64,000 nucleotides of DNA, from positions 165 through 64,164 of the forward strand of contig CAMAXE010000002.1 of NCBI GenBank assembly GCA_945862145.1, written 5' to 3'. How positions within the stretch are numbered: the first letter of the stretch is position 1; every line of letters begins with the position of its first letter. The notes under the pieces were generated by a model. That model was not told the DNA's origin. It worked only from the letters and a program-made list of their open reading frames with translations, and searched no databases. This DNA comes from Klebsiella pneumoniae. GTDB taxonomy: Bacteria; Pseudomonadota; Gammaproteobacteria; Pseudomonadales; UBA5518. Shown here in pieces: positions 1 through 64,000 of this stretch. The position numbers and the translations under genes are program-made.

Positions 1-1616
1 GAGCAATTCCCGATCGCATACAGCCCTTCGATGGATGAACCATCGCCCCGTTGCACGCGTGCGTGCACGTCCGTGACCAAACCGCCCTGCGTGCCGAAGT
101 CGCCCGGATCGATGGGCATGGCATAGAAGGGCGCCTGGTCGATGGGTGCCAAGCATGGGTTGGGCGAGACGCGCGGATCGCCGTAGTAGCGGTCGTACTC
201 GGAATCCCCGCGGCCGAAGTCCGGGTCCGCGCCGCGCTTCGCGAAATCGTTCATGCGCGCGATGGTGTCTTCGAGACCTGCCGGGTCGATGCCCGCTTTC
301 ACAGCGAGTTCGGCGATAGTGTTCGCCTTGTGCACGAAACCCTCGTCGAACCAGCGCTGCGGCACCATCCAGTCTGGACGCATCTGGCTGTTGTAGAGCG
401 GCCCCACGATGTAGGTGCGGCGGAAGCGCGCGTCGAAGACGTGGAAGCTGGGTACGCAGGGGTTTTCATCGCTGTGGCGCGCGAACAGGTCCTTCTGGTA
501 GGCCATATAGTTCTGCGATTCGTTGGTGAAGCGCCGGCCGGCGGCGTTCACTACACAGGAGCCGGGGTAGGACTTCTCCATGATGCTCAGGCGTGGCATG
601 GGTTCGCCGGGCACCGTGATGGTGGTGCACCACCAGGCCTCCGACATCAGTTTGGTGGCCGCACCCACACGCATGCCCTCGCGGATGGCATCCCCGGTAT
701 TGGTGTGCACACCGCCGCTCCAGCGGTGGTCGGTGGGTTTGGGCAGGTACTGCTCGCGCATTTCCTGATTGTGCTCGAAGCCGCCGGCGGCAAGGACCAC
801 GCCCTTGCTGGCGCGGATCCGGATCAGGCGTCCGTCGCGCTCGGCGACCACACCGACCACGCGGCCCGTCTCGTCGGTGATCAGCTCGAGCATGGAACTC
901 TGCAGCCACAACGGAATATCGCGGTCCATCATTGAGAGTCGCAGTCTGGCGATTCCCGCGCAGCCCGTGCAGATGCGCCGCGAGCGACCCCAGCGCAGGA
1001 ACCACGGCAGATCCGCGACGCTGGAGGCGACCAGCGCTGCGGCACGCTTCCACCAGCCAGGAATCTGCACGGTGAAATCCCAGGCTTCTTCCTGGGTGAT
1101 CGCGAAGCGACCGAACATCCACATCATGTGGTGGGTGTCGATCAGATGCCTTGCCTCGTCGCCAAGCTCTGACTTGGCGAGTGGCTCGGGTTCCATCGAG
1201 CGGTGCCCGGTTTTCGAGCCTGCGAACTGGGAGTAGTAATCGGGGTACTGCGGTAGCGTGCGGTAGCGCACGCGGGTGCGATCGTGCAGGAAGTCGACCA
1301 TCCGCGGTGCTTCGCGGAGATAGGTCTCGATCATCTCCGTGGATACGGAGGCCTCGGGCACGGCGGCGCGCACATACGCCAGCGCCTCTTCGTAGGAGTC
1401 CGGTGCGCCGGCAGCTTGCGCGTAACGGTTGCACGGCACCCACACACCACCGCCGGAGATGGCGCTGGTGCCGCCGTACATATTGTTCTTCTCGATCAGC
1501 AGCACCTTGCCTGCGCCCATCTCGTGGGCGCAGACCGCTGCCGTCATCCCGCCATTACCGGAGCCGACGACCAATACGTCGACCTCGTGGTCCCAGTCAC
1601 TGCGGCAAATGGCCAT
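1..1616 (-). CDS. FAD-dependent oxidoreductase, 3-oxosteroid 1-dehydrogenase (KstD)/fumarate-reductase-flavoprotein-like; C-terminal end runs off the window
   Basis: Absent from the ORF track because it has no stop inside the window. My own minus-strand translation from ATG 1616..1614 gives MAICRSDWDHEVDVLVVGSGNGGMTAAVCAHEMGAGKVLLIEKNNMYGGTSAISGGGVWVP..., with a GxGxxG FAD fold. The frame stays open to position 1. The ATG overlaps the thiolase stop (TGATG). Confidence 0.8.
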   Translation of the reverse strand, partial: MAICRSDWDHEVDVLVVGSGNGGMTAAVCAHEMGAGKVLLIEKNNMYGGTSAISGGGVWVPCNRYAQAAGAPDSYEEALAYVRAAVPEASVSTEMIETYLREAPRMVDFLHDRTRVRYRTLPQYPDYYSQFAGSKTGHRSMEPEPLAKSELGDEARHLIDTHHMMWMFGRFAITQEEAWDFTVQIPGWWKRAAALVASSVADLPWFLRWGRSRRICTGCAGIARLRLSMMDRDIPLWLQSSMLELITDETGRVVGVVAERDGRLIRIRASKGVVLAAGGFEHNQEMREQYLPKPTDHRWSGGVHTNTGDAIREGMRVGAATKLMSEAWWCTTITVPGEPMPRLSIMEKSYPGSCVVNAAGRRFTNESQNYMAYQKDLFARHSDENPCVPSFHVFDARFRRTYIVGPLYNSQMRPDWMVPQRWFDEGFVHKANTIAELAVKAGIDPAGLEDTIARMNDFAKRGADPDFGRGDSEYDRYYGDPRVSPNPCLAPIDQAPFYAMPIDPGDFGTQGGLVTDVHARVQRGDGSSIEGLYAIGNC

Positions 1617-2797
1617 CAGAGTAGCTCGACGGCCAGAGCCGTTGCCTCGCCGCCGCCAATGCAGAGCGCGGCCACACCGCGCGTCTTGCCTAGGCGCCGC
1701 AGCGCATGCACCAGCGTGAGCACGATGCGGCTGCCGGTGGAACCGATGGGGTGGCCCTGCGCGCAGGCGCCGCCGAAGACGTTCACTTTCACCTCGTCCA
1801 GACCGAGTTGCACGATGGCCGCCATGGTGACCATGGCGAAGGCCTCGTTCACCTCGAAGAGATCCACGTCATCCTTGCTCCAGCCGGCCTTCGCCAGCAC
1901 TTTCTGGATCGCGCCTACTGGTGCGGTGGTGAAGAGCGCTGGCTCGTGGGAATTGCGTGCATGCGCCACGATGCGGGCCATGGGCGCGATGCCGTGCCGC
2001 TTCGCCTCGCCGAGCGAGCAGAGCACCAGCGCGGATGCGCCGTCGGAAATGGAGCTCGAATTGGCCGCGGTGATCGTGCCGTCCTTTGCGAAGGAGGGCT
2101 TCAGCGTGGGGATCTTGCCGGGGTTGGCGTTCAGGGGTTGCTCGTCGGTGTCGACCACTGTCTCGCCCTTGCGGCTCTTAACGGTGACCGCGACGATCTC
2201 GTCTTTCAGCGCGCCGCTGGAAATGGCAGCGTTGGCGCGCTCCAGCGATTGCACGGCGTAGCGGTCCATCTGCTCCCGGGTGAAGCCGAATTCGTTTGCT
2301 GTCTCCTGCGCGAAGGTGCCCATCAGGCGGCCCGTGTAGGCGTCTTCGAGGCCGTCGTGGAACATGTGGTCTTTGGCTTCGACGTGGCCGATGCGGTAAC
2401 CGGTGCGCGAGTTCAGCAGCAGGTGCGGGGCGCTGCTCATGCTTTCCATGCCGCCGGCGACCATCACGTTGTTGGTGCCGGCGCGGATCTGGTCATGGGC
2501 GAAGATGATCGCCTGCATGCCGGAGCCGCAGAGTTTGTTGATGGTGGTGGCGCCCGCGGTTTTCGGGATTCCGGCGGCGATGGCGGCCTGGCGAGCGGGG
2601 CCTTGCTTGACGCCCGCAGGGAGCACGCAGCCCATGATGACTTCATCGATGTCGCTCGCTGCGAAGCCGCTGCGCTCGACGGCTGCGCGGATGGCCGCGG
2701 TACCGAGTTCCACCGCGCTCACGCCGGAGAAAACGCCGTTCAGACCGCCCATGGCGGTGCGAGCGCCGCCAGCGATGACTACCGTTGAATCGTCCAT
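1616..2797 (-). CDS. acetyl-CoA C-acetyl/acyltransferase (thiolase)
   Basis: ORF 1616..3097 carries the thiolase signatures NKLCGSGMQAI (nucleophile Cys), NVFGGACAQGHPIGSTGSRIV and CIGGGEATALAVEL. The N-terminal 98 residues of the ORF are Arg/Pro-rich junk. AGGAG lies 7 nt before ATG 2797; ATG 2803 is the alternative start. Confidence 0.9.
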   Translation of the reverse strand: MDDSTVVIAGGARTAMGGLNGVFSGVSAVELGTAAIRAAVERSGFAASDIDEVIMGCVLPAGVKQGPARQAAIAAGIPKTAGATTINKLCGSGMQAIIFAHDQIRAGTNNVMVAGGMESMSSAPHLLLNSRTGYRIGHVEAKDHMFHDGLEDAYTGRLMGTFAQETANEFGFTREQMDRYAVQSLERANAAISSGALKDEIVAVTVKSRKGETVVDTDEQPLNANPGKIPTLKPSFAKDGTITAANSSSISDGASALVLCSLGEAKRHGIAPMARIVAHARNSHEPALFTTAPVGAIQKVLAKAGWSKDDVDLFEVNEAFAMVTMAAIVQLGLDEVKVNVFGGACAQGHPIGSTGSRIVLTLVHALRRLGKTRGVAALCIGGGEATALAVELL

Positions 2798-2864
2798 TGC
2801 CATACTCCTGCGAAAAGAGCGCGCATTGTCCCCGTGTGCCCGTGTTTTCGCCAGTCCCTGAGCG

Positions 2865-3872
2865 TCAGTTCGTGCCCACGGGGCCTGTGGCGCTGGTGAA
2901 GAGTTTGCCGCGCACGCGGCGGCGATAGCTCTGCGGGGCGGTCCCCGTGTGCGCGCTGAAGGCACGACTGAAATGACTGGCATTGCCGTAGCCGCAACGC
3001 GCGGCGATATCGGCGATCGCGAGGTTGCTGGAACGCAGCAGTTCGCGGGCCGCGGCGATGCGGGCCTGCTGCAGGAAGGCGAGCGGTGTGGTGCCAAGCG
3101 CGGCGCGGAAGCGGCGGTTCAGGCTGCGCGCCGAGAGCCCGCAGCGTGCGGCGAGCTCGGGAATCTGCAGCGGCTCGCCGAGATGCGCGAGCATCCAGTC
3201 CTGCGCGATCCACACTGCTTCGTCGGGGTGAGCGCCGGCTTCACCCTCGACGAAGCTGTGCGCCTCGAAGGGGCGCCGGATTTCGGGCGAGAACTGCGCC
3301 TCGACCTGGCGGGCCGCCTCGGGCCCGAACAGTTCGCGGATGAAGTGCACCATCAGATCGGCCACCGAGTTCACGCTGCCGGCGCAGTAGAAGTTCCCGG
3401 AGCGGGTGATCAGGTGTCGTCGCTGCAGCTGCACCGCCGGGTAGCGGTTGGCGAAGTCGCCGAAGAACGACCAGTGGGTGGTCGCGGGCCTGCCGTCGAG
3501 CAGACCCGCCGCGGCGGGAAAGTAGCTGCCCGTACCTACCGCGCAGATCCGTGCGCCACCGGCTGCGAGGCGGTGTATGCAGTCGGTGACGGGCGTGTGG
3601 CGGGCGACGGTGAGTGCAGGCGTACGCCACAGGGAGGGAATGATCGCCAGCTCGGCGTCTTCGACGCGGCTTGCCAGCGTGTCGGGCAGCAGGCGCAGTG
3701 ACCCCGACATGTTGAGCGAGCCGCGCCGCGCGCCGGCGACCTGTATGCGGGGCGGCTGGAAGCGCCGCTCGCGCGAGCGCCGATGCTGGATCGCCGCATG
3801 CAGCATCTCCAATGGCAGCGCGAGGCTCGACCCCAGGGCACCCTCGATGGCAAATACGATGATGGGACGCAC
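2865..3872 (-). CDS. GlxA-family transcriptional regulator (DJ-1/PfpI-like domain plus AraC-type HTH)
   Basis: The N-terminus MRPIIVFAIEGALGSSLALPLEML is typical of the GlxA class. The C-terminus has the AraC HTH (LSARSLNRRFRAALGTTPLAFLQQARIAAARELL...GYGNASHFSRAFSAHTGTAPQSYR). GTG start; divergent from the KAS gene. Confidence 0.85.
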   Translation of the reverse strand: MRPIIVFAIEGALGSSLALPLEMLHAAIQHRRSRERRFQPPRIQVAGARRGSLNMSGSLRLLPDTLASRVEDAELAIIPSLWRTPALTVARHTPVTDCIHRLAAGGARICAVGTGSYFPAAAGLLDGRPATTHWSFFGDFANRYPAVQLQRRHLITRSGNFYCAGSVNSVADLMVHFIRELFGPEAARQVEAQFSPEIRRPFEAHSFVEGEAGAHPDEAVWIAQDWMLAHLGEPLQIPELAARCGLSARSLNRRFRAALGTTPLAFLQQARIAAARELLRSSNLAIADIAARCGYGNASHFSRAFSAHTGTAPQSYRRRVRGKLFTSATGPVGTN

Positions 3873-3989
3873 GATGACCCCGTAATTGGCTTAAACAACA
3901 AAACCAATGGCTGATATCGGCAATCATAAAGGGATTCGGGCACCTACACTTCGGTGCATTATCGCTGTTGCCACGGAGAGACCGATTTC

Positions 3990-5852
3990 ATGAGCAGACT
4001 GCCCGTGATCACCGGTTTCGGTGGCATATCCCCGGCCGGACGCAGTTCCGGGCATCACGGCTTCCGGCGTCTGGTGATCGATGCACTCCCCGCGGCGCAG
4101 GCCAGTGAAACCTGGCAGAGCCTCGCCCGCCTGATGGGGGTCGCCGATAGCGGCAGCGCGGAGGCCCGCACCCACATGCGCGCCCACAGCCTGGTCCGGC
4201 GCATCGAGGCCGCTCATTTCGACAGCGATCACATCCCGTGGAACCGGCGGGTGCAGATCGGGCCAACCGACGCCGGAGGTGCCTTGCTGCGGGTTTCCGG
4301 GGCACACCTTGAAGAGGTTCTGCCCGGTGGCTGGACCGTGCTGGGACGCGAGGGGCGCGCGGTAGATGTGCGATTGGACGGTGCCACCGAGGTACTGCTG
4401 CCGAGCGAGCGCCGCTCCGACGTGCACGCGGCCGGACAACTGCCTAGCGGCTTTGACCCGGGCGCGCTCTATCCTGCGCGCAATCACCCGCGTGGCCTGC
4501 AGATGACCATCTTCGGCGCCTCCGATGCGCTCGGCTCGCTTGGCATCGGCTGGGAGCAGATCCTCGCGCGCGTCAGCCCGGAGAAGGTCAGCGTCTATGC
4601 CGGCAGCGGCATGAGTCAGCTCGATGCCAACGGCAACGGGGGCATGGTTGCCTCGCGTTCCATGGGGCGCCGGGTGAGTTCCAAACAGTGCCCCTTCGGC
4701 TTTGCCGAGATGCCGGCGGATTTCATCAATGCCTACGTGCTGGGCAGCCTTGGCAACACCGGCACCAGCATGGGTGCCTGCGCCTCCTTCCTGTACAACC
4801 TGCGGCTGGCAGCAGCGGACATCCAGTCCGGTCGTGCGCTGGTGGCAGTGGTGGGAAATGCCGAGGCCCCTATCACGCCCGAAGTGATCGAGGGCTATGC
4901 CGCCATGGGGGCGCTCGCCACCGACGACGGGCTTCGTGCACTCGACGGGCTGGATCGCACGCAGCGGCCCGATCATGCAAGAGCCTGCCGCCCCTTCGCC
5001 GACAACTGCGGCTTCACCATCGCGGAGTCTGCGCAGTTCGTGGTGTTGATGGACGCCGAGCTGGCGCTGGAGATGGGCGCCAGCATTCACGCGGCAGTGG
5101 CCGATGTATTCGTGAACGCCGATGGCTACAAGAAATCGATCTCGGCGCCGGGCGTGGGCAATTACCTCACCATGGCTCGCGCGGCGGCCTTGGCGCGGGC
5201 CATCGTTGGCGAGGACAGTTTGCGTCATCGCTCCTTCGTGCAGGCACACGGCACCGGCACGCCGCAGAACCGTGTCACCGAATCGCACATCCTGAACGAG
5301 ACGGCGCGTGTGTTCGGCATCAGCGACTGGCCGGTGTGCGCCCTGAAGAGCTACCTCGGCCACTCGATCGGCGCTGCCGCCGGCGACCAGGTGGTGATGA
5401 CGCTGGGCACTTGGGCACATGGCTGGCTGCCCGGCATTCTCACGGCCTCCAGCAACGCCGCCGACGTCCACGCCACGCACCTCGACATCCTGCGCCGGCA
5501 CCGCGATTTTGATCCCGCAGAGCTCGACGTGGCGCTGATCAACGCGAAGGGTTTTGGCGGCAACAATGCCACTGCCACCTTGCTCTCGCCGCATGTGGCG
5601 CGGCGCATGATGGAAAAGCGTTTTGGTGCCGAGGCGATGAACGACTGGCGCGCGCGCAACGAGGCGGTGCGCATTGCCGCAGCCGATCACGACACGCGTG
5701 CCACCGCCGGCGAGGCGCCGCCCATCTACCGCTTCGACCACGGTGTGCTGCACGGCGAGGACTTGAGCTGGGATGCCGAGGCGATGCGTGTGCCCGGTTA
5801 CGCCCGTGCCATCGATCTGGCGCAGGATTCTCCCTATACCGACTGGCAGTGA
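3990..5852 (+). CDS. fabY: stand-alone ~620-aa beta-ketoacyl-ACP synthase of the FabY type (KAS I/II domain)
   Basis: The N-terminus MSRLPVITGFGGISPAGRSSGHHGFRRLVI matches my memory of P. aeruginosa FabY. A Cys-His-His triad is present (GACASFLYN, HGTGTPQN, YLGHSIGAAAG). GGAGAG RBS lies before ATG 3990. Confidence 0.8.
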   Translation: MSRLPVITGFGGISPAGRSSGHHGFRRLVIDALPAAQASETWQSLARLMGVADSGSAEARTHMRAHSLVRRIEAAHFDSDHIPWNRRVQIGPTDAGGALLRVSGAHLEEVLPGGWTVLGREGRAVDVRLDGATEVLLPSERRSDVHAAGQLPSGFDPGALYPARNHPRGLQMTIFGASDALGSLGIGWEQILARVSPEKVSVYAGSGMSQLDANGNGGMVASRSMGRRVSSKQCPFGFAEMPADFINAYVLGSLGNTGTSMGACASFLYNLRLAAADIQSGRALVAVVGNAEAPITPEVIEGYAAMGALATDDGLRALDGLDRTQRPDHARACRPFADNCGFTIAESAQFVVLMDAELALEMGASIHAAVADVFVNADGYKKSISAPGVGNYLTMARAAALARAIVGEDSLRHRSFVQAHGTGTPQNRVTESHILNETARVFGISDWPVCALKSYLGHSIGAAAGDQVVMTLGTWAHGWLPGILTASSNAADVHATHLDILRRHRDFDPAELDVALINAKGFGGNNATATLLSPHVARRMMEKRFGAEAMNDWRARNEAVRIAAADHDTRATAGEAPPIYRFDHGVLHGEDLSWDAEAMRVPGYARAIDLAQDSPYTDWQ

Positions 5853-5883
5853 TACCGTTCCCGAATCCACCGGAGATCCACAC

Positions 5884-6390
5884 ATGGACTACTCACACAG
5901 CTATTGGCTGGAGATGCCGATCGCCTTGCCCGCAGCCTGGCAGAAGCTGCGCGATCTCGGTGTAGCGCACCATTACGTGCCGGGACTGACGGGGACGGAA
6001 ATCACCACCACGGCACGCGAGGGCGTGGGTGCCAGCCGTCGCGTATTCCAGTCCGGTGGCCGCTGGATCGACGAGAGCGTCACGGAGTGGGTCGAGGGGC
6101 ATGGTTTCGAGATCCGTCTGCACCACGGCAGTGAGGGCATGGTCGCACCGTTCCGCGAGGCGACGTTCCGTTACTGGCTGGATGCCGCCGGGGCCTCGGG
6201 TACGCGTCTCACACTGACGCTGGCGTACTCATTGCGCTGGGGTTTTTGCGGGCGTGTGCTGGAGAGACTCGCGATGGGCCGTGGCGTGACCGGCAACCTA
6301 CGCGATGTTGCGCTGGGCCTGCGCGAGTACTACCTCAGCGGCACGCCGGTGACCGCGGCGCGCCGTGCAGAGTTGAAGCGTGCTCAGTAG
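5884..6390 (+). CDS. SRPBCC (START/polyketide-cyclase-like) family protein
   Basis: 168-aa ORF with high GC3 and a GGAGA RBS. The sequence pattern (MDYSHSYWLEMPIALPAAWQKLRDLG...VTEWVEGHGFEI...FRYWL) is typical of SRPBCC ligand-binding proteins. It lies 31 nt downstream of the KAS gene. Confidence 0.65.
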   Translation: MDYSHSYWLEMPIALPAAWQKLRDLGVAHHYVPGLTGTEITTTAREGVGASRRVFQSGGRWIDESVTEWVEGHGFEIRLHHGSEGMVAPFREATFRYWLDAAGASGTRLTLTLAYSLRWGFCGRVLERLAMGRGVTGNLRDVALGLREYYLSGTPVTAARRAELKRAQ

Positions 6391-7391
6391 GGATTGGCCG
6401 AGAGCACGCCGTTGCTCACCGATATTGTGTAGTAGCCGAGCGACGGACGGTTCGCCAGGTTGAACGTGCCACCCGCCGGCACCTTCCAGATCTTGAAGTT
6501 CGCGTAGCTGAGGGGCTGTTTGGCAGCCACTTTGTCCGTGCCGCTGATCGCGTGGTCAGCGAGCACGAAATAGGCCGTCGACGGTGCTCCGGGGTTACCG
6601 TGGACCGTGGCGAGGCCGTTGGCATTCACCACGATGGACGTCTGCTCATCGGCTGCCACGCCCATCACGCTGGTGCCGTAACCATCCTTGATCTGCCGCG
6701 CCAGGAAACCCATCAAGCGTCCCATGCGGTCGCGCGTGACGAAGTGCTGATCGGTGATGGTCTCTGCCATGAAGGGCCAATTGAAAAAGCCACGCGTGAA
6801 GGTGACGCTGGAGTGATAGGGGTTGGCAAGGACATAGGCGGAGGTCGCGCCGGCCACGCAGGCGTCATAGGCCGTGGGGCTCTGGATGGCCATGCCGGCG
6901 CTGGTGCCGCCCACGGCGCCGTGCTTGCGCTCCAGTACGTATTCCACGGCGGTCTCCACCGGGGTGCCCTTGAACAGGGTCACGTAATTGCACTGATCGC
7001 CGCCCGCAAAAAACACCACTTCTGCGTTACGAATGGTGGTGTTGATAGCCGCCGCCGCAGTGTCGGTGCGCCGGGTGATCACCAGGGTCTCGACCGAGTC
7101 GACACCGTTCATGGCGTAGATGTAGTCGTTGTAGCCGTTGGAGCCGGTGGCACGCAGGATCACCACATCGACCTTGGTGCTGCAGGCGCTGCCGGTGCAG
7201 CCGCGCGCCAGATCGATCATGGCCTGCAGCGCTGAGTCCACGTCCAAACCCCCGCCGCCCAGATCGAGAGCTGGGCCGTGGAGCGTGGGCTCGGGATTCG
7301 CCGGGGAGCCGGTGAGGTAGCGGGTTACCTTCGCGGTCGCTGCTTGGGGTAGCAGAAGCGCGGCACACAGGGCGAGCGGAATAAAGCGCAT
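6384..7391 (-). CDS. secreted peptidase S51 / cyanophycinase-like protein
   Basis: Signal peptide MRFIPLALCAALLLPQAATA. S51-type nucleophile segment GAVGGTSAGMAIQ, plus FFAGGDQ. Confidence 0.75.
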   Translation of the reverse strand: MRFIPLALCAALLLPQAATAKVTRYLTGSPANPEPTLHGPALDLGGGGLDVDSALQAMIDLARGCTGSACSTKVDVVILRATGSNGYNDYIYAMNGVDSVETLVITRRTDTAAAAINTTIRNAEVVFFAGGDQCNYVTLFKGTPVETAVEYVLERKHGAVGGTSAGMAIQSPTAYDACVAGATSAYVLANPYHSSVTFTRGFFNWPFMAETITDQHFVTRDRMGRLMGFLARQIKDGYGTSVMGVAADEQTSIVVNANGLATVHGNPGAPSTAYFVLADHAISGTDKVAAKQPLSYANFKIWKVPAGGTFNLANRPSLGYYTISVSNGVLSANPY

Positions 7392-7523
7392 GGGATCATC
7401 TTTTGCGTCAGGGGTGTAGCGGCATCCTATGTCGGTTGCGGCCGGAATGCGCCTCCTCCGTGGCGCCGTTGCAATCGTCCTCTGGCGTTGGCAGAGTGCG
7501 GCAACACCGCGACGGGCATTCGT

Positions 7524-8099
7524 ATGGACACATTGGAGGCATTGCTCGGCCGCTCGTCTGCCTCACGGCTCACCGAGCCCGCGCCGCAGGGCCTGGTACG
7601 GGAGCGCATTTTTCGCTCGGCGCTGCGTGCCCCGGATCATGCGCGGCTGCGGCCCTGGCGCTTCCTGGTGGTGGAAGGCGAGGGGCGCGATCGATTGGGC
7701 GAAGCGCTGGCCCGGGCGATGCAGCGGCGTGACGGCGCAGTGGATGAACTCACCCTGCAGACGCTGCGCGCCAATCCGCTGCGTGCCCCGCTACTGGTGT
7801 TGCCCGTGGCGGATGTGCGCGAGCATGCCAAGGTACCCTTGCTGGAGCAGCAGATGTCGGTGGCTTGCGCTGCGCAGTGCATTCTTCTGGCGGCGCACGC
7901 CGAGGGCTTTGGCGGCATCTGGCGCAGCGGTTCCATCACGTATTCGTCCGAACTCCACGCTGAACTCGGTCTTGCCGATAGCGAGCAGTTGCTCGGTTTC
8001 CTGTACCTCGGCACGCCGGTGGCTGCGTCAGCGCGCCCCGCCGCGGACCCTGACCCGAGGCAGCACTTCAGGTCCTGGCCACCACTGACCCCCACCTGA
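7524..8099 (+). CDS. nitroreductase family protein
   Basis: MDTLEALLGRSSASRLTEPAP...APDHARLRPWRFLVVEGEGR...AAQCILLAAHAEGFGGIWRSG matches the YdjA/NfnB-like nitroreductase fold pattern. Confidence 0.8.
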   Translation: MDTLEALLGRSSASRLTEPAPQGLVRERIFRSALRAPDHARLRPWRFLVVEGEGRDRLGEALARAMQRRDGAVDELTLQTLRANPLRAPLLVLPVADVREHAKVPLLEQQMSVACAAQCILLAAHAEGFGGIWRSGSITYSSELHAELGLADSEQLLGFLYLGTPVAASARPAADPDPRQHFRSWPPLTPT

Positions 8100-8110
8100 G
8101 CAATCCTCCT

Positions 8111-8926
8111 ATGCAGATTCCCGCCTGCGAAACCCTGGCTCTGTCCGTCGATGCGCACGTTGCGCATGTCGAGCTGAATCGTCCCGACAAGGCGAACGCC
8201 ATGAGCGCTGCCATGTGGCAGGAACTCGAGACCTGTTTCCGCTGGTGCAGCGATGAACCCGATGTGCGCGTCGTGGTGCTGTCGGCGCGTGGCAAGCATT
8301 TTTGTTCGGGCATCGATCTGCAGATCTTCGCCACGCTCGATGATCCCGCACAGGAGCCCGCGCGCCGTGCCGAAGGCCGGCGTGACACCATCCTGCGACT
8401 CCAAGGCAACCTCACGGCCATCGAGCGCTGTCGCAAGCCCGTGCTGGCTGCGATCCACAACACCTGCATAGGCGGTGGTGTCGATATGGTCTGCTGCGCC
8501 GATATCCGCTATGCCAGTGCTGATGCCTGGTTCTCCATCAAGGAAATCGACATTGGCATGGTGGCCGATGTCGGGACCCTGCAGCGCCTGCCTCGTCTGA
8601 TCGACGATGGCCTCGTTCGCGAACTCGCCTACACGGGCCGGCGCATGAACGCTGCCGAAGCCCTGCAGGGCGGCCTGCTCACCCGGGTGTTCCCGGACCG
8701 TGAAGCGCTTCTGGCCGGCGTCATGGAGATCGCCCGAACCATCTCGGCACGTTCGCCGCTCGCGGTGCGCGGCACCAAGGAACTGATCCTGTACGGGCGC
8801 GACCACAGCGTCGAGGACGGACTGCGCTATATCGCCAACTGGAACGCAGGGATGCTGAGCATCGACGACCTCTCGCGCTCCCTTGCCGCAGGGGGCAAGC
8901 CCGAGGCCGTCGACTACCGGGGCTGA
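8111..8926 (+). CDS. enoyl-CoA hydratase/isomerase (crotonase) family, dienoyl-CoA-isomerase-like
   Basis: VELNRPDKANAM...FCSGIDL...KPVLAAIHNTCIGGGVDMVCCADIRYAS...FSIKEIDIGMVADVGTLQRLP gives the crotonase oxyanion-hole motifs. Confidence 0.85.
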   Translation: MQIPACETLALSVDAHVAHVELNRPDKANAMSAAMWQELETCFRWCSDEPDVRVVVLSARGKHFCSGIDLQIFATLDDPAQEPARRAEGRRDTILRLQGNLTAIERCRKPVLAAIHNTCIGGGVDMVCCADIRYASADAWFSIKEIDIGMVADVGTLQRLPRLIDDGLVRELAYTGRRMNAAEALQGGLLTRVFPDREALLAGVMEIARTISARSPLAVRGTKELILYGRDHSVEDGLRYIANWNAGMLSIDDLSRSLAAGGKPEAVDYRG

Positions 8927-9075
8927 CGGGTACGCAAATTGCTGGTGCCGGTTGACCCGCAGTCCAACAGGCTGAGGACGGGTGTTTATGCCTGAGCCGT
9001 GCACCGCGAGCGTGCGGGATTGCATTTATTGCACCCGAACAACGCACAAATAACGATCACGATCTGGAGGTTCCG

Positions 9076-10386
9076 ATGATGTCTCTTTCGCGCCCCGTGT
9101 TGCGGGGGGTGATCCTGCTCGCGTCCCTGTTGCTCCCGGCGGTGTCGCGCGCCGCGGACACGCCGGTTGCAGATACCGGTAACTCGGCCTGGATTCTCAG
9201 TTCCACGGCGCTGGTGCTGTTCATGACCCTGCCGGGACTCGCGCTCTTTTACGGCGGTCTGGTTCGCAGCAAGAACGTGCTTAACGTGCTGATGCAGTGC
9301 TTTTCCATTGCCTGCGTCTCCTCGCTGCTCTGGTACGCGGTGGGCTACAGCATTGCCTTCGCACCGGGTAATGGTTTTGCCGGGGGACTGGACAGGGCGC
9401 TGTTGCTCGGCATGGACAAGAGCACGGTGAGCGGAACCCTGCCGGAATCGGTGTTCGTGATGTTCCAGATGACCTTTGCCATCATCACGCCTGCGCTGAT
9501 CATCGGCGGTATCGCCGAGCGTGCGCGCTTCTCCGCCGTGATGCTGTTTTCCGCGGCCTGGTTGCTGTGCGTGTATGCCCCGGTCACGCACTGGGTGTGG
9601 GGCGGCGGCTGGCTGCAGCAGATGGGTCTGCTCGATTTTGCCGGTGGCACGGTCGTGCATATCACCGCTGGCGTGGCCTCGCTGGTGTGCGCGCTGGTGG
9701 TGGGGAACCGTCACGGTTTCGGACACACCGCGATGCCGCCGCACAACATGACCATGACCGTCACTGGTGCCGGCATGCTCTGGGTCGGCTGGTTTGGGTT
9801 CAACGCCGGCAGCGCGCTTGCGGCCAACGGCGATGCCGGCATGGCCATGCTGGTGACGCATCTCTCTGCGGCGGCAGGCGCCTTTACCTGGCTCTGCATC
9901 GAGTGGGTCCGCTTCGGCAAGCCGAGCGCGCTGGGCGCGGTGACGGGGATGGTCGCAGGGCTGGGTACCATCACGCCGGCCTCGGGTTTCGTGGGGCCTG
10001 CCGCTGCGGTACTTATCGGTGTTACGGCGGGCTTTGCCTGTTTCTTTGCCACGCTGTGGCTGAAGCGCGTGATGTCGGTGGACGACTCTCTGGATGTGTT
10101 TCCAGTGCACGGAGTCGGTGGCGTGATCGGCACGTTGGCCGTGGGCATTTTCGCCAGCAGCGGGCTCGGGCTCTTCAGCGGTCATGGGCTGCCCGAGGGC
10201 GTCAGCATCGCCGGGCAACTTGCCACGCAGGCTTGCGGGGTCGCCGCGGTCGCCCTGTACACGGCCTTGATGACCTGGGTGCTGCTCAAGCTGATTTCTT
10301 GCGTGACGCCGCTTCGGGTCAGTGTCGAGGAAGAAACCGAGGGGCTTGACCTCGTGCTGCACAACGAGCGTGGCTATGATCTGTGA
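9076..10386 (+). CDS. amtB: ammonium transporter with cleavable signal peptide
   Basis: 436-aa polytopic protein. Signal peptide LLLPAVSRAAD, then Amt family pattern (DTGNSAWILSSTALVLFMTLPGLALFYGGLVR...FAGGTVVHITAGV...HGVGGVIGTL). GGAGG RBS. No glnK is adjacent. Confidence 0.9.
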   Translation: MMSLSRPVLRGVILLASLLLPAVSRAADTPVADTGNSAWILSSTALVLFMTLPGLALFYGGLVRSKNVLNVLMQCFSIACVSSLLWYAVGYSIAFAPGNGFAGGLDRALLLGMDKSTVSGTLPESVFVMFQMTFAIITPALIIGGIAERARFSAVMLFSAAWLLCVYAPVTHWVWGGGWLQQMGLLDFAGGTVVHITAGVASLVCALVVGNRHGFGHTAMPPHNMTMTVTGAGMLWVGWFGFNAGSALAANGDAGMAMLVTHLSAAAGAFTWLCIEWVRFGKPSALGAVTGMVAGLGTITPASGFVGPAAAVLIGVTAGFACFFATLWLKRVMSVDDSLDVFPVHGVGGVIGTLAVGIFASSGLGLFSGHGLPEGVSIAGQLATQACGVAAVALYTALMTWVLLKLISCVTPLRVSVEEETEGLDLVLHNERGYDL

Positions 10387-10464
10387 GCCGCGTGGCGGCC
10401 AGGATTTTTGAACTGCTTGGCACCTATGATTTTTGATCCGCGTGGCGGCTATGATCTCTGAGCC
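10366..10464 (+). repeat. three imperfect direct copies of the amtB 3' end (..CGTGGC(GGC)TATGATCTnTGA..)
   Basis: Copy A at 10366-10386 is GAGCGTGGCTATGATCTGTGA (ERGYDL*). Copy B at 10388-10411 is CCGCGTGGCGGCCAGGATTTTTGA. Copy C at 10438-10461 is CCGCGTGGCGGCTATGATCTCTGA (PRGGYDL*, in frame with amtB). Confidence 0.7.
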
Positions 10465-10726
10465 TCGACACTTCAGGCTTTTCCACACGGTGGGCTGCCA
10501 CCTCTGCGAGTGCGCGCAGGAGTTGCTCGCTCCGCTCGCGGCCCAGCGGGGCTGGGTGGTAGAACTGATCGATATCGCCGGGGATGACGCGCTGGAAGCC
10601 CGTTATGCAGTGCGCATCCCGGTGCTGCGTGAGGAATCCTGTGGTGTGGAGATAGGCTGGCCTTTTGATGAGGCCACAGTGCTCGCGGTGTTCAGCCCGG
10701 CTCCAGGGCCTGCAGGGCCCGGCTGA
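10451..10726 (+). CDS. glutaredoxin-like small thioredoxin-fold protein
   Basis: MISEPRHFRLFHTVGCHLCECAQELL...RIPVL has a single CxxC (CHLC) and a cis-Pro-type IPVL, as in the small glutaredoxin-like family. The TTG at 10433 is an alternative start. Confidence 0.6.
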   Translation: MISEPRHFRLFHTVGCHLCECAQELLAPLAAQRGWVVELIDIAGDDALEARYAVRIPVLREESCGVEIGWPFDEATVLAVFSPAPGPAGPG

Positions 10727-11942
10727 CCCAGTGGAGGCTCTCGAGGTAAGCGCTCTTGGCGTCTGCCTTGCTGGTGCCGATCGCCGCCAGCCTCTCCCAG
10801 GGCACGCCATCCCAGTCTGCCGTTTCGAATGCAGTGGCTGCGGCGAGCAGGGCGCCGGTGTCACCCTCGAAATGAAGCAGCGCGTCCACCGGCGCGGCGC
10901 TGACGTTCATCACATGCAGCACGGCGGGCAGTGGCCTGTCGAGGAAGGCGCCCAGCAGCGACAGCGTGCCGGTTTCGAAGGCGCGGGCGGCGAGCAGCGG
11001 CCCGCACAGCAGCCCGAGCTGCTCACAGAAGCGTGATCGCGCGAGTGCAAGTCGCAGGAGCTCGCGAGGCTTGTTGGGGATTCCCGCAAGGATGGCGATA
11101 CAGGCGCGCCCCGCCGTCCGCGGCCCCAGCCGTGCGATCGCCTCCTCGGGCGTGTGCAGCACGGAGTGCGTGTCGCCATCCGGCTCGTTGGCAAGCTTCA
11201 GCAGGCGCAGTCGGGTCAAAGGGTCATGCGGGATCGCCGCGGCCAGTGCGCTCGCCTCGTCCTGCGCACGCAAGAGTGCTCCGATGGCGCCCAGCATGGC
11301 GGCCTCGTCTACGCCAGGGCGTTGGCCGTGAAAGGTCTGGGGGTGTGCCAGGAAAAAGCCCTGGAAATAATTGAACCCCAGATCCACGCAGTGGTTGTGC
11401 ATTTCCCAGGACTCGATCTTCTCGGCCAGCAGGCGCACGGGGTAATTGCGGAGCTTGCGCACTTCCGCGCGCAATTCGGGCTCCGACATCGCCAGCACGT
11501 CGAGTTTCACGAAGTCTGCGACCTCGAGCATGGGCGCTAGCGCGGCGTGATGGCGGAAATCATCCAGCGCGATCCGGAAGCCGCGTTCGCGCAAGGCCCG
11601 CAGTCCCGCGATCACGCGGGGAGTAGCCGGCACGTCCTCCAGCACTTCGACCACAAGCTGCGGTGGCACCGGCGAGGGCGGGTGCAGCACCAGGTGCTCG
11701 GTGAAATTGATGAATACCGGCTTGCCATCGCTGATGTCGGCGATGCCGGTCGGTCCGAAGGCATCGAGCAGCAGTTGCGAGGAGGCGGCGCTGCCATCGC
11801 GCGCGGTCGCTCTGTCTGGATCAATCGAGCGGTGCAGGAGTTCGTAAGCGAAGACGTTCAGGTCTGCATCGAAAATCGGCTGGCGTGCCAGCAGCAGGAT
11901 GCGGCCCGGCCCCGATCTGCCGCTGTCAGCGCGATCCGGCAT
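10692..11942 (-). CDS. EAL plus HDOD domain protein (YuxH-type, c-di-GMP related)
   Basis: N-terminal degenerate EAL domain (LARQPIFDADLNVFAYELLHRS, ALDDFRHH, KLD, EKIES). The C-terminal part is HDOD-like. Its ATG overlaps the end of slt by 17 nt. Confidence 0.8.
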   Translation of the reverse strand: MPDRADSGRSGPGRILLLARQPIFDADLNVFAYELLHRSIDPDRATARDGSAASSQLLLDAFGPTGIADISDGKPVFINFTEHLVLHPPSPVPPQLVVEVLEDVPATPRVIAGLRALRERGFRIALDDFRHHAALAPMLEVADFVKLDVLAMSEPELRAEVRKLRNYPVRLLAEKIESWEMHNHCVDLGFNYFQGFFLAHPQTFHGQRPGVDEAAMLGAIGALLRAQDEASALAAAIPHDPLTRLRLLKLANEPDGDTHSVLHTPEEAIARLGPRTAGRACIAILAGIPNKPRELLRLALARSRFCEQLGLLCGPLLAARAFETGTLSLLGAFLDRPLPAVLHVMNVSAAPVDALLHFEGDTGALLAAATAFETADWDGVPWERLAAIGTSKADAKSAYLESLHWVSRALQALEPG

Positions 11943-13923
11943 GCGGGCGCCCCGGGATGCCGATCATGCGCTCGTCTGGCTGGATCATGGGGGCCTGAGT
12001 GCCCCCGAGATAGGCATAGATGACGGCGAAGGAAAGCACGTTCTGGACGTACTGCCGCGTTTCCCGGAACGGAATGGTCTCGGTGAAGAGATCGTGCTCT
12101 ACGGGTGCCGCAAGACGGCGCAGCCATTGGCGCACGCGCGTGGGGCCGGCGTTGTAGGCGGCGGCGGCCAGGATGCGGTTCTGGCCGAAATCATCGAGCA
12201 TGCTGCGCATGTAGTGGCTGCCCAGCTGCACGTTGGTGGCAGGGTCGAGAAGATCGGCGCTGCCGCGGTAACGCAGGCCCGCATTGCGGGCCGTCTGCTG
12301 GGCCGTCGCGGGCATCAGTTGCATCAGTCCCATCGCCCCCACGGGCGAACGCGCCGAGGGGTTCAGGGCGCTTTCCTGGCGCGCGATGGCGAAGAGCCAG
12401 TTGGGGTCGAGGCGCTGGCGACGCGCTGCTGCAGTGAACTGTTCCCGGTAGATCACCGGAAAGCGCAGGCCCAGATCGTTCCAGTCTCCGGCCTGAGCCG
12501 CGGAGGTTATGGCCAGTGTGTGCCAGCCCCAGCTGTCGGCGAGGCGGGCCGCTGCCCGCCGCGACTGCGGATCTAGACGCGCGTCGGTGTAGCCGAACTC
12601 GCGCCGCGAGGCGAGCACATCGCCGGTGACAAAGAACTCCCGGGCCCGGGCAATCCCAGGGATGCGTCCGGCTGCCTGTAGCGTGGCGGGCGTGATCTCG
12701 GGCGTCTCGTGCTGCATCTCGTAAGGTGCCCCGATACGCTCTGCCGCAAGGAAACCGTAATAGCTCCGCGTCATGCGCACCTTGGCGAAGCGTTGGTGGA
12801 GGTCTTCTTTGGATTCGTGTCCGCGCACCTCGGCGGCGCGCGCGCCCCAGTACGCCCATCGCTGCGCTGCACTCTCGGCGCCCGCGGCGAGCCCTCCGGT
12901 AGCGCTCACGCCATCCCAGTCGCCGGCACGCAGCGCATACCGCAGTGCATCATCGGCGAGCTTTTCCTCAACTACCCCGGGGCGCAGCCCCAGCACCCAC
13001 TGCAGCGCCTCTGCGGGCGAACCCACAGCCAGTCCTGCGGCCACGGCGGGCGCGGCAAGGCGCTGTCCTGCCACATCGAGCGTACCCGTGCGCGTCAGTC
13101 GATCGAAGCTCTCTCGCGCTGCTGCTGCATCAGTTCTGGCCAAACGCGTGATGCCGTAGACCGCAATCTGCGCATGCCGGGCGTTATCGGCCCGGAAGCG
13201 CCCCGCGTCGCTCAGCCGTGCGGGCCGCTCGTGTATCTCGAGGAAGAGGCGGGCATCGGCCCCCAGTGGCTCGTCGAGGAATCGCTGCAGGTACCGCGCG
13301 AGCTCTATCTGGCCTGCGGACATGGCGAGGTCGAGCCGTTCCCAGGCCGCAGCGGGCGTCGGGTTGCCGCGGGCCAACCACGGCGCAAGCGCGCGGTCGC
13401 AGGCTCCGGGGAGCGAGCGTGGGCTCTGCCATATGCGCGCAGCCTCCTTGTTTGCGACCGTGGCGGCGTCCGTCTGCCAGAGCGCATGGATCCGGGTGCA
13501 GCGCGCCTCGATCGACGCGCCATCCTCGCGGTAGGTGTCCAGATACTCCGGCCAGCGGCCCTGTGCATCGAGCACCTTCAGCCAAGCCTCGCGCAACCGT
13601 GCGCCGGGCAGCTGCTCGCCATAGCGTTCGAGGAAGACCTTGATCTGATCAGCGCGCGCCGAGGCGAGATCCCGTCGCAGTCGTGCCAGCTCGAGATAGG
13701 GGTGGAGCGGGTAGTCGCGCAGTGACGATTCGAGGCGGTCGTAGCTTTTGAGGTCGCCGCGAGCGAGTGCGGCCTGCGCACTGCGGTAGTTGGCCCGGTC
13801 GTGTTCCGTGGGTTCCGCGATGGCGGGATCGGCCCGCGACGTTGCAGCTGTAACCAGCAGCAGCGCAGTGAGCGCTGCGCGCGCCCGCCGAAGGACAGTT
13901 GCCGGGCGAGAGGCGGCTATCAG
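11926..13923 (-). CDS. slt: soluble lytic murein transglycosylase (Slt70 family); start codon problematic
   Basis: The C-terminal lysozyme-like domain has AIARQESALNPSARSPVGAMGLMQLMP and AAAYNAGP. The ORF track starts at TTG 13596, but the same frame is open up to 13953 and encodes a Sec signal peptide (RPATVLRRARAALTALLLVTAATSRA/DPA) plus Slt superhelical repeats. The only plausible initiator is CTG 13923..13921, overlapping the upstream TGA. Confidence 0.85.
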   Translation of the reverse strand: MIAASRPATVLRRARAALTALLLVTAATSRADPAIAEPTEHDRANYRSAQAALARGDLKSYDRLESSLRDYPLHPYLELARLRRDLASARADQIKVFLERYGEQLPGARLREAWLKVLDAQGRWPEYLDTYREDGASIEARCTRIHALWQTDAATVANKEAARIWQSPRSLPGACDRALAPWLARGNPTPAAAWERLDLAMSAGQIELARYLQRFLDEPLGADARLFLEIHERPARLSDAGRFRADNARHAQIAVYGITRLARTDAAAARESFDRLTRTGTLDVAGQRLAAPAVAAGLAVGSPAEALQWVLGLRPGVVEEKLADDALRYALRAGDWDGVSATGGLAAGAESAAQRWAYWGARAAEVRGHESKEDLHQRFAKVRMTRSYYGFLAAERIGAPYEMQHETPEITPATLQAAGRIPGIARAREFFVTGDVLASRREFGYTDARLDPQSRRAAARLADSWGWHTLAITSAAQAGDWNDLGLRFPVIYREQFTAAARRQRLDPNWLFAIARQESALNPSARSPVGAMGLMQLMPATAQQTARNAGLRYRGSADLLDPATNVQLGSHYMRSMLDDFGQNRILAAAAYNAGPTRVRQWLRRLAAPVEHDLFTETIPFRETRQYVQNVLSFAVIYAYLGGTQAPMIQPDERMIGIPGRPHAGSR

Positions 13924-14360
13924 GACTCGTTCCTTACCCGCACCGCCAAGACATCACAGCGCGCGCCGTGCAGGACTCCGTTGGCGGTCGAGCCCATCAG
14001 CAGCGCGAGGCCGTGGCGTCCGTGGCTGCCGACCACAATGAGGTCAGCGCCGATCTCTTCGGCGATATGATGGATCTCGGTTTCGGGTCGCCCGACCACG
14101 AGGTGGCGGTTGGATTCAGGTATTCCGAGTGGCTCGCAGAGCGAGGCCATATGGGTGCTTGCCTGTCTGTGGACTTCTTCCTGAATCCCGGAGAAGTCCA
14201 TCGGGATGTCGCCACCATAGGCGAAGCTGAGTGGCTCTATCACGTGTACGACGCTCAATTCCGAGCCGAAAACATCTCGCAGTGCCTTGGCCCGCGCGAC
14301 TACCTGTGCCGCTTCAGCGCTGAGATCCACGCCGAGCAACAAGTGTCTGTAGCCGGACAT
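13920..14360 (-). CDS. universal stress protein (UspA family)
   Basis: MSGYRHLLLGVDLS...VVGSHGRHGLALLMGSTANGVL gives the G-2x-G-9x-G(S/T) ATP motif. GGGAGAA RBS lies 7 nt upstream of ATG 14360. Confidence 0.85.
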   Translation of the reverse strand: MSGYRHLLLGVDLSAEAAQVVARAKALRDVFGSELSVVHVIEPLSFAYGGDIPMDFSGIQEEVHRQASTHMASLCEPLGIPESNRHLVVGRPETEIHHIAEEIGADLIVVGSHGRHGLALLMGSTANGVLHGARCDVLAVRVRNES

Positions 14361-14456
14361 GCGAGCGTTCTCCCTTGATGGCATCCATCCCGGAACCCGC
14401 CGTACCATAGCCCAAAGCCGCGCAGCCTCGCAAATAGGTAAATCCACGGAGTACAG

Positions 14457-14903
14457 GTGATCACATTCCTCATCGTCACGGCCCTGGTGATCGCGTTCGT
14501 GGTGGGCTCCGCGCTCGCCATGCGGCCCTCACCAAGGCTGCGCCGCTTGGCCGAACTGCGCCAGCGTGCGGTCGTTGAGGGCTTGCGGGTGCAGTTGCGT
14601 CCGGGTGAGCGCGAGGTCGACTACATCCTGGCGTGGCGGGTGATCGACGCCGGGCGTGCCCCCGGCATTGGACTGGCGGCAATCCGGGGCGAGGACGGTC
14701 TCTGGCAGCTCGAGCCCGGTGGCGTTGCCGACGCTGAGGCCCTCGTTGTGGCGATGGGTCTGCTGCCGCCGCAGGTGCGCCGGATCGTCGCGGGGTCGCA
14801 GGGCCTGGTGGCATGCTGGAGCGAGAGTGGTACGGTTCTCGAGGTGCAGCACATCGCCGTCGCCCTGCGTGCAATCCGCGAGGCGCTCGCCCCGCGCGCG
14901 TGA
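14457..14903 (+). CDS. hypothetical protein with N-terminal transmembrane anchor
   Basis: GTG start. MITFLIVTALVIAFVVGSALA is followed by an Arg-rich segment. GC3 is high. A small hypothetical gene occupies the same position upstream of topA in Pseudomonas-type synteny. I recognise no family. Confidence 0.5.
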   Translation: MITFLIVTALVIAFVVGSALAMRPSPRLRRLAELRQRAVVEGLRVQLRPGEREVDYILAWRVIDAGRAPGIGLAAIRGEDGLWQLEPGGVADAEALVVAMGLLPPQVRRIVAGSQGLVACWSESGTVLEVQHIAVALRAIREALAPRA

Positions 14904-14955
14904 GCGCACACACGCGGGCGCGATCGTGCTCTACTCCGGTCCAGGTGTCTCGCAC

Positions 14956-14984
14956 TTGACCGGTTCCGGGTCAGTCCGTATATA
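14956..14984 (+). promoter_or_regulatory. candidate sigma70 promoter of topA
   Basis: TTGACC (14956-14961), a 17-nt spacer, then TATATA (14979-14984), 39 nt upstream of the topA ATG. Confidence 0.45.
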
Positions 14985-15022
14985 TGGCCGCCCTCGTGAT
15001 TCCAAGGAACGTCGCACCTCAT

Positions 15023-17665
15023 ATGGTCAAGTCGCTGGTCATCGTGGAGTCGCCTGCCAAGGCGAAGACGATCAACAAGTATCTCGGCAGCCGCTTCGTG
15101 GTGAAGTCCAGCGTGGGTCATATTCGTGATCTGCCGACGGGCGGCAGCACAGAGCCGGTGTCGGCGGCCGACCGCGCGAAGAGCGCCGCCGTCACCCGTA
15201 AGCTGAGCCCGGCCCAGAAAGCCAGGCATAAAGAGAAGAAGTCCCGCGAGCAGCTGGTGAAACGCATGGGCGTCGATCCGGATCGCGGCTGGCGCGCCAA
15301 CTACGACATTCTGCCGGGCAAGGAAAAAGTGGTGGCGGACCTGCGCAAGGCCGCTGCAAACGCTGATGTCATCTATCTCGCGACCGACCTTGACCGCGAG
15401 GGTGAGGCGATCGCCTGGCACCTGCGTGAGGCCATCGGCGGCGAGGCGGACAAGTACCGCCGTGTCGTGTTCAACGAGATCACCAAGACCGCCATAGACG
15501 CGGCCTTCAAGAAGCCGGGCAACATCGATATGGATCGCGTGAACGCGCAGCAGGCGCGCCGTTTCCTCGATCGTGTTGTGGGCTACATGCTCTCGCCGCT
15601 GCTGTGGGAAAAGGTTGCCCGCGGCACCTCCGCCGGACGCGTGCAGTCCGTTGCGGTGCGGCTGCTGGTCGAGCGAGAGCGCGAGATCCGCGCCTTCGTG
15701 CCTGAAGAATTCTGGGAGCTCCACGCCGACACCCTCACCCCTGCGGGAGAGGCGCTACGGCTTGAGGTTCGTCGGGAGGGCGAGCGGCCGTTCCGGCCCG
15801 TGAGCCGCGAGCAGGCTGACAAGGCTGTGAAGGCGCTGCGCGGTCAGCCGTTCACCGTTGCCGCCCGTGAGGACCAGCCCCAGCGCAGCAAGCCGTCGGC
15901 GCCGTTCATCACCTCCACGCTGCAGCAGGCCGCCAGCACGCGCTTAGGCTTTGGCGTGAAGAGGACCATGACCCTGGCCCAGCGTCTCTACGAAGCCGGT
16001 TTCATCAGTTACATGCGAACCGACTCCACCAACCTCAGCAAAGACGCGGTCGCCGCCGTGCGCGAGTTCATCGTGGCCAAGCACGGCGCGCGCTACCTGC
16101 CCGCCAAGCCCATCGTCTACTCGAGCAAGGACGGCGCTCAGGAAGCCCACGAGGCCATTCGACCCTCCGACGTCAACCTCGCCCCCGACGCACTCGAAGG
16201 CGTGGAGCGCGATGCGGTGCGTCTCTACGACCTGATCTGGCGGCGGTTCATCGCCTGCCAGATGACGCCGGCCGAGTACCTCGCCACGGTGGTGGATGTC
16301 ACGGCGGGTGATTTCTCGCTGCGGGCGCGGGGACGCATCCAGAAATTTGACGGCTTCCTGCGCGCGATGCCTCCGCAGGCCCGCAAGGAAGACGACGCCG
16401 AGCTGCCAGATGTTGCGGTCGGCGCCACGCTGAAGGTGAAGGAACTGCTGCCCAGCCAGCATTTCACCAAGGCCCCCCCGCGCTACACCGAGGCCACACT
16501 GGTGGGCGAACTGGAGAAGCGGGGCATCGGGCGTCCCTCGACATATGCGGCCATCATCTCGACGATCCAGGATCGCGGTTACGCGCGGGTTGAATCCCGG
16601 CGCTTCTACGCCGAGAAACTCGGCGACATCGTCACCGATCGTCTGGCGGAGAAATTCACCGATCTCATGGATTACGGATTCACCGCCGGCATGGAGGAAA
16701 CCCTGGATAAGGTCGCCGCTGGTCAGCGCGACTGGCTCGGTGTTCTGGATGATTTCTACGCCGGTTTCAGGCGCCAACTCGAGGAGGCCAAAGGGCCACA
16801 GTCCGATGGTACCGGCGGCGGCATGAAGAGCAACCCACCGGTCGAGACCGGTATTGCATGTGCAGCGTGCGGCCGTCCGATGCAGATCCGCACCGGGAGC
16901 ACCGGTGTGTTTCTCGGCTGCTCGGGCTACGGCCTGCCGAAGGGCGAGCAGTGCAAGAGCACGCTGAACCTGGTGCATGGCGACGAGGTCGTCCACGACG
17001 ATCAGGACGAGGAAGCAGAGTCGAAAGTGCTGCGTTCGCGCCATCGCTGCCCCCTCTGCAGCACGGCCATGGACAGCTATCTGGTTGACGCGGCCCGCAA
17101 GCTCCATGCGTGTGGCAACAACCCTGGCTGCCCGGGTTACGAGATTGAGACGGGGCGTTTCAAGCTGAAGGGCTATGAAGGACCGCTGATTCCCTGCGAC
17201 AAGTGCGGCGCCGACATGCAACTGAAGACGGGCCGCTTTGGCAAGTACTTCGGTTGCACGGGTGAGGCCTGCCGCAACACGCGGAAACTCCTGCGCAATG
17301 GCCAGCCCGCACCGCCCAAGTCCGATCCCATTTCCATGCCCGACCTGCGCTGCAAGGGCTGCGACGATCACTACGTGCTGCGCGATGGCGCCTCGGGCCT
17401 GTTTCTGGCGGCGAGCCGTTTCCCCAAGAACCGCGAAACGCGAGCGCCGCTGCTGGCCGAGTTGCTGCCGGTTCGTGACCGCCTGGACCCCAAATACCAT
17501 TTCCTGCTCGAAGGCCCGGTCCGTGATCCCGAGGGCCACCCCGTGCAGGTACGATTCAGCCGCAAGATGCGCCGGCAATACCTCACCAGCGAGGTCGAGG
17601 GCAAGCCAAGCGGGTGGAGGGCGTTCTACACGGACGGCAAATGGGTGGTGAGCAAGGATGCCTGA
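15023..17665 (+). CDS. topA: DNA topoisomerase I
   Basis: [22 protein letters not shown] (Toprim), active-site SYMRTDS, and several C-terminal zinc ribbons ([24 protein letters not shown]). 880 aa. Confidence 0.95.
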
Positions 17666-17927
17666 AGAGGCGGAAGGGAGCGCGCTGCTCGAAATCGTGG
17701 AGCTGGCCAACGGCGACATCGTGCTGCAGCGCGTGGGTGCCGAGGGCGCACCGCTGGTGAGGATCCGTTTTTCTGCTGAGTCTCGCGGCTATCTGGCGGG
17801 CTCGCGGGTCAATGTGGCCCGCGCGATGATCGAGGCCGGCATACGCGCCGCGGCCCAGCAGTCAGGCGGCGACGCCGATGTCGACTATCTGGCGGGACGC
17901 GGCGATGCCGGTCCCGTGATCCATTGA
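17658..17927 (+). CDS. small conserved hypothetical protein, coupled to topA
   Basis: 89 codons with very high GC3. The ATG overlaps the topA stop (ATGCCTGA). I recognise no family. Confidence 0.55.
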
Positions 17928-17933
17928 TGCTGC

Positions 17934-18536
17934 TCAGGCACCGAGTCGCAGCACTCCCACACTGATGCCCTCGAGCGCGAATTGCCGCTCGCGCAAATCT
18001 ACCCGGATCGGCTCGAAATCAGGATTTTCTGGCAGAAGTTCGAGCAGGTGCTTGTCGCGCGTGCGGTGCAGGCGCTTCACCGTGACCTCGTCATCGATGC
18101 GAGCAACCACGATCTGGCCTTCGCGGGCTTCGTGGCTGCGGTGCACGGCGAGGAGGTCGCCATCCAGGATGCCCGCATCACGCATGCTCATGCCCTTCAC
18201 CCGCAGGAAATAGTCGGCGCGGGGGGAAAACAGCTGCGCTGGCAGTTGCAGGTAACGTTCGATGTTCTCGGCGGCCAGCACGGGGTTGCCCGCAGCTACC
18301 CGGCCTACCACCGGAATCCCGGACTCCTCGCACAGGCGAATGCCCCGCGAGGCGCCGGCTGTCATTTCGATGGCGCCCTTGCGGGCGAGTGCCCGGAGAT
18401 GCTCCTCGGCGGCGTTGGGTGAGCGGAAGCCGAGTTCACGGGCGATGTCCGCACGAGTGGGCGGATAGCCGCTGTCTTCCTGGTGGCGTCGGATCAGGTC
18501 GAGGACCTGCTGCTGGCGGCCGGTGAGTTCCTGCAT
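17934..18536 (-). CDS. lexA: LexA repressor
   Basis: [37 protein letters not shown] (winged HTH), the Ala-Gly cleavage site VAAGNP, and the Ser/Lys dyad (VKGMSM ... VTVKRL). Confidence 0.95.
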
Positions 18537-18559
18537 GAGGCATGCCCCGTGTTGGTGTG

Positions 18560-18575
18560 CTGTAAGTATATACAG
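18560..18575 (-). promoter_or_regulatory. LexA (SOS) box
   Basis: CTGTAAGTATATACAG is a perfect CTGT-N8-ACAG palindrome, 24 nt upstream of the lexA ATG. Confidence 0.85.
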
Positions 18576-18592
18576 CATCTGCCATCCGGCAA
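18565..18592 (-). promoter_or_regulatory. candidate sigma70 promoter of lexA overlapping the SOS box
   Basis: On the minus strand: TTGCCG (18592-18587), a 16-nt spacer, then TATACT (18570-18565). The -10 element lies inside the LexA box. Confidence 0.45.
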
Positions 18593-18602
18593 GGGCCTCT
18601 GC

Positions 18603-18947
18603 TCACTCTTCCCAGTCGTCGTCGGGGACATCCTCGATCTGGTCTACGGACTCGGTCCAGTCCGCGGTCTGCATTGGTTGCTCGGGATCGACAGCGTCCT
18701 CGCGGCTCAGTTCGAAGCCGCTGCGCCAGTCCTCGGGAGGGGCGACTTCTCCCAGCGCCATGCCGCGCCAGATCTCGACGTCGAACTCCTCCACCTGGCC
18801 GTCCAGATGCTGGACCTCGATGGTCCCGTCTTCGCGGTCAAAGGCCACCACTTCGAAGATCAGGCCCTCGGCACCCTGGTACCAGTTACCTATGATCGGA
18901 GAGAGTTTGCTCACCTGCTCGGTCCTCGCTTGGCGGAACCCGGTCAT
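18603..18947 (-). CDS. small acidic conserved hypothetical protein
   Basis: MTGFRQARTEQVSKLSPIIGNWYQGAEGLIFEVVAFDREDGTIEVQHLDGQVEEFD...DDDWEE. GC3 is high from about 18947 onward. The upstream ATG 18983 has poorer codon bias. The long ORF 18603..19379 is otherwise junk. Confidence 0.55.
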   Translation of the reverse strand: MTGFRQARTEQVSKLSPIIGNWYQGAEGLIFEVVAFDREDGTIEVQHLDGQVEEFDVEIWRGMALGEVAPPEDWRSGFELSREDAVDPEQPMQTADWTESVDQIEDVPDDDWEE

Positions 18948-19027
18948 GCCCAAAATAGCACCTCGGGCTTCCGTGTACAGCATGGTCACGGTAATGATGC
19001 GCGGGTGTTTGACATGGAGCAGGGCGA

Positions 19028-19792
19028 ATGTCCGCTGAGCGACTCGTGGCAGTGATCGGTGGCAGCGCGGCCCCCGCAGGACATGACATCGGCCTGGAGG
19101 TAGCAAGCGAGACCGATACCCCGTGGGGAAAACCCTCCGGCCCGGTGCGCGCGGGATGCATCGAGGGGCGCCGCGTGTTGTGGCTCGCGCGTCACGGAGA
19201 ACCCCATGCCATCGCACCCCATCGCGTGAATTACCGCGCCAATCTGCATGCACTGCAGACGCTGGGTGCGACCGATGTGATCGCCTTGAATACGGTTGGC
19301 GGCATCGCGCCCCACGCATCACCGGGCAGCCTGTGGCTGCCCGATCAGTTGATCGACTACACCTGGGGCCGCGCCGCAAGTTTTTATGACGGCGGGTCGC
19401 TGCCGCTCCGGCACATTGAATTCGGTGAGCCTTTTGATCCCCGGCTCCGCGCGCTGCTGGCGCGTGCGGCCGCGGACTGCGGGATTCATGTGTCGGTCAC
19501 AGGCGTCTATGGCTGTACGCAGGGGCCGCGTCTGGAGACGGCTGCCGAGATCCTCCGCATGCGGCGTGATGGTTGCGATCTGGTCGGCATGACCGCGATG
19601 CCCGAAGCCGCGTTGGCCCGCGAACTCGGCCTGCGTTATGCGAGCCTCGCGATGGTCGTGAACCCGGCCGCGGGACTTGCTGCGGAGCCGATCACGATGG
19701 AGGCAATCACTCGCGAGGCGGCAGGGTGCATCGAGCGCGTCTTGCGTGTGCTGGCCCGCGCGCTGGCGCTGGCCGATCAGGGCGTCGGCTGA
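19028..19792 (+). CDS. mtnP: S-methyl-5'-thioadenosine/thioinosine phosphorylase (PNP family 2)
   Basis: LVAVIGGS...FLARHG-type segment (WLARHGEPHAIAPHRVNYRANLHAL), TQGPRLETAAE and CDLVGMTAMPEA are typical MTAP motifs. Confidence 0.8.
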   Translation: MSAERLVAVIGGSAAPAGHDIGLEVASETDTPWGKPSGPVRAGCIEGRRVLWLARHGEPHAIAPHRVNYRANLHALQTLGATDVIALNTVGGIAPHASPGSLWLPDQLIDYTWGRAASFYDGGSLPLRHIEFGEPFDPRLRALLARAAADCGIHVSVTGVYGCTQGPRLETAAEILRMRRDGCDLVGMTAMPEAALARELGLRYASLAMVVNPAAGLAAEPITMEAITREAAGCIERVLRVLARALALADQGVG

Positions 19793-20721
19793 GCAGGAAA
19801 CGCCGGTGCTGGGTCATCTGCTACTTGGTCGGCTGGTTGCGCGGGATTGTAGGGTCGTATCGACAGTATCAGCCCCAGCAGCGGGTGATCAATGTAATGC
19901 ACCTCGCTCGGGGCGAGGCGGCGGCTCGCGTGCAGCACCACGGTGCGCGCAGCGCGTATGGGCGCGATCATGATCGGCTCGCCGGATGCGCCTGCTGCGA
20001 GCCCTGCATCTGCGTCGGTGAGCGCCCCTGGCAGGGCCATTGTGGCATCCGCTTGTTCGCCCGCTGGTGCAGGTGTTTTCTGTGGCGCACGCGGCTGCGG
20101 GATCGGCGGCAAGTCCACCCCCTGAGGGCCCGGATCCGCGCCTGCCGGGAGAAAATCGTTCAGCCAGAGATCTGCGTCGAGGTGCAGGAAATGCGAGCGG
20201 GTTATTGCCACGGAGCCTTCGAGTTCGCGGTGATCCCCCGTGCTGGCGCCGCCAGTGACCAGCAACCGCTCGGTGGTACCTTCGGCGAGCCGTGGTTCCC
20301 GCCACGCAATATGCGCGAGCAGCTTGTAACCCGGGGCATTGGCGATACGCTCGGCCGCCGCTGCAAGCGTGGTGTCGTTGCCCAAAAGCAGCACACGCGC
20401 CAATTCCTCGGGGGGCGCGGCGGCCGCAGCGCTGCCCGCCTCAGCCTGCAGTGCGCGGTCAAACTCGCTTGCCTCGAGTGCCGCGGCGTATTCCGGCGTA
20501 CCCGGCTGCAGCAGGAATTCCAGCTGTGGCGGGTAGGCCAAGGCGGGGTTGGGTGGCCATTTCTCCGCGGAGCTCGCCGGTTCGATATGACGGAAAGCGA
20601 TCAGCTCGACCTGCATCCAGGGCGCGTCCGACGTGGGTGCGGCGGCCCCCTCGGCAAGGCAGCGCCCGGCGCCACCGGCAAGCAGAAGCGAGATCGCGAG
20701 GGCAAAGCGGGAAGCGGTCAT
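19777..20721 (-). CDS. CsiV-family periplasmic protein (peptidoglycan-associated), putative
   Basis: Signal peptide MTASRFALAISLLLAGGAGRCLA. WMQVELIAFRH near the N-terminus and HYIDHPLLGLILSIRPY near the C-terminus match my memory of CsiV proteins. The ATG overlaps the mfd stop (ATGA), as in the mfd-csiV synteny of Vibrio. Confidence 0.55.
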   Translation of the reverse strand: MTASRFALAISLLLAGGAGRCLAEGAAAPTSDAPWMQVELIAFRHIEPASSAEKWPPNPALAYPPQLEFLLQPGTPEYAAALEASEFDRALQAEAGSAAAAAPPEELARVLLLGNDTTLAAAAERIANAPGYKLLAHIAWREPRLAEGTTERLLVTGGASTGDHRELEGSVAITRSHFLHLDADLWLNDFLPAGADPGPQGVDLPPIPQPRAPQKTPAPAGEQADATMALPGALTDADAGLAAGASGEPIMIAPIRAARTVVLHASRRLAPSEVHYIDHPLLGLILSIRPYNPAQPADQVADDPAPAFPAQPTP

Positions 20722-23700
20722 CGTCTGGTTGCCCTCGGGGGCGCTGTGTTGACGCGCGTGGCAAGGCGCGTGAGAAGTTCCTCGACGAAAGCGAGACGGG
20801 CGGGCCCGTTGGGCAGCGGCTCAGTGAACCGCAACCGGCTGCCGCCGCCATCGAGCCTGAACCTGCGCGGATCCTGCTGCACCAGATCGACTATCGTCAA
20901 CGGGTCGACGCGGGTGTCCTTGGCGAATTCCAGTAGACCCGAGGTGGGGCCTGCCTCTATGCGCCCGATACCGATGGCGGCTGCCAGCTGCCGCAGTCGG
21001 GCCATGCTGAACAGGTTCCGGGTCGGTGGTGGCAACGGGCCGAAGCGATCAAGCATCTCCCCCTCCAGCCTGAGCAGCGCGTCCTCGCTCTCGGCCGATG
21101 ACAACCGCTTGTAGAGCACCAGCCGGTTGTGGACATCCGGCAGGTAATCATCCGGAATCAGCGCCGGAATACGGAGATTCACCTCCAGCCCCAGACGCAG
21201 CTCGGTGTCACCGTCGGGGAGTTTTCCGGCACGCAGGGCCTTCACCGCTCGCTCCAGCAGATCCATGTACAGGCTGTAGCCGATCGCCTGGATCTGGCCA
21301 CTCTGCTCGTCACCGAGCAGCTCACCCGCGCCGCGTATCTCGAGGTCGTGGGTTGCCAGCAGGAAGCCCGCCCCCAGTGACTCGGTGCCGGCGATGGCTT
21401 CCAGGCGTTTTATGGCATCGCCCGTCATCGATTTTTCGTCGGGCGTTAGCAGGAAGGCGTAGGCCTGGTGGTGCGAGCGCCCCACGCGTCCGCGCAACTG
21501 GTGCAACTGTGCCAGACCGAATTTGTCGGCGCGCTCGATGACGATGGTGTTGGCACTGGGTATGTCGATGCCGGTCTCGATGATCGTGGTGCAGCACAGG
21601 ACATTGAAACGCTTGTGGTAGAAGTCCGACATCACGCGTTCGAGCTCGCGCTCGCGCATCTGCCCGTGCGCGACGGCCACCCGCGCCTCGGGCAACAGTG
21701 CGGTGATTGCCGCGGAGCGCTTCTCGATCGATTGCACGTCGTTGTGCAGCAGGAATACCTGTCCGCCCCGGCGTAGCTCGCGGCTCAAGGCGTCGCGTAT
21801 CACGGTCTCATCGTGACGCTGTACGAATGTCCTTACGGACAGCCGTCGGGCCGGCGGCGTGCTGATGATGGAGATGTCGCGCAGGCCCGCCATGGCCATG
21901 TTCAGCGTGCGCGGAATGGGCGTGGCGGTCAGTGTCAGCATGTCGACGCTCGCGCGCAGGGCTTTCAGCTGGTCCTTTTGGCGCACGCCGAAGCGGTGCT
22001 CCTCGTCGACGATCACGAGCCCGAGATTACGGTAGCGGACACCCGTGGAGAGTAGGCCGTGGGTGCCGATCACGATATCGATCTTGCCCTCGGCAAGCCG
22101 CGCCAGGATGTCTTTCTGCTCCTGCGCCGACTTGAAGCGCGACAGCGATGCGATGCTGAGAGGCAGGTCCGCGAAGCGATCACTGAAGGTCTCGAAGTGC
22201 TGCTCTGCAAGCAGCGTGGTGGGCACCAGCACCGCGACCTGGCCGCCGGAATGCACGGCCACGAAGGCCGCGCGCATGGCCACCTCGGTCTTGCCAAAGC
22301 CCACATCCCCGCAGATCAGCCGGTCCATCGCCCGTGGCGCGCACATATCCGCCACCACCGCCTCGATAGCGCTCAGCTGGTCGGGAGTTTCCTCGAAGGG
22401 GAAAGCGGCCGCGAAGGCCTCGTAGGCGGCGCCGGGATCCTCAAAGGCATGTCCTGGGCGCGCGGCGCGACGCGCATGGATTTCCAGCAGTTCGGCGGCC
22501 ACATCACGGATTTTCTCGGCAGCCTTGCGGCGCGCCTTCTGCCACTGGTCACTGCCTAGCCGCGCCAGCTGCACGTTGTCGGTGTCAACGCCCGTGTAGC
22601 GACTCACCAGCTCGAGTGAGGTGACCGGCACGAAGAGCTTGGCGCTCTCGGCGTATTCGATGCAAAGGAATTCCGCGCGTTCACCATCGATCTCCAGTGT
22701 CTGCAGTCCCAGGTAGCGCCCGACGCCGTGCTCGAGGTGCACCACCGGTACGCCCGCAGCGAGCTCCGCGAGATCGCGGATGCCACTGGTCCAGGCGTCG
22801 CTCTCGCGGGCGCGGCGTCGTCGCTGCAGCACGCGCCGTCCGAACAGCGCCGACTCTGCCACCAGGGCGAGCCGCGGGTTTTGCAGCGCGAATCCCGCAT
22901 CGAGCGGTGCTACCGCGAGCGCCACGCCCGCGTCGCTGGTGAGGAACTCCTGCCAGCCGGAGACGGCGGTGGCCCTGGCACCGGCGCGGCGCAACATGTC
23001 GGCCACCATCTCGCGCCGGCCTGGCGTTTCGGCGCAGAACAGCACCCGCGTATCCCGCAGCGCCAGCAGCGACGCGATCCGAGTGGCCGCATCGGCCTTG
23101 TCGGCGAACTGCAGTTGCCCCAGCGGCGAGGCGCCGAAGTCGCCCGCACCGGCGCGTTCGGGCGCTGGTTCAGGGCCAAAATCGATGCGGGTGTAATTTT
23201 TCAGCGCCGAGCGCAGTTCGTCGGGCGGCAGGCATATTTCGCGTGGATCGAGCAGCGGACGCGTGCGATCCGAGCCGAGGCTCGCATGACGCGAGCGCAG
23301 TGCGTCCCAGGCATGGTCGAGCTCCGCGCGGGCGCGCTCCTCCATGCACACCACGGTGTCTTCGGGCAGGTAGTCGAAGAGCGTGGCGCAGGCGTCGAAA
23401 AACAGTGGCAACCAGTACTCGACGCCGCCGGGCGCCACGCCACGGGCGATGTCCTGATAGTCCGGGCAGGCCCGGTGATCGTTGTCGAAGCGTTCGTGCC
23501 AGCGACGGCGGAAGGCCGCGATGGCCTCTTCGTGGAAGGGGAACTCACGCCCGGGAAGCAGATCGAGTTCGGCCAGCGCGCCGGTGCTGCGTTGGGTGTC
23601 GGGGTTGAAGTGGCGCAGGGTCTCGATGTCCTCGTCGAAGTACTCGATGCGGACGGGCTCCTCAAGGCCCATCGGGAAGACGTCTATCACGGACCCGCGG

Positions 23701-24212
23701 GCCGCGAACTCGCCGTGCTCGTAGACGTTCTCGACGGCTTTGTACCCGGCCCGGACCAGTAGCTTTCGCAGCGGTTCCGGCGGCAGGTGCAGGCCCGGTT
23801 TGAGCGCGAGGGTCCCGGCAGCCACGAAAGCCACGGGTGCAAGCCGCTGCATCAGGGTAGCCACCGGCACCAGCAGAATCAGCGGGTCTCCCGCAGTCAG
23901 TCGGGCCAGGGCCCGCAGGCGCTCCGAGACCAGATCCTGGTGTGGCGAAAAGCGGTCGTAGGGGAGGGTTTCCCAATCTGGCAGGCGAAGGGTCCGGGCG
24001 GCGAGCCCGCCCTCGGCCGCGAAAAAGGCAATCTCTGCCTCCAGCCGTTCTGCGGTGCCGCTGTCGGCGGTCACCACCAGCAGGGTGCGGCGCAGTCCCG
24101 CGGCCGTTGCGGCGAGGACCATCGCGTCGGCGCCAGCGGGCAGGGCGCCCCAACGCAGGTGGTCTCCGGGCCGCGCGAGCGGGGGATTCAGGGGGTCGAA
24201 TGGCATGGGCAT
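20718..24212 (-). CDS. mfd: transcription-repair coupling factor
   Basis: GDVGFGKTEVAMRA (Walker A), VIVDEEHRFG, RGRVGRS and TRG-type segments. About 1160 aa. First ATG is 24212; the ORF-track start at 24254 is a TTG. Confidence 0.95.
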   Translation of the reverse strand: MPMPFDPLNPPLARPGDHLRWGALPAGADAMVLAATAAGLRRTLLVVTADSGTAERLEAEIAFFAAEGGLAARTLRLPDWETLPYDRFSPHQDLVSERLRALARLTAGDPLILLVPVATLMQRLAPVAFVAAGTLALKPGLHLPPEPLRKLLVRAGYKAVENVYEHGEFAARGSVIDVFPMGLEEPVRIEYFDEDIETLRHFNPDTQRSTGALAELDLLPGREFPFHEEAIAAFRRRWHERFDNDHRACPDYQDIARGVAPGGVEYWLPLFFDACATLFDYLPEDTVVCMEERARAELDHAWDALRSRHASLGSDRTRPLLDPREICLPPDELRSALKNYTRIDFGPEPAPERAGAGDFGASPLGQLQFADKADAATRIASLLALRDTRVLFCAETPGRREMVADMLRRAGARATAVSGWQEFLTSDAGVALAVAPLDAGFALQNPRLALVAESALFGRRVLQRRRRARESDAWTSGIRDLAELAAGVPVVHLEHGVGRYLGLQTLEIDGERAEFLCIEYAESAKLFVPVTSLELVSRYTGVDTDNVQLARLGSDQWQKARRKAAEKIRDVAAELLEIHARRAARPGHAFEDPGAAYEAFAAAFPFEETPDQLSAIEAVVADMCAPRAMDRLICGDVGFGKTEVAMRAAFVAVHSGGQVAVLVPTTLLAEQHFETFSDRFADLPLSIASLSRFKSAQEQKDILARLAEGKIDIVIGTHGLLSTGVRYRNLGLVIVDEEHRFGVRQKDQLKALRASVDMLTLTATPIPRTLNMAMAGLRDISIISTPPARRLSVRTFVQRHDETVIRDALSRELRRGGQVFLLHNDVQSIEKRSAAITALLPEARVAVAHGQMRERELERVMSDFYHKRFNVLCCTTIIETGIDIPSANTIVIERADKFGLAQLHQLRGRVGRSHHQAYAFLLTPDEKSMTGDAIKRLEAIAGTESLGAGFLLATHDLEIRGAGELLGDEQSGQIQAIGYSLYMDLLERAVKALRAGKLPDGDTELRLGLEVNLRIPALIPDDYLPDVHNRLVLYKRLSSAESEDALLRLEGEMLDRFGPLPPPTRNLFSMARLRQLAAAIGIGRIEAGPTSGLLEFAKDTRVDPLTIVDLVQQDPRRFRLDGGGSRLRFTEPLPNGPARLAFVEELLTRLATRVNTAPPRATRR

Positions 24213-24308
24213 CGAAACCGGAGAAATTGCGCTGGGCGCCGAGTTGCGGGGCAATGAGAGCTACAGGAATAATACGACGCCGACCCCCAATCAGTCTCCG
24301 AGGCTCCT

Positions 24309-25805
24309 ATGCCAATTCGCAAGCGTCCCAAACCCGCGGATTACTTCAGCGACTGGAAGCAGCGCGAAGCGCTCGCGGAATCGATGATCCCCATCGTCGG
24401 CCGGCTGAGCCGGGAGCGGAATGTGCGGGTGAGCGTCTACGGTCGCTCGCTGGTCTCGCAGTCGGTGCTCGAGATCATGAAGACCCACCGCTTCGTGCGG
24501 CAGGTCGAGCACAACGAGCTCTCGGAATTCGACACCTTTCCGATGATCGAGACGTTGAGCCGCATGGAACTCGGCACGTCGGATATCGACATCGGCCGCC
24601 TCACGGTGGCGTGGATCGGCGGCCCGCGCGACAGCGGTGAGACCCCCGAGGCATTTCTCGCCCGGGAGCTCGCGCCGATCATCGGTAGTGGCTCGAGCCC
24701 GCTGGCGCGTCCGCGGGACGTGGTGCTCTACGGCTTCGGGCGTATCGGCCGCCTGATGGCGCGCCTGCTGGTAGAGCGCACGGGAGGCGGGAACGCGCTG
24801 CGCCTGCGCGCCGTGGTGGTCCGCAAATCGGGCGACGATGATCTCGTCAAGCGCGCCGCGCTCCTGCGCCGCGACTCGATCCATGGCTCCTTCAAGGGCA
24901 CCATTCGCGTTGACGAGGAAACGCAGTCCTTCGTTGCCAACGGCAACGAAGTGAAAGTCATCTACGCCGATTCTCCGGAGTCTGTGGACTACACCGCCTA
25001 CGGTATCGAGAACGCGATCATCATCGACAATACCGGCAAGTGGCGCGACGAGGCAGGGCTCTCGCGGCACCTGCAGGCCAAGGGCGTCGACAAGGTGATC
25101 CTGACCGCTCCGGGCAAGGGCAATTTGCCCAATATTGTCCAGGGTGTGAACCACCGTGACCTGCAGCCCGGGCAGCGCATCATCACGGCGGCCTCCTGCA
25201 CCACCAACGCCATCGTGCCGGCGCTGAAGATCATCCAGGAGGAGTTCGGTATCGTCTCGGGTCACGTCGAGACCGTGCACGCTTACACCAACGACCAGAA
25301 CCTGATCGACAACTACCACGACAAGAACCGCCGCGGCCGCAGTGCTCCGCTCAACATGGTACTCACCGAGACCGGTGCGGCAAGCGCGGTCGCGAAGGTG
25401 CTCCCGGCGATGGCCGGCAAGCTGACGGGCAACTCGATACGCGTTCCGGTGCCGGATGTCTCGATGGCCATTCTGCACCTCACCCTCGAGCGCGAGACCA
25501 GCGTCCTGGAGATGAACGAGTTCATGCGCTGGGCCTCGTTGCATTCCTCGCTCAGCGAGCAGATCGACTACACCGCCTCCCCCGAGGTAGTGTCGTCGGA
25601 CTTCATCGGCTCCCGTGCCGCCTGCGTCCATGATGCCCAGGCCACCATCGTGCAGGGCCGCTCAGTGATCCTCTACCTCTGGTACGACAACGAGTTCGGC
25701 TATGCCTGCCAGGTACAGCGTTTGCTGGAGCATGTCTCCGGTGCGAGCTATCCGGTGTTTCCCGCCTCCGACCCGGTTGCCTGGCGTTGGCCGCGCGAGT
25801 CCTGA
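24309..25805 (+). CDS. gap: glyceraldehyde-3-phosphate dehydrogenase, long (~490 aa) form
   Basis: VLYGFGRIGR (NAD fold), catalytic ASCTTNAIVP, and WYDNEFGY. Long N-terminal extension, as in the Pseudomonas gene next to mfd. Confidence 0.9.
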   Translation: MPIRKRPKPADYFSDWKQREALAESMIPIVGRLSRERNVRVSVYGRSLVSQSVLEIMKTHRFVRQVEHNELSEFDTFPMIETLSRMELGTSDIDIGRLTVAWIGGPRDSGETPEAFLARELAPIIGSGSSPLARPRDVVLYGFGRIGRLMARLLVERTGGGNALRLRAVVVRKSGDDDLVKRAALLRRDSIHGSFKGTIRVDEETQSFVANGNEVKVIYADSPESVDYTAYGIENAIIIDNTGKWRDEAGLSRHLQAKGVDKVILTAPGKGNLPNIVQGVNHRDLQPGQRIITAASCTTNAIVPALKIIQEEFGIVSGHVETVHAYTNDQNLIDNYHDKNRRGRSAPLNMVLTETGAASAVAKVLPAMAGKLTGNSIRVPVPDVSMAILHLTLERETSVLEMNEFMRWASLHSSLSEQIDYTASPEVVSSDFIGSRAACVHDAQATIVQGRSVILYLWYDNEFGYACQVQRLLEHVSGASYPVFPASDPVAWRWPRES

Positions 25806-26809
25806 GCGCAGTCCTGCTGCTTGCAGCCTGTCTTGCAGGCTGCAGCGCTGGTCCGGACGTGCTGCGTTTCGAGGGGCCCACCATGGGCACCCGCTACCAC
25901 GTTACCGTGGTGGACACCCCCGGCGGGGCCGGGCGCGGGGAGTACCAGTCCGATCTGGATGCCGTGCTCGCGCGCGTCGACCATTCGATGTCGACGTGGC
26001 GCGCTGATTCCGAGATCTCCCGTCTGAATGCCGCACCGGTCGGTGCCTGGCTCCCTGTCTCTGCGGAACTGTATGCCGTGCTGGCGGAGGCCCTCGCGGT
26101 GCATTCCCTGAGCGGCGGTGGCTTCGATGTCACCGTGGCTCCGGTGCTGGCGGCCTGGGGGTTCGGGCCCGGTGCCGGCGCCCCGCATCTGCCGTCGCTC
26201 ACTGAGCTCGATGCCCTTGCGGGCCGCGTGGGCAGCGCGGCAATAGAACTCGCCGACACGCCACCGCGCGTACGAAAAAACGCAGCTCGCCAACTCGAAC
26301 TCGGGGCTATCGCGCCGGGTTATGCAGTCGATCTGCTGGCCGCGGCTTTCGCCGCCCGGGGGGCGCGTAACTTCATGATCGAGTTGGGTGGCGAGGTGCG
26401 TACTGCGGGTCGCAACGGTGCCGGGCAACGCTGGCGTATCGGCGTCGAGCAACCCGATGCCGCACCGGGTACCCCCGCGATTGCCGTAGAACTTGAAGGC
26501 GAGTCGATCTCGACCTCGGGCGATTACCGGGAGTTTTTCGTCGCTGCCGGGCAGCGGTTCTCGCACACGATCGATCCGCGTACGCGCCGGCCGGTGGCGC
26601 ATTCACTGGCATCCGTCACGGTCATCGCGGGCGATTGCATGCGCGCTGATGCCATGGCCACCGCGCTGATGGTGCTCGGACCTGAGGCGGGTCTTGCACT
26701 CGCCGAGCGCGAGGGCCTGGCGGTCTTTCTGGTATTGCGCACCGAGGCCGGCTTCGAAACGCGCGAGAGCACCCGCCTCGGATCCTACCTGCGCACTCCC
26801 GCATCCTGA
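25787..26809 (+). CDS. apbE: FAD:protein FMN transferase (ApbE), lipoprotein
   Basis: TTG start. Lipobox LLLAACLAGC, then GPTMGTRYHVTV, ISRLN, GGFDVTV, GAIAPGYAVD, TSGDYREFF and SHTIDPRT. Overlaps the gap 3' end by 19 nt. Confidence 0.85.
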   Translation: MAARVLSAVLLLAACLAGCSAGPDVLRFEGPTMGTRYHVTVVDTPGGAGRGEYQSDLDAVLARVDHSMSTWRADSEISRLNAAPVGAWLPVSAELYAVLAEALAVHSLSGGGFDVTVAPVLAAWGFGPGAGAPHLPSLTELDALAGRVGSAAIELADTPPRVRKNAARQLELGAIAPGYAVDLLAAAFAARGARNFMIELGGEVRTAGRNGAGQRWRIGVEQPDAAPGTPAIAVELEGESISTSGDYREFFVAAGQRFSHTIDPRTRRPVAHSLASVTVIAGDCMRADAMATALMVLGPEAGLALAEREGLAVFLVLRTEAGFETRESTRLGSYLRTPAS

Positions 26810-26819
26810 AAAGCCAGCC

Positions 26820-27539
26820 TCAGCGCGTCAAGGCTGCGTGCATCAGGGTGGGTACATCGGTGATCAGGCTGTCGAGGCCCCGCTCGCCCAGCATGCGCGC
26901 AACATCGGGTTTGTTGACCGTCCACGCCGAGACATGCAGACCCGCAGCGTGCGCCGCCGCAATCCGCTTTTCGCTGCAGAGCCGCCAGTCCAGCGCCACC
27001 ATCCAGGCGCCCAGCGCCACCGCCGTTTGCACGGGATCGGGGCGTACGCGGTCGGCCACCAGTCCCAGTGGAATCTCCGGCGCCACGCGGCGGACTTCCG
27101 CCAGCAGCAAGGGGTCGAACGAGGTCACGGTGGCCCGTTCGTAGAGATTGCGCTCGGTGTAGAGCGACAACAGGCACAGCGCGACCTTGCGGCGCTCAGC
27201 GGGCCCTGCAGGCTTGCACTCGAGCTGGTAGTGGCGCATGGCGGGAAAGGCATCGAGCACTTGCGAGATCGTCGGCACCCCTTGCGGCTCGGCGCATTCG
27301 GGGCCGGCACGTCGCGCATCGAGCGCCCACAGCGCCTTGCTGTCGAAACGGGCCACCTTGCCGCGGCCGTTGGTGGTGCGCTCCAGCGTGGGGTCGTGGA
27401 TCACCACCAGTTCCCCGTCACTCGCGAGGTGAAGATCGAGCTCCACGCGGTCCACGCCCGCCTGCAGCGCACGGCTGAAACTCGCGAGCGTGTTCTCGGG
27501 GGCCTCGGCGCGTGCCCCGCGGTGTCCGTAGATCAGCAT
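26820..27539 (-). CDS. ugpQ: glycerophosphodiester phosphodiesterase family protein
   Basis: MLIYGHRGARAEAPENTLASF...VELDLHLASDGELVVIHD carries the GDPD catalytic motifs. The start overlaps the stop of the upstream DAHP synthase (TGATG). Confidence 0.8.
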   Translation of the reverse strand: MLIYGHRGARAEAPENTLASFSRALQAGVDRVELDLHLASDGELVVIHDPTLERTTNGRGKVARFDSKALWALDARRAGPECAEPQGVPTISQVLDAFPAMRHYQLECKPAGPAERRKVALCLLSLYTERNLYERATVTSFDPLLLAEVRRVAPEIPLGLVADRVRPDPVQTAVALGAWMVALDWRLCSEKRIAAAHAAGLHVSAWTVNKPDVARMLGERGLDSLITDVPTLMHAALTR

Positions 27540-28642
27540 CAGTTCCAGAGCCTCTGGCGTTTCTCGTAGGCCTCGCGGCAGATGGCGACATCCTCGAGGA
27601 AGCGGGGCAGTTCATCGAGCAGAAGCGCCTGCGGCCCGTCGACCAGTGCCTCGCGCGGTTTGGGGTGGAAGTCCACCAGCACGAGATTGGCGCCGGCCAC
27701 CACGCCCTGTGCCGTGGCGTGGGCGAGATCGAGGATGTGGTCGGGTGCGGCATCGCGGGTGCCGACCGAGTGGGAGGGATCCACGCAGACGGGCATGCGG
27801 GTCAGGCGCTTGATCACAGGGACATGCGCGAAGTCCACCAGGTTGCGGTGGGGCGCGCCGGCATCGGTCTTCATGCCCCGCAGGCAAAAGATCACCCGTG
27901 AATTGCCCTCGCTGGCGAGGTACTCCGCGGCATTCAGCGACTCGTTCAGCGAGATCCCGAAGCCGCGTTTCAGCAGCGCTGGGTAGGTTTGCTGGCGGCC
28001 GATGGATTTCAGCAGTTCGAAGTTCTGCGTGTTCCGGGTGCCGATCTGCAGCAACACCCCGGTGGGACGGCCCAGCTTCTCGAGGCAGGTGTCGATCTCC
28101 TCGACGTGACTCTCGTGGGTGACCTCCATGGCAATCACGCGGATACCGTGCTTGCCGGCCAGTTCGAACACCCACGGCAGGCAGCCGGCGCCGTGTCCCT
28201 GGAAGGAGTAAGGATTGGTGCGGGGTTTGTAGGCACCCATGCGCGTGCACTGCTGGCCGTTGTCGGCGAGCGCCTGCAGCATGTCCGCGACGTTGCGGGG
28301 GTTGTCCACCGCGCACAGGCCCGCCATCACGTGCAGGTTATCCTGCGAGAAGGTGACACCGTTGTACTCGAAGCCCGCGAGACGCTTCTCGTCCTTGTGG
28401 CGCCCGAGCATCCGGTACTCCTCGGAGATGCGCACCACGCGTTCCACCCCGGGCAGCGCCTCGATCTCGGCCTTGTCGAGGGCATGGGTGTCGCCCAACA
28501 GGTAAATCTCGGTGAGTTTCTGCTGTTGCCCCTGCACCACGTGCATACGCAGTTCGATGCGGGGAAGCGCACGCAGATGCTCGAGCGTGCGGTTGAAGTC
28601 TTCACCGGTCTCGTCGATGTCGGGATGCAGGATCAGGAGCAT
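27539..28642 (-). CDS. 3-deoxy-7-phosphoheptulonate (DAHP) synthase, type I-beta with N-terminal ferredoxin-like regulatory domain
   Basis: The core has GAYKPRTNPYSFQG, LQIGTRNTQNFELL and VCVDPSHS. An ~80-aa N-terminal domain precedes it, as in Thermotoga-type DAH7PS. Confidence 0.85.
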   Translation of the reverse strand: MLLILHPDIDETGEDFNRTLEHLRALPRIELRMHVVQGQQQKLTEIYLLGDTHALDKAEIEALPGVERVVRISEEYRMLGRHKDEKRLAGFEYNGVTFSQDNLHVMAGLCAVDNPRNVADMLQALADNGQQCTRMGAYKPRTNPYSFQGHGAGCLPWVFELAGKHGIRVIAMEVTHESHVEEIDTCLEKLGRPTGVLLQIGTRNTQNFELLKSIGRQQTYPALLKRGFGISLNESLNAAEYLASEGNSRVIFCLRGMKTDAGAPHRNLVDFAHVPVIKRLTRMPVCVDPSHSVGTRDAAPDHILDLAHATAQGVVAGANLVLVDFHPKPREALVDGPQALLLDELPRFLEDVAICREAYEKRQRLWN

Positions 28643-28706
28643 GCGTGGGAAGCCTGTTCAGGTTTTGATCGGGAGTTAAAAGGAAAAATCTGCTTCGTAA
28701 AGAGGG

Positions 28707-29285
28707 TCACGTCCGCCCGGCACGGCGGCGCTGCTCGGCCATCTGTACCTGCATGACGTGGCGAGCGACCAGCTGGCGTTCGGTATCCTGCAGGCTCTCG
28801 AATGCAACGCTGATCTCGGTGTCGCCGGCGGCGGTGGTTTCGCTCTTCAGCACCAGGCCGAAGGTGGTTACTCCGGTCCATGCCGGCAGGAGCAGGAGGC
28901 GCAGGGCCACGAAGCTGCCTACGCGGAGCGCCTGCGCGCAGCGGAACACGACGCCGCCCTCGCTGAGCGATATGGATTGCTCCTCACCGGTCGCGGTGTC
29001 GGGTGCTTGCGCCAAGGTGTGCCGTGACAGCAGGTCGATCCTGCGGTTTATCACGTGGAGATAACTGGCCACGGCGCGGTCTTTCTCGCCGATGGCTGCC
29101 AGGATGGGGGTGGCTTCCTGCTCGAGCCGCAGTAGCTCCCGCGACAGCAGCAGTGCCGGGCTGTCGCTGAAGAAGGTGTCCGGTCCCGCGTCTTCGGGCG
29201 GCCGCTCGCCGAGTGACCGGAAGCCGACTATGGCGCGACACTCGATCCGGTAGAAATCGCGATGGTTGCCGCTATCGTGTTGCAT
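28707..29285 (-). CDS. PilZ domain protein (c-di-GMP receptor)
   Basis: RDFYRIE (RxxxR) and ISLSEGG ([DN]xSxxG) motifs. Positioned next to lolC, as in Pseudomonas synteny. Confidence 0.7.
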   Translation of the reverse strand: MQHDSGNHRDFYRIECRAIVGFRSLGERPPEDAGPDTFFSDSPALLLSRELLRLEQEATPILAAIGEKDRAVASYLHVINRRIDLLSRHTLAQAPDTATGEEQSISLSEGGVVFRCAQALRVGSFVALRLLLLPAWTGVTTFGLVLKSETTAAGDTEISVAFESLQDTERQLVARHVMQVQMAEQRRRAGRT

Positions 29286-29407
29286 CAGGTGTCGCTCCGA
29301 ACGCTGCAGGCCCCGGGTTTGCCGAAGTATAGTTCGCCCGCCTTGGCGCGGCAAAAGTGCCCTCTGCCATGCGACCGCCGTGCGCAGCGCTGTGCTTAAA
29401 TAAGGTC

Positions 29408-30646
29408 ATGTTTCGTCCATTTCCCCTTTTCATCGGACTCCGCTATGCGCGTGCGCGCCGCGGCGCCCGTTTCGTGTCAGTGGTGTCTGCGGTGGCGCTC
29501 TGCGGCCTCGCTCTGGGCGTGATGGCGCTGGTGGTGGTGTTGTCCGTGATGAACGGGTTCGACCGTGAACTGCGCGAGCGCATTCTCTCGCTGGTACCGC
29601 AACTCACGGTGCGTACACTGGATGTCGCGGAAGACTGGAACCCCTTGGCGCAGCGCCTGGCGGCGCTCCCCGGCGTGCAGGCTGCAGTGCCGTGGATCGG
29701 TGGTACGGCGATGCTGAGTACGCCGGGTGCCGTGCGCGGAGTCGAGATCAGCGGTCTGCGCCCGCGTGAGGATGCCGCCGCCGCGGGGGTCACGGGCAAG
29801 ATGGTTGCCGGCTCCCTCGATGCCCTGGAGCCCGGAGGTTTCGGCATCGTGCTTGGGAGTCTGCTCGCCCGCTCGCTCGGGGTAGATGTGGGCGACATGG
29901 TTACTGTGATGTTGCCCCAGCTCACGGTGACCCCAGCGGGCGCGTGGCCGCGCATGCGGCGCTTTCGGGTGGTCGGCCTGTTCCGGGTCGGCGCGCAGGT
30001 CGATGCCGGCAGCGCAATGATCCATCTCGCGGACGCTGCCAGGCTCTACCGCACGGGCCAGGGCGTGCACGCCGTGCGACTCGTGCTCGAGGAGCCCTCG
30101 AACGCACCCGCGCTTGCCGCGCGTATCGCCGCGGCGGAGCCGGCCAGAGCCATCGAGGACTGGAGCCGTACGCAGGGAACGCTCTTCAGCGCGGTGCGTA
30201 TGGAGAAGCGCATGGTGACGCTGCTGCTCATGGTGGTCGTGGCCGTTGCCGCCTTCAACATCGTGTCCATCCTCACCATGGTGGTGGCGGAAAAGCGCGG
30301 CGCGATCGCGGTGCTGCGCACCATGGGCGCGTCGCCCGCGCAGATCATGGCTATTTTCGCGGCACAGGGAACGCTCACGGGCCTCGCCGGCATTGCCGCC
30401 GGGCTTGCGCTCGGGATCCCGGCGGCGGTCAATGCAGGCGCGATACTCGCCTGGTTCGAGGAGCTGCTGGGCCAGCGGCTCTTCGATCCCAACGTGTATT
30501 TCATCAGTTACCTGCCCTCGCAGCTGCAGCGCGGTGATGTGCTCCTCGTGAGCACAGCGGCCCTTGTACTGTGCGTGCTCGCCACCCTCTATCCCGCCCG
30601 CCGGGCGGCGGGCATCGGTCCGGCTGAGGCCCTTCGATATGAGTGA
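29408..30646 (+). CDS. lolC: lipoprotein-releasing system permease LolC
   Basis: [24 protein letters not shown]...[16 protein letters not shown], periplasmic domain, and C-terminal FtsX-type helices. 412 aa. Confidence 0.88.
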
Positions 30647-31343
30647 TACGGCAATTCCCGCAGACGTCGTGCTGGCCTGCCGTGCGCTCTGCAAGTCCTA
30701 CCGTGAAGGGTCTGCAGAACTGCGCGTGCTCGATCACCTCGAGTTCGATCTGCGGCGGGGCGAGCGGCTGGCGATCATCGGCCAGTCGGGCTCGGGAAAG
30801 AGCACCTTGCTCAACATGCTCGGCGGGCTCGATGTGCCAGGGTCGGGCGAGGTGTGGCTCGACGGCAACCGCATCAGCGCTTTGGGCGAGCGCGAGCGCG
30901 GCTGGCTCCGTAACCGCGCCCTTGGCTTTGTCTACCAATTCCATCATCTGCTCGGCGAGTTCGACGCCGAGGAAAACGTCGCCATGCCATTGCTGATCCG
31001 TGGCGAGTCGCCGCGCGTGGCGAGCGAGCGTGCCCGGGCGATGTTAGCGCGCGTCGGTCTCGCCAAGCGCCTCGACCACAAACCGGCCGAGCTTTCCGGT
31101 GGTGAGCGCCAGCGTGTGGCGATTGCGCGGGCGCTGGTCGGCGCGCCGCACTGCGTCCTGATGGACGAGCCCACCGGCAATCTCGACGAGACCACCGCCG
31201 CCGGCATACACGCATTGATGGACGAGCTCAATCGCGACGGTGGGATCAGTTTCGTGGTGGTCACGCACGATCGCGGGCTCGCCTCGCGCATGGATCGCGT
31301 GTTGCGGCTCTCGGGTGGGCGACTGCACCCGGAGCCGCCGTGA
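30639..31343 (+). CDS. lolD: lipoprotein-releasing system ATP-binding protein LolD
   Basis: [27 protein letters not shown] and [10 protein letters not shown]. The start overlaps the lolC stop (ATGAGTGA). Confidence 0.92.
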
Positions 31344-32584
31344 ACTTCCCGTGGCGTTTCGCCTTCGCGGTCGGTCTGCGCTACGCGGGGCGTTCCCAGC
31401 GCGGCGCCCTGGTGGCGTTCATCTCGCGCGTATCCAGCGCGGGCCTCGTGCTGGGCGTTGCACTGCTGGTGTTGGTGCTTTCCGTGATGGACGGATTCGA
31501 GCGCGAGTTGCGCGAGCGAATCCTCTCGCTGGTACCCCACGTCACGATCCAGCCCCTCGAGCCGGTACGCGACTGGCGGGGCTTGGTCGCGGCGGTAGAG
31601 GCGCATCCCGAGGTGCTCGCTGCGGCGCCCTACGCGGACGTGCAGGGGCTGCTGATGCACCGGGGCAAAGTGTTGCCAGCGCTGATTCACGGCTTGGACC
31701 CGGAGAGCGAGCAGCGCATCTCGGTCATCGGCCGTTATGCCGCCCCGGGCGCGCTCGACAAGCTCGAGGGCGATGCAGCGGCAGTACTGCTCAGCACGTC
31801 CCTCGCCGACGGCCTGGAGATCAGCGCTGGCGAAGAACTGGTGCTACTGGTCCCCGAGCTGAACCAGCGCGGCCAGATCGTGCCGCGCAGCCAGCGCGTC
31901 CGGCTTGCCGGGGTGTTTGCTACCGGTACTGAGGTCGACAACCTGCTGGCGCTCACCTCGCTCGGTCTCGCCCAGCGGCTGCGCGGCGCTCCGGGTGCAG
32001 CGCAGGGCGTGCGCTTCCAGGTGCGTGAGCTCTTTGCCGCGCCGCGGGTGCGTCGCGAGGTGGAGCAGGGGCTGGGGCCACGTTACCCCGGCATCGACTG
32101 GACCCGTACGCATGGCAATCTCCACGAGGCCATCCGCATGTCCCGCAATCTGGTGGGTGTGCTGCTGTTTCTGATCGTGGCGGTGGCGGCTTTCAATGTC
32201 GTGTCCACGCTTTTCCTGATCGTGAAGGACAAGGAGGGAGACATCGCGATCCTGCGCACGCTGGGTGCCAGTCCTGCCTCGATCATGCTGATCTTCATGA
32301 TTCAGGGCACGCTGATCGGACTGGTGGGGGCGCTCGCGGGAGGTGCGGTGGGTGCGCTGCTGTCGCTGGTGGTGACCGATGTGGTGAGCGCGGTCGAACG
32401 CCTGTTCGGTATCCAGTTCCTGCAGGCCTCGGTGTACCCCGTGAACTATCTCCCCGCGGACCTCTCCGTCGCGAACGTTGTGCTGGTGTGCGGGGTTGCG
32501 CTGGGGATGAGCTTCGCCGCGACGCTGTACCCCTCGTGGCGCGCGGCGCGCATGCACCCGGCGGAAGTCCTGCGATACGAGTGA
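31340..32584 (+). CDS. lolE: lipoprotein-releasing system permease LolE
   Basis: Paralog of lolC ([23 protein letters not shown]...[16 protein letters not shown]). The GTG start overlaps the lolD stop. Confidence 0.88.
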
Positions 32585-32654
32585 TCCTCTCGCGTACTGC
32601 AGGCTTGCAATCGGTGCGCAAACACGGCTGAATGCAAGCAACTCGAACCCAAGG

Positions 32655-34988
32655 ATGGGTGACAGCATGTATGCAAGGATGCTCCTCGCCGCGGCAGGCA
32701 TTGCCGCCGTCAGTCAGTTCCCCACGCTTCCGCCCCAGGCGCTCATTACTGCGTGTCTGCCGCTGCTTCTACCCGCGCTTTTGTGTGGTCCGCGACTGTT
32801 GCGATATGTCGCGCTCGTCCTTGCGGGCGTGTGCTGGGGGGTGCTCGACGGCCATCGCATGCTCGCCTCCATGCTGCCGCCGGAACTCGAAGGCCATGAT
32901 GCCAGCCTGCAGCTGTGTCTGGAGGGATTGCCGCTCGAGCGCCGCGAACACGGCTCGCCGGTCTGGATGCTGCGTGGAAGACTGCTGGAGCCGCTGCCGC
33001 TGCCGGGAGGCGGCCTCTGGACGGGGCGTCGGGTCGAGTTCAGCTGGTACGGGCCGGGTGAGTTCCATGCGGGTGAGGCGTGGCACATGCGCATCCGGCT
33101 CCGGGCGCCGCGCGGCTTTGTGAATCCGGGCTCGCCGGATCATCAGGCCCGGCTACTCGCCAATGGCGTGCACGCCACCGGCTATGTGCGGGAGGCTCAC
33201 AGCGCCCAGCGCATTGGCCGGTGTTCGGCAGCCCTCGATCCCTGGCGCGAGCGTCTGCGCGACAAGCTCGTGGCCCATGCGGCAGGCCACCCGCGCATTG
33301 GCGGACTCCTCGCGCTCACCATTGGTGATGCCTCGATGTTCCTGCCGGGCGACTGGGAGCTATTCGCTCGCAGCGGCACCACCCACCTGGTGGTGATCAG
33401 CGGCATGCATATCAGCCTTGTGGCGGGTTTTGCCTTTGCGGGCGCACGCTGGTTGGCCCGCCGTTCGCCGATGCTTCTCGCACGTCTGCCGGCCCGTGCC
33501 TGGGGGGCGCTGGCTGCGGCGCCGGCGCTCTGCGCGTATGCGGCGCTCGCCGGTTGGTCTGTTTCCGTGCAGCGCGCGGTGGTGATGGCGCTCACGCTGC
33601 TGGTGGCGCTGTTGCTAGAGCGCGGCGCACCGGTGCGGACTGCTCTCGCGCTGGCAGCGCTCACGATCCTCGCGTGGCAGCCGCTCGCCGCGTTGCAGCC
33701 GGGTTTCTGGCTCTCGTTTCTCAGTGTGGCGGCGCTGGTGGCCGGCTTGGGTGGGCGACTCCGGCGCCTGCGCTGGCGCGACACGCTCTGGCGTCCGCAG
33801 GTGGTGGTTGCCGTCGCACTTGCCGTTCCGCTGGCTGCGATGGGCCTCCCCCAGGCTGCGCTCGCCCCGCTGGTGAATGTGGTGGCGATCCCGCTGGTTG
33901 ATCTGCTGGTTGTGCCCGCGGCGCTGCTCGGTTGCGTGCTGCTCGGTGTGTCGAACACCGTGGCCGGCCCGGCGCTCGATCTGGCCCTGTGGGGCCTGCA
34001 ATGGCTGCAGTCGCTGCTCGAATTTGCCGCTGCTGCGGGGCCGGCACCCCTGCAGCCCGCGGATGTGCCATCCGTGTGGGCCTATGTGCCGGCGGCGTTT
34101 GGCACGCTGTGGTTACTCGCTCCCCGTGGCCTGCCGGGCTGGGTTGCGGGAGCGATCTTGCTGCTGCCGGTGTTGCTGCCGCGCACCGCGACGCGGCCCC
34201 TGCTCGAGGTGCTGTTCGTCGATGTGGGGCAGGGCGCGGCAACGGTGGTGCAGACGCGCGGGCACACGCTGGTCTATGACACAGGGCCACGCTTCAGCGA
34301 GCGCTTCGATGCGGGCCGGGCGCTGGTGGTTCCCGCGCTGGCGGCACGCGGCTCGCGCCGGGTCGATCTGCTGATGGTGAGTCATGCCGACAGCGATCAC
34401 GCCGGCGGACTCGAGGGATTGCGCCGTGGCATTCCCGTGCTCGCCGAGCTCCACGGCGAACCGCCTGCCGATCAGGCAATCGCACGTTGTGTGCGCGGCA
34501 TGTCATGGCGCTGGGACGGCGTGGAATTCCGTGTGCTGCATCCTGTCTCCGGTGACGGACGACGCGACAATCCGGCCTCGTGTGTGCTGCGGATCGAGGC
34601 CGCCGGACGTGTCGTCCTGCTCACCGGGGATATCGATGCCGGTGTCGAGAGGCTGTTGCTGCAGTCGGGGCCTGCGGAGCTGCACGCCGACCTTGTGCAA
34701 GTCCCCCACCACGGCAGCCGAAGCTCGTCGGGCGCGGGCTTCGTGGCGGCTGTCTCGCCGCGCTGGGCGCTGGTGTCCTCAGGCTTTCGCAACCGTTTCG
34801 GCCACCCCCACCCCGATGTCGTTGCGCGCTGGCGCTCCAAGGGCTCGCAGATCCTCGATACGGCAGTGGACGGGGCGATCCTGCTGCAGGTGGATGACAC
34901 GGGCCAACTCCGCCCGCCGGTGCGCTGGCGCGAGCGTGAACGTCGCTTCTGGCACCGCGACGCCGGGCGTCTTGCTCAGCCTGATTGA
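32655..34988 (+). CDS. comEC: DNA internalization-related competence protein ComEC/Rec2
   Basis: Polytopic competence domain plus C-terminal metallo-beta-lactamase domain (FVDVGQGAATVV, VSHADSDHAGGL, VPHHGS). ATG 32667 is an alternative start. Confidence 0.9.
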   Translation: MGDSMYARMLLAAAGIAAVSQFPTLPPQALITACLPLLLPALLCGPRLLRYVALVLAGVCWGVLDGHRMLASMLPPELEGHDASLQLCLEGLPLERREHGSPVWMLRGRLLEPLPLPGGGLWTGRRVEFSWYGPGEFHAGEAWHMRIRLRAPRGFVNPGSPDHQARLLANGVHATGYVREAHSAQRIGRCSAALDPWRERLRDKLVAHAAGHPRIGGLLALTIGDASMFLPGDWELFARSGTTHLVVISGMHISLVAGFAFAGARWLARRSPMLLARLPARAWGALAAAPALCAYAALAGWSVSVQRAVVMALTLLVALLLERGAPVRTALALAALTILAWQPLAALQPGFWLSFLSVAALVAGLGGRLRRLRWRDTLWRPQVVVAVALAVPLAAMGLPQAALAPLVNVVAIPLVDLLVVPAALLGCVLLGVSNTVAGPALDLALWGLQWLQSLLEFAAAAGPAPLQPADVPSVWAYVPAAFGTLWLLAPRGLPGWVAGAILLLPVLLPRTATRPLLEVLFVDVGQGAATVVQTRGHTLVYDTGPRFSERFDAGRALVVPALAARGSRRVDLLMVSHADSDHAGGLEGLRRGIPVLAELHGEPPADQAIARCVRGMSWRWDGVEFRVLHPVSGDGRRDNPASCVLRIEAAGRVVLLTGDIDAGVERLLLQSGPAELHADLVQVPHHGSRSSSGAGFVAAVSPRWALVSSGFRNRFGHPHPDVVARWRSKGSQILDTAVDGAILLQVDDTGQLRPPVRWRERERRFWHRDAGRLAQPD

Positions 34989-36340
34989 GGCAGTGTGCGG
35001 ATGACTTCGCACTCCAGCGATCCCCGCGCCAGTCGCGCCAGCACGCGCGTGCCCGGTGGTACTTGCGAGGCATCCTGCAGGACCGCGCCGGCGGCGTCGC
35101 TCACGATGGCATAGCCGCGATCGAGCGTGGCGAGCGGACTCACCGAGTCGAGCAGGCGCGCACTTGCCGCGAGTCGTTCGCGCCGCTGTGAGAGGGCTGC
35201 GCGCATTGCGCCCTGGAGTCGCCGCTGGAGTTGGCCGAGCAGGCGCTCGCGGTCGCCCAGAGTCGCAGCGGGATTGCGCACGCCAAGTCGTGCGCGCACG
35301 GCGCCCAGACGTCGCTCGGATTCTCGTAGCCGCTGGCGCAGCGCGCCACGCAGGCGTACCTCCAGTTCGTCCAGGCGCTGGGCCTGCTCACGCAGGCGCG
35401 CACCGGGGTGGCGAAGGCGTCGCGACAGCCATTGCACGCGCTCCGCCGCCCGTGCGAGCCGGCGCGTCGTGACTTGATGCAGGCGCAGTCTCTGCGCCCC
35501 GAGCACGGCAAGCAGCTGGTCGCGATCCGGGCTGATCAGCTCTGCCGCCGCGGAGGGTGTGGGCGCGCGCAGATCGGCGGCGAAATCCGCCAGGGTGAAG
35601 TCGGTTTCGTGGCCCACGGCCGAGACCACGGGCAGCGCACTGGCGTGGATGGCGCGCACCACGGCCTCCTCGTTGAACGCCCATAGATCCTCGATTGATC
35701 CGCCGCCGCGGCCGACCAGCAGCACGTCGAGTGGTGGCTCGAGCGTGGTGGCCAGGGCGTTGGCGCTGTTGATGGCGAGCGCGATCTGGCGCGACGCATC
35801 GGCGCCCTGCACCAGCACTGGGAACACCGTGACCCTGAGCAACGGGTAGCGTCGCGCCAATACCGTGAGGATGTCCTGCAGCGCGGCTCCTGCCAGCGAG
35901 CTCACCACACCGAGGTGCGCTGGAAAGGCAGGCAGGGGGCGTTTGCGTGCCTCGTCGAAAAGGCCCTCTCCGGAGAGTCGCAGCCGCAGCGCCTCAAGTG
36001 CACGCTGCAGTGCGCCGAGCCCTGCTGCTTCCAGTTCCTCGGCGATCATCTGGTACTCGCCGCGTGCGACGTACAGGCTTATGCCACCGCGCACCAGCAC
36101 GGAGTCTCCGTTGGCCGGTCGCAGACGCGCGCGGATGTTGCGGCCGCGGAACATCGCGCAGCGCAACTGAGCACCCGCATCCTTCAGGGTGAAGTACCAG
36201 TGCCCCGAGGACGCAGCCTGAAAATTGGAAATTTCCCCCTCGACCCACACGGAGGGCAGGGCGCCTTCGAGCAGGCGCCGGCTCGCCTCGTTCAGTTGCG
36301 ATACGGTGAGGACGCGGCGCGAGTCATCATCGCGGGACAT
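34976..36340 (-). CDS. xseA: exodeoxyribonuclease VII large subunit
   Basis: LTVSQLNEASRRLLEGALPSVWVEGEISNF...HWYFTLKD (OB fold), GVVSSLAGAALQDIL, GRGGGSIEDLWAFNEE and GHETDFTLADFAAD. Confidence 0.92.
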   Translation of the reverse strand: MSRDDDSRRVLTVSQLNEASRRLLEGALPSVWVEGEISNFQAASSGHWYFTLKDAGAQLRCAMFRGRNIRARLRPANGDSVLVRGGISLYVARGEYQMIAEELEAAGLGALQRALEALRLRLSGEGLFDEARKRPLPAFPAHLGVVSSLAGAALQDILTVLARRYPLLRVTVFPVLVQGADASRQIALAINSANALATTLEPPLDVLLVGRGGGSIEDLWAFNEEAVVRAIHASALPVVSAVGHETDFTLADFAADLRAPTPSAAAELISPDRDQLLAVLGAQRLRLHQVTTRRLARAAERVQWLSRRLRHPGARLREQAQRLDELEVRLRGALRQRLRESERRLGAVRARLGVRNPAATLGDRERLLGQLQRRLQGAMRAALSQRRERLAASARLLDSVSPLATLDRGYAIVSDAAGAVLQDASQVPPGTRVLARLARGSLECEVIRTLPQSG

Positions 36341-36361
36341 CGATTTCGCTCCGGGTGTCGT

Positions 36362-36740
36362 TCAGGCAAAAAGCAGGCGTGCGAGCCGCGAGCGCTGGAA
36401 AGGCCGCCACGCCCCCTCGGGCTGCGCGAGGCGGTCGGCCAGCAGGTACATCACGGCGGCGCTGTAGCCGAGACCTACATGGCTTGCCCTGACGCGGATG
36501 TTCTGGGTGAGTGGGGTCGTCGTAACCCCAGGCGCGGATGTAATAACGCAGCACCGCTGTCGAGCCGTCGGCACCCACAAAGCCTGGCAGCACCATCACC
36601 GGGTGCGCGTCGCCACCGCGAGCGCGCCGCAGCCATGGATGCGCGAGCAGCAGGGCGTTCAGTTCGAGAACGAAACGTCCCGGCTCGGTGAGCGCGCAGA
36701 CGAGGCGTGGTTGCGGCGGTGTGCTCTGGTCCGTTCGCAT
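36362..36740 (-). pseudogene. remnant of an alpha/beta-hydrolase gene: N-terminal ~70 codons fused out of frame to ~50 C-terminal codons
   Basis: The frame from ATG 36740 reads ...HPVMVLPGFVGADGSTAVLRYYIRAWGY, then loses codon bias. A second frame with very high GC3 takes over at about 36510 and reads ...NIRVRASHVGLGYSAAVMYLLADRLAQPEGAWRPFQRSRLARLLFA* (stop at 36362). The catalytic core is missing. Confidence 0.4.
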
Positions 36741-36801
36741 CGGGGCCTCTCTGGGTCTGGCGCGGAGTGTAGCGCCCGCGAGGCGCTGCTACATCCCATG
36801 T

Positions 36802-37518
36802 TCAGTCGCGCGCTGGCAGGAGAGTGGCGGCCAGCACCGGCAGGGCGGTTTCGACCCGCAACACGCGCGGTCCCAGCGAACAGGCGCTGAAGCTGGCTTC
36901 GCCGAACAGGCCGATCTCGTAGTCGGTGAAGCCACCTTCCGGACCGATGGCCAGCGTCACGGGGGCGGGCGCGGCGGTGGCCATCGCCGCCGCGCCGGGG
37001 TGTGCCACCAGGCGCGTGCTGCCGGCGGCGATAGTGGCAAGTTCGTCCTCGACGAAAGGTTTGAGGCGCGGGCGCAGCTCCACTGCGGGCATCACGGTAT
37101 CGATGGCCTGTTCAAGCCCTGCTGCGCAGTAATCGCGCAGTCGTTCCGGCGTCAGCAGCGGGCTCTGCCAATAGCTCTTCTCGACGCGCGTGGCGTTTAG
37201 CAGCCAGATTGTCTTGATGCCCAGTTCGGCTGCTGAGCGCAGGACACGGCGGAGCATTTTCGGGCGCGGCAGCGCGAGCAGGAGTGTCAGCGGCAGCGGC
37301 GCAGGCGGCGGGTCCCGCAGCTCGAAGGCAAGGCTGGCCACGCCCTCGTTCACCTGCTCTACCGTTGCCGTCCCGATGCGGCCGTCCAGCAGGCCTACGC
37401 GCAACTGGCGACCCGGGGCGGGCGGCCAAAGCCCCGCGCGTGGTGGGTAGCGGGAGACGCGGATCAGGGCTCTCCCGGGTGTTGCGATTTCCTCCGGGTG
37501 CAGCAGCAGCAGGTTCAT
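36802..37518 (-). CDS. rsmE: 16S rRNA (uracil1498-N3)-methyltransferase RsmE family
   Basis: A PUA-like N-terminus, then [23 protein letters not shown] and [12 protein letters not shown], the RsmE SPOUT motifs. Confidence 0.8.
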
Positions 37519-38840
37519 CCGTCCACGCGGCGCGCGTAAAGATCATAGTCATCCGCGCCCGTCACCTCGACGCGTATCAGTGAGCCCTGCTGCAACCCTG
37601 CCGCATCAGCAATGTGAACTACGCCGTCGATCTCCGGGGCGTCGGCGTGCGAGCGGGCTGTTGCGGCCCCATTCTCTACGCGGTCGACCAGGACCTCGAT
37701 GTGCCGGCCCACACGCCGCTGGAGTTTCTCGGCGCTGATCCCTGATTGCAGCTCCATCAGTTGCTGCCAGCGCTCCTCCTTGACCTCTTCGGGTACGGCG
37801 CCCGGCAGCGCATTTGCGGGGGCGCCGTCCACCGGTGAATACTTGAAGCAGCCGACGCGGTCGAGCTCGGCTTCGTCCAGGAAATCCAGCAGTTCCTCGA
37901 AGTCCTCATCAGTCTCGCCGGGGAAGCCCACGATGAACGTGCTGCGGATCGCGATGTCCGGGCAGACTTCGCGCCAGCCGTGGATCCGCTCGAGCACCGC
38001 TTCGGCATGCGCCGGACGTTTCATGAGTTTCAGGATGCGGTGGCTCGCGTGCTGGAAGGGGATGTCGAGGTAGGGAACGATCTTGCCCTCTGCCATCAGG
38101 GGAATGATGTCGTCGACGTGTGGGTAGGGATAGACGTAATGCAGGCGTACCCAGACGCCCAAGCTGCCGAGTGCCTCGCAGAGTTCCTTCATACGCGTGC
38201 GTAACGGCCGTCCCTGCCAGAACCCCGAGCGGTATTTGAGGTCCACGCCATAGGCGCTGGTGTCTTGCGATATGACCAGCAATTCGCGCACACCTGCCGC
38301 CACCAGCCGCTCGGCTTCGTCCATCACCTCACCGATCGGTCGGCTGACCAGATCACCGCGAAGGTGCGGAATGATGCAGAAGCTGCAACGGTGATTGCAG
38401 CCCTCGGAGATTTTCAGGTAAGCGTAATGCCGCGGGGTGAGTTTGATCCCCTGCGGGGGCACCAGATCGAGAAAGGGGTCATGGCTGCGCGGAGGAAGGG
38501 GCAGGTGCTGGTGCACGGCGCCCACCACCGCCTCGTAGGCGTGCGGGCCGGTCACGGCAAGCACCTGCGGGTGCGCGGCGCGGATCTCCTCGGCACGGGC
38601 GCCCAGGCAGCCGGTGACAATCACGCGACCATTTTCCTTCAGGGCTTCGCCGATCGCGTCCAGCGACTCCTGTTTGGCGCTGTCAATGAAGCCGCAGGTG
38701 TTTACCACCACCACGTCGGCGTCGGCATAGGTCGGAACCAGTTGGTAGCCATCCATGCGCAACTGGGTGAGGATGCGTTCCGAATCGACCAGTGCTTTCG
38801 GACAGCCGAGGCTCACGAAGCCGATCTTGGGGGTGCTCAT
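37515..38840 (-). CDS. rimO: ribosomal protein S12 methylthiotransferase
   Basis: [27 protein letters not shown], radical-SAM CNHRCSFC, and a C-terminal TRAM domain. The stop overlaps the rsmE start (ATGA). Confidence 0.93.
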
Positions 38841-39075
38841 CGGCGTGTCCGCGGCGAGTGAAGATCGCCCATTGTAGCGGAGAGCGGACGCTCAGAACCG
38901 CTGGGCGCCGTGGGCTCCGTGGTCGCGCACGCACAGGCCGCAGTCGCGCAGGCGCAGCAACAGCTCGCGCCGCTCCTCGAGCCCCAGAAACTCGCCGGGC
39001 TCCCTCCGTGTCGATTGAGATTGAGGACGCCTTCATTCTAAGCTCCAACCCACCCCTCTGGAAAAGAGCGCGACC

Positions 39076-39930
39076 ATGGCCGAAACGCTGCGTCTGCTGA
39101 TCGATCCGCATGAACTTAAGGCCTTGGTCGGGGGCTCACGGCCGCCGGTAATCGCTGACTGCAGGTTCCTGCTCGGGGATGCGCAGGCCGGCGAGCGTGC
39201 CTATGCCCAATCCCATCTGCCCGAGGCACATTACATTCACCTCGACCGTGACCTCTCTGGCCCACGCGGGATTACAGGCGGGCGCCATCCGCTACCGGAT
39301 GCGGCCGCCTTCGGTGCGACGCTGGCGCGGATCGGACTTGCGGAAGGCCAATTGCTGGTCGCTTACGACGACTCCCGTGGTGCCTATGCCGCCCGGCTGT
39401 GGTGGCTTGCGCGGTACTTCGGCCACAAGGAGGTGTGTGTCCTCGACGGTGGCTGGTCGGCTTGGTGTGCTCAGGGCTTGCCGGTGACCCCGGATATCCC
39501 TTCGCCGGGTAACGGCTCCCGGTCCATGCGCCCGGCCACCGGGATGGTCGTGGAATTCGAGGATCTTGCCGACCCGCTCGCGCGGCGGGAGTTCTGCCTG
39601 GTCGATGCCCGCGACCCGCCGCGTTACGCCGGTGTCGAGGAGCCTATAGATCCCATCGGTGGTCACATTCCGGGCGCGATCAATGTGCCGTGGGGTGCAG
39701 CGGTGGGCGTTGACGGACGCTTCCTCGGGCCCGCCGCCCAGCACGCGCGATGGGAGCCGTCAGCCGCCGAGCCAAGGGTGATCTACTGCGGGTCCGGCGT
39801 GACGGCCTGCGTCAATCTGTTTTCTCGGGCACTGGCCGGCTATGACTCTGACCGCCTTTATCCGGGCAGCTGGAGCGACTGGTGCTCACGCGATGGTGCC
39901 CCGATTGCCACCGGAGGCGACCCCGGCTAG
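39076..39930 (+). CDS. sseA: sulfurtransferase (tandem rhodanese; thiosulfate/3-mercaptopyruvate type)
   Basis: Two rhodanese domains. Active-site loop YCGSGVTACV, with GHIPGAINVPW upstream. Confidence 0.82.
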   Translation: MAETLRLLIDPHELKALVGGSRPPVIADCRFLLGDAQAGERAYAQSHLPEAHYIHLDRDLSGPRGITGGRHPLPDAAAFGATLARIGLAEGQLLVAYDDSRGAYAARLWWLARYFGHKEVCVLDGGWSAWCAQGLPVTPDIPSPGNGSRSMRPATGMVVEFEDLADPLARREFCLVDARDPPRYAGVEEPIDPIGGHIPGAINVPWGAAVGVDGRFLGPAAQHARWEPSAAEPRVIYCGSGVTACVNLFSRALAGYDSDRLYPGSWSDWCSRDGAPIATGGDPG

Positions 39931-40847
39931 GCAGTGCCCGCCGTCCAGAGTTCGCAGGCCGCTCGGAACTCGTCGCAGCGACGGTGGTAGTTGGCGGTGG
40001 TTTTCGGCATCGGAACGCGCGCCCCGGCAAGATATTCGATCACCTTTTTGCCTTCGGCGAGCAGGCGCAGCGCCTCCTCGGCGAGGCGGCGCTGCTCCAG
40101 GGGCGCATCCTCCGGCAGCGCGGGCCTGAAGCCCGCCACATCCTCTCCGGCTGCCACGAAGCGCGGCCAGACGCGGAAGATCACCCTATCGCTGCGCATG
40201 GTTTCGCTCTCGAGCTTGGCCGCGGCGGAGAGCTCCTGCAGCAGCGGGCCGAGCGTCCTGAAGCCCGGCAGGCTCATGAAGCAGCTTTCCATCTTGCCAG
40301 CGAGACCGTCGATGTCGCGCATGGCCCGTGCGATCTTCATGTAACGACTCTCGTAGACCGTAGCGATTGGCAGGGTGAAGGCCTTGAAGGGTTCTCCCCA
40401 GAGCTCGTCAATGCCTTCCTCGCCGCTGTAGTGTTTGACGAAATGCCCGAGTTCCAGCGCCTCGCGGAAGCAATCGTCGCACTGGCGCATCAGTTCGTTG
40501 TCCATGCTGATGTGCACGCCGACTTCTTCTAGCCCAACGATCGTGGTGAAAAGGTCAGTGGCGCGGTTGAACAAGGCACCGGCCAGCATGGCCGCGTTTA
40601 CGCGCTTGCGTGCCGGGTCGGTCTCGGTCTGCCAGGCCTCCCGGGCAGCCTCGAGTTTTCTCCCGGGCGTGTTGATGCCTTCCTCGGTGTGGTGGAAGGC
40701 CCGTTTGGTCATTTGGTCGATGAGGCGTTTCTTCTCGACCAACGAGTTCTCTGGCGGTGCGTAATACCGTATCCAGTACCCGTCGTAGAAAATCACCGGC
40801 TTGCCGTCGATGAGATTCAATGTGCCTTCTTTCACTGCCTCGTTCAT
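39927..40847 (-). CDS. conserved hypothetical protein (306 aa), no recognised domain
   Basis: Clean ATG-to-TAG ORF with native-like codon usage. Predicted soluble and Glu/Lys-rich (MNEAVKEGTLNLIDGKPVIFYDGYWIRYYAPPENS...). Divergent from cheW. Confidence 0.7.
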   Translation of the reverse strand: MNEAVKEGTLNLIDGKPVIFYDGYWIRYYAPPENSLVEKKRLIDQMTKRAFHHTEEGINTPGRKLEAAREAWQTETDPARKRVNAAMLAGALFNRATDLFTTIVGLEEVGVHISMDNELMRQCDDCFREALELGHFVKHYSGEEGIDELWGEPFKAFTLPIATVYESRYMKIARAMRDIDGLAGKMESCFMSLPGFRTLGPLLQELSAAAKLESETMRSDRVIFRVWPRFVAAGEDVAGFRPALPEDAPLEQRRLAEEALRLLAEGKKVIEYLAGARVPMPKTTANYHRRCDEFRAACELWTAGTA

Positions 40848-41093
40848 GCCTTGGCGGCGCCCAGCGCCGTAGTTGCCCTTATAGCTACATCATAAGCGCA
40901 CGATTCTCCCTGCGCCTCTCCGGGTTGCTGCGGCCACAACTTTTCCCGAAGCGCCGCCACAGCCGGCCCCGGTGGTGGATGTGCTTGGAAATCCGGGCGC
41001 CAAACCCTATGCTGTATGCCTGATTCGAGAACGAGCGCAAGCAATCGCTCTGGTGCGGCCCGCTTCCGGGCGCGCGCTCCCCCCGGAGGAACC

Positions 41094-41603
41094 ATGGAGG
41101 CTGCCAGAACGGCGAGGAACCGCGGGCGCGTCGAGCGGCGCGATTCGCGTCAATACCTGACCTTCGCGCTTGCTGGCGAGGAGTACGGAGTGGATATCCT
41201 TCGTGTGCAGGAGGTCAAGGGCTGGACACCCGTTACCCGGTTGCCAAGACTGCCTCCCTTCGTCTCCGGCGTGCTGAATCTGCGTGGCGCCATCGTGCCT
41301 ATCATTGATATGCGTGCCCGCTTCGGGCTCGAGCAGGCCGAGCATGGCCCCACCACGGTGATCATCGTGATCAATGTGGGTGATCTGAGCGAACAGCAAG
41401 CTGCCGGCATCGTTGTCGATGCGGTGTCCGATGTCATCGACGTCGATAACGCGGAGGTCAAGCCGCCGCCACGTTTCGGCACCACGCTCGATTCGTCTTA
41501 CATCCGCGGTCTCGCCGAGGTAGGAGAGAAGATGGTCATGCTGCTCGATGCGGACCGCCTCCTCAGTCAGGAGGAATTGCAGGGACTCAAGGCGGCGGTA
41601 TAA
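41094..41603 (+). CDS. cheW: chemotaxis coupling protein CheW
   Basis: YLTFALAGEEYGVDILRVQEVKGW...PPFVSGVLNLRGAIVPIIDMRARFG...GIVVDAVSDV. GGAGGA RBS. Confidence 0.9.
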   Translation: MEAARTARNRGRVERRDSRQYLTFALAGEEYGVDILRVQEVKGWTPVTRLPRLPPFVSGVLNLRGAIVPIIDMRARFGLEQAEHGPTTVIIVINVGDLSEQQAAGIVVDAVSDVIDVDNAEVKPPPRFGTTLDSSYIRGLAEVGEKMVMLLDADRLLSQEELQGLKAAV

Positions 41604-41686
41604 AGCCGCATTGCAAGGGTTGCCCCGCACGTGCGGGCATATATCCGGTCGGTTAAGACACCGGCCCCAATAGCGGGAGGACGGAC

Positions 41687-42049
41687 ATGGCGAATATCCT
41701 GGCCGCTGATGATTCGGCGTCCATGCGACAAATGGTGGCTTTCGCCCTCGGCAACGCCGGGCATACCGTCGTGTCAGCGACGGACGGTGCCGAGGCCTTC
41801 GAGCGTGCGAAGGAGCAGAAGTTCGACCTGGTACTCACGGATGTGAACATGCCGCTGATGGACGGCATAACCCTCACCAGGGAACTGCGGACACTGCCGG
41901 CCTACCGCTTTGTGCCGATCCTGATTCTCACTACCGAGGCGGGGCCGGAGCGCAAGCAGGAAGGCAAAGCCGCAGGTGCGACCGGTTGGATCGTCAAACC
42001 TTTCAACCCCGATCAGCTGATTGCGGTCGTCAAGAAAGTGCTGGGCTAG
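41687..42049 (+). CDS. cheY: single-domain response regulator CheY
   Basis: ILAADDSASMR, the phospho-acceptor in DLVLTDVNMPLMDG, ILILTTE and IVKPF. Confidence 0.9.
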   Translation: MANILAADDSASMRQMVAFALGNAGHTVVSATDGAEAFERAKEQKFDLVLTDVNMPLMDGITLTRELRTLPAYRFVPILILTTEAGPERKQEGKAAGATGWIVKPFNPDQLIAVVKKVLG

Positions 42050-42057
42050 GGGGCAGG

Positions 42058-42948
42058 ATGGGGGGCAGCGATGGAGCAGCGCCCGCGCGTGTGAGGTCCG
42101 TGGAAGATAGGGCCGCGTCGCGCGAGTTCCCGTTCAGTGACTCCGAGTTCGCGTTTATCCGTGAATTGGTCGAGCAACACGCCGCCATCAAACTGCCCGA
42201 CACCAAACGTCAGATGGTCTATGGGCGTCTCGTGCGACGGCTGCGCGAGTTGCGACTCGGCTCCTTCGCAGAGTATGTGGCACTGCTGCGTGAGGATGCG
42301 GGCGGCCCCGAGTTCGTCAACCTGATCAATGCGGTCACCACCAACCTGACGTCGTTCTTCCGCGAAAAGCATCACTTCGACGTGCTGCGCGAGCGCGTAA
42401 TTCCCGAGGTGATCCAGCGCAATGCCGCCAAGCGCACCTTGAGGGTTTGGTCGGCTGGCTGCTCCACTGGTGAGGAGCCGTACTCTATCGCGATGACCGT
42501 GTTGGAAAGTCTGCCTGCCGCGTCGGGGTGGGATGTGCGGATCCTCGCCACCGACATCGATACCAAGGTGCTGGCGACCGCAGGCGCGGGTGTCTACGGG
42601 GTAGATCGGATCCGGTCTCTGCCTGAGGAGATCAAGCGCCGCGGGTTCCTGCGCGGGAGAGGCGCTGCGAGCGAGCGGGTTCGTGTGCGACCGGAGTACC
42701 AGGCGCCGATCACGTTTCGCCAGTTGAACCTGATGGAGCCCTGGCCGATGCAAGGACGTTTTGATGTCATTTTTTGCCGCAATGTGGTGATTTATTTCGA
42801 CAAGCCCACTCAGCAGCGGCTGTTCGATCGCTTCGCCGACCAGTTGGTCGATGGTGGTTATGTGTTCCTGGGGCACTCCGAGACGATGCACAACCTGGCG
42901 ACGCGTTTCCGGCTCCTCGGCCAGACCGTCTACCAGAAAATGCAATAG
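42058..42948 (+). CDS. cheR: chemotaxis protein methyltransferase CheR
   Basis: TNLTSFFREKHHFD, RVWSAGCSTGEEPYSIAM, ILATDID and FCRNVVIYFD. Confidence 0.9.
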   Translation: MGGSDGAAPARVRSVEDRAASREFPFSDSEFAFIRELVEQHAAIKLPDTKRQMVYGRLVRRLRELRLGSFAEYVALLREDAGGPEFVNLINAVTTNLTSFFREKHHFDVLRERVIPEVIQRNAAKRTLRVWSAGCSTGEEPYSIAMTVLESLPAASGWDVRILATDIDTKVLATAGAGVYGVDRIRSLPEEIKRRGFLRGRGAASERVRVRPEYQAPITFRQLNLMEPWPMQGRFDVIFCRNVVIYFDKPTQQRLFDRFADQLVDGGYVFLGHSETMHNLATRFRLLGQTVYQKMQ

Positions 42949-42956
42949 GCGCAGGT

Positions 42957-43643
42957 ATGCAAGATACCGCATCGAATAACCGCCGCCGTCTGACTTACGC
43001 AGGCGAGCCTCGTGTGCTCCCGGGATACGAGCACGTCAAGCGCTACTGGGATCCCACCCGCAACCAGTATGCCGCCAAGATCCTGCCGGGCGAGTACTAC
43101 GTCACGGTGGAGAACGAGGCGATCACCACGGTACTGGGCTCCTGTATATCCGCCTGCGTGCGCGACCCGGTGTTCGGCGTGGGTGGCATGAACCATTTCA
43201 TGCTGCCGCAAAGCGGTGGGCGGGCCACGGATTCCTGGAACGATTCGCTCGTGAGCGCCTCTGCCCGTTATGGGAACGTCGCCATGGAGCACTTGATCAC
43301 GGATATCCAGAAATTCGGCGGTGTGCGTGAGAACCTCGAGGTCAAGATCACCGGCGGGGGCAAGGTACTTGCGATCATGTCGGACGTCGGCAGGCGCAAT
43401 ATCCAGTTCGTTCGCGAATACATCCGCACTGAGGGTCTACGCCTGTTGGCCGAGGACGTGGGCGATGTGTATCCCCGCAAGGTCCTGTACGACCCCCGAA
43501 CCGGGCGTGTCCAGGTAAAAAAGCTCCGCACCCTCCACAACGACACGATCTACCGTCGTGAGGAGCAGTACATGGAGCGCTTGGCGCAGCCGCCACAGCG
43601 CGCGGCACAGGAAGTATTCGGGGGCGACGTAGAGTTGTTTTGA
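42957..43643 (+). CDS. cheD: chemoreceptor glutamine deamidase CheD
   Basis: ILPGEYYVTVENEAITTVLGSCISACVRD (catalytic Cys), GGMNHFMLP (His) and KITGGGKVL. Confidence 0.85.
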   Translation: MQDTASNNRRRLTYAGEPRVLPGYEHVKRYWDPTRNQYAAKILPGEYYVTVENEAITTVLGSCISACVRDPVFGVGGMNHFMLPQSGGRATDSWNDSLVSASARYGNVAMEHLITDIQKFGGVRENLEVKITGGGKVLAIMSDVGRRNIQFVREYIRTEGLRLLAEDVGDVYPRKVLYDPRTGRVQVKKLRTLHNDTIYRREEQYMERLAQPPQRAAQEVFGGDVELF

Positions 43644-43780
43644 CGCGAGCCCAGGGCCAGATGCTGGCAGCGCTGCCCATTGCATGGCGTGCGTGGCTCG
43701 GTTATAGAGTTCGCCGTGAAATAAACCAAGCACACGGGTGGGCAGGGCATGAATTCACGACCCACACTGATTGTTAGCTC

Positions 43781-46700
43781 ATGCAAGATGGGTCTGGCAG
43801 AGAAGCAGCCGGCACCCCACAGGCCCTCGGATCATCTGACGTCCTGATGGCTTCGATTTCTTTTTCCCGCAGAGATGCCGATGTGCCCGGTCATATGGCC
43901 GTGCGCAATGCGGCCATCGCATTCGCGTGCCTCCTCGCAGGGCTGCTCTGCGACGCGCTTGCCACGGTTCCGGGCACTGCTCCACTCCTGTGGCTCCCGG
44001 CCGGTGTCGGGCTCGCCGCTATGCTCGTTTGGGGAAATCGGGCATGGCCCGGGATTCTGGTGTCGGCAGTTTTCCTCGAATTCCTGTCCCTCAGGGACGC
44101 GCCGGCTTCCCTTCCGCTTGCCCTGAGTTGCGCCGTCTCGACGGGCTTGGCTATTGCCTGCCAGGCCATGCTCGCGACAGCCCTGGTCCGCGGGAGGGAA
44201 CACCAACCGCTCCGGTTGGACTCGGTAACGGAGGTGTTGCGTTTCGGACTGCTCTGGAGTCCCGTGGCTGCTCTTTGCGGGGCTGCGGGTGCGCTGTTTG
44301 CGGCCTTCGCCACAGGGCTGATCGCGCCGGGAGCCCTGCCGCGATTTGCTCTTTTCTGCTGGTTTGGCCACTGGGCCGGGATGGTTCTGGGGGCCCCCGC
44401 ATTGTTGGTTCTGGGTGCCGGGTCGCGCAGCGACTGGGCGGGGCGTCGCAAGTCTGTTGTGCTGGTGACGGTGGCCTCGCTGTTGGCTGCGCTGACGATA
44501 GTTCGGTTCGAGGCGCGGCGAGCCGATGAACTTCAGCGGGCAGCCTTCGACGCCTATGCGGGCAGTATCGCGCAGGGATTCCTCCGTGAATGGGAGGCTA
44601 TACGCGACGGGGCTTCCGCCATGCGTTCATTGTTTGCCGCGGCGGAACGCGTCGATGATGCCGGTTTCCGGGTGTTCAGCGATGGGCTCCTGCGCCGCGT
44701 GCAGGGAGTTACGAGCACGGCCTGGGCACCACGAGTCCCAGCCGCGGAACAGGCCGCGTTCGAGACTGCCGTCAGGACGGCTTTGCTGCCGTCCTTCCGT
44801 ATCTCTGCTCCCGCTGCAGGTTTATTGAAGGAAGTAGCCCCACGCGGTGATGCCTGGCCGGTGGTGTTCGTCGAACCCGCCGCGGCCTCATCGCTGGCCG
44901 GTTCGGATCTGCTCGGCTTTGCGGGTAGTGTCGATGTCTTGGCGCGGGTGAGACAGACCGGAGACGTTCTTGCCTTGCCGCCGAGCCAAGCTCTGCGCGG
45001 AGCGGCTGGCGAATGGACCGTGCTCTTCGTGGCGGCGGTAAATGCCTCCGGCGTCGTGTCGGGGCTCGCCCCGCTTGATGGCGTGGTGAGCGTCACAGCC
45101 CGGCCCTTGCTCATTCTTGAGCGGCTGGTGGCGCGCGGGGAGGGCGATGCCTTGGCGCACTTTCGCCTCAACGACGTCTCCGGGGCAGAGCCAGTGCCTC
45201 TGGTGGTGCTCGGGCCCGAGCCCCCCACCAAGACGGCGGGCCTGCCACGCTTCCTCCGGCGAATCGAGATTGGCGGGCGTGTCTGGGAGCTTTCGGCTGA
45301 GGCCTCCCCCCGTTATCTCGGGACGCAGTTCGCTGTTTCCCAGACGGTGCCGGCCATGGCCGCCTTCGTGGGCGCTGCCCTGTTGCTCGCCATTACCCTG
45401 CTAACCAGCGGGCATGCCGCGCGCGTCGAGCACGATGTCGAGGAGCGCACCGCCGAACTCGCCGCCCGCAACCGCCAGTTACGCAACGAGATTGCCGAGC
45501 GCGAAGCGGCCGAGGAACGCGAGCGGGAGGCGCGGAGGGGCTTCCTCGATGGTCTGGCCTTTGCCGGCATTGGCAGCTGGGACCATGACCTTGAGTCGGG
45601 AAGGCTGACCGGCACGCCGGAACTCGGGCGCATCTATGGCCTGCCCGCCGGCGACTTCGACCTGGACATGGATGCGCTCGTCGAGCGCCTGCATCCCGAT
45701 GACCGGCAGCACTTTCAGGAGGCGCTGAAGGCCTGCGTGCTCGCCGGCGGTTTCCTGTCGCTCGACGTGCGTATCCTGCCGCCCGGTGGCGAGATGCGCT
45801 GGCTGAGTTCGCGTGGCAGGCATCGCTTGGACCGCGCGGGGCGCCCGCATGTGGTCGGCGTCAGCTGGGACATCACCGAGCGCATGGCGACGGCCGCGCG
45901 GGCCAAATTGATGGCGATGACCTTCGAACGGGTCGGCGAAGCCCTTTTCATCAGCGACGGCGATCTGCGCATCGTCGAGGTCAATCCGGCGTTTGGCACG
46001 CTGACGGGTATCAGCACTCGCATTGCCCCCGGCATGGATGTCTTCGAGATTTTCGCCGAGCGGGGCAGCCGCGACCAGTTTCGCAGCTCCGCACTGATTG
46101 CCCTCGACCGGGGCACCTGGCAGGGCGAGGTCTGGGGCCGTGGCGCCGGCGGCATGGCTCGTCCCTTCTGGCTTGTGCTCTCGGTGGTTCGCGACGAAGT
46201 GGGAGAGCCAGTCAATTACGTGGGCAGCTTCGTCGACATCAGCGACCGCAAGGGAGCCGAGGCCAAGATCGAGTTCCTGGCCCACCATGACGCGCTGACG
46301 GGTCTGCCCAACCGCTTTTCCCTGCAGAGCCGCGTGGAGCAGGCGCTCGCCCAGACGGTACGCGCCAACGAGCGCCTCGCGCTGATGTTCATCGACATGG
46401 ACCGTTTCAAGCTGATCAACGATTCTCTCGGGCATGACGTGGGCGATCAGTTGCTGCTGGAGATTGCGCGACGGCTGCGCAATGCCGTCCGCTCCAGCGA
46501 TATCGTCGCGCGACTGGGCGGAGATGAGTTCGTGGTGGCCCTGCCGGGGGCTGGCGACGACGACGCGATTGCCCGCATGGCCGAGAAAATCCGCCAGGAA
46601 CTGAGTGCAGCCTACAATTTGCGTGCCCGGTTGCTGCACAGTTCGCCCAGCATCGGTATCGCCATAGCGCCCGTGCACGGCACCACGGTCGAGACCCTGA

Positions 46701-47572
46701 TGCGCAATGCTGACGCGGCCATGTACCGCGCCAAGGATCTCGGTCGCAACAATTTCCAGTTCTTCGACCAAGCGCTTTCCGAGCGCGCCCGTGAGCGCCT
46801 CGAACTCGCAGGCGATCTGCGTGGCGCGGTGGAGAGGGATGAACTCAGACTCCATTTCCAGCCGCAGATCCGTGCCGATGATGGCTTTTATGTGGCTGCC
46901 GAGGCCCTGATCCGCTGGCAGCACCCGACCAGGGGCATGGTGGCGCCGGATCAGTTCATCGGGATTGCAGAGGAGTTCGGACTGATCGATGCGATAGGCG
47001 ATTGGGCACTCCATGCGGCCTGCCGGGAGCTTGCCTCACTCAATGCACTGGGTGTGCGCGATCTGCGTGTATGCGTGAATCTCTCGGCCAAGCAGTTGCG
47101 CGACCGCGAACTTCCGGATCGCGTAGCCGCTGCGATTGCCGCCTCGGGCATCAATGCGGCCGACTTGGAGCTCGAACTGACCGAATCGATGGCCATGCAG
47201 GATCCGCAGTCCACGATCAAGCTGCTGAAAGAGCTGTATGACAGTGGCGTGGGGCTCGCCATCGACGACTTCGGTACCGGCTATTCCTCGCTGTCCTACT
47301 TGAAGATGCTGCCGCTGCACAACATCAAGCTCGACCGCAGTTTCGTCAACGATATCGACACCGAACCCGGCGGAAGGGCGATCTGCAGCGCGACGGTGGC
47401 GATGGCCCATGCGCTTGGCATCAAGGTGGTTGCCGAGGGTGTGGAAACCGAGATCCAGCGCGACTTCCTGATGGCGCTCGGCTGTGATTACCTGCAGGGC
47501 TGGCTCTTCAGCAAGGCATTGCCGCCGGATGAGTTCGCGGCTTTGTTGCTGAAAAGTCGGGTGTTTGTCTGA
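43781..47572 (+). CDS. MASE1-CHASE-TM-PAS-PAS-GGDEF-EAL sensory diguanylate cyclase/phosphodiesterase
   Basis: N-terminal polytopic MASE1-like region. CHASE-like periplasmic segment (STAWAPRVPAAEQAAFE...WPVVFVEP). Two PAS domains. GGDEF domain with an I-site (RSSDIVARLGGDEF). EAL domain (EALIRWQHP, DDFGTGYSSL, KLDRSF, EGVET). Alternative starts are at M23 and M39. Confidence 0.9.
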   Translation: MQDGSGREAAGTPQALGSSDVLMASISFSRRDADVPGHMAVRNAAIAFACLLAGLLCDALATVPGTAPLLWLPAGVGLAAMLVWGNRAWPGILVSAVFLEFLSLRDAPASLPLALSCAVSTGLAIACQAMLATALVRGREHQPLRLDSVTEVLRFGLLWSPVAALCGAAGALFAAFATGLIAPGALPRFALFCWFGHWAGMVLGAPALLVLGAGSRSDWAGRRKSVVLVTVASLLAALTIVRFEARRADELQRAAFDAYAGSIAQGFLREWEAIRDGASAMRSLFAAAERVDDAGFRVFSDGLLRRVQGVTSTAWAPRVPAAEQAAFETAVRTALLPSFRISAPAAGLLKEVAPRGDAWPVVFVEPAAASSLAGSDLLGFAGSVDVLARVRQTGDVLALPPSQALRGAAGEWTVLFVAAVNASGVVSGLAPLDGVVSVTARPLLILERLVARGEGDALAHFRLNDVSGAEPVPLVVLGPEPPTKTAGLPRFLRRIEIGGRVWELSAEASPRYLGTQFAVSQTVPAMAAFVGAALLLAITLLTSGHAARVEHDVEERTAELAARNRQLRNEIAEREAAEEREREARRGFLDGLAFAGIGSWDHDLESGRLTGTPELGRIYGLPAGDFDLDMDALVERLHPDDRQHFQEALKACVLAGGFLSLDVRILPPGGEMRWLSSRGRHRLDRAGRPHVVGVSWDITERMATAARAKLMAMTFERVGEALFISDGDLRIVEVNPAFGTLTGISTRIAPGMDVFEIFAERGSRDQFRSSALIALDRGTWQGEVWGRGAGGMARPFWLVLSVVRDEVGEPVNYVGSFVDISDRKGAEAKIEFLAHHDALTGLPNRFSLQSRVEQALAQTVRANERLALMFIDMDRFKLINDSLGHDVGDQLLLEIARRLRNAVRSSDIVARLGGDEFVVALPGAGDDDAIARMAEKIRQELSAAYNLRARLLHSSPSIGIAIAPVHGTTVETLMRNADAAMYRAKDLGRNNFQFFDQALSERARERLELAGDLRGAVERDELRLHFQPQIRADDGFYVAAEALIRWQHPTRGMVAPDQFIGIAEEFGLIDAIGDWALHAACRELASLNALGVRDLRVCVNLSAKQLRDRELPDRVAAAIAASGINAADLELELTESMAMQDPQSTIKLLKELYDSGVGLAIDDFGTGYSSLSYLKMLPLHNIKLDRSFVNDIDTEPGGRAICSATVAMAHALGIKVVAEGVETEIQRDFLMALGCDYLQGWLFSKALPPDEFAALLLKSRVFV

Positions 47573-47607
47573 AGGGCGCCAGCGGCGCTGGTGTTGGTCG
47601 CCTTTTT
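47572..47607 (+). terminator. candidate intrinsic terminator after the GGDEF-EAL gene
   Basis: An imperfect GC-rich hairpin (AAGGGCGCCAGC / loop / GTTGGTCGCC) is followed by TTTTT, directly after the stop codon. Confidence 0.4.
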
Positions 47608-47798
47608 CACAGGATGTTGTTATCCGGAATGGCAGGACGACGCATGAGGGGCGGTTGCTCCTTAGGTTCATGCAGGGAATGTGTCGTGGCATGGAGGAAT
47701 TTTGCGCAGTTTTGTGCCGGGTGGGCAGCGCGTACACTACCGTCAGAGTTTAGATTGCGGCAGTCGTAACCTGAACGAATCCTGTGAACATACGCCAC

Positions 47799-48590
47799 AT
47801 GTCTGACGCTCCCACCCGCAGTGCAGTGTCGATCACCTTCTCGGTGTGGCGGGCGTTGCTGCTCCGAGAGGCTCTGACGCGCTTGTTCGGACGTCGGGCA
47901 GCTTGGTTCTGGCTGTTGTTGGAGCCCGCCTTCCATGCCGGCTTCCTGATGCTCCTTTTTGCGGCGGTGCGGGTACGCCATGTGGGTGGTTTCCAGACGC
48001 CGATGTGGGTTCTCCTGGGGTTGATCGCGTATTTCTTCTTCCAACGCACGAGCCGACAGGCTGCAGGGGCGGTACGGGCCAACTATCCGTTTTTTGCCTA
48101 CCGGCAGGTGGTGCCGGTCGATGCGGTGCTTTCTCGGGCCTTTCTGGAAGGCGCTCTCATGGTCGTGGTGGCCGTGTTGTTACTGCTTGCCGCGGGATTT
48201 TTCGGCTTGCGGGCGTGGCCTGCAGACCCCCTCAAGGTGATATTCGTCATCTCGGGCATGTGGACTTGCGGGCTCGGGTTCGGATTGATCAGTTCCGTTG
48301 TGGAGGAAATGTCCTCTGAACTGGGCCTGGTACTCGGAATGGCTTCCCGCCCCCTTTATCTCCTGTCAGGTGTCATGTTTCCGCTGGCTTCGTTGCCTCC
48401 GGTTTTCCGTGATCCATTGATGCTCAATCCCCTAGCTCACGGAGTAGAACTGCTCAGGTTGGGCTTTGCCCCTTACTACCACGCGGTGCCGGGCGTTAGT
48501 CTCGGTTATCTTCACGTCTGGGGCCTGGCGTTGACACTGTGCGGCCTACTCCTCCAGTTGGGTTTTGCGCGTCGGATGGCTTCGGAATGA
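47799..48590 (+). CDS. kpsM: capsule polysaccharide ABC-2 transporter permease
   Basis: About 263 aa with six predicted helices and an ABC-2/KpsM pattern (ITFSVWRALLLREALTRLFGRRAAWFWLLLEP...). GTG 47784 is an alternative start. Confidence 0.85.
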   Translation: MSDAPTRSAVSITFSVWRALLLREALTRLFGRRAAWFWLLLEPAFHAGFLMLLFAAVRVRHVGGFQTPMWVLLGLIAYFFFQRTSRQAAGAVRANYPFFAYRQVVPVDAVLSRAFLEGALMVVVAVLLLLAAGFFGLRAWPADPLKVIFVISGMWTCGLGFGLISSVVEEMSSELGLVLGMASRPLYLLSGVMFPLASLPPVFRDPLMLNPLAHGVELLRLGFAPYYHAVPGVSLGYLHVWGLALTLCGLLLQLGFARRMASE

Positions 48591-49249
48591 TCATCGTCAA
48601 TAATGTATTCAAGCGATACCAAACCGATCATGGGCCGGGTCCCTGGGTGCTCCAGGGTGTGAGTTTCGTTATTCCGCCCCGCACCGGAGTGGGACTCATA
48701 GGCGCCAACGGGGCGGGAAAATCCACGCTGCTTCGCATCATTGGCGGCGTAGACCAGCCTACGCGGGGCCATGTCGAGAGGCAGTGCAGGGTGTCCTGGC
48801 CGATGGGCGGGGGTGGCTTGCAGAGAAGTCTCACGGGGCGGCAGAACGCAAAATTCGTCTGTCGTATCCACGGCCACGAGGACGACATACCCGAGCGCCT
48901 CGCGCAGATCGAGGCCTTTGCCGAGTTGGGGCGCGCGCTGGATGAACCGTTAAGCACGTATTCGAGCGGCATGAAATCCCGGTTACAGTTCGCACTGTCG
49001 CTCGCGTTTGATTTCGACATGTATATTTCAGATGAGGTTACGGGTGCAGGAGACGCGCGCTTCCGCAAGCGCGCTGCCGCTGCGTTCCGCGACTTGTCTG
49101 ACCGTGCGGGAATCATCATGGTCTCGCACGGTGAGGGTACGTTGCGAGAGTTCTGCTCCGCGGGGATCCTGCTCGAGCATGGCGTGGCACGGTGGTTTGA
49201 CGATATTGGCGACGCCCTGGCAGCCTACAAGGAAAACTCCGACGCATGA
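48587..49249 (+). CDS. kpsT: capsule polysaccharide ABC transporter ATP-binding protein
   Basis: GANGAGKSTLL, the KpsT-type signature YSSGMKSRLQFA, and Walker B FDMYISDE. ATGA overlap with kpsM. Confidence 0.9.
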   Translation: MIIVNNVFKRYQTDHGPGPWVLQGVSFVIPPRTGVGLIGANGAGKSTLLRIIGGVDQPTRGHVERQCRVSWPMGGGGLQRSLTGRQNAKFVCRIHGHEDDIPERLAQIEAFAELGRALDEPLSTYSSGMKSRLQFALSLAFDFDMYISDEVTGAGDARFRKRAAAAFRDLSDRAGIIMVSHGEGTLREFCSAGILLEHGVARWFDDIGDALAAYKENSDA

Positions 49250-50409
49250 ACAGTCCTCTGGACGATCGCACCCCGCGGAACAAGGCGCTGAAGGCCTTGG
49301 TAAAGTCCGCATTCTCGCTTGCGCGGCTTCCGCGCGGCATTTTCAGTGTTGCGATCGGATGCTCGCTTCTGGTGTCGGTCTATTGGCTGATTTTTGCATC
49401 GGATCTTTACGTGTCCGAGGCTCATGTGATCATCCAGCGCACCGAGCTGAACGGCTCAAGCACGCCTGACATAGGCAGTCTCCTCTCAGGGGCCGTCTCC
49501 GGTCCCAACGCATCGGATCAACTGCTGCTGCGTGACCACTTGCTCTCGCGCGATATGCTTGTAAATCTGGATGGGCGTCTCGAATTACGGAAGCACTTCA
49601 GTGATTGGCGCCGGGATCCTTTCTCGCGCACCTGGTTCGATGATATGCCTCTCGAGCGTTTCCAGGCCTATATGGCAGGCCGCATGCTGGTCGACTATGA
49701 CGAGTACACGGGCGTGCTAGTGATCCGGGCCCTGGCTTTCGATCCCGACACTGCGTACGCCATGGGTGCGGCTTTGGTGGAGGAAGGCGAGAGGCACATG
49801 AATGGCATGGCGCACGCGCTGGCCAATGAGCAAGTCGGTTTTCTTGAAGGGCAAGTGCGCCAGTTGAGCGAGCGCTCCATGGCGGCGCGGCGTTCTCTGC
49901 TGGACTTCCAGAACCGCAATGCGCTGTCGTCACCGGCGAGTGCGGCGCAGACTCTGGAGGGAATCATCGGGCGCATGGAGTCCCAGTTGTCGGATCTCCA
50001 GACCCGCAGGACCGCGCTGTTGGGGTACCTTGTGCCTGCCAGTCCGAGTGTCAAAGAGCTGGATTTGCAGATTGCGGCCACCCGGCAGCAAATCGATCTG
50101 GAGAGCAAGCGGCTCGCCTCACCGGATGGCAACACACTGAACCGTATGCTTGAGGAATATCAGCGGCTCGAGCTAGAAGCGGTTTTCGCGCAGGATTTGT
50201 ACAAGACGGCGCTCGCGGCCCTGGAGCGGGGCAGAATCGAGGCAATCCGTACGCTGAAGAAAGTCTCGGTGCTCCAGGCGCCGAGCCGTCCCGAATACCC
50301 GCTCGAGCCGCGGAGATTCTATAATTCTAGCGTATTCCTGCTGATCAGCCTGCTGGTGGCCGGGATACTCAACCTCGTCGTCGTCATCGTGCGCGACCAC
50401 AGAGACTGA
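49246..50409 (+). CDS. kpsE: capsule export inner-membrane protein (PCP-3, KpsE-like)
   Basis: N-terminal and C-terminal TM helices flank a coiled-coil periplasmic region. LYVSEAHVIIQR near TM1 and SVLQAPSRPEYPLEPRR near TM2 are typical of KpsE/CtrB. ATGA overlap with kpsT. Confidence 0.85.
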   Translation: MNSPLDDRTPRNKALKALVKSAFSLARLPRGIFSVAIGCSLLVSVYWLIFASDLYVSEAHVIIQRTELNGSSTPDIGSLLSGAVSGPNASDQLLLRDHLLSRDMLVNLDGRLELRKHFSDWRRDPFSRTWFDDMPLERFQAYMAGRMLVDYDEYTGVLVIRALAFDPDTAYAMGAALVEEGERHMNGMAHALANEQVGFLEGQVRQLSERSMAARRSLLDFQNRNALSSPASAAQTLEGIIGRMESQLSDLQTRRTALLGYLVPASPSVKELDLQIAATRQQIDLESKRLASPDGNTLNRMLEEYQRLELEAVFAQDLYKTALAALERGRIEAIRTLKKVSVLQAPSRPEYPLEPRRFYNSSVFLLISLLVAGILNLVVVIVRDHRD

Positions 50410-52145
50410 TGCTTATGAGGCGGTTCGCTCTTCTTCTCCTTTCACTGATCGCGGCGGCGCCGTTGACGGCCCAAGTCGATCCGGTTTTCTCCGGTGCTGC
50501 GCTGCTTGGTGCGCCGGCCGTCTCGGTGGATCAGACGGCTGTCGTCCCGGCTGCATCCCCTGAGTCGGCGGTAGTCACCACACAGATTCCTGCAGTCGCC
50601 ACGCCGGCTGCTGATTACCTCGGCAACCTCCGCAGTGATGTGTTCGGTGCCCAATTGTTCACCGGTCGTTTCGCGCGCGAGGGTGCCACACAGTTCAATC
50701 CGGACTACGCAATCTCGGTGGGAGACCGCATCCAGGTGCGTTTTTGGGGTGGGTTCGAATTCGACTCGCTGTTGACGGTGGACCCCAAAGGCAACTTGTT
50801 CCTGCCGCACGTTGGGCCGGTGCAGGTCCTTGGCGTCCGCAATCAGGATCTGCAGCGTGTCATGGAGTCTGCCGTGGCACAGGTGTTTCGCGCCAATGTT
50901 TACAGCTACGCCAGCCTTGCGGCAGCTCAGCCGGTGCGCGTCTTCGTGAGCGGATTTGTCAGCCGCCCCGGGCTCTACGACGGAACCAGCATGGACAGCC
51001 TGCTCCATTACCTCGATCTGGCGGGTGGCGTCGATCCGGAGCGGGGCACCTTTCTGGGCGTTCAGGTGAAGCGCGGCGACACGGTGCGCGCCCAGTTGAG
51101 TCTCTATGATTTTCTGCTCGAGGGCCGTATGCCCATGGTGCAGTTGGCTGATGGCGATGTGATTTTTGTGCCCGGTCGCGGAAACACCGTCTCGGTCACC
51201 GGGCTGGTGCAAAATCCGCGGCGCTTCGAGTTTGCCAGCGAGGCATTGCCCTTGAGCGAGCTCGAGAGACTCGCGAGGCCGCTCGCACAGGCCACACACC
51301 TCAGGGTCACGCGCAACAGCGGCAGCATACGAAATGTCGAGTATTACTCGCTCGAGGAAGCTGCGGGCGTTTCGCTTGGCAGTGGCGACACACTGGAGTT
51401 CACCGCCGACAAAAAGCCCGGGACGATAACGGTCCGTGTCGAGGGTGAGCACCTCAGCCCGCAGGAGTACGTGCTTCCCTATGGCGCCCGGATGGGCCAG
51501 TTGCTCACGAATATCCAGTATTCGGATCGCTCTGATCAGGGCAGTCTCCAGTTGTTCCGCAAGAGTGTGCAGGAACGACAGAAGCAGTTGCTGGACACCG
51601 CTCTGAAGAGTCTTGAGGCCGCGGCCCTCACAGCCCGCTCGGGTACGAGTGACGAGGCAAGGCTTCGCAAGGATGAGGCTGAACTCCTGTTGCAGTGGGT
51701 TGACCGCGCACGCAATATCCAGCCGCTTGGCCAGGTACTGATCGCGGCCGCGGCTTCGCGTGATGACCTGCTGCTGGAAAATGGCGATGTCATCAGGATT
51801 CCGGTCCGCGACGGACTCGTGCTGGTGAGCGGAGAGGTGTTGTTTCCCAACGCAATCGCCTTCGAGTCTGCGATGGAAATTCCCGACTATGTCCGGGGTG
51901 CGGGGGGCTACACGCAGAATGCCGATGCCGCGCGCATCGTGGTTGCACACCGTGACGGCAGCTTCGAGCAAGGCGGCGATAACGGGGGTGTGTTCGGTCG
52001 CGCGACTCCCGACCCCACCGTTCGTGCCGGCGATGAAATTCTTGTGTTGCCCAAAATCGACGTCAAGTCGCGACAAATCTGGAAAGATCTCACGCAAATC
52101 ATCTACCAGATTGCCGTCAGCGCCAGGGTGGTGGTCGACCTGTGA
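50409..52145 (+). CDS. kpsD: outer-membrane/periplasmic polysaccharide export protein (OPX, KpsD-like)
   Basis: Signal peptide MLMRRFALLLLSLIAAAPLTAQ. Poly_export segment (YAISVGDRIQVRFWG...DPKGNLFLPHVGPVQVLG) and SLBB-like repeats. 578 aa. Confidence 0.85.
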   Translation: MLMRRFALLLLSLIAAAPLTAQVDPVFSGAALLGAPAVSVDQTAVVPAASPESAVVTTQIPAVATPAADYLGNLRSDVFGAQLFTGRFAREGATQFNPDYAISVGDRIQVRFWGGFEFDSLLTVDPKGNLFLPHVGPVQVLGVRNQDLQRVMESAVAQVFRANVYSYASLAAAQPVRVFVSGFVSRPGLYDGTSMDSLLHYLDLAGGVDPERGTFLGVQVKRGDTVRAQLSLYDFLLEGRMPMVQLADGDVIFVPGRGNTVSVTGLVQNPRRFEFASEALPLSELERLARPLAQATHLRVTRNSGSIRNVEYYSLEEAAGVSLGSGDTLEFTADKKPGTITVRVEGEHLSPQEYVLPYGARMGQLLTNIQYSDRSDQGSLQLFRKSVQERQKQLLDTALKSLEAAALTARSGTSDEARLRKDEAELLLQWVDRARNIQPLGQVLIAAAASRDDLLLENGDVIRIPVRDGLVLVSGEVLFPNAIAFESAMEIPDYVRGAGGYTQNADAARIVVAHRDGSFEQGGDNGGVFGRATPDPTVRAGDEILVLPKIDVKSRQIWKDLTQIIYQIAVSARVVVDL

Positions 52146-54781
52146 TCCCACGGGGCTACCGCAAGCGGCTTGACCTTTGGGGTGGGCGGCTAACGCTGTT
52201 ACAGCTGGCTTTCGAGAGGCGCCTGTTGCATGCGGTAGGCCTGCGTGCTGCGTATCACCGGCGGGTGGCGCGGTTGGTGCGCGCTACCGGACTTTTCGAT
52301 GCCGGTTGGTACCTGGACTCCAATGCCGATGTTCTCGCCGATGGCGTGGACCCTTTGCTTCACTATGCGTCGCACGGGGATCGCGAAGGTAGACTGCCGA
52401 TGCCCCTGTTTGACCCGATGTTCTATCGGGCGCATGCGGGAGAGCTGGCGGCGGCGACCAATACCCTGCTGCACTACTGCCATGTAGGGCGTTTTCTGAA
52501 GAAACCGGCGAGTGCATGGTTCGATACCGAGTTCTACCTGCGACAGAACCGCGACGTTTCCAGAAGCCGTGCCGATCCCCTGCGTCACTACCTAGAGTGG
52601 GGTGGTGTGGAGGGCCGTTCGCCGTGCAAGGCATTTGATTCAGCGTTCTATCTTCGCAGCAATCCTGATGTTGCGCAGGCGGGAGTGAATCCGCTGCTTC
52701 ACTACCTGCGGTTCGGGCGTCGTGAGGGAAGACTGGTGACGGCCCTTGGTTTGCAGGATCTGGACGCGGTGGGCCTGCCGCTCCCGTATTCCGTCCCCGA
52801 GGGCTGGGAAAACGTGCCTCGAGCCTCAAGCCCCTCAGAGGCGCTTGTCGACGTGGTTGTGCCGGTGTTCAAGGGCCGACCCGAGACACTACGGTGCCTA
52901 CGCAGCGTGCTCGATTCCCGCAACGAGACGCCTTTCGAACTCGTTGTCATCGATGATGGAACCCCTGATCTGCAGTTGCGCGCCATACTCGCCGAGGGTG
53001 CAGAAGCCGGTCTTTTTACGCTGTTGTCCAACCAGGAGAACCTCGGCTTCGTTGCCACCGCCAATCGCGGCATGGAGCTGCATCCAGGGCGCGATGTCGT
53101 GTTGCTGAATGCCGATACCGAAGTCTTTGGCGACTGGATCGATCGTCTTCGTCGCGCTGCAGTGAGCGATCCGCATATTGCAACCGTGACGCCGCTTTCG
53201 AACAATGCCACGATCACCAGTTATCCCCGGTTTCTTCACGACAATCCGTATCCGCTCGAAATCTCCTTTCGGGAACTCGACGCTCTGACCGCGCGAGTCA
53301 ACGCCGCAACCCTTGTCGAGACGCCGACCGGGGTGGGCTTTTGCATGTATCTGCGCCGTGAGTGCCTCCGCGACATCGGCCTGTTCGACCTCGAGGCTTT
53401 TGGGCGTGGCTACGGAGAGGAGAACGATCTTTGCCAGCGAGCAATCCTGGCGGGATGGCGGAACGTGGTTGCAGCAAACATATTCGTGCATCACCTCGGC
53501 AGCGTGTCGTTTCAGGGCGAGCGCACTCGCCGTATCGACGCGGCCATGCGTGTTCTTGGGAGGCGTCATCCTGGCTATCACCGGGACGTGCGCGATTTCA
53601 TCGAGAGAGACCCTCTCGCCGAGGCCAGGCGCCGACTGGACTGGGCGCGCCTTGCCCGGGATGACGGCGAGAGCAGCGTGCTGATGGTTTGCCACAGCAG
53701 GGGTGGTGGTGCGGAGAGGGCCTTGCGCGAGGACGCGGCGCGGATCACAGCGGATGGCCAGAGCGTTTACTTTCTGCGGCCGGTTCCGGAGGTCCTTGAC
53801 AGCGTACAGATCTCGGATCCGCGGCAGCTTCAGCTCCCCAACCAGCCGTATTTCAGCCTTCAATCCCGCGGGGAGCTGGCTGAGGCGTTAAGGGTATTGC
53901 GCGTCTCGCGCATCCTTGTGCATGGCACTGTGGATTTCCCTCTGGCCGCGCCGGCTCAGCTGGTCGAGCTGGCGCGCGAGATCGGCGCTGAACTCGAGCT
54001 CGACATCCACGATTACCAAGTGTTGTGTCCCCGGATCAATCTGGCGGGCGAGGACGGCGTTTACTGTGGCGAGCCCGATGAGGCTGGGTGTAACGCGTGT
54101 CTGCTCAGCAACGGCAGCAAGTACAACGCGCGGAACATCAGCGAATGGCGTGCGGCTCACGCCGGGATGCTCGCTGCGGCATCTGTCGTGCGGGTTCCCG
54201 ACGCCGACGTGAGCGAAAGGCTGCTGCGCTATCACCCGGGACTCCCAATCGTGGTGGAGCCCCACGGTGATCTGGACCTGAGCCGTAACGGGCCTTTCGA
54301 TCCCCTGCTTGGGGACGGGGAGGCTCTGCATGTCGTGGTGATCGGCGCCATTGGCAAGATAAAGGGCTTTGAGCCGCTGTTGGGCTGCGCGCGTGATGCG
54401 CGCGAGCGCGGTCTGCCGCTGCGCTTTGCCGTGCTGGGTTACAGCATGGACGACGCGGCGTTGATTAGCGCCGGCGTTGCCGTCAGCGGTCGCTACCTGG
54501 AGCCAGAAGCCTCGCAGCGTCTGGCGGCGCTGGCGGCCCATCTCGTCTGGCTGCCGTCACTTTGGCCTGAGACTTTCAGTTATACCTTGTCTGTGGCCTT
54601 TGCATCGGGTCATCCTGTCTGGGCCTTTGACATAGGCGCCATTGCGCGTCGGTTGCGCGATATCGGTCGCGAACAGGCCTTGTTGTCGCTGGACTTGCAG
54701 GCTGATCCGCGCGCCATCAACGATCGTTTCCTCGCCTACCGAGAGCGCTGCGTTGCACGGCCGCGCGTGGTTGTGGCCTGA
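52142..54781 (+). CDS. multidomain glycosyltransferase: 4x ~37-aa N-terminal repeats + GT2 domain + C-terminal GT-B (group 1)-like domain
   Basis: GT2 core: VDVVVPVFKGRPETLRCLRSV...ELVVIDDGTPD...NLGFVATANRGM...VVLLNADTEV. The C-terminal ~360 aa has a Rossmann-like pattern (VLMVCHSRGGGAE...HVVVIGAIGKIKGFEPLL). The GTG start overlaps the kpsD stop. Confidence 0.85.
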   Translation: MIPRGYRKRLDLWGGRLTLLQLAFERRLLHAVGLRAAYHRRVARLVRATGLFDAGWYLDSNADVLADGVDPLLHYASHGDREGRLPMPLFDPMFYRAHAGELAAATNTLLHYCHVGRFLKKPASAWFDTEFYLRQNRDVSRSRADPLRHYLEWGGVEGRSPCKAFDSAFYLRSNPDVAQAGVNPLLHYLRFGRREGRLVTALGLQDLDAVGLPLPYSVPEGWENVPRASSPSEALVDVVVPVFKGRPETLRCLRSVLDSRNETPFELVVIDDGTPDLQLRAILAEGAEAGLFTLLSNQENLGFVATANRGMELHPGRDVVLLNADTEVFGDWIDRLRRAAVSDPHIATVTPLSNNATITSYPRFLHDNPYPLEISFRELDALTARVNAATLVETPTGVGFCMYLRRECLRDIGLFDLEAFGRGYGEENDLCQRAILAGWRNVVAANIFVHHLGSVSFQGERTRRIDAAMRVLGRRHPGYHRDVRDFIERDPLAEARRRLDWARLARDDGESSVLMVCHSRGGGAERALREDAARITADGQSVYFLRPVPEVLDSVQISDPRQLQLPNQPYFSLQSRGELAEALRVLRVSRILVHGTVDFPLAAPAQLVELAREIGAELELDIHDYQVLCPRINLAGEDGVYCGEPDEAGCNACLLSNGSKYNARNISEWRAAHAGMLAAASVVRVPDADVSERLLRYHPGLPIVVEPHGDLDLSRNGPFDPLLGDGEALHVVVIGAIGKIKGFEPLLGCARDARERGLPLRFAVLGYSMDDAALISAGVAVSGRYLEPEASQRLAALAAHLVWLPSLWPETFSYTLSVAFASGHPVWAFDIGAIARRLRDIGREQALLSLDLQADPRAINDRFLAYRERCVARPRVVVA
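52292..52732 (+). repeat. four tandem ~37-38-codon repeats within the glycosyltransferase N-terminus
   Basis: The four units are LFDAGWYLDSNADVLADGVDPLLHYASHGDREGR, LFDPMFYRAHAGELAAATNTLLHYCHVGRF, WFDTEFYLRQNRDVSRSRADPLRHYLEWGGVEGR and AFDSAFYLRSNPDVAQAGVNPLLHYLRFGRREGR. Confidence 0.8.
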
Positions 54782-54796
54782 GTCCGGAGCACACCT

Positions 54797-57274
54797 GTGA
54801 CCATGACTGACAATACTGGACGTTCTCTTGAATCGGGCAGGCCGGAGGAAGTCCGTGCGCATGTTGAGCTTGCGTTTGCTCCGAAAGCAGGCAGCTCTCT
54901 GCTTCTGATTGGCTGGATTTTTGACCCCGACAGTCAAGTCCGTGAATGGGCGTTGTACCCGCGCGTGGCTACTAAAGCCAGATCGCTGCATGAGGGCGTC
55001 GACGGTGTCAGGCTTGTCAGGATGCAGCGTGCCGATGTGGCGAAAGCCCTCTCACCGGGCTTTGATGCCGGCGCTGACTACGGGTTCCTGCTCTACCTGC
55101 CGGAGTGGACGTCAGGGTCATCGCTGGTGCTGTCGATTGATGGCGGTGGCGAGATGCCGCTGCGTATTCCGGCGCTGGCCTCGGTCGCTCAAGCGCTCGA
55201 CTGGATGCGCAGGTGCTGGGTGTCTATCGGGTTTGCTATCGTCGAGGTGTCCCGCGGGTGGCATGCGGACACCCTGGCGGTTGAAGGCCTGCGCGAACTC
55301 GTGGAGAGCCACCTCCCCGGCAACGATGGGAATCCTGCGGTCTGGCCTGAAGATTCGGTGCCATCACAGGGTTCCACCGGGCACCTGTCTCCTGGGGTGG
55401 CTAGCGACACCACAGTCAGGGATTTCCCCAGACCTGTCAGGCGGGGCGAGGTTCTTGCGAACGTTGAAATTGCCTTCGCCCCGGAGGTAGGACGCTCGCA
55501 ATTTCTGATGGGCTGGGTCTTTGACCCCGGCAACAAGGTGTGCGAGTGGGTGTTGTACCCGGGCGCCGCTGCTGAGGGTCGCTCGCTGGTTGAAGGCCGC
55601 GGGGGCGTCAGGCTACTCAGGATGCAGCGTGCCGACGTGGCGGCATCGTGGGCGCCCGGCTCCGAGACCTCCGCGGACCACGGGTTCCTGCTCTACCTGC
55701 CCGAAATACCCGAAGGCGCATTGGTGGTGCTGTTGTTTGAAGACGGTGGCCAGATGCCGCTCAGAGTTCCTGCGTTGGCCGCACCGGCTCGGGCACTGGG
55801 TTGGCTGCGCACGCGCTGGGAATGGGCTGGGCCGGCCGTCGCGGAGGTGTCTCGCGGCTGGCGCGCGCCCCCCTGGTTAGTTGAGGGGCTGCGCGACTTG
55901 GCGGAAGCACAATCCTGGCGGGATCATGGGCAGCGTCCTACGTGGATCGAGGAGCCGGGACTTTTCCACGGTTCCATCGATTACGCTTACCCCTTGGGGG
56001 AGCGCGGTCTGTTTATAGTTGGTTGGTTCGCCTGTAGCGCAGGCCCTGTACATGGGCTGCACGTGCTCACCTCCGAGGGTGTGGAACTGGACATCCTGCC
56101 CTCGGCGACGAGGCTTTACCGCGCCGATGTCCTGGCGAGGGTGGAGTCGCGATTCGTGCGCGACAACATGCTTGGTTTTCTGTGTCTCGTCCCGTTTTCA
56201 GTAGCCCCTGGCGATCGGGTGGTCTTGCGCGTCGATCTCGGAGTCATCGGAGAGCGCAGATTGCGTGTGCCGACGCATCGGGTGTCGATTCCCGGCGTTG
56301 CTCTCGCCAAGGAGCTGCTTTGGAGCATCCCCTCGGCGGATCGCTTGCGGCCGGTGCTTCACGAGGTGTTCGAGAGCGGTCTTGGCGATCTCATCGAGTC
56401 CCTCGTGGCGGCAGAGCCGCAGCAGCAGCCTATCGTGCGGGAGCGCCAGTTCGGGGAGCCTCCGGTGGCACCATGTGCCAGCGTAGTGGTGCCTTTGTAC
56501 GGGCGGTTCGACTTTTTGCGGCATCAACTCGCGCACTTCTCCGACGACCCGGAGTTTTCCAATATCGACCTGATATACGTGATCGATGACCCCACGATCA
56601 TCGGTGCCGTCCACGATTACGCAGCGCATTACTATCCAATTTTCGGGAGACCGTTCAGGCTGATCTCGTGTGGCAGGAATTTGGGTTTCGCGGGTGCCAA
56701 CAATCTGGGCGTCGCCCACGCGCGCGCGGCAACCCTTGTACTCCTGAATTCCGACGTGATCCCACAGCACGCGGGCTGGGTGGGCCAGCTGATCGAAGCA
56801 TTGGCGACGCTGCCCCGTGCTGGCGCAGTCGCGCCATTGCTGCAGTTCGGAGACGGCGGTGTGCAGCACGCCGGGATGCTGCCGCGCCGGGATCCGGCGC
56901 TCCCAGGCTTTCTCATGAACACCCACCCCATGAAAGGCCAACCCTGGCGTGGCGGCGACTCTCCTTCGTGGCAGGCGTTGCTCACCGGAGCCTGTCTCTG
57001 TCTGCGCCGCGTTGATTACGAAGCCTGCGGCGGTTTTGACGAGGGATATCTGGTCGGAGATTTCGAGGATAGTGACCTGTGCCTCAGGCTTCGCGGGCGC
57101 GGGCACGACCTCTGGCTGGTCCCCAGTGCCCGCCTCTGGCACCTTGAGCGTCAATCGCAGGTCATCGACAGTATCGAGGGGCCGCGCGCCCTGATTACCC
57201 TTTTCAATGCCTGGCGTTACGGGCGCAAAATACGGCGTGGCGAACTGTTTGATCCTGAGAGCCGCGGAGATTGA
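54797..57274 (+). CDS. glycosyltransferase family 2 protein with three N-terminal copies of an uncharacterised ~150-200-aa domain
   Basis: C-terminal GT2: ASVVVPLYGRFDFLRHQL...LIYVIDDP...NLGFAGANNLG...LVLLNSDVIP...GGFDEGYLVGDFEDSDLCLRLR. GTG 54797 is 8 nt after GGAG; ATG 54803 is the alternative start. Confidence 0.85.
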   Translation: MTMTDNTGRSLESGRPEEVRAHVELAFAPKAGSSLLLIGWIFDPDSQVREWALYPRVATKARSLHEGVDGVRLVRMQRADVAKALSPGFDAGADYGFLLYLPEWTSGSSLVLSIDGGGEMPLRIPALASVAQALDWMRRCWVSIGFAIVEVSRGWHADTLAVEGLRELVESHLPGNDGNPAVWPEDSVPSQGSTGHLSPGVASDTTVRDFPRPVRRGEVLANVEIAFAPEVGRSQFLMGWVFDPGNKVCEWVLYPGAAAEGRSLVEGRGGVRLLRMQRADVAASWAPGSETSADHGFLLYLPEIPEGALVVLLFEDGGQMPLRVPALAAPARALGWLRTRWEWAGPAVAEVSRGWRAPPWLVEGLRDLAEAQSWRDHGQRPTWIEEPGLFHGSIDYAYPLGERGLFIVGWFACSAGPVHGLHVLTSEGVELDILPSATRLYRADVLARVESRFVRDNMLGFLCLVPFSVAPGDRVVLRVDLGVIGERRLRVPTHRVSIPGVALAKELLWSIPSADRLRPVLHEVFESGLGDLIESLVAAEPQQQPIVRERQFGEPPVAPCASVVVPLYGRFDFLRHQLAHFSDDPEFSNIDLIYVIDDPTIIGAVHDYAAHYYPIFGRPFRLISCGRNLGFAGANNLGVAHARAATLVLLNSDVIPQHAGWVGQLIEALATLPRAGAVAPLLQFGDGGVQHAGMLPRRDPALPGFLMNTHPMKGQPWRGGDSPSWQALLTGACLCLRRVDYEACGGFDEGYLVGDFEDSDLCLRLRGRGHDLWLVPSARLWHLERQSQVIDSIEGPRALITLFNAWRYGRKIRRGELFDPESRGD
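54863..55909 (+). repeat. in-frame tandem duplication, period exactly 600 nt (two ~447-nt units plus linker)
   Basis: Unit 1 (54863-55309) encodes VELAFAPKAGSSLLLIGWIFDP...VRLVRMQRADVA...YGFLLYLPE...MPLRIPALA...VEVSRGWHA...VEGLRELVES. Unit 2 (55463-55909) encodes VEIAFAPEVGRSQFLMGWVFDP...VRLLRMQRADVA...HGFLLYLPE...MPLRVPALA...AEVSRGWRA...VEGLRDLAEA. Confidence 0.85.
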
Positions 57275-57275
57275 T

Positions 57276-58505
57276 ATGCGCGTCGTGGTATTCAGCCATG
57301 GTCATCCCACCTTCAACAAAGGTGGCGGAGAAATAGCTGCGTGGAATCTTTACCGCGCCATCGACGCGGCGCCCGGTCACGACGCCTGGTTCATTGCCCG
57401 CAGCGAACGGGCGAATATGCATCTCGGGGCTCACGTCGCGATGCTTGGCGAGCGTGAATTCCTGGTTTCGGGACAAGCCGACTGTGCCGAGTTGAGCGCC
57501 ACGATACCCTTGGATGACGACAGCGATTTTGTCACGCTGCTGCGTGCCATCGATCCGGACGTGCTGCATTTCCATCATTACTACCTGCTTGGACTCGAAA
57601 CGATAAGAGCCGCTCGCCGCGCCTGCCCTCGGGCGCGGATCGTGCTCACGCTGCATGACTACATGGGTATCTGCGCCAATATGGGGCAGATGCTGAAGAC
57701 GAGCGGGACGCTTTGTCATCAGGCAAGCCCGCGCGAGTGCGCGCAGTGCTTTCCCGATCGCAGCCCCGAAGATTTCTTCCTGCGAGAGCGCTATGTTCGC
57801 AATCATTTCGCGCTTGTCGATGATTTCATATCGCCGAGTCGATTCCTGGCGGGGCGTTATGCCGAGTGGGGATTACCGCCCGATCGCCTTCATGTGATCG
57901 AGAACTGCCTTGTCGGCGGAGTCCGGCCACCGTCGCGTGCTATCGCTCCCGGGGAAGGACGCAGCCGCTTCGCCTACATCGGCCAGATCAATCCCTTCAA
58001 GGGCGTCGATCTGGTTCTCGAGGCTTTTGCACGACTGCCGCGCCGTGTTCGTGAGCGGGTCACGCTTGACGTCTATGGGGCGGGTCTTGAGTTGCAAACC
58101 GCGGCATACCGCAGTCGTGTTGATGCACTGCTGGCAGAATCCGGGCGGACGGTACAACTGCATGGAGCCTATGATCAGCGAGAGATTGGCGCCATCCTTG
58201 GTGCGATCGACTGGGTCGTGATGGGCTCTGTCTGGTGGGAAAACTCTCCGCTGGTGATTCAGGAGGCGCACCAATACGGTCGTCCGGTTATTTGTCCTGA
58301 TATCGGCGGTATGTCCGAGAAGGTCGAGGAAGGTGTGGGAGGGCGTAAATATCGCGCGGCCGACGCAGCTTCTTTGGCCTCGCTTGTCGCAAGCGTGCAA
58401 GCCGACGAGACAGGCTACGAAGCGCTGTGCGCCCGGCTGCCAACCCCCGCAGGCTCGGAGGCCTGCGTGCGCAGCCATCTATCGGTATACGGGCCTCGGT
58501 CATGA
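57276..58505 (+). CDS. glycosyltransferase family 4 (GT-B, group 1)
   Basis: MRVVVFSHGHPTFNKGGGEIAA...LHFHHYY...AYIGQINPFKGVDLVLEAF...WWENSPLVIQEAHQYGRPVICPDIGGMSE gives an EX7E-type motif. Confidence 0.85.
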   Translation: MRVVVFSHGHPTFNKGGGEIAAWNLYRAIDAAPGHDAWFIARSERANMHLGAHVAMLGEREFLVSGQADCAELSATIPLDDDSDFVTLLRAIDPDVLHFHHYYLLGLETIRAARRACPRARIVLTLHDYMGICANMGQMLKTSGTLCHQASPRECAQCFPDRSPEDFFLRERYVRNHFALVDDFISPSRFLAGRYAEWGLPPDRLHVIENCLVGGVRPPSRAIAPGEGRSRFAYIGQINPFKGVDLVLEAFARLPRRVRERVTLDVYGAGLELQTAAYRSRVDALLAESGRTVQLHGAYDQREIGAILGAIDWVVMGSVWWENSPLVIQEAHQYGRPVICPDIGGMSEKVEEGVGGRKYRAADAASLASLVASVQADETGYEALCARLPTPAGSEACVRSHLSVYGPRS

Positions 58506-59593
58506 GCGAGGCTCCGCCCGTTCCCGAAACTCCGCCGGCGCTCAGACTGGTGCTGCACGTGGGGGATGGCAAGACGGGCACCAGTTCCATCCAGCAGACT
58601 TTGCGCGAACAGCCTGAGAAGCTCCGTCGCCACGGTTTCCGGTATCTGGGTTTGATGCTCGAATTCGCGCCCGTGATCCATTATCACTGGCAGGATCCGC
58701 GTCGCGCAGAGGTTTTCTTGCGACTCGATCGCTCGCTCGCCACGCAACAGTTGCTGGAGGTACTGCATGATGCGATTGCGTCGGCCCGTGCCGATGGGAT
58801 CCACACGCTTCTCTGGAGCAACGAGGCGTTCTTCGGTCGTATGGTAAATATTGATAGCTGTCTCGAGGTTCTTCAATCCGAGGGCATAGAGCTTTCGTTG
58901 GTGGCCTATGTGCGGCGCCATGACGCCTGGCTGCGTTCGGCGTATTCCCAATGGGGAATCAGGAATAAGACCTATCAGGGGCCGCTGAAGCCCTTCCGCG
59001 AGTGGTTCGGGATGCGAAAAAAGCGCTTTGTTCCTGCCTTGGCGGGCCTCGAAAAACGTTTTCCCGGATGCCTGCGCGTGCGCAATATGGACTCCCTGGG
59101 CGACACTCTCGCGGATTTTATCGGATTGGTCGGGCTTTCCGGCTGCGGGCTCACCATGCGCCGTCGCAACGAGGCTGCCGTGGGGGCAGAACTCGTGCTG
59201 CGTGCGGCGCTCAACAATCTTTTTGACGGCCACGTCACTCCCTATAGATTTGCCGAGTTGTTGGGGAAGGGGTTGACGTTCAACACGACCGCCGCCGAGC
59301 GACTTCAGGCGCTGCTGCCCGGGTTGGACGAGCTGCGTGGAGCGCGAGATCAGTGCAACGCGGATCGCGAGGCGCTCGATCAGATTCTCGCCGCTCACGA
59401 TCAGCCCCCGATCATGCTAGGCGAGCTCCCGCCGAAGCCGGTCGACGTGAACGAATCCGCGCTGCTGTTGACGTTGTGCGACATTGTGCTCAGGCAAGCA
59501 GTGCGTATCGAGGCGCTCGAGAAACAAATGCCCTCGCTGCTTGCGGGTGCGCCTCCGCCACCCGGGTCCGATGGGAGGTCGGCAGATGCCTGA
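58502..59593 (+). CDS. sulfotransferase-fold protein, paralog 1 (putative polysaccharide sulfotransferase)
   Basis: LVLHVGDGKTGTSSIQ (P-loop resembling the PAPS 5'-phosphosulfate loop), WSNEAFF, and AYVRRHDAWLRSAY (3'-phosphate-type segment). ATGA overlap with the GT4 gene. Confidence 0.6.
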   Translation: MSEAPPVPETPPALRLVLHVGDGKTGTSSIQQTLREQPEKLRRHGFRYLGLMLEFAPVIHYHWQDPRRAEVFLRLDRSLATQQLLEVLHDAIASARADGIHTLLWSNEAFFGRMVNIDSCLEVLQSEGIELSLVAYVRRHDAWLRSAYSQWGIRNKTYQGPLKPFREWFGMRKKRFVPALAGLEKRFPGCLRVRNMDSLGDTLADFIGLVGLSGCGLTMRRRNEAAVGAELVLRAALNNLFDGHVTPYRFAELLGKGLTFNTTAAERLQALLPGLDELRGARDQCNADREALDQILAAHDQPPIMLGELPPKPVDVNESALLLTLCDIVLRQAVRIEALEKQMPSLLAGAPPPPGSDGRSADA

Positions 59594-60401
59594 GGCGCAG
59601 GGCGTCCCGTCGCGGCCCGTTTTCGTGATATCCAGTGGGCGCTCGGGTAGTACGCTGGTGCAGAGGCTGCTCAATTGTCACCGCGGGCTCGTCGTTTGGG
59701 GGGAGCACTTCGGATTTTTGGAGGCGGCAGCGAGCGCGTTGGCGCACATGCATAACCCCGAGCAAAAGCATTACCCCATGAGTCCTGTCTCCAACCGGGG
59801 GCTGGCTCACCTCCAGCGTGGACTGAGCGATCCGGCCGCTGCGCTTGAATGGGTCAATCCCTGGTCTGCGGAGGAATACGCGCAGCAGCTGCGGTCTTTT
59901 ACGGAGGGATATTTCGCCGCTCGCGTTCCGGCAGGCCGGCGATGGGGTTTCAAGGAGATTCGCTATAACGGCATGGCTTCGCTGCGCGGACTGATGTTGC
60001 TCTATCCACACGGCCGTTTTGTTTTCGTGCAACGGGACATCGTCGAGGTGACGCGCAGCAAGGTCTACGCCTTCGTCAAGGAATCTAACTGGGTCCAGCT
60101 CTCCCCGGCGCAGCAGCGCCATCGCCTGCGAGGGATGCTGGTCGAAGTACACAGGCACTATCAGGTTTACGACCGGTTCATGCGTCGCTACCCCGGTGTG
60201 GGATTGCGCCTCGATTATGAAACCCTTTTGGCTGCGCCCGACACGGAGATCGCGCGGGTGTTGGCTCATCTTGAGCTTGATCCGTCAGCCTTTGATGGCG
60301 TGCTTGCCGAACAGGTAATGGCCAGCACCATCACCAGCACCCGCCGCGATGAGGGGCTGCTAAGGATGATCCGTGAGGTGCTGGCTCAACTGCCGTCATG
60401 A
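59586..60401 (+). CDS. sulfotransferase family protein
   Basis: PVFVISSGRSGSTLVQRLL (classical PSB loop), FVFVQRDIVEVTRSKV (3'PB-type), about 270 aa. GGGAGG RBS. The start overlaps the previous stop (ATGCCTGA). Confidence 0.8.
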   Translation: MPEAQGVPSRPVFVISSGRSGSTLVQRLLNCHRGLVVWGEHFGFLEAAASALAHMHNPEQKHYPMSPVSNRGLAHLQRGLSDPAAALEWVNPWSAEEYAQQLRSFTEGYFAARVPAGRRWGFKEIRYNGMASLRGLMLLYPHGRFVFVQRDIVEVTRSKVYAFVKESNWVQLSPAQQRHRLRGMLVEVHRHYQVYDRFMRRYPGVGLRLDYETLLAAPDTEIARVLAHLELDPSAFDGVLAEQVMASTITSTRRDEGLLRMIREVLAQLPS

Positions 60402-60857
60402 GTCGGGTTCGCGATCTCCGGTGCGACAAGCAAGGGGGTCTGCTGCGTTCATGATGTTCGGGTGCGATGTGCAAGCTATCCGGGGCAACGGGTTAATGAT
60501 GGTTCTCGCCAGGTCTGGACGCGTGTCTGCCGGATGGCCTCTGGCAGGTATAAGTAGAAATTCGAGCTCTTCTTGGTCTCGACTGGGATCGTGTCCTGCA
60601 CTTTGAGTGTGCTGGGCTGACCGGATGCTGAGCCGTGCGCGACTTCTGTTCTCGCCTTGGGATAAACTTCGGCGAGGGGCCTCGCGTATTCCTGATGAAA
60701 AGCGGCGACTGCCGTCTGTGTGAGTACCAAGTAGCGGTAGTTCGATGTGGCTTCCCGAGAGGCTATCAGTGCCCGGTGTCGCACGGTCGCGAAGACCGCC
60801 CCAAACGAGCTGCTGCAGCCAATCAAATATTTTCAAATCAAACTGGAGGAGCGACGT

Positions 60858-61133
60858 ATGAACATCACCGATTTCGTAGCGGCCGTGGTTGCGGGCGGCG
60901 CAGCGGGACTCGACAAGGTTCCGGAGAAGCGGCTTACGCAAGTGGTCGTGGCCACACTGCGGACGCTCGGCGCGCAGATCGATGCCGCCCCCGAAGGTGA
61001 GACGGTACGCGTTCCGGCTCTGGGCAGTTTCACGGCCAAGGACGTCACCAACAAGGATGGTCGAATGGTGCGCCGCGTGCAGTTTCGTCGCGCGGCATCG
61101 AAGCCGAACGATGCGGCTCCCAATGCGACGTGA
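60858..61133 (+). CDS. small HU/IHF-fold-like protein (putative DNA-binding), 91 aa
   Basis: Strong GGAGGAG RBS 7 nt upstream of the ATG. MNITDFVAAVVAGGAAGLDKVPEKRLTQVVVATLRTLGAQIDAAPEGETVRVPALGSFTAKDV...VRRVQFRRA follows the HU layout: helix-turn-helix body, then G-x-V-x-[LV]-x-G-x-G-x-F and a shortened beta-arm. Confidence 0.5.
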   Translation: MNITDFVAAVVAGGAAGLDKVPEKRLTQVVVATLRTLGAQIDAAPEGETVRVPALGSFTAKDVTNKDGRMVRRVQFRRAASKPNDAAPNAT

Positions 61134-61187
61134 GCAGCTGCCGCATCCTCGCTCGATGGGAGGATCGCACATGACCGTCATTCGTCC

Positions 61188-62219
61188 ATGATCTACGCTC
61201 AAGATGGCCGCGAGGCACGAAGTCGGTTGTTCTTGCATATAGGCATGAACAAGACCGGAAGCTCTGCCATTCAGCGGTGGCTTGCTGCGAATGCGGGAAA
61301 ACTCGCTGTTGCGGGTGTCTTGTACCCGCTAGCCGGGCGCCGAGGTGATGCTCATTACGGGCTCAGCCAAGCTCTCGGCTTCGCTCATGGAAGGCGAGTG
61401 CCGGACCAGCTCGAACTCGCGGCGTTGCGTGATGGGCTGCTCCGCGAGCTGTCGCAGCACCCGACCGGTAATGTGGTCCTCAGCTCTGAGGACTTCGTGC
61501 TTGGGGGTGACCCTGCCGTCGTTCGCGATTTTCTGGCCGAGTTCGACGTGCGTGTCGTGGTGTACTTCAGGCGGCACGACCACTGGTGGCTTTCGGTCTA
61601 CAATCAGGCGGTGAAAATGGTCGCGGAGCCGCCGTGGGAGAGTGGCATTCAAGCCTACCTCGCGTTTTGCCGCTCGCGGCGCAATCGCCCGGGGCGCTAC
61701 CGCGCGCTTGTGGACCGCTGGGCAGCTGTGTTTGGCGCTGACCGTGTGATCGTGCGGCCCTTCGAACAGGCGCAGAACCCCGGCGGTGTGGCTTCGGATT
61801 TCCTGCGTGCGATCGGGCAGGAAGAGCTTTCCTTAGAGGCGGCGAGTTCTCCGGAATGGGTGAATGCCTCTCTGGGTGCAGAGACCCTGCAGGTGCTCGA
61901 TCTGCTTCAGCGCGCCGAGCTTGATTCCGACTCGCGTGAATTACTAAAGCAGCGGCTCTTGGTTGCCGGTGCAGGCGAAGCCCCTGCAAATCTGATGCGG
62001 CCGCGGCTGCGTCGCCGGCTGATCGACGAAAACCTCGGCGACTATGAGTATATTGCCCGGCGTTATCTGGGGCGGGATGACGGGGTTCTGTTCCAGGAGC
62101 CGATACCTGACCGGATGAACCCTGGGAAGCGCCCGGACAGCCAAGCAGAGCCCGTCTCGTCACGCTCATTGCCAGGCTCATGGCGCAGTGAGACCGGTCT
62201 CTTGCACGCCGACAGGTGA
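61188..62219 (+). CDS. sulfotransferase-fold protein, paralog 2
   Basis: LFLHIGMNKTGSSAIQ, LSSEDFV and VVYFRRHDHWWLSVY. Same architecture as 58502-59593. Confidence 0.6.
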   Translation: MIYAQDGREARSRLFLHIGMNKTGSSAIQRWLAANAGKLAVAGVLYPLAGRRGDAHYGLSQALGFAHGRRVPDQLELAALRDGLLRELSQHPTGNVVLSSEDFVLGGDPAVVRDFLAEFDVRVVVYFRRHDHWWLSVYNQAVKMVAEPPWESGIQAYLAFCRSRRNRPGRYRALVDRWAAVFGADRVIVRPFEQAQNPGGVASDFLRAIGQEELSLEAASSPEWVNASLGAETLQVLDLLQRAELDSDSRELLKQRLLVAGAGEAPANLMRPRLRRRLIDENLGDYEYIARRYLGRDDGVLFQEPIPDRMNPGKRPDSQAEPVSSRSLPGSWRSETGLLHADR

Positions 62220-62225
62220 CTTGCC

Positions 62226-63335
62226 GTGACTCTGCGTTGTGTCCTGCATGTGGGAATGCCCAAATGTGGCAGCAGTGCCTTGCAGACGGCGTTGTCACTC
62301 AATCCCGAACTGTCGCCGATCGGCGCTGCGCCCGGTGCAAGGTACATGGCGCTGCGGGCCTCAGGCGATCTGATTTTCGGGCCTGAGGTGCTTGCCCGGG
62401 CGGTCGAGACCCCATGTGGTTACCTCGCGAGCGCCCGACTGTCTCAACTCGCGGCACTTGGGGATCGCGCTCTGCGACGCATCGGCGAGGAAATGACCTG
62501 TGCCGCTGCAGGGTCCGTGGTCGTGTTGTCCAGAGAAGGTTGGGGCAATGGGTCGCGGGGCTTTCAGGAGCAAAGAATCCTCCAACGGCTTGGTCTGGAG
62601 GTCGAGGTGGTGATGTACGTCAGGCCACAAGTCGCCTGCTGCAACTCGGCCTGGTGGCAGTGGGGAGCCTGGGGCGGAGCGCCTTTGCCGCGTTGGGTGA
62701 AAGGCCACGTCGAGCGTGTGCAGTGGGGGCAGGTGGCGCGAGCGTGGGCGGAGGTTCCGGGCGTGCTGGCCGTGCGTCCGCGCCTGCTGCCAAGCAATAT
62801 CGTTGCTGATTTTTGTGCGCTGCTTGGCGTTGCGGCCCCGGGTGAGGCGGTCGTCAACCCTGGCCTTTCGGGGTCGGTACTTCGTTTGTTTCAGCGTCAT
62901 CGCAGTCTGCGCCCGGGGCCCCAAGATTCCGCTATCGAGTTCGCACTAGGCCGTCATCTCCAGTACGCGGGCGAGCCCACGCCGTGGGTGCTCGGTCCAG
63001 GTTTGGTGCGCCGCATCATCGACGGCTGTCGTGTGAGCAACGAAGCCCTGCTTGATCTCATGGATCCGGCGGATGCGCAACGGATGCGGGCTGATCCCGC
63101 TTGGTGGTCTGCTGCACACTGGGCCGGGCGTGACGTCCTGCCCTGGCAGGTGCCCGCTGCGGAAGCCTCTGAGAGCGATGCGCTTGCGGCAGCTGCCATC
63201 GCAGCGTTGCAACGACTCGATAAATCACACCGTGAATTGCTTGCCCAAGCCGTGCGTCAGGTTCCTGTAAACGCCGAACAGGGCGCGGTAACGTCTCTGC
63301 TTAGCCTGTTCGGGAGAGGCCGGCGAGATGGCTGA
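62226..63335 (+). CDS. sulfotransferase-fold protein, paralog 3
   Basis: GTG start. CVLHVGMPKCGSSALQ, LSREGW and VMYVRPQVACCNSAW. The most divergent of the three paralogs. Confidence 0.55.
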   Translation: MTLRCVLHVGMPKCGSSALQTALSLNPELSPIGAAPGARYMALRASGDLIFGPEVLARAVETPCGYLASARLSQLAALGDRALRRIGEEMTCAAAGSVVVLSREGWGNGSRGFQEQRILQRLGLEVEVVMYVRPQVACCNSAWWQWGAWGGAPLPRWVKGHVERVQWGQVARAWAEVPGVLAVRPRLLPSNIVADFCALLGVAAPGEAVVNPGLSGSVLRLFQRHRSLRPGPQDSAIEFALGRHLQYAGEPTPWVLGPGLVRRIIDGCRVSNEALLDLMDPADAQRMRADPAWWSAAHWAGRDVLPWQVPAAEASESDALAAAAIAALQRLDKSHRELLAQAVRQVPVNAEQGAVTSLLSLFGRGRRDG

Positions 63336-64000
63336 TGCCCAAGGTCCCGATGAGCTTTCTCCGGGCTAGCCTCCGCCGCGTGGTGGGGCTGCGCGCCGCA
63401 GCCAAGACCTTGCCTGCCACGGGGCCGCTGCCTGGCCATCCTGGACGATCGCTGACCGTACTGTCGCCAGGGGTTATCCCGAGTACTGACTATTACTTCC
63501 GCTCACGCTTGGATCCAGGCGTGCCACTGCGCATCGTGGACACACTGGCTCAGCGCCCGCAGCGCGGGGATCTTGACGGCTGTGATGTGGTGGTCGTGCG
63601 TCATGCCCCTGCTGACTGGCTGCGCTTGCTTGCTCGCGAACGCAGTGCGCTTGGTCGGGTTGTGTTGTTCATGGATGACGATCTTCCTGCGGCGGTGACC
63701 GCAGAGGATCTGCCTTTGCGATATGCGCTGCGAACGTCCTGGCGTCACGCCCTGACGTGCCGATTGCTGAGCGGAGTCTGCGATCAGATCTGGGTGTCGA
63801 CTCCCGAATTGCGGCGTCGCTATGGCCAGTTTGGCGTGCAGTTGTTGCCGCCGCTATGGTTTGAGGCAGGTGCTGTGGATCCGGCGTTGGCCGAACCCGT
63901 GGGACAGGACTGGTTCTACCACGGTACCGCGGCGCATCGACGCGAGATCGAGTGGCTGTTGCCCATCGTTCGGGAGGTGCAGGATGCGCTGCCGCAGGCT
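63335..64000 (+). CDS. hypothetical protein (5' part only; runs off the window), possibly a further polysaccharide-modifying enzyme
   Basis: Absent from the ORF track because it has no stop in the window. My own translation from ATG 63335 (overlapping the previous TGA) is open for 222 codons to position 64000: MPKVPMSFLRASLRRVVGL...VVVVRHAPADWLRLL...VLFMDDDLPAA...IWVSTPELRRRYG...WFYHGTAAHRREIEWLLPIVREVQ. Confidence 0.6.
   Translation, partial: MPKVPMSFLRASLRRVVGLRAAAKTLPATGPLPGHPGRSLTVLSPGVIPSTDYYFRSRLDPGVPLRIVDTLAQRPQRGDLDGCDVVVVRHAPADWLRLLARERSALGRVVLFMDDDLPAAVTAEDLPLRYALRTSWRHALTCRLLSGVCDQIWVSTPELRRRYGQFGVQLLPPLWFEAGAVDPALAEPVGQDWFYHGTAAHRREIEWLLPIVREVQDALPQA

Follow-up and report, generated by a model that had tools for sequence, protein, structure and literature searches.

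The 64,000-nucleotide stretch of DNA analysed here (the window), which comes from an uncultured gammaproteobacterium, carries four sulfotransferase-type genes within a capsule locus. One of them (B) encodes a conventional sulfotransferase and the other three (A, C and D) encode distant paralogs, divergent sulfotransferases that databases list as 'hypothetical'. We consider it likely that the capsule glycan is sulfated by these four enzymes before it is exported. With such a gene set, the cell probably makes a capsule that is sulfated at several positions.

An ORF check of the window located all four sulfotransferase-type open reading frames on the plus strand, exactly where the initial annotation had put them, and all motif strings quoted there are real. 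The gene order is kpsM-T-E-D, GT2a, GT2b, GT4, A, B, an HU-like ORF, C, D, GTx, kpsC and kpsS, and the region, rightly taken for a capsule locus before, is the serotype-specific centre of a group-2/3-like, ABC-transporter-dependent (Kps-type) capsule locus. All features given below lie on the plus strand. The first gene of the locus encodes a kpsM-like ABC-2 permease of the capsule exporter (47784..48590; Pfam ABC2_membrane, E=1.4e-12) and is followed by the gene of a kpsT-like ABC ATPase (48587..49249; ABC_tran, E=4.5e-16), the start of which follows the gene as called on the identical contig L001. Between kpsT and kpsD lies a kpsE-like inner-membrane/periplasmic adaptor gene (49246..50409); its product matched no family in the Pfam search, and homologs are equally placed in the kps loci of Thiocystis and Allochromatium (phmmer E about 1e-80). 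The kpsD-like outer-membrane polysaccharide export protein (50415..52145) matches Poly_export, SLBB and SLBB_2.

Three glycosyltransferase genes follow. GT2a (52142..54781; Glycos_transf_2, E=7.5e-15) is a large GT2 enzyme with short repeats at the N-terminus and a long C-terminal extension, and in many further loci close homologs of it (E down to 1e-291) are neighbours of D- or C-family genes. GT2b (54797..57274; Glycos_transf_2, E=9.5e-11), the second large GT2 enzyme, has internal repeats at the N-terminus. GT4 (57276..58505; GT-B fold, Glycos_transf_1 and Glyco_transf_4) was given the start found in gene calls on metagenome contigs (409 aa); the order GT2b-GT4-A is seen again in locus L037. 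The ATGA start of A (58502..59593, 363 aa), which is nested in a longer GTG ORF beginning at 58427, overlaps the stop of GT4, and the end of A overlaps B (59586..60401, 271 aa) by 8 nt. The 786-bp gap between B and C holds a small ORF of 91 aa (60858..61133), which was called as a gene on metagenome contigs and has weak matches to Bac_DNA_binding (Pfam, E=0.031) and himA (E=0.071). In L009 and L022 a homologous small ORF directly precedes the D-family gene, and the 91-aa product is possibly a locus-specific HU/IHF-like DNA-binding protein. C (61188..62219, 343 aa) and D (62226..63335, 369 aa) are followed by GTx, of which the window contains the 5' part (63335..64000 of a 356-aa gene). The translation of GTx has no sulfotransferase loop and no recorded Pfam match; we read it as glycosyltransferase-like, and its homologs adjoin D- or C-family genes in 8 other loci. 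The identical metagenome contigs continue 3' of GTx, immediately beyond the window, with kpsC, kpsS and then a gene for an RTX-like protein; the L001/L002 gene table lists two Capsule_synth proteins there (659 and 421 aa).

Judged by its sequence, B is a standard Sulfotransfer_3 protein of the Arg type, in line with its earlier assignment as a classical sulfotransferase. It scores 74.6 bits against Pfam Sulfotransfer_3 (cut-off 27; E=1.7e-20) and contains the classical loop string FVISSGRSGSTLV (loop SSGRSGSTLV) as well as the putative 3'-phosphate motif R-D-I-V-E-V-T-R-S. Weak matches were obtained with Sulfotransfer_1, Stf0 and NoeE. Since the scores for NoeE (17.6 versus 500 bits) and Stf0 (13.8 versus 400 bits) are far under the equivalog cut-offs, B is an ortholog of neither.

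A, C and D are true, distant paralogs, as had been proposed from three shared segments, and their likeness is well above chance. BLASTP gave E-values of 3e-6 for A-C, 7e-10 for A-D and 3e-6 for C-D, and hhalign comparison of the family alignments gave 6.3e-30 for the D-family versus the C-family and 6.2e-28 for the D-family versus the A-family. The shared segments are an N-terminal loop (LHVGDGKTGTSSIQ, LHIGMNKTGSSAIQ and LHVGMPKCGSSALQ), an S-x-E segment (WSNEAFF, LSSEDFV and LSREGW) and a Y-[VF]-R segment (AYVRRHDAWLRSAY, VYFRRHDHWWLSVY and MYVRPQVACCNSAW). In A the motifs read H19-x-G21-x-x-K24-T-G26-T-S-S, S106-x-E108 and R138-x7-S146, in C H17-I-G19-x-x-K22-T-G24-S-S, S99-x-E101 and R128-x7-S136, and in D H8-V-G10-x-x-K13-C-G15-S-S, S102-x-E104 and R133-x7-S141. 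Within the single families as well as in the joint alignment, conservation is highest for H, G, K, G and Q of the loop, the invariant S and E, and Y, R and S of Y-x-R...S. The loop motif itself stands as first described; its label as unusual does not. It aligns residue by residue with the loop VGAAKCGTSSL of the Alicyclobacillus acidocaldarius sulfotransferase 3rnl and is therefore the canonical Lys-type 5'-phosphosulfate-binding loop (G-x-x-K-x-G-S/T-S/T); only the His in front of it is family-specific.

The placement of A, C and D in the PAPS-sulfotransferase superfamily is supported by profile, structure-prediction and context evidence. The three, which the initial annotation could place in no named family, have no Pfam or NCBIfam match of their own, and none matches a sulfotransferase model even at E<=1. 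A joint A+C+D profile, however, matches 3rnl with E=1.3e-12 over two stretches, namely the loop (iGmgKTGSSAlQ versus VGAAKCGTSSLD) and the 3'-phosphate motif with the C-terminal half (YvRrqdewlnSaY versus MLRNPVDRAFSAY). No other solved protein matches this profile significantly; 3rnl is a Sulfotransfer_1/3-like structural-genomics entry for which we know of no published function. The next sulfotransferase-fold matches are four cytosolic SULTs, which align over this 3'-phosphate motif (E 0.18-0.28). Used alone, the C-family profile matches 3rnl over the R-x7-S motif and the C-terminal half (E=1e-8), and the D profile matches it through the loop (E=0.018). Among C-family members, Sulfotransfer_1 is matched by 19 of 43 (best E=9.8e-7), Sulfotransfer_4 by 12 of 43 and Sulfotransfer_3 by 4 of 43, and multi-copy relatives exceed the Pfam gathering thresholds of Sulfotransfer_1/_4 (41.1, 54.0 and 33.9 bits).

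Structure prediction points in the same direction, and, as initially suspected, the profiles and the Foldseek searches with A and D alike group the paralogs with sulfotransferases. The AF2 model of D (pLDDT 93.5, pTM 0.88) has 3rnl, schistosome SULT, TPST and CurM ST as its top Foldseek matches in the PDB (E about 1e-3). For A (pLDDT 84) all ten best PDB matches are sulfotransferases (E 4e-5 to 5e-4) and TPST1/2 are the best; 3rnl, first for D, ranks ninth but has the highest target-normalised TM within A's top ten. These fold matches of the A and D models are weak (TM 0.3-0.47, E 4e-5 to 1e-3). In the predicted secondary structure the loop connects beta1 to a helix, one strand ends with S-x-E and the next with R, and the helix that follows contains S. 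This order fits the PSB/PB architecture described in a review (PMC11625862), and the topology suggests that K, E, R and S cluster in space.

A, C and D represent separate orthologous families with 30-60% identity across genera. For D, 118 relatives were found, all 'hypothetical' and without Pfam domains; for A only 20, none of them named; and two relatives of C carry the UniRef name 'sulfotransferase domain'. At E<=1e-30 the clade as a whole comprises no fewer than 8,560 clusters; it is a very large, divergent Lys-type sulfotransferase branch without a characterised member; sulfated capsules are already known, and it is this branch of the enzyme family that has so far been uncharacterised. Relatives are fused to GT2, GT4 or methyltransferase domains. 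A GTx-D-C-GT2a cassette is found beside kpsC/kpsS/kpsMTED in Thiocystis, Allochromatium, Thioalkalivibrio, Marinobacterium and Keguizhuia. In 6 of 66 genome loci, homologs of cysC or cysD/cysN/cysC are no more than 10 kb away from the D-family gene, compared with a chance expectation of about 0.7 loci (Poisson P ~7e-5, rough model); in Thioalkalivibrio, cysC is located between GTx and kpsC.

Based on these data we propose that A, B, C and D would act as soluble cytoplasmic enzymes that bind PAPS (3'-phosphoadenosine 5'-phosphosulfate) as sulfate donor. The 5'-phosphosulfate would be gripped by the strand-loop-helix G-x-x-K/R-x-G-S/T-S/T, and the R-x7-S element, a strand-turn-helix, would hold the 3'-phosphate. 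For the three paralogs A, C and D, the likely catalytic base is the invariant S-x-E glutamate, which lies where the adjacent beta-strand ends; it would take a proton from a sugar hydroxyl (or amine), enabling that group to attack the sulfur in line, and the loop lysine would stabilise the transition state. KpsC/KpsS would supply the Kdo-lipid primer on which the glycan is assembled. Still in the cytoplasm, the four enzymes, differing in regio- or residue-specificity with perhaps one position each, would sulfate the glycan, which would then leave via KpsMT-KpsED.

A different acceptor has to be considered. Many D-family genes of other lineages (Rhodobacteraceae, cyanobacteria) lie outside recognisable capsule loci, many of them without recognisable glycosyltransferase genes nearby, so that the acceptors of the D family are probably diverse. 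One D-family gene adjoins a lipoate ligase and a membrane transporter (L023), another lies near a type-I secretion ABC/HlyD pair (L070), and protein-tyrosine and small-molecule sulfotransferases are among the best fold matches. A, C and D could thus be true PAPS sulfotransferases that modify the lipid-Kdo anchor, another glycolipid, a small metabolite or a protein, and the capsule would then bear at most the sulfate added by B. We regard this as improbable, as A, C and D are situated within the kps glycosyltransferase block with reading frames that overlap or almost abut, the GTx-D-C-GT2a cassette is kept beside kpsC/kpsS in at least six genera, and GT2/GT4 domains are fused to relatives. Somewhat less probable still is that at least one of the three lacks catalytic activity or is redundant, as a sulfotransferase-derived scaffold or chain-length/regulatory subunit would be, in which case the gene count would exceed the number of sulfated positions. 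Loci with several paralogs are common (5 of the 66 carry at least 3, and a single polypeptide can contain up to 4 tandem domains), degenerate copies are frequent in such arrays, and the long C-terminal helices in the models of A and D could serve assembly. Nevertheless, none of the residues conserved across the superfamily (H, G, K, G, S/T-S, Q, S-x-E, Y-x-R and S) is missing from A, C or D, and their conservation as separate orthologous families across genera speaks for distinct maintained functions.

The initial annotation had also offered another nucleotide-dependent transferase. Sulfotransferases share their fold with nucleotide kinases, and zeta toxin/PezT (a UDP-GlcNAc kinase), PFK-2, adenylate kinase and dCK follow just under the sulfotransferases in Foldseek; together with the failure of A, C and D themselves to clear a sulfotransferase Pfam threshold, this would fit P-loop kinase-like ATP phosphotransferases or similar enzymes adding phosphate or another group to the glycan. 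We judge this very unlikely, because these kinases appear only as lower-ranked fold matches and lack motif support. The lysine of the loop precedes the last glycine, as is typical of sulfotransferases, whereas Walker A reads G-x4-G-K-S/T, and in 3rnl and the cytosolic SULTs it is the 3'-phosphate motif that lines up with the conserved R-x7-S. All PDB profile matches over the catalytic core are sulfotransferases; the other weak matches (a centriole protein, a DEAD-box helicase and ferritins) align outside it and include no kinase, and PAPS-synthesis genes are enriched beside relatives. The preferred reading remains sulfation of the capsule by B together with A, C and D.

Compared to known enzymes, A, C and D have in common with 3rnl the Lys-type loop, the R-x7-S motif (LRNPVDRAFSAY in 3rnl) and a collinear C-terminal half, at 13-16% identity and TM 0.32-0.47. 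Their models differ from 3rnl by an insertion, with about 70 extra residues separating the loop helix from the S-x-E strand, and by a long helical C-terminal extension. The heparan-sulfate type carbohydrate sulfotransferases (the N-sulfotransferase domain of NDST, 3-OST; Pfam Sulfotransfer_1) and the tyrosylprotein sulfotransferases likewise combine a Lys/Arg loop, continued by G-T/S-T/S, with an R...S 3'-phosphate motif and a glutamate base. A, C and D resemble these in the loop, the R...S motif and a glutamate whose equivalence is suggested by topology; owing to the insertion, this glutamate is placed differently with respect to the loop. NDST, 3-OST and TPST are eukaryotic Golgi enzymes with no detectable pairwise sequence similarity to A, C and D. 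The general base of sulfotransferases is His or Glu (PMC11625862).

Bacterial PAPS-dependent sulfation of surface or secreted glycans is represented by the Sulfotransfer_3-type enzymes NodH, NoeE, LpsS and Mesorhizobium loti KpsS. B resembles these rhizobial enzymes in its Arg-type loop (R-S-G-S-T), its Sulfotransfer_3 match and the weak NoeE match, and the loop of NodH is R-x-G (PMC11625862), whereas A, C and D are of the Lys type and match none of those models. Sulfated Kps-type capsules have been chemically demonstrated for the marine Gammaproteobacteria Vibrio sp. KMM 8419 and Cobetia marina KMM 1449, with clusters of kpsMTED (and kpsS/kpsC), glycosyltransferase and one to three sulfotransferase genes (PMC11641403, PMC11766843). 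These clusters have their own cysDN/cysC (and cysQ) and sugar-nucleotide genes, whereas neither PAPS-synthesis nor sugar-nucleotide genes are found within the 64-kb window. Conversely, the window locus contains four sulfotransferase genes compared to the one to three of the Vibrio and Cobetia clusters.

The four open reading frames that the initial annotation had described at the 3' end of the window, namely the sulfotransferase-like paralogs A (58502-59593, 363 aa), C (61188-62219, 343 aa) and D (62226-63335, 369 aa) and the classical sulfotransferase B (59586-60401, 271 aa), were all recovered in the ORF list at exactly these coordinates on the plus strand, and every peptide segment quoted from them was found in the translated ORFs. 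The start codon of A (ATG) overlaps the stop codon of the upstream GT4 glycosyltransferase gene, A and B overlap by 8 nt, C and D are separated by 6 nt, and the last base of D is the start of the next gene. This tight packing of the reading frames is consistent with co-translated operon genes. Public gene calls for C, which starts here at 61188, differ and comprise 273, 334 or 343 aa. The 273-aa call, which leaves out the phosphosulfate-binding loop, is almost certainly too short.

As had been proposed, A, C and D are indeed divergent paralogs, with pairwise BLASTP E values of 3e-6, 7e-10 and 3e-6 and identities of 27-29%. Relatives were gathered and aligned for each family (118 for D, 20 for A and 72 for C), and in profile-profile comparisons the families matched over nearly their full length (D versus C, E=6.3e-30; D versus A, E=6.2e-28). 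The three segments singled out earlier correspond to the most conserved columns of these alignments. In the joint alignment of the three families, the S and E of the S-x-E motif are invariant, and conservation is 90% or higher for five residues of the N-terminal loop (H, G, K, G, Q) and for the Y, R and S of Y-x-R...S. The 5'-phosphosulfate-type loops read HVGDGKTGTSS in A, HIGMNKTGSS in C, HVGMPKCGSS in D and SSGRSGST in B. The loop of the paralogs, which had been called unusual, is a canonical Lys-type loop instead when aligned with that of 3rnl, a sulfotransferase of Alicyclobacillus acidocaldarius in the PDB; its clade-specific part is a near-invariant His two residues ahead of the Gly, and nothing else. 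The R-x7-S pairs are R138...S146 in A, R128...S136 in C and R133...S141 in D, and B contains R-D-I-V-E-V-T-R-S. The pairs of A, C and D align with LRNPVDRAFS of 3rnl and with the equivalent motif of the cytosolic SULTs. Compared with the RxxxDxxxS form of the 3'-phosphate motif in PF00685, the central Asp is located at +3 instead of +4 in A and C and is missing in D.

In mouse estrogen sulfotransferase, which has K48, H108, R130 and S138, His108 ends the strand preceding the Arg130 strand. In the AlphaFold2 models, the S-x-E motif (S102/E104 in D numbering) is likewise found at the end of the strand preceding the R strand. Motif order and R-to-S spacing are alike in the mouse enzyme and in A, C and D, whereas a His is present there and a Glu here. 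By analogy, we infer that the Glu of S-x-E may be the counterpart of His108.

The Pfam profile check of the four proteins gave a divided result. B is above threshold and is thus the classical sulfotransferase it had been taken for (Sulfotransfer_3, E=1.7e-20, 74.6 bits versus a cut-off of 27), whereas A, C and D gave no match to a sulfotransferase model of Pfam or NCBIfam even at E≤1. The loop of B (S-G-R-S-G-S-T) is of the Arg type, which is typical of the Sulfotransfer_3 family. LysC and YjeF_N matches of A, C and D in the same scans were at chance level and were dropped. Nearly all source-named relatives of A, C and D are labelled 'hypothetical protein', and precomputed Pfam domains are present in few of them; the exceptions are three C-family relatives with PF00685 and two named 'sulfotransferase domain' by UniRef. 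As A, C and D lie below all Pfam thresholds, their membership rests on profile-to-PDB and profile-profile links. The C-family profile detected 3rnl in the PDB at E=1e-8, and the joint A+C+D profile did so at E=1.3e-12, aligned in two stretches. One is the loop (iGmgKTGSSAlQ versus VGAAKCGTSSLD), and the other comprises the 3'-phosphate motif (YvRrqdewlnSaY versus MLRNPVDRAFSAY) and continues through the C-terminal half. Cytosolic sulfotransferases were the next PDB matches of the joint profile over the 3'-phosphate motif (E 0.18-0.28). When C-family members were scanned singly, Sulfotransfer_1 was detected in 19 of 43 (E≤0.1, best 9.8e-7), Sulfotransfer_4 in 12 and Sulfotransfer_3 in 4. The A-family profile alone found no sulfotransferase among the PDB sequences; A is tied in only via the D and C profiles and its predicted structure. 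A phmmer search of B against the PDB sequences yielded nothing above chance. In an hhalign comparison of the C-family profile with the single B sequence, the 24-residue loop alone was aligned (probability 5%); thus, B is related to A, C and D at the superfamily level only. Overall, we regard it as highly probable that A, C and D belong to the superfamily of sulfotransferases that use the sulfate donor 3'-phosphoadenosine 5'-phosphosulfate (PAPS).

The capsule setting assigned to these genes is confirmed by kpsM (ABC2_membrane), kpsT (ABC_tran), a kpsE-like gene and kpsD (Poly_export/SLBB) upstream. The kpsE-like gene has no Pfam match and is homologous to, and syntenic with, the gene at the same position in other kps loci. 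Two large GT2 glycosyltransferase genes, GT2a (52142-54781) and GT2b (54797-57274), and the GT4 gene (57276-58505) are also located upstream. The window stops 666 nt into GTx, the gene after D (63335 onward), the full product of which comprises 356 aa on L001 and L002, two metagenome contigs identical to the window. GTx was considered as a fifth paralog and rejected, as it has no sulfotransferase loop or motifs; we read it as glycosyltransferase-like. Downstream of GTx, both contigs carry kpsC (659 aa) and kpsS (421 aa), each with PF05159 (Capsule_synth). KpsC and KpsS are Kdo transferases building the lipid-linked primer. With the export genes upstream and kpsC/kpsS downstream on the identical contigs, the locus thus is a complete capsule system of the ABC-transporter-dependent type, for which KpsC/KpsS provide the primer; its variable region contains four glycosyltransferase-type and four sulfotransferase-type genes. 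After kpsS, at 19377-21092 of L001, lies a protein of at least 883 aa with weak HemolysinCabind (RTX repeat) matches. No kpsF or kpsU for CMP-Kdo supply was found among the annotated genes of the locus. In Vibrio KMM 8419 the CMP-Kdo supply genes are reported elsewhere in the genome, and by analogy the same may hold for the present host. G+C is 0.60-0.64 for window positions 40000-64000, which contain chemotaxis/c-di-GMP genes and the capsule locus, versus 0.65-0.70 for the housekeeping genes at 1-40000 (topA, mfd, gap, lolCDE, comEC, xseA and rimO), a drop consistent with horizontal acquisition of the capsule locus.

Furthermore, a scan of species-representative genomes found D-family genes at 66 loci with a best identity of 44% to the window locus. 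The hosts are Alpha-, Beta- and Gammaproteobacteria, Campylobacterota, Desulfovibrionaceae, cyanobacteria, Acidobacteria, Verrucomicrobia, Anaerolineae, Balneola and one actinomycete. At four loci from Rhodobacteraceae, Aquisalinus, Synechococcus and Prochlorococcus (L023, L036, L055 and L070), the D-family gene is not beside capsule genes, and the neighbours across these loci are a lipoate ligase, a GDSL esterase, an FAD oxidase and a type-I secretion ABC/HlyD pair. The ORFs of the 66 loci were searched with the family HMMs and the other window proteins. At least two paralogs are present in 15 loci (one split gene excluded) and at least three in 5. A GTx-D-C-GT2a cassette is found beside kpsC/kpsS in Thiocystis (two loci), Allochromatium, Thioalkalivibrio, Marinobacterium and Keguizhuia, together with kpsMTED at the Thiocystis and Allochromatium loci, and the order GT2b-GT4-A was found again in one Campylobacterota locus. 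Because both arrangements recur elsewhere, the window locus seems to combine two recurrent modules of glycosyltransferase and sulfotransferase genes. Searches with E. coli CysC, CysN and CysD detected cysC or cysD/cysN/cysC within 10 kb of a D-family gene in 6 of the 66 loci, compared with a chance expectation of about 0.7 loci (Poisson P ~7e-5 under a rough model); in Thioalkalivibrio, cysC is located between GTx and kpsC. CysC, CysN or CysD homologues were not found in the 64-kb window. This proximity of PAPS genes in relatives is indirect, and it is the best available evidence for a PAPS dependence of the clade.

The sulfotransferase fold attributed to the paralogs, a central parallel beta-sheet with helices on its flanks, was supported by Foldseek searches of the PDB with confident AlphaFold2 models of D (pLDDT 93.5, pTM 0.88) and A (pLDDT 84), both of which rank sulfotransferases first. 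For D, ranks 1-8 are sulfotransferases with E values of 6e-4 to 3e-3 (3rnl, a schistosome SULT, TPST and the CurM sulfotransferase domain), and for A, ranks 1-10 with 4e-5 to 5e-4 (TPST1/2, an insect SULT and 3rnl). Unlike 3rnl, the models contain an insertion of roughly 70 residues behind the loop helix as well as long helices at the C-terminus. The matches are weak (TM 0.3-0.47), with P-loop kinases directly behind the sulfotransferases in the lists, so that the fold search alone cannot part the two groups and leaves room for a kinase-like phosphotransfer by A, C and D. The Walker A pattern of kinases is G-x4-G-K-S/T. However, the loop of A, C and D carries its Lys ahead of the final Gly in the sulfotransferase arrangement G-x-x-K-x-G-S/T-S/T, and an Arg/Ser 3'-phosphate pair eight residues apart is present. 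As judged from these motifs, which do separate A, C and D from kinases, phosphotransfer is very improbable. Sulfotransferases are defined by a strand-loop-helix 5'-phosphosulfate site, an Arg/Ser 3'-phosphate pair and a His or Glu base (PMC11625862). The secondary structure predicted in the models places each motif where this architecture requires it, with beta1-loop-helix followed by S-x-E at the end of the next core strand, the Arg at the end of the following strand and the Ser in the helix thereafter.

We therefore favour sulfate transfer over phosphotransfer. In the proposed mechanism, A-D would be four soluble, PAPS-binding enzymes that add sulfate to the glycan, during or after its synthesis, at the cytoplasmic face, ahead of its export by KpsMT-KpsED. 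For A, C and D, the general base would be the Glu of S-x-E, with the loop Lys stabilising the transition state, and each of the four enzymes would have its own residue or position specificity. Paralogy, superfamily membership, conservation of the cofactor site and of the candidate catalytic residue, predicted fold, capsule context and the PAPS-gene association of relatives stand as findings; the full statement that these enzymes carry out PAPS-dependent sulfation of this capsule is likely. The same PAPS chemistry could be directed at an acceptor other than the capsule. In many other lineages the D-family gene lies outside recognisable polysaccharide loci, so the acceptors across the whole clade are probably diverse, with capsules not the sole ones; for the present genes, which are part of a complete capsule system, a different acceptor is unlikely. 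That at least one paralog is degenerate and non-catalytic has a smaller chance still, the S-x-E and loop residues being retained in all three. Capsule sulfation by all four enzymes thus remains the preferred reading.

To size the clade, 1.84 billion representative proteins with clusters at 50% identity were searched exhaustively with a profile, which gave 44,231 matches at E≤1e-3, 29,826 at E≤1e-10 and 8,560 at E≤1e-30. The best-scoring matches include proteins of up to 1,676 aa with 2-4 tandem domain copies, several of which exceed the Pfam thresholds of Sulfotransfer_1 or Sulfotransfer_4. In other relatives, an A/C/D-type domain is fused with GT2, GT4 or SAM-methyltransferase domains (tandem and fused examples are P0238-P0243, P0251, P0283 and P0324). 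These fusions again point to glycan modification, and from their domain composition the tandem and fused relatives look like multi-site glycan-modifying enzymes. Literature searches retrieved no paper characterising the A/C/D clade. Tentatively, and with somewhat less than even confidence, we propose that A, C and D each stand for an orthologous line within a very large bacterial clade of glycan sulfotransferases with a Lys-type loop and a Glu base, that this clade, with at least 8,560 clusters and its domains often in tandem or fused to glycosyltransferases, is missed by the current family models, and that the capsule made here is heparin-like. If so, bacterial polysaccharide sulfation would be far commoner than annotation implies, the window locus would make a heparin-like capsule with up to four sulfated positions, and GTx-D-C-GT2a would be a portable 'sulfated backbone' cassette common to purple sulfur bacteria, Thioalkalivibrio and others.

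Classical examples of such enzymes are the glycan sulfotransferases of rhizobia. Sulfated Kps-type capsules with sulfotransferase genes in their clusters have been described chemically and genomically for Vibrio sp. KMM 8419 and Cobetia marina (PMC11641403, PMC11766843). In view of these precedents, sulfotransferases in capsule loci are of a known kind. The new part is limited to the placement of three 'hypothetical' proteins, together with their motifs, in a large and divergent clade of sulfotransferases with neither a dedicated family model nor a characterised member; the presence of four sulfotransferase-type genes in a single locus is a further new element. The lack of a family model fits the remark that Pfam seeds are biased towards animal enzymes and miss bacterial polysaccharide sulfotransferases (PMC11625862). 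With a model built from the A, C and D alignments, thousands of genes would be re-annotated and candidate producers of sulfated capsules would be flagged. Sulfated polysaccharides are wanted as heparin-like and otherwise bioactive materials; to our knowledge, their bacterial producers are few and the known bacterial glycan sulfotransferases very few. With four sulfotransferases and as many glycosyltransferases, the compact kps locus would lend itself well to the assignment of regiospecificities.

Several further features of the locus were observed. The N-terminus of GT2a contains four short repeats (FD..FYL..NPDV...G.NPL.HY...G..EGR), and about 400 aa after its GT2 domain are without a Pfam match. 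In GT2b, the GT2 domain is preceded by two clear N-terminal repeats of about 200 aa each (ELAFAPKAGSS...LYLPEW and EIAFAPEVGRS...LYLPEI), and a third, degenerate copy may be present. The 786-bp gap between B and C, in which a scan for promoter and terminator consensus sequences found nothing, contains an HU/IHF-like ORF of 91 aa on the plus strand (60858-61133) with weak matches to Bac_DNA_binding (E=0.031) and himA (E=0.071). In two unrelated genomes (L009, 6806-7129; L022, 9510-9860), the D-family gene is immediately preceded by a small homologue of this ORF, with 33-35% identity and a conserved VP-LG-F-K-V arm. The ORF may encode a locus-specific DNA-binding regulator. Directly upstream of kpsM lies the gene for a MASE1-CHASE-PAS-GGDEF-EAL protein of 1,263 aa (43781-47572, plus strand), preceded by that for a CheR methyltransferase (41986-42948). 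The MASE1-CHASE-PAS-GGDEF-EAL protein may link c-di-GMP signalling with capsule expression.
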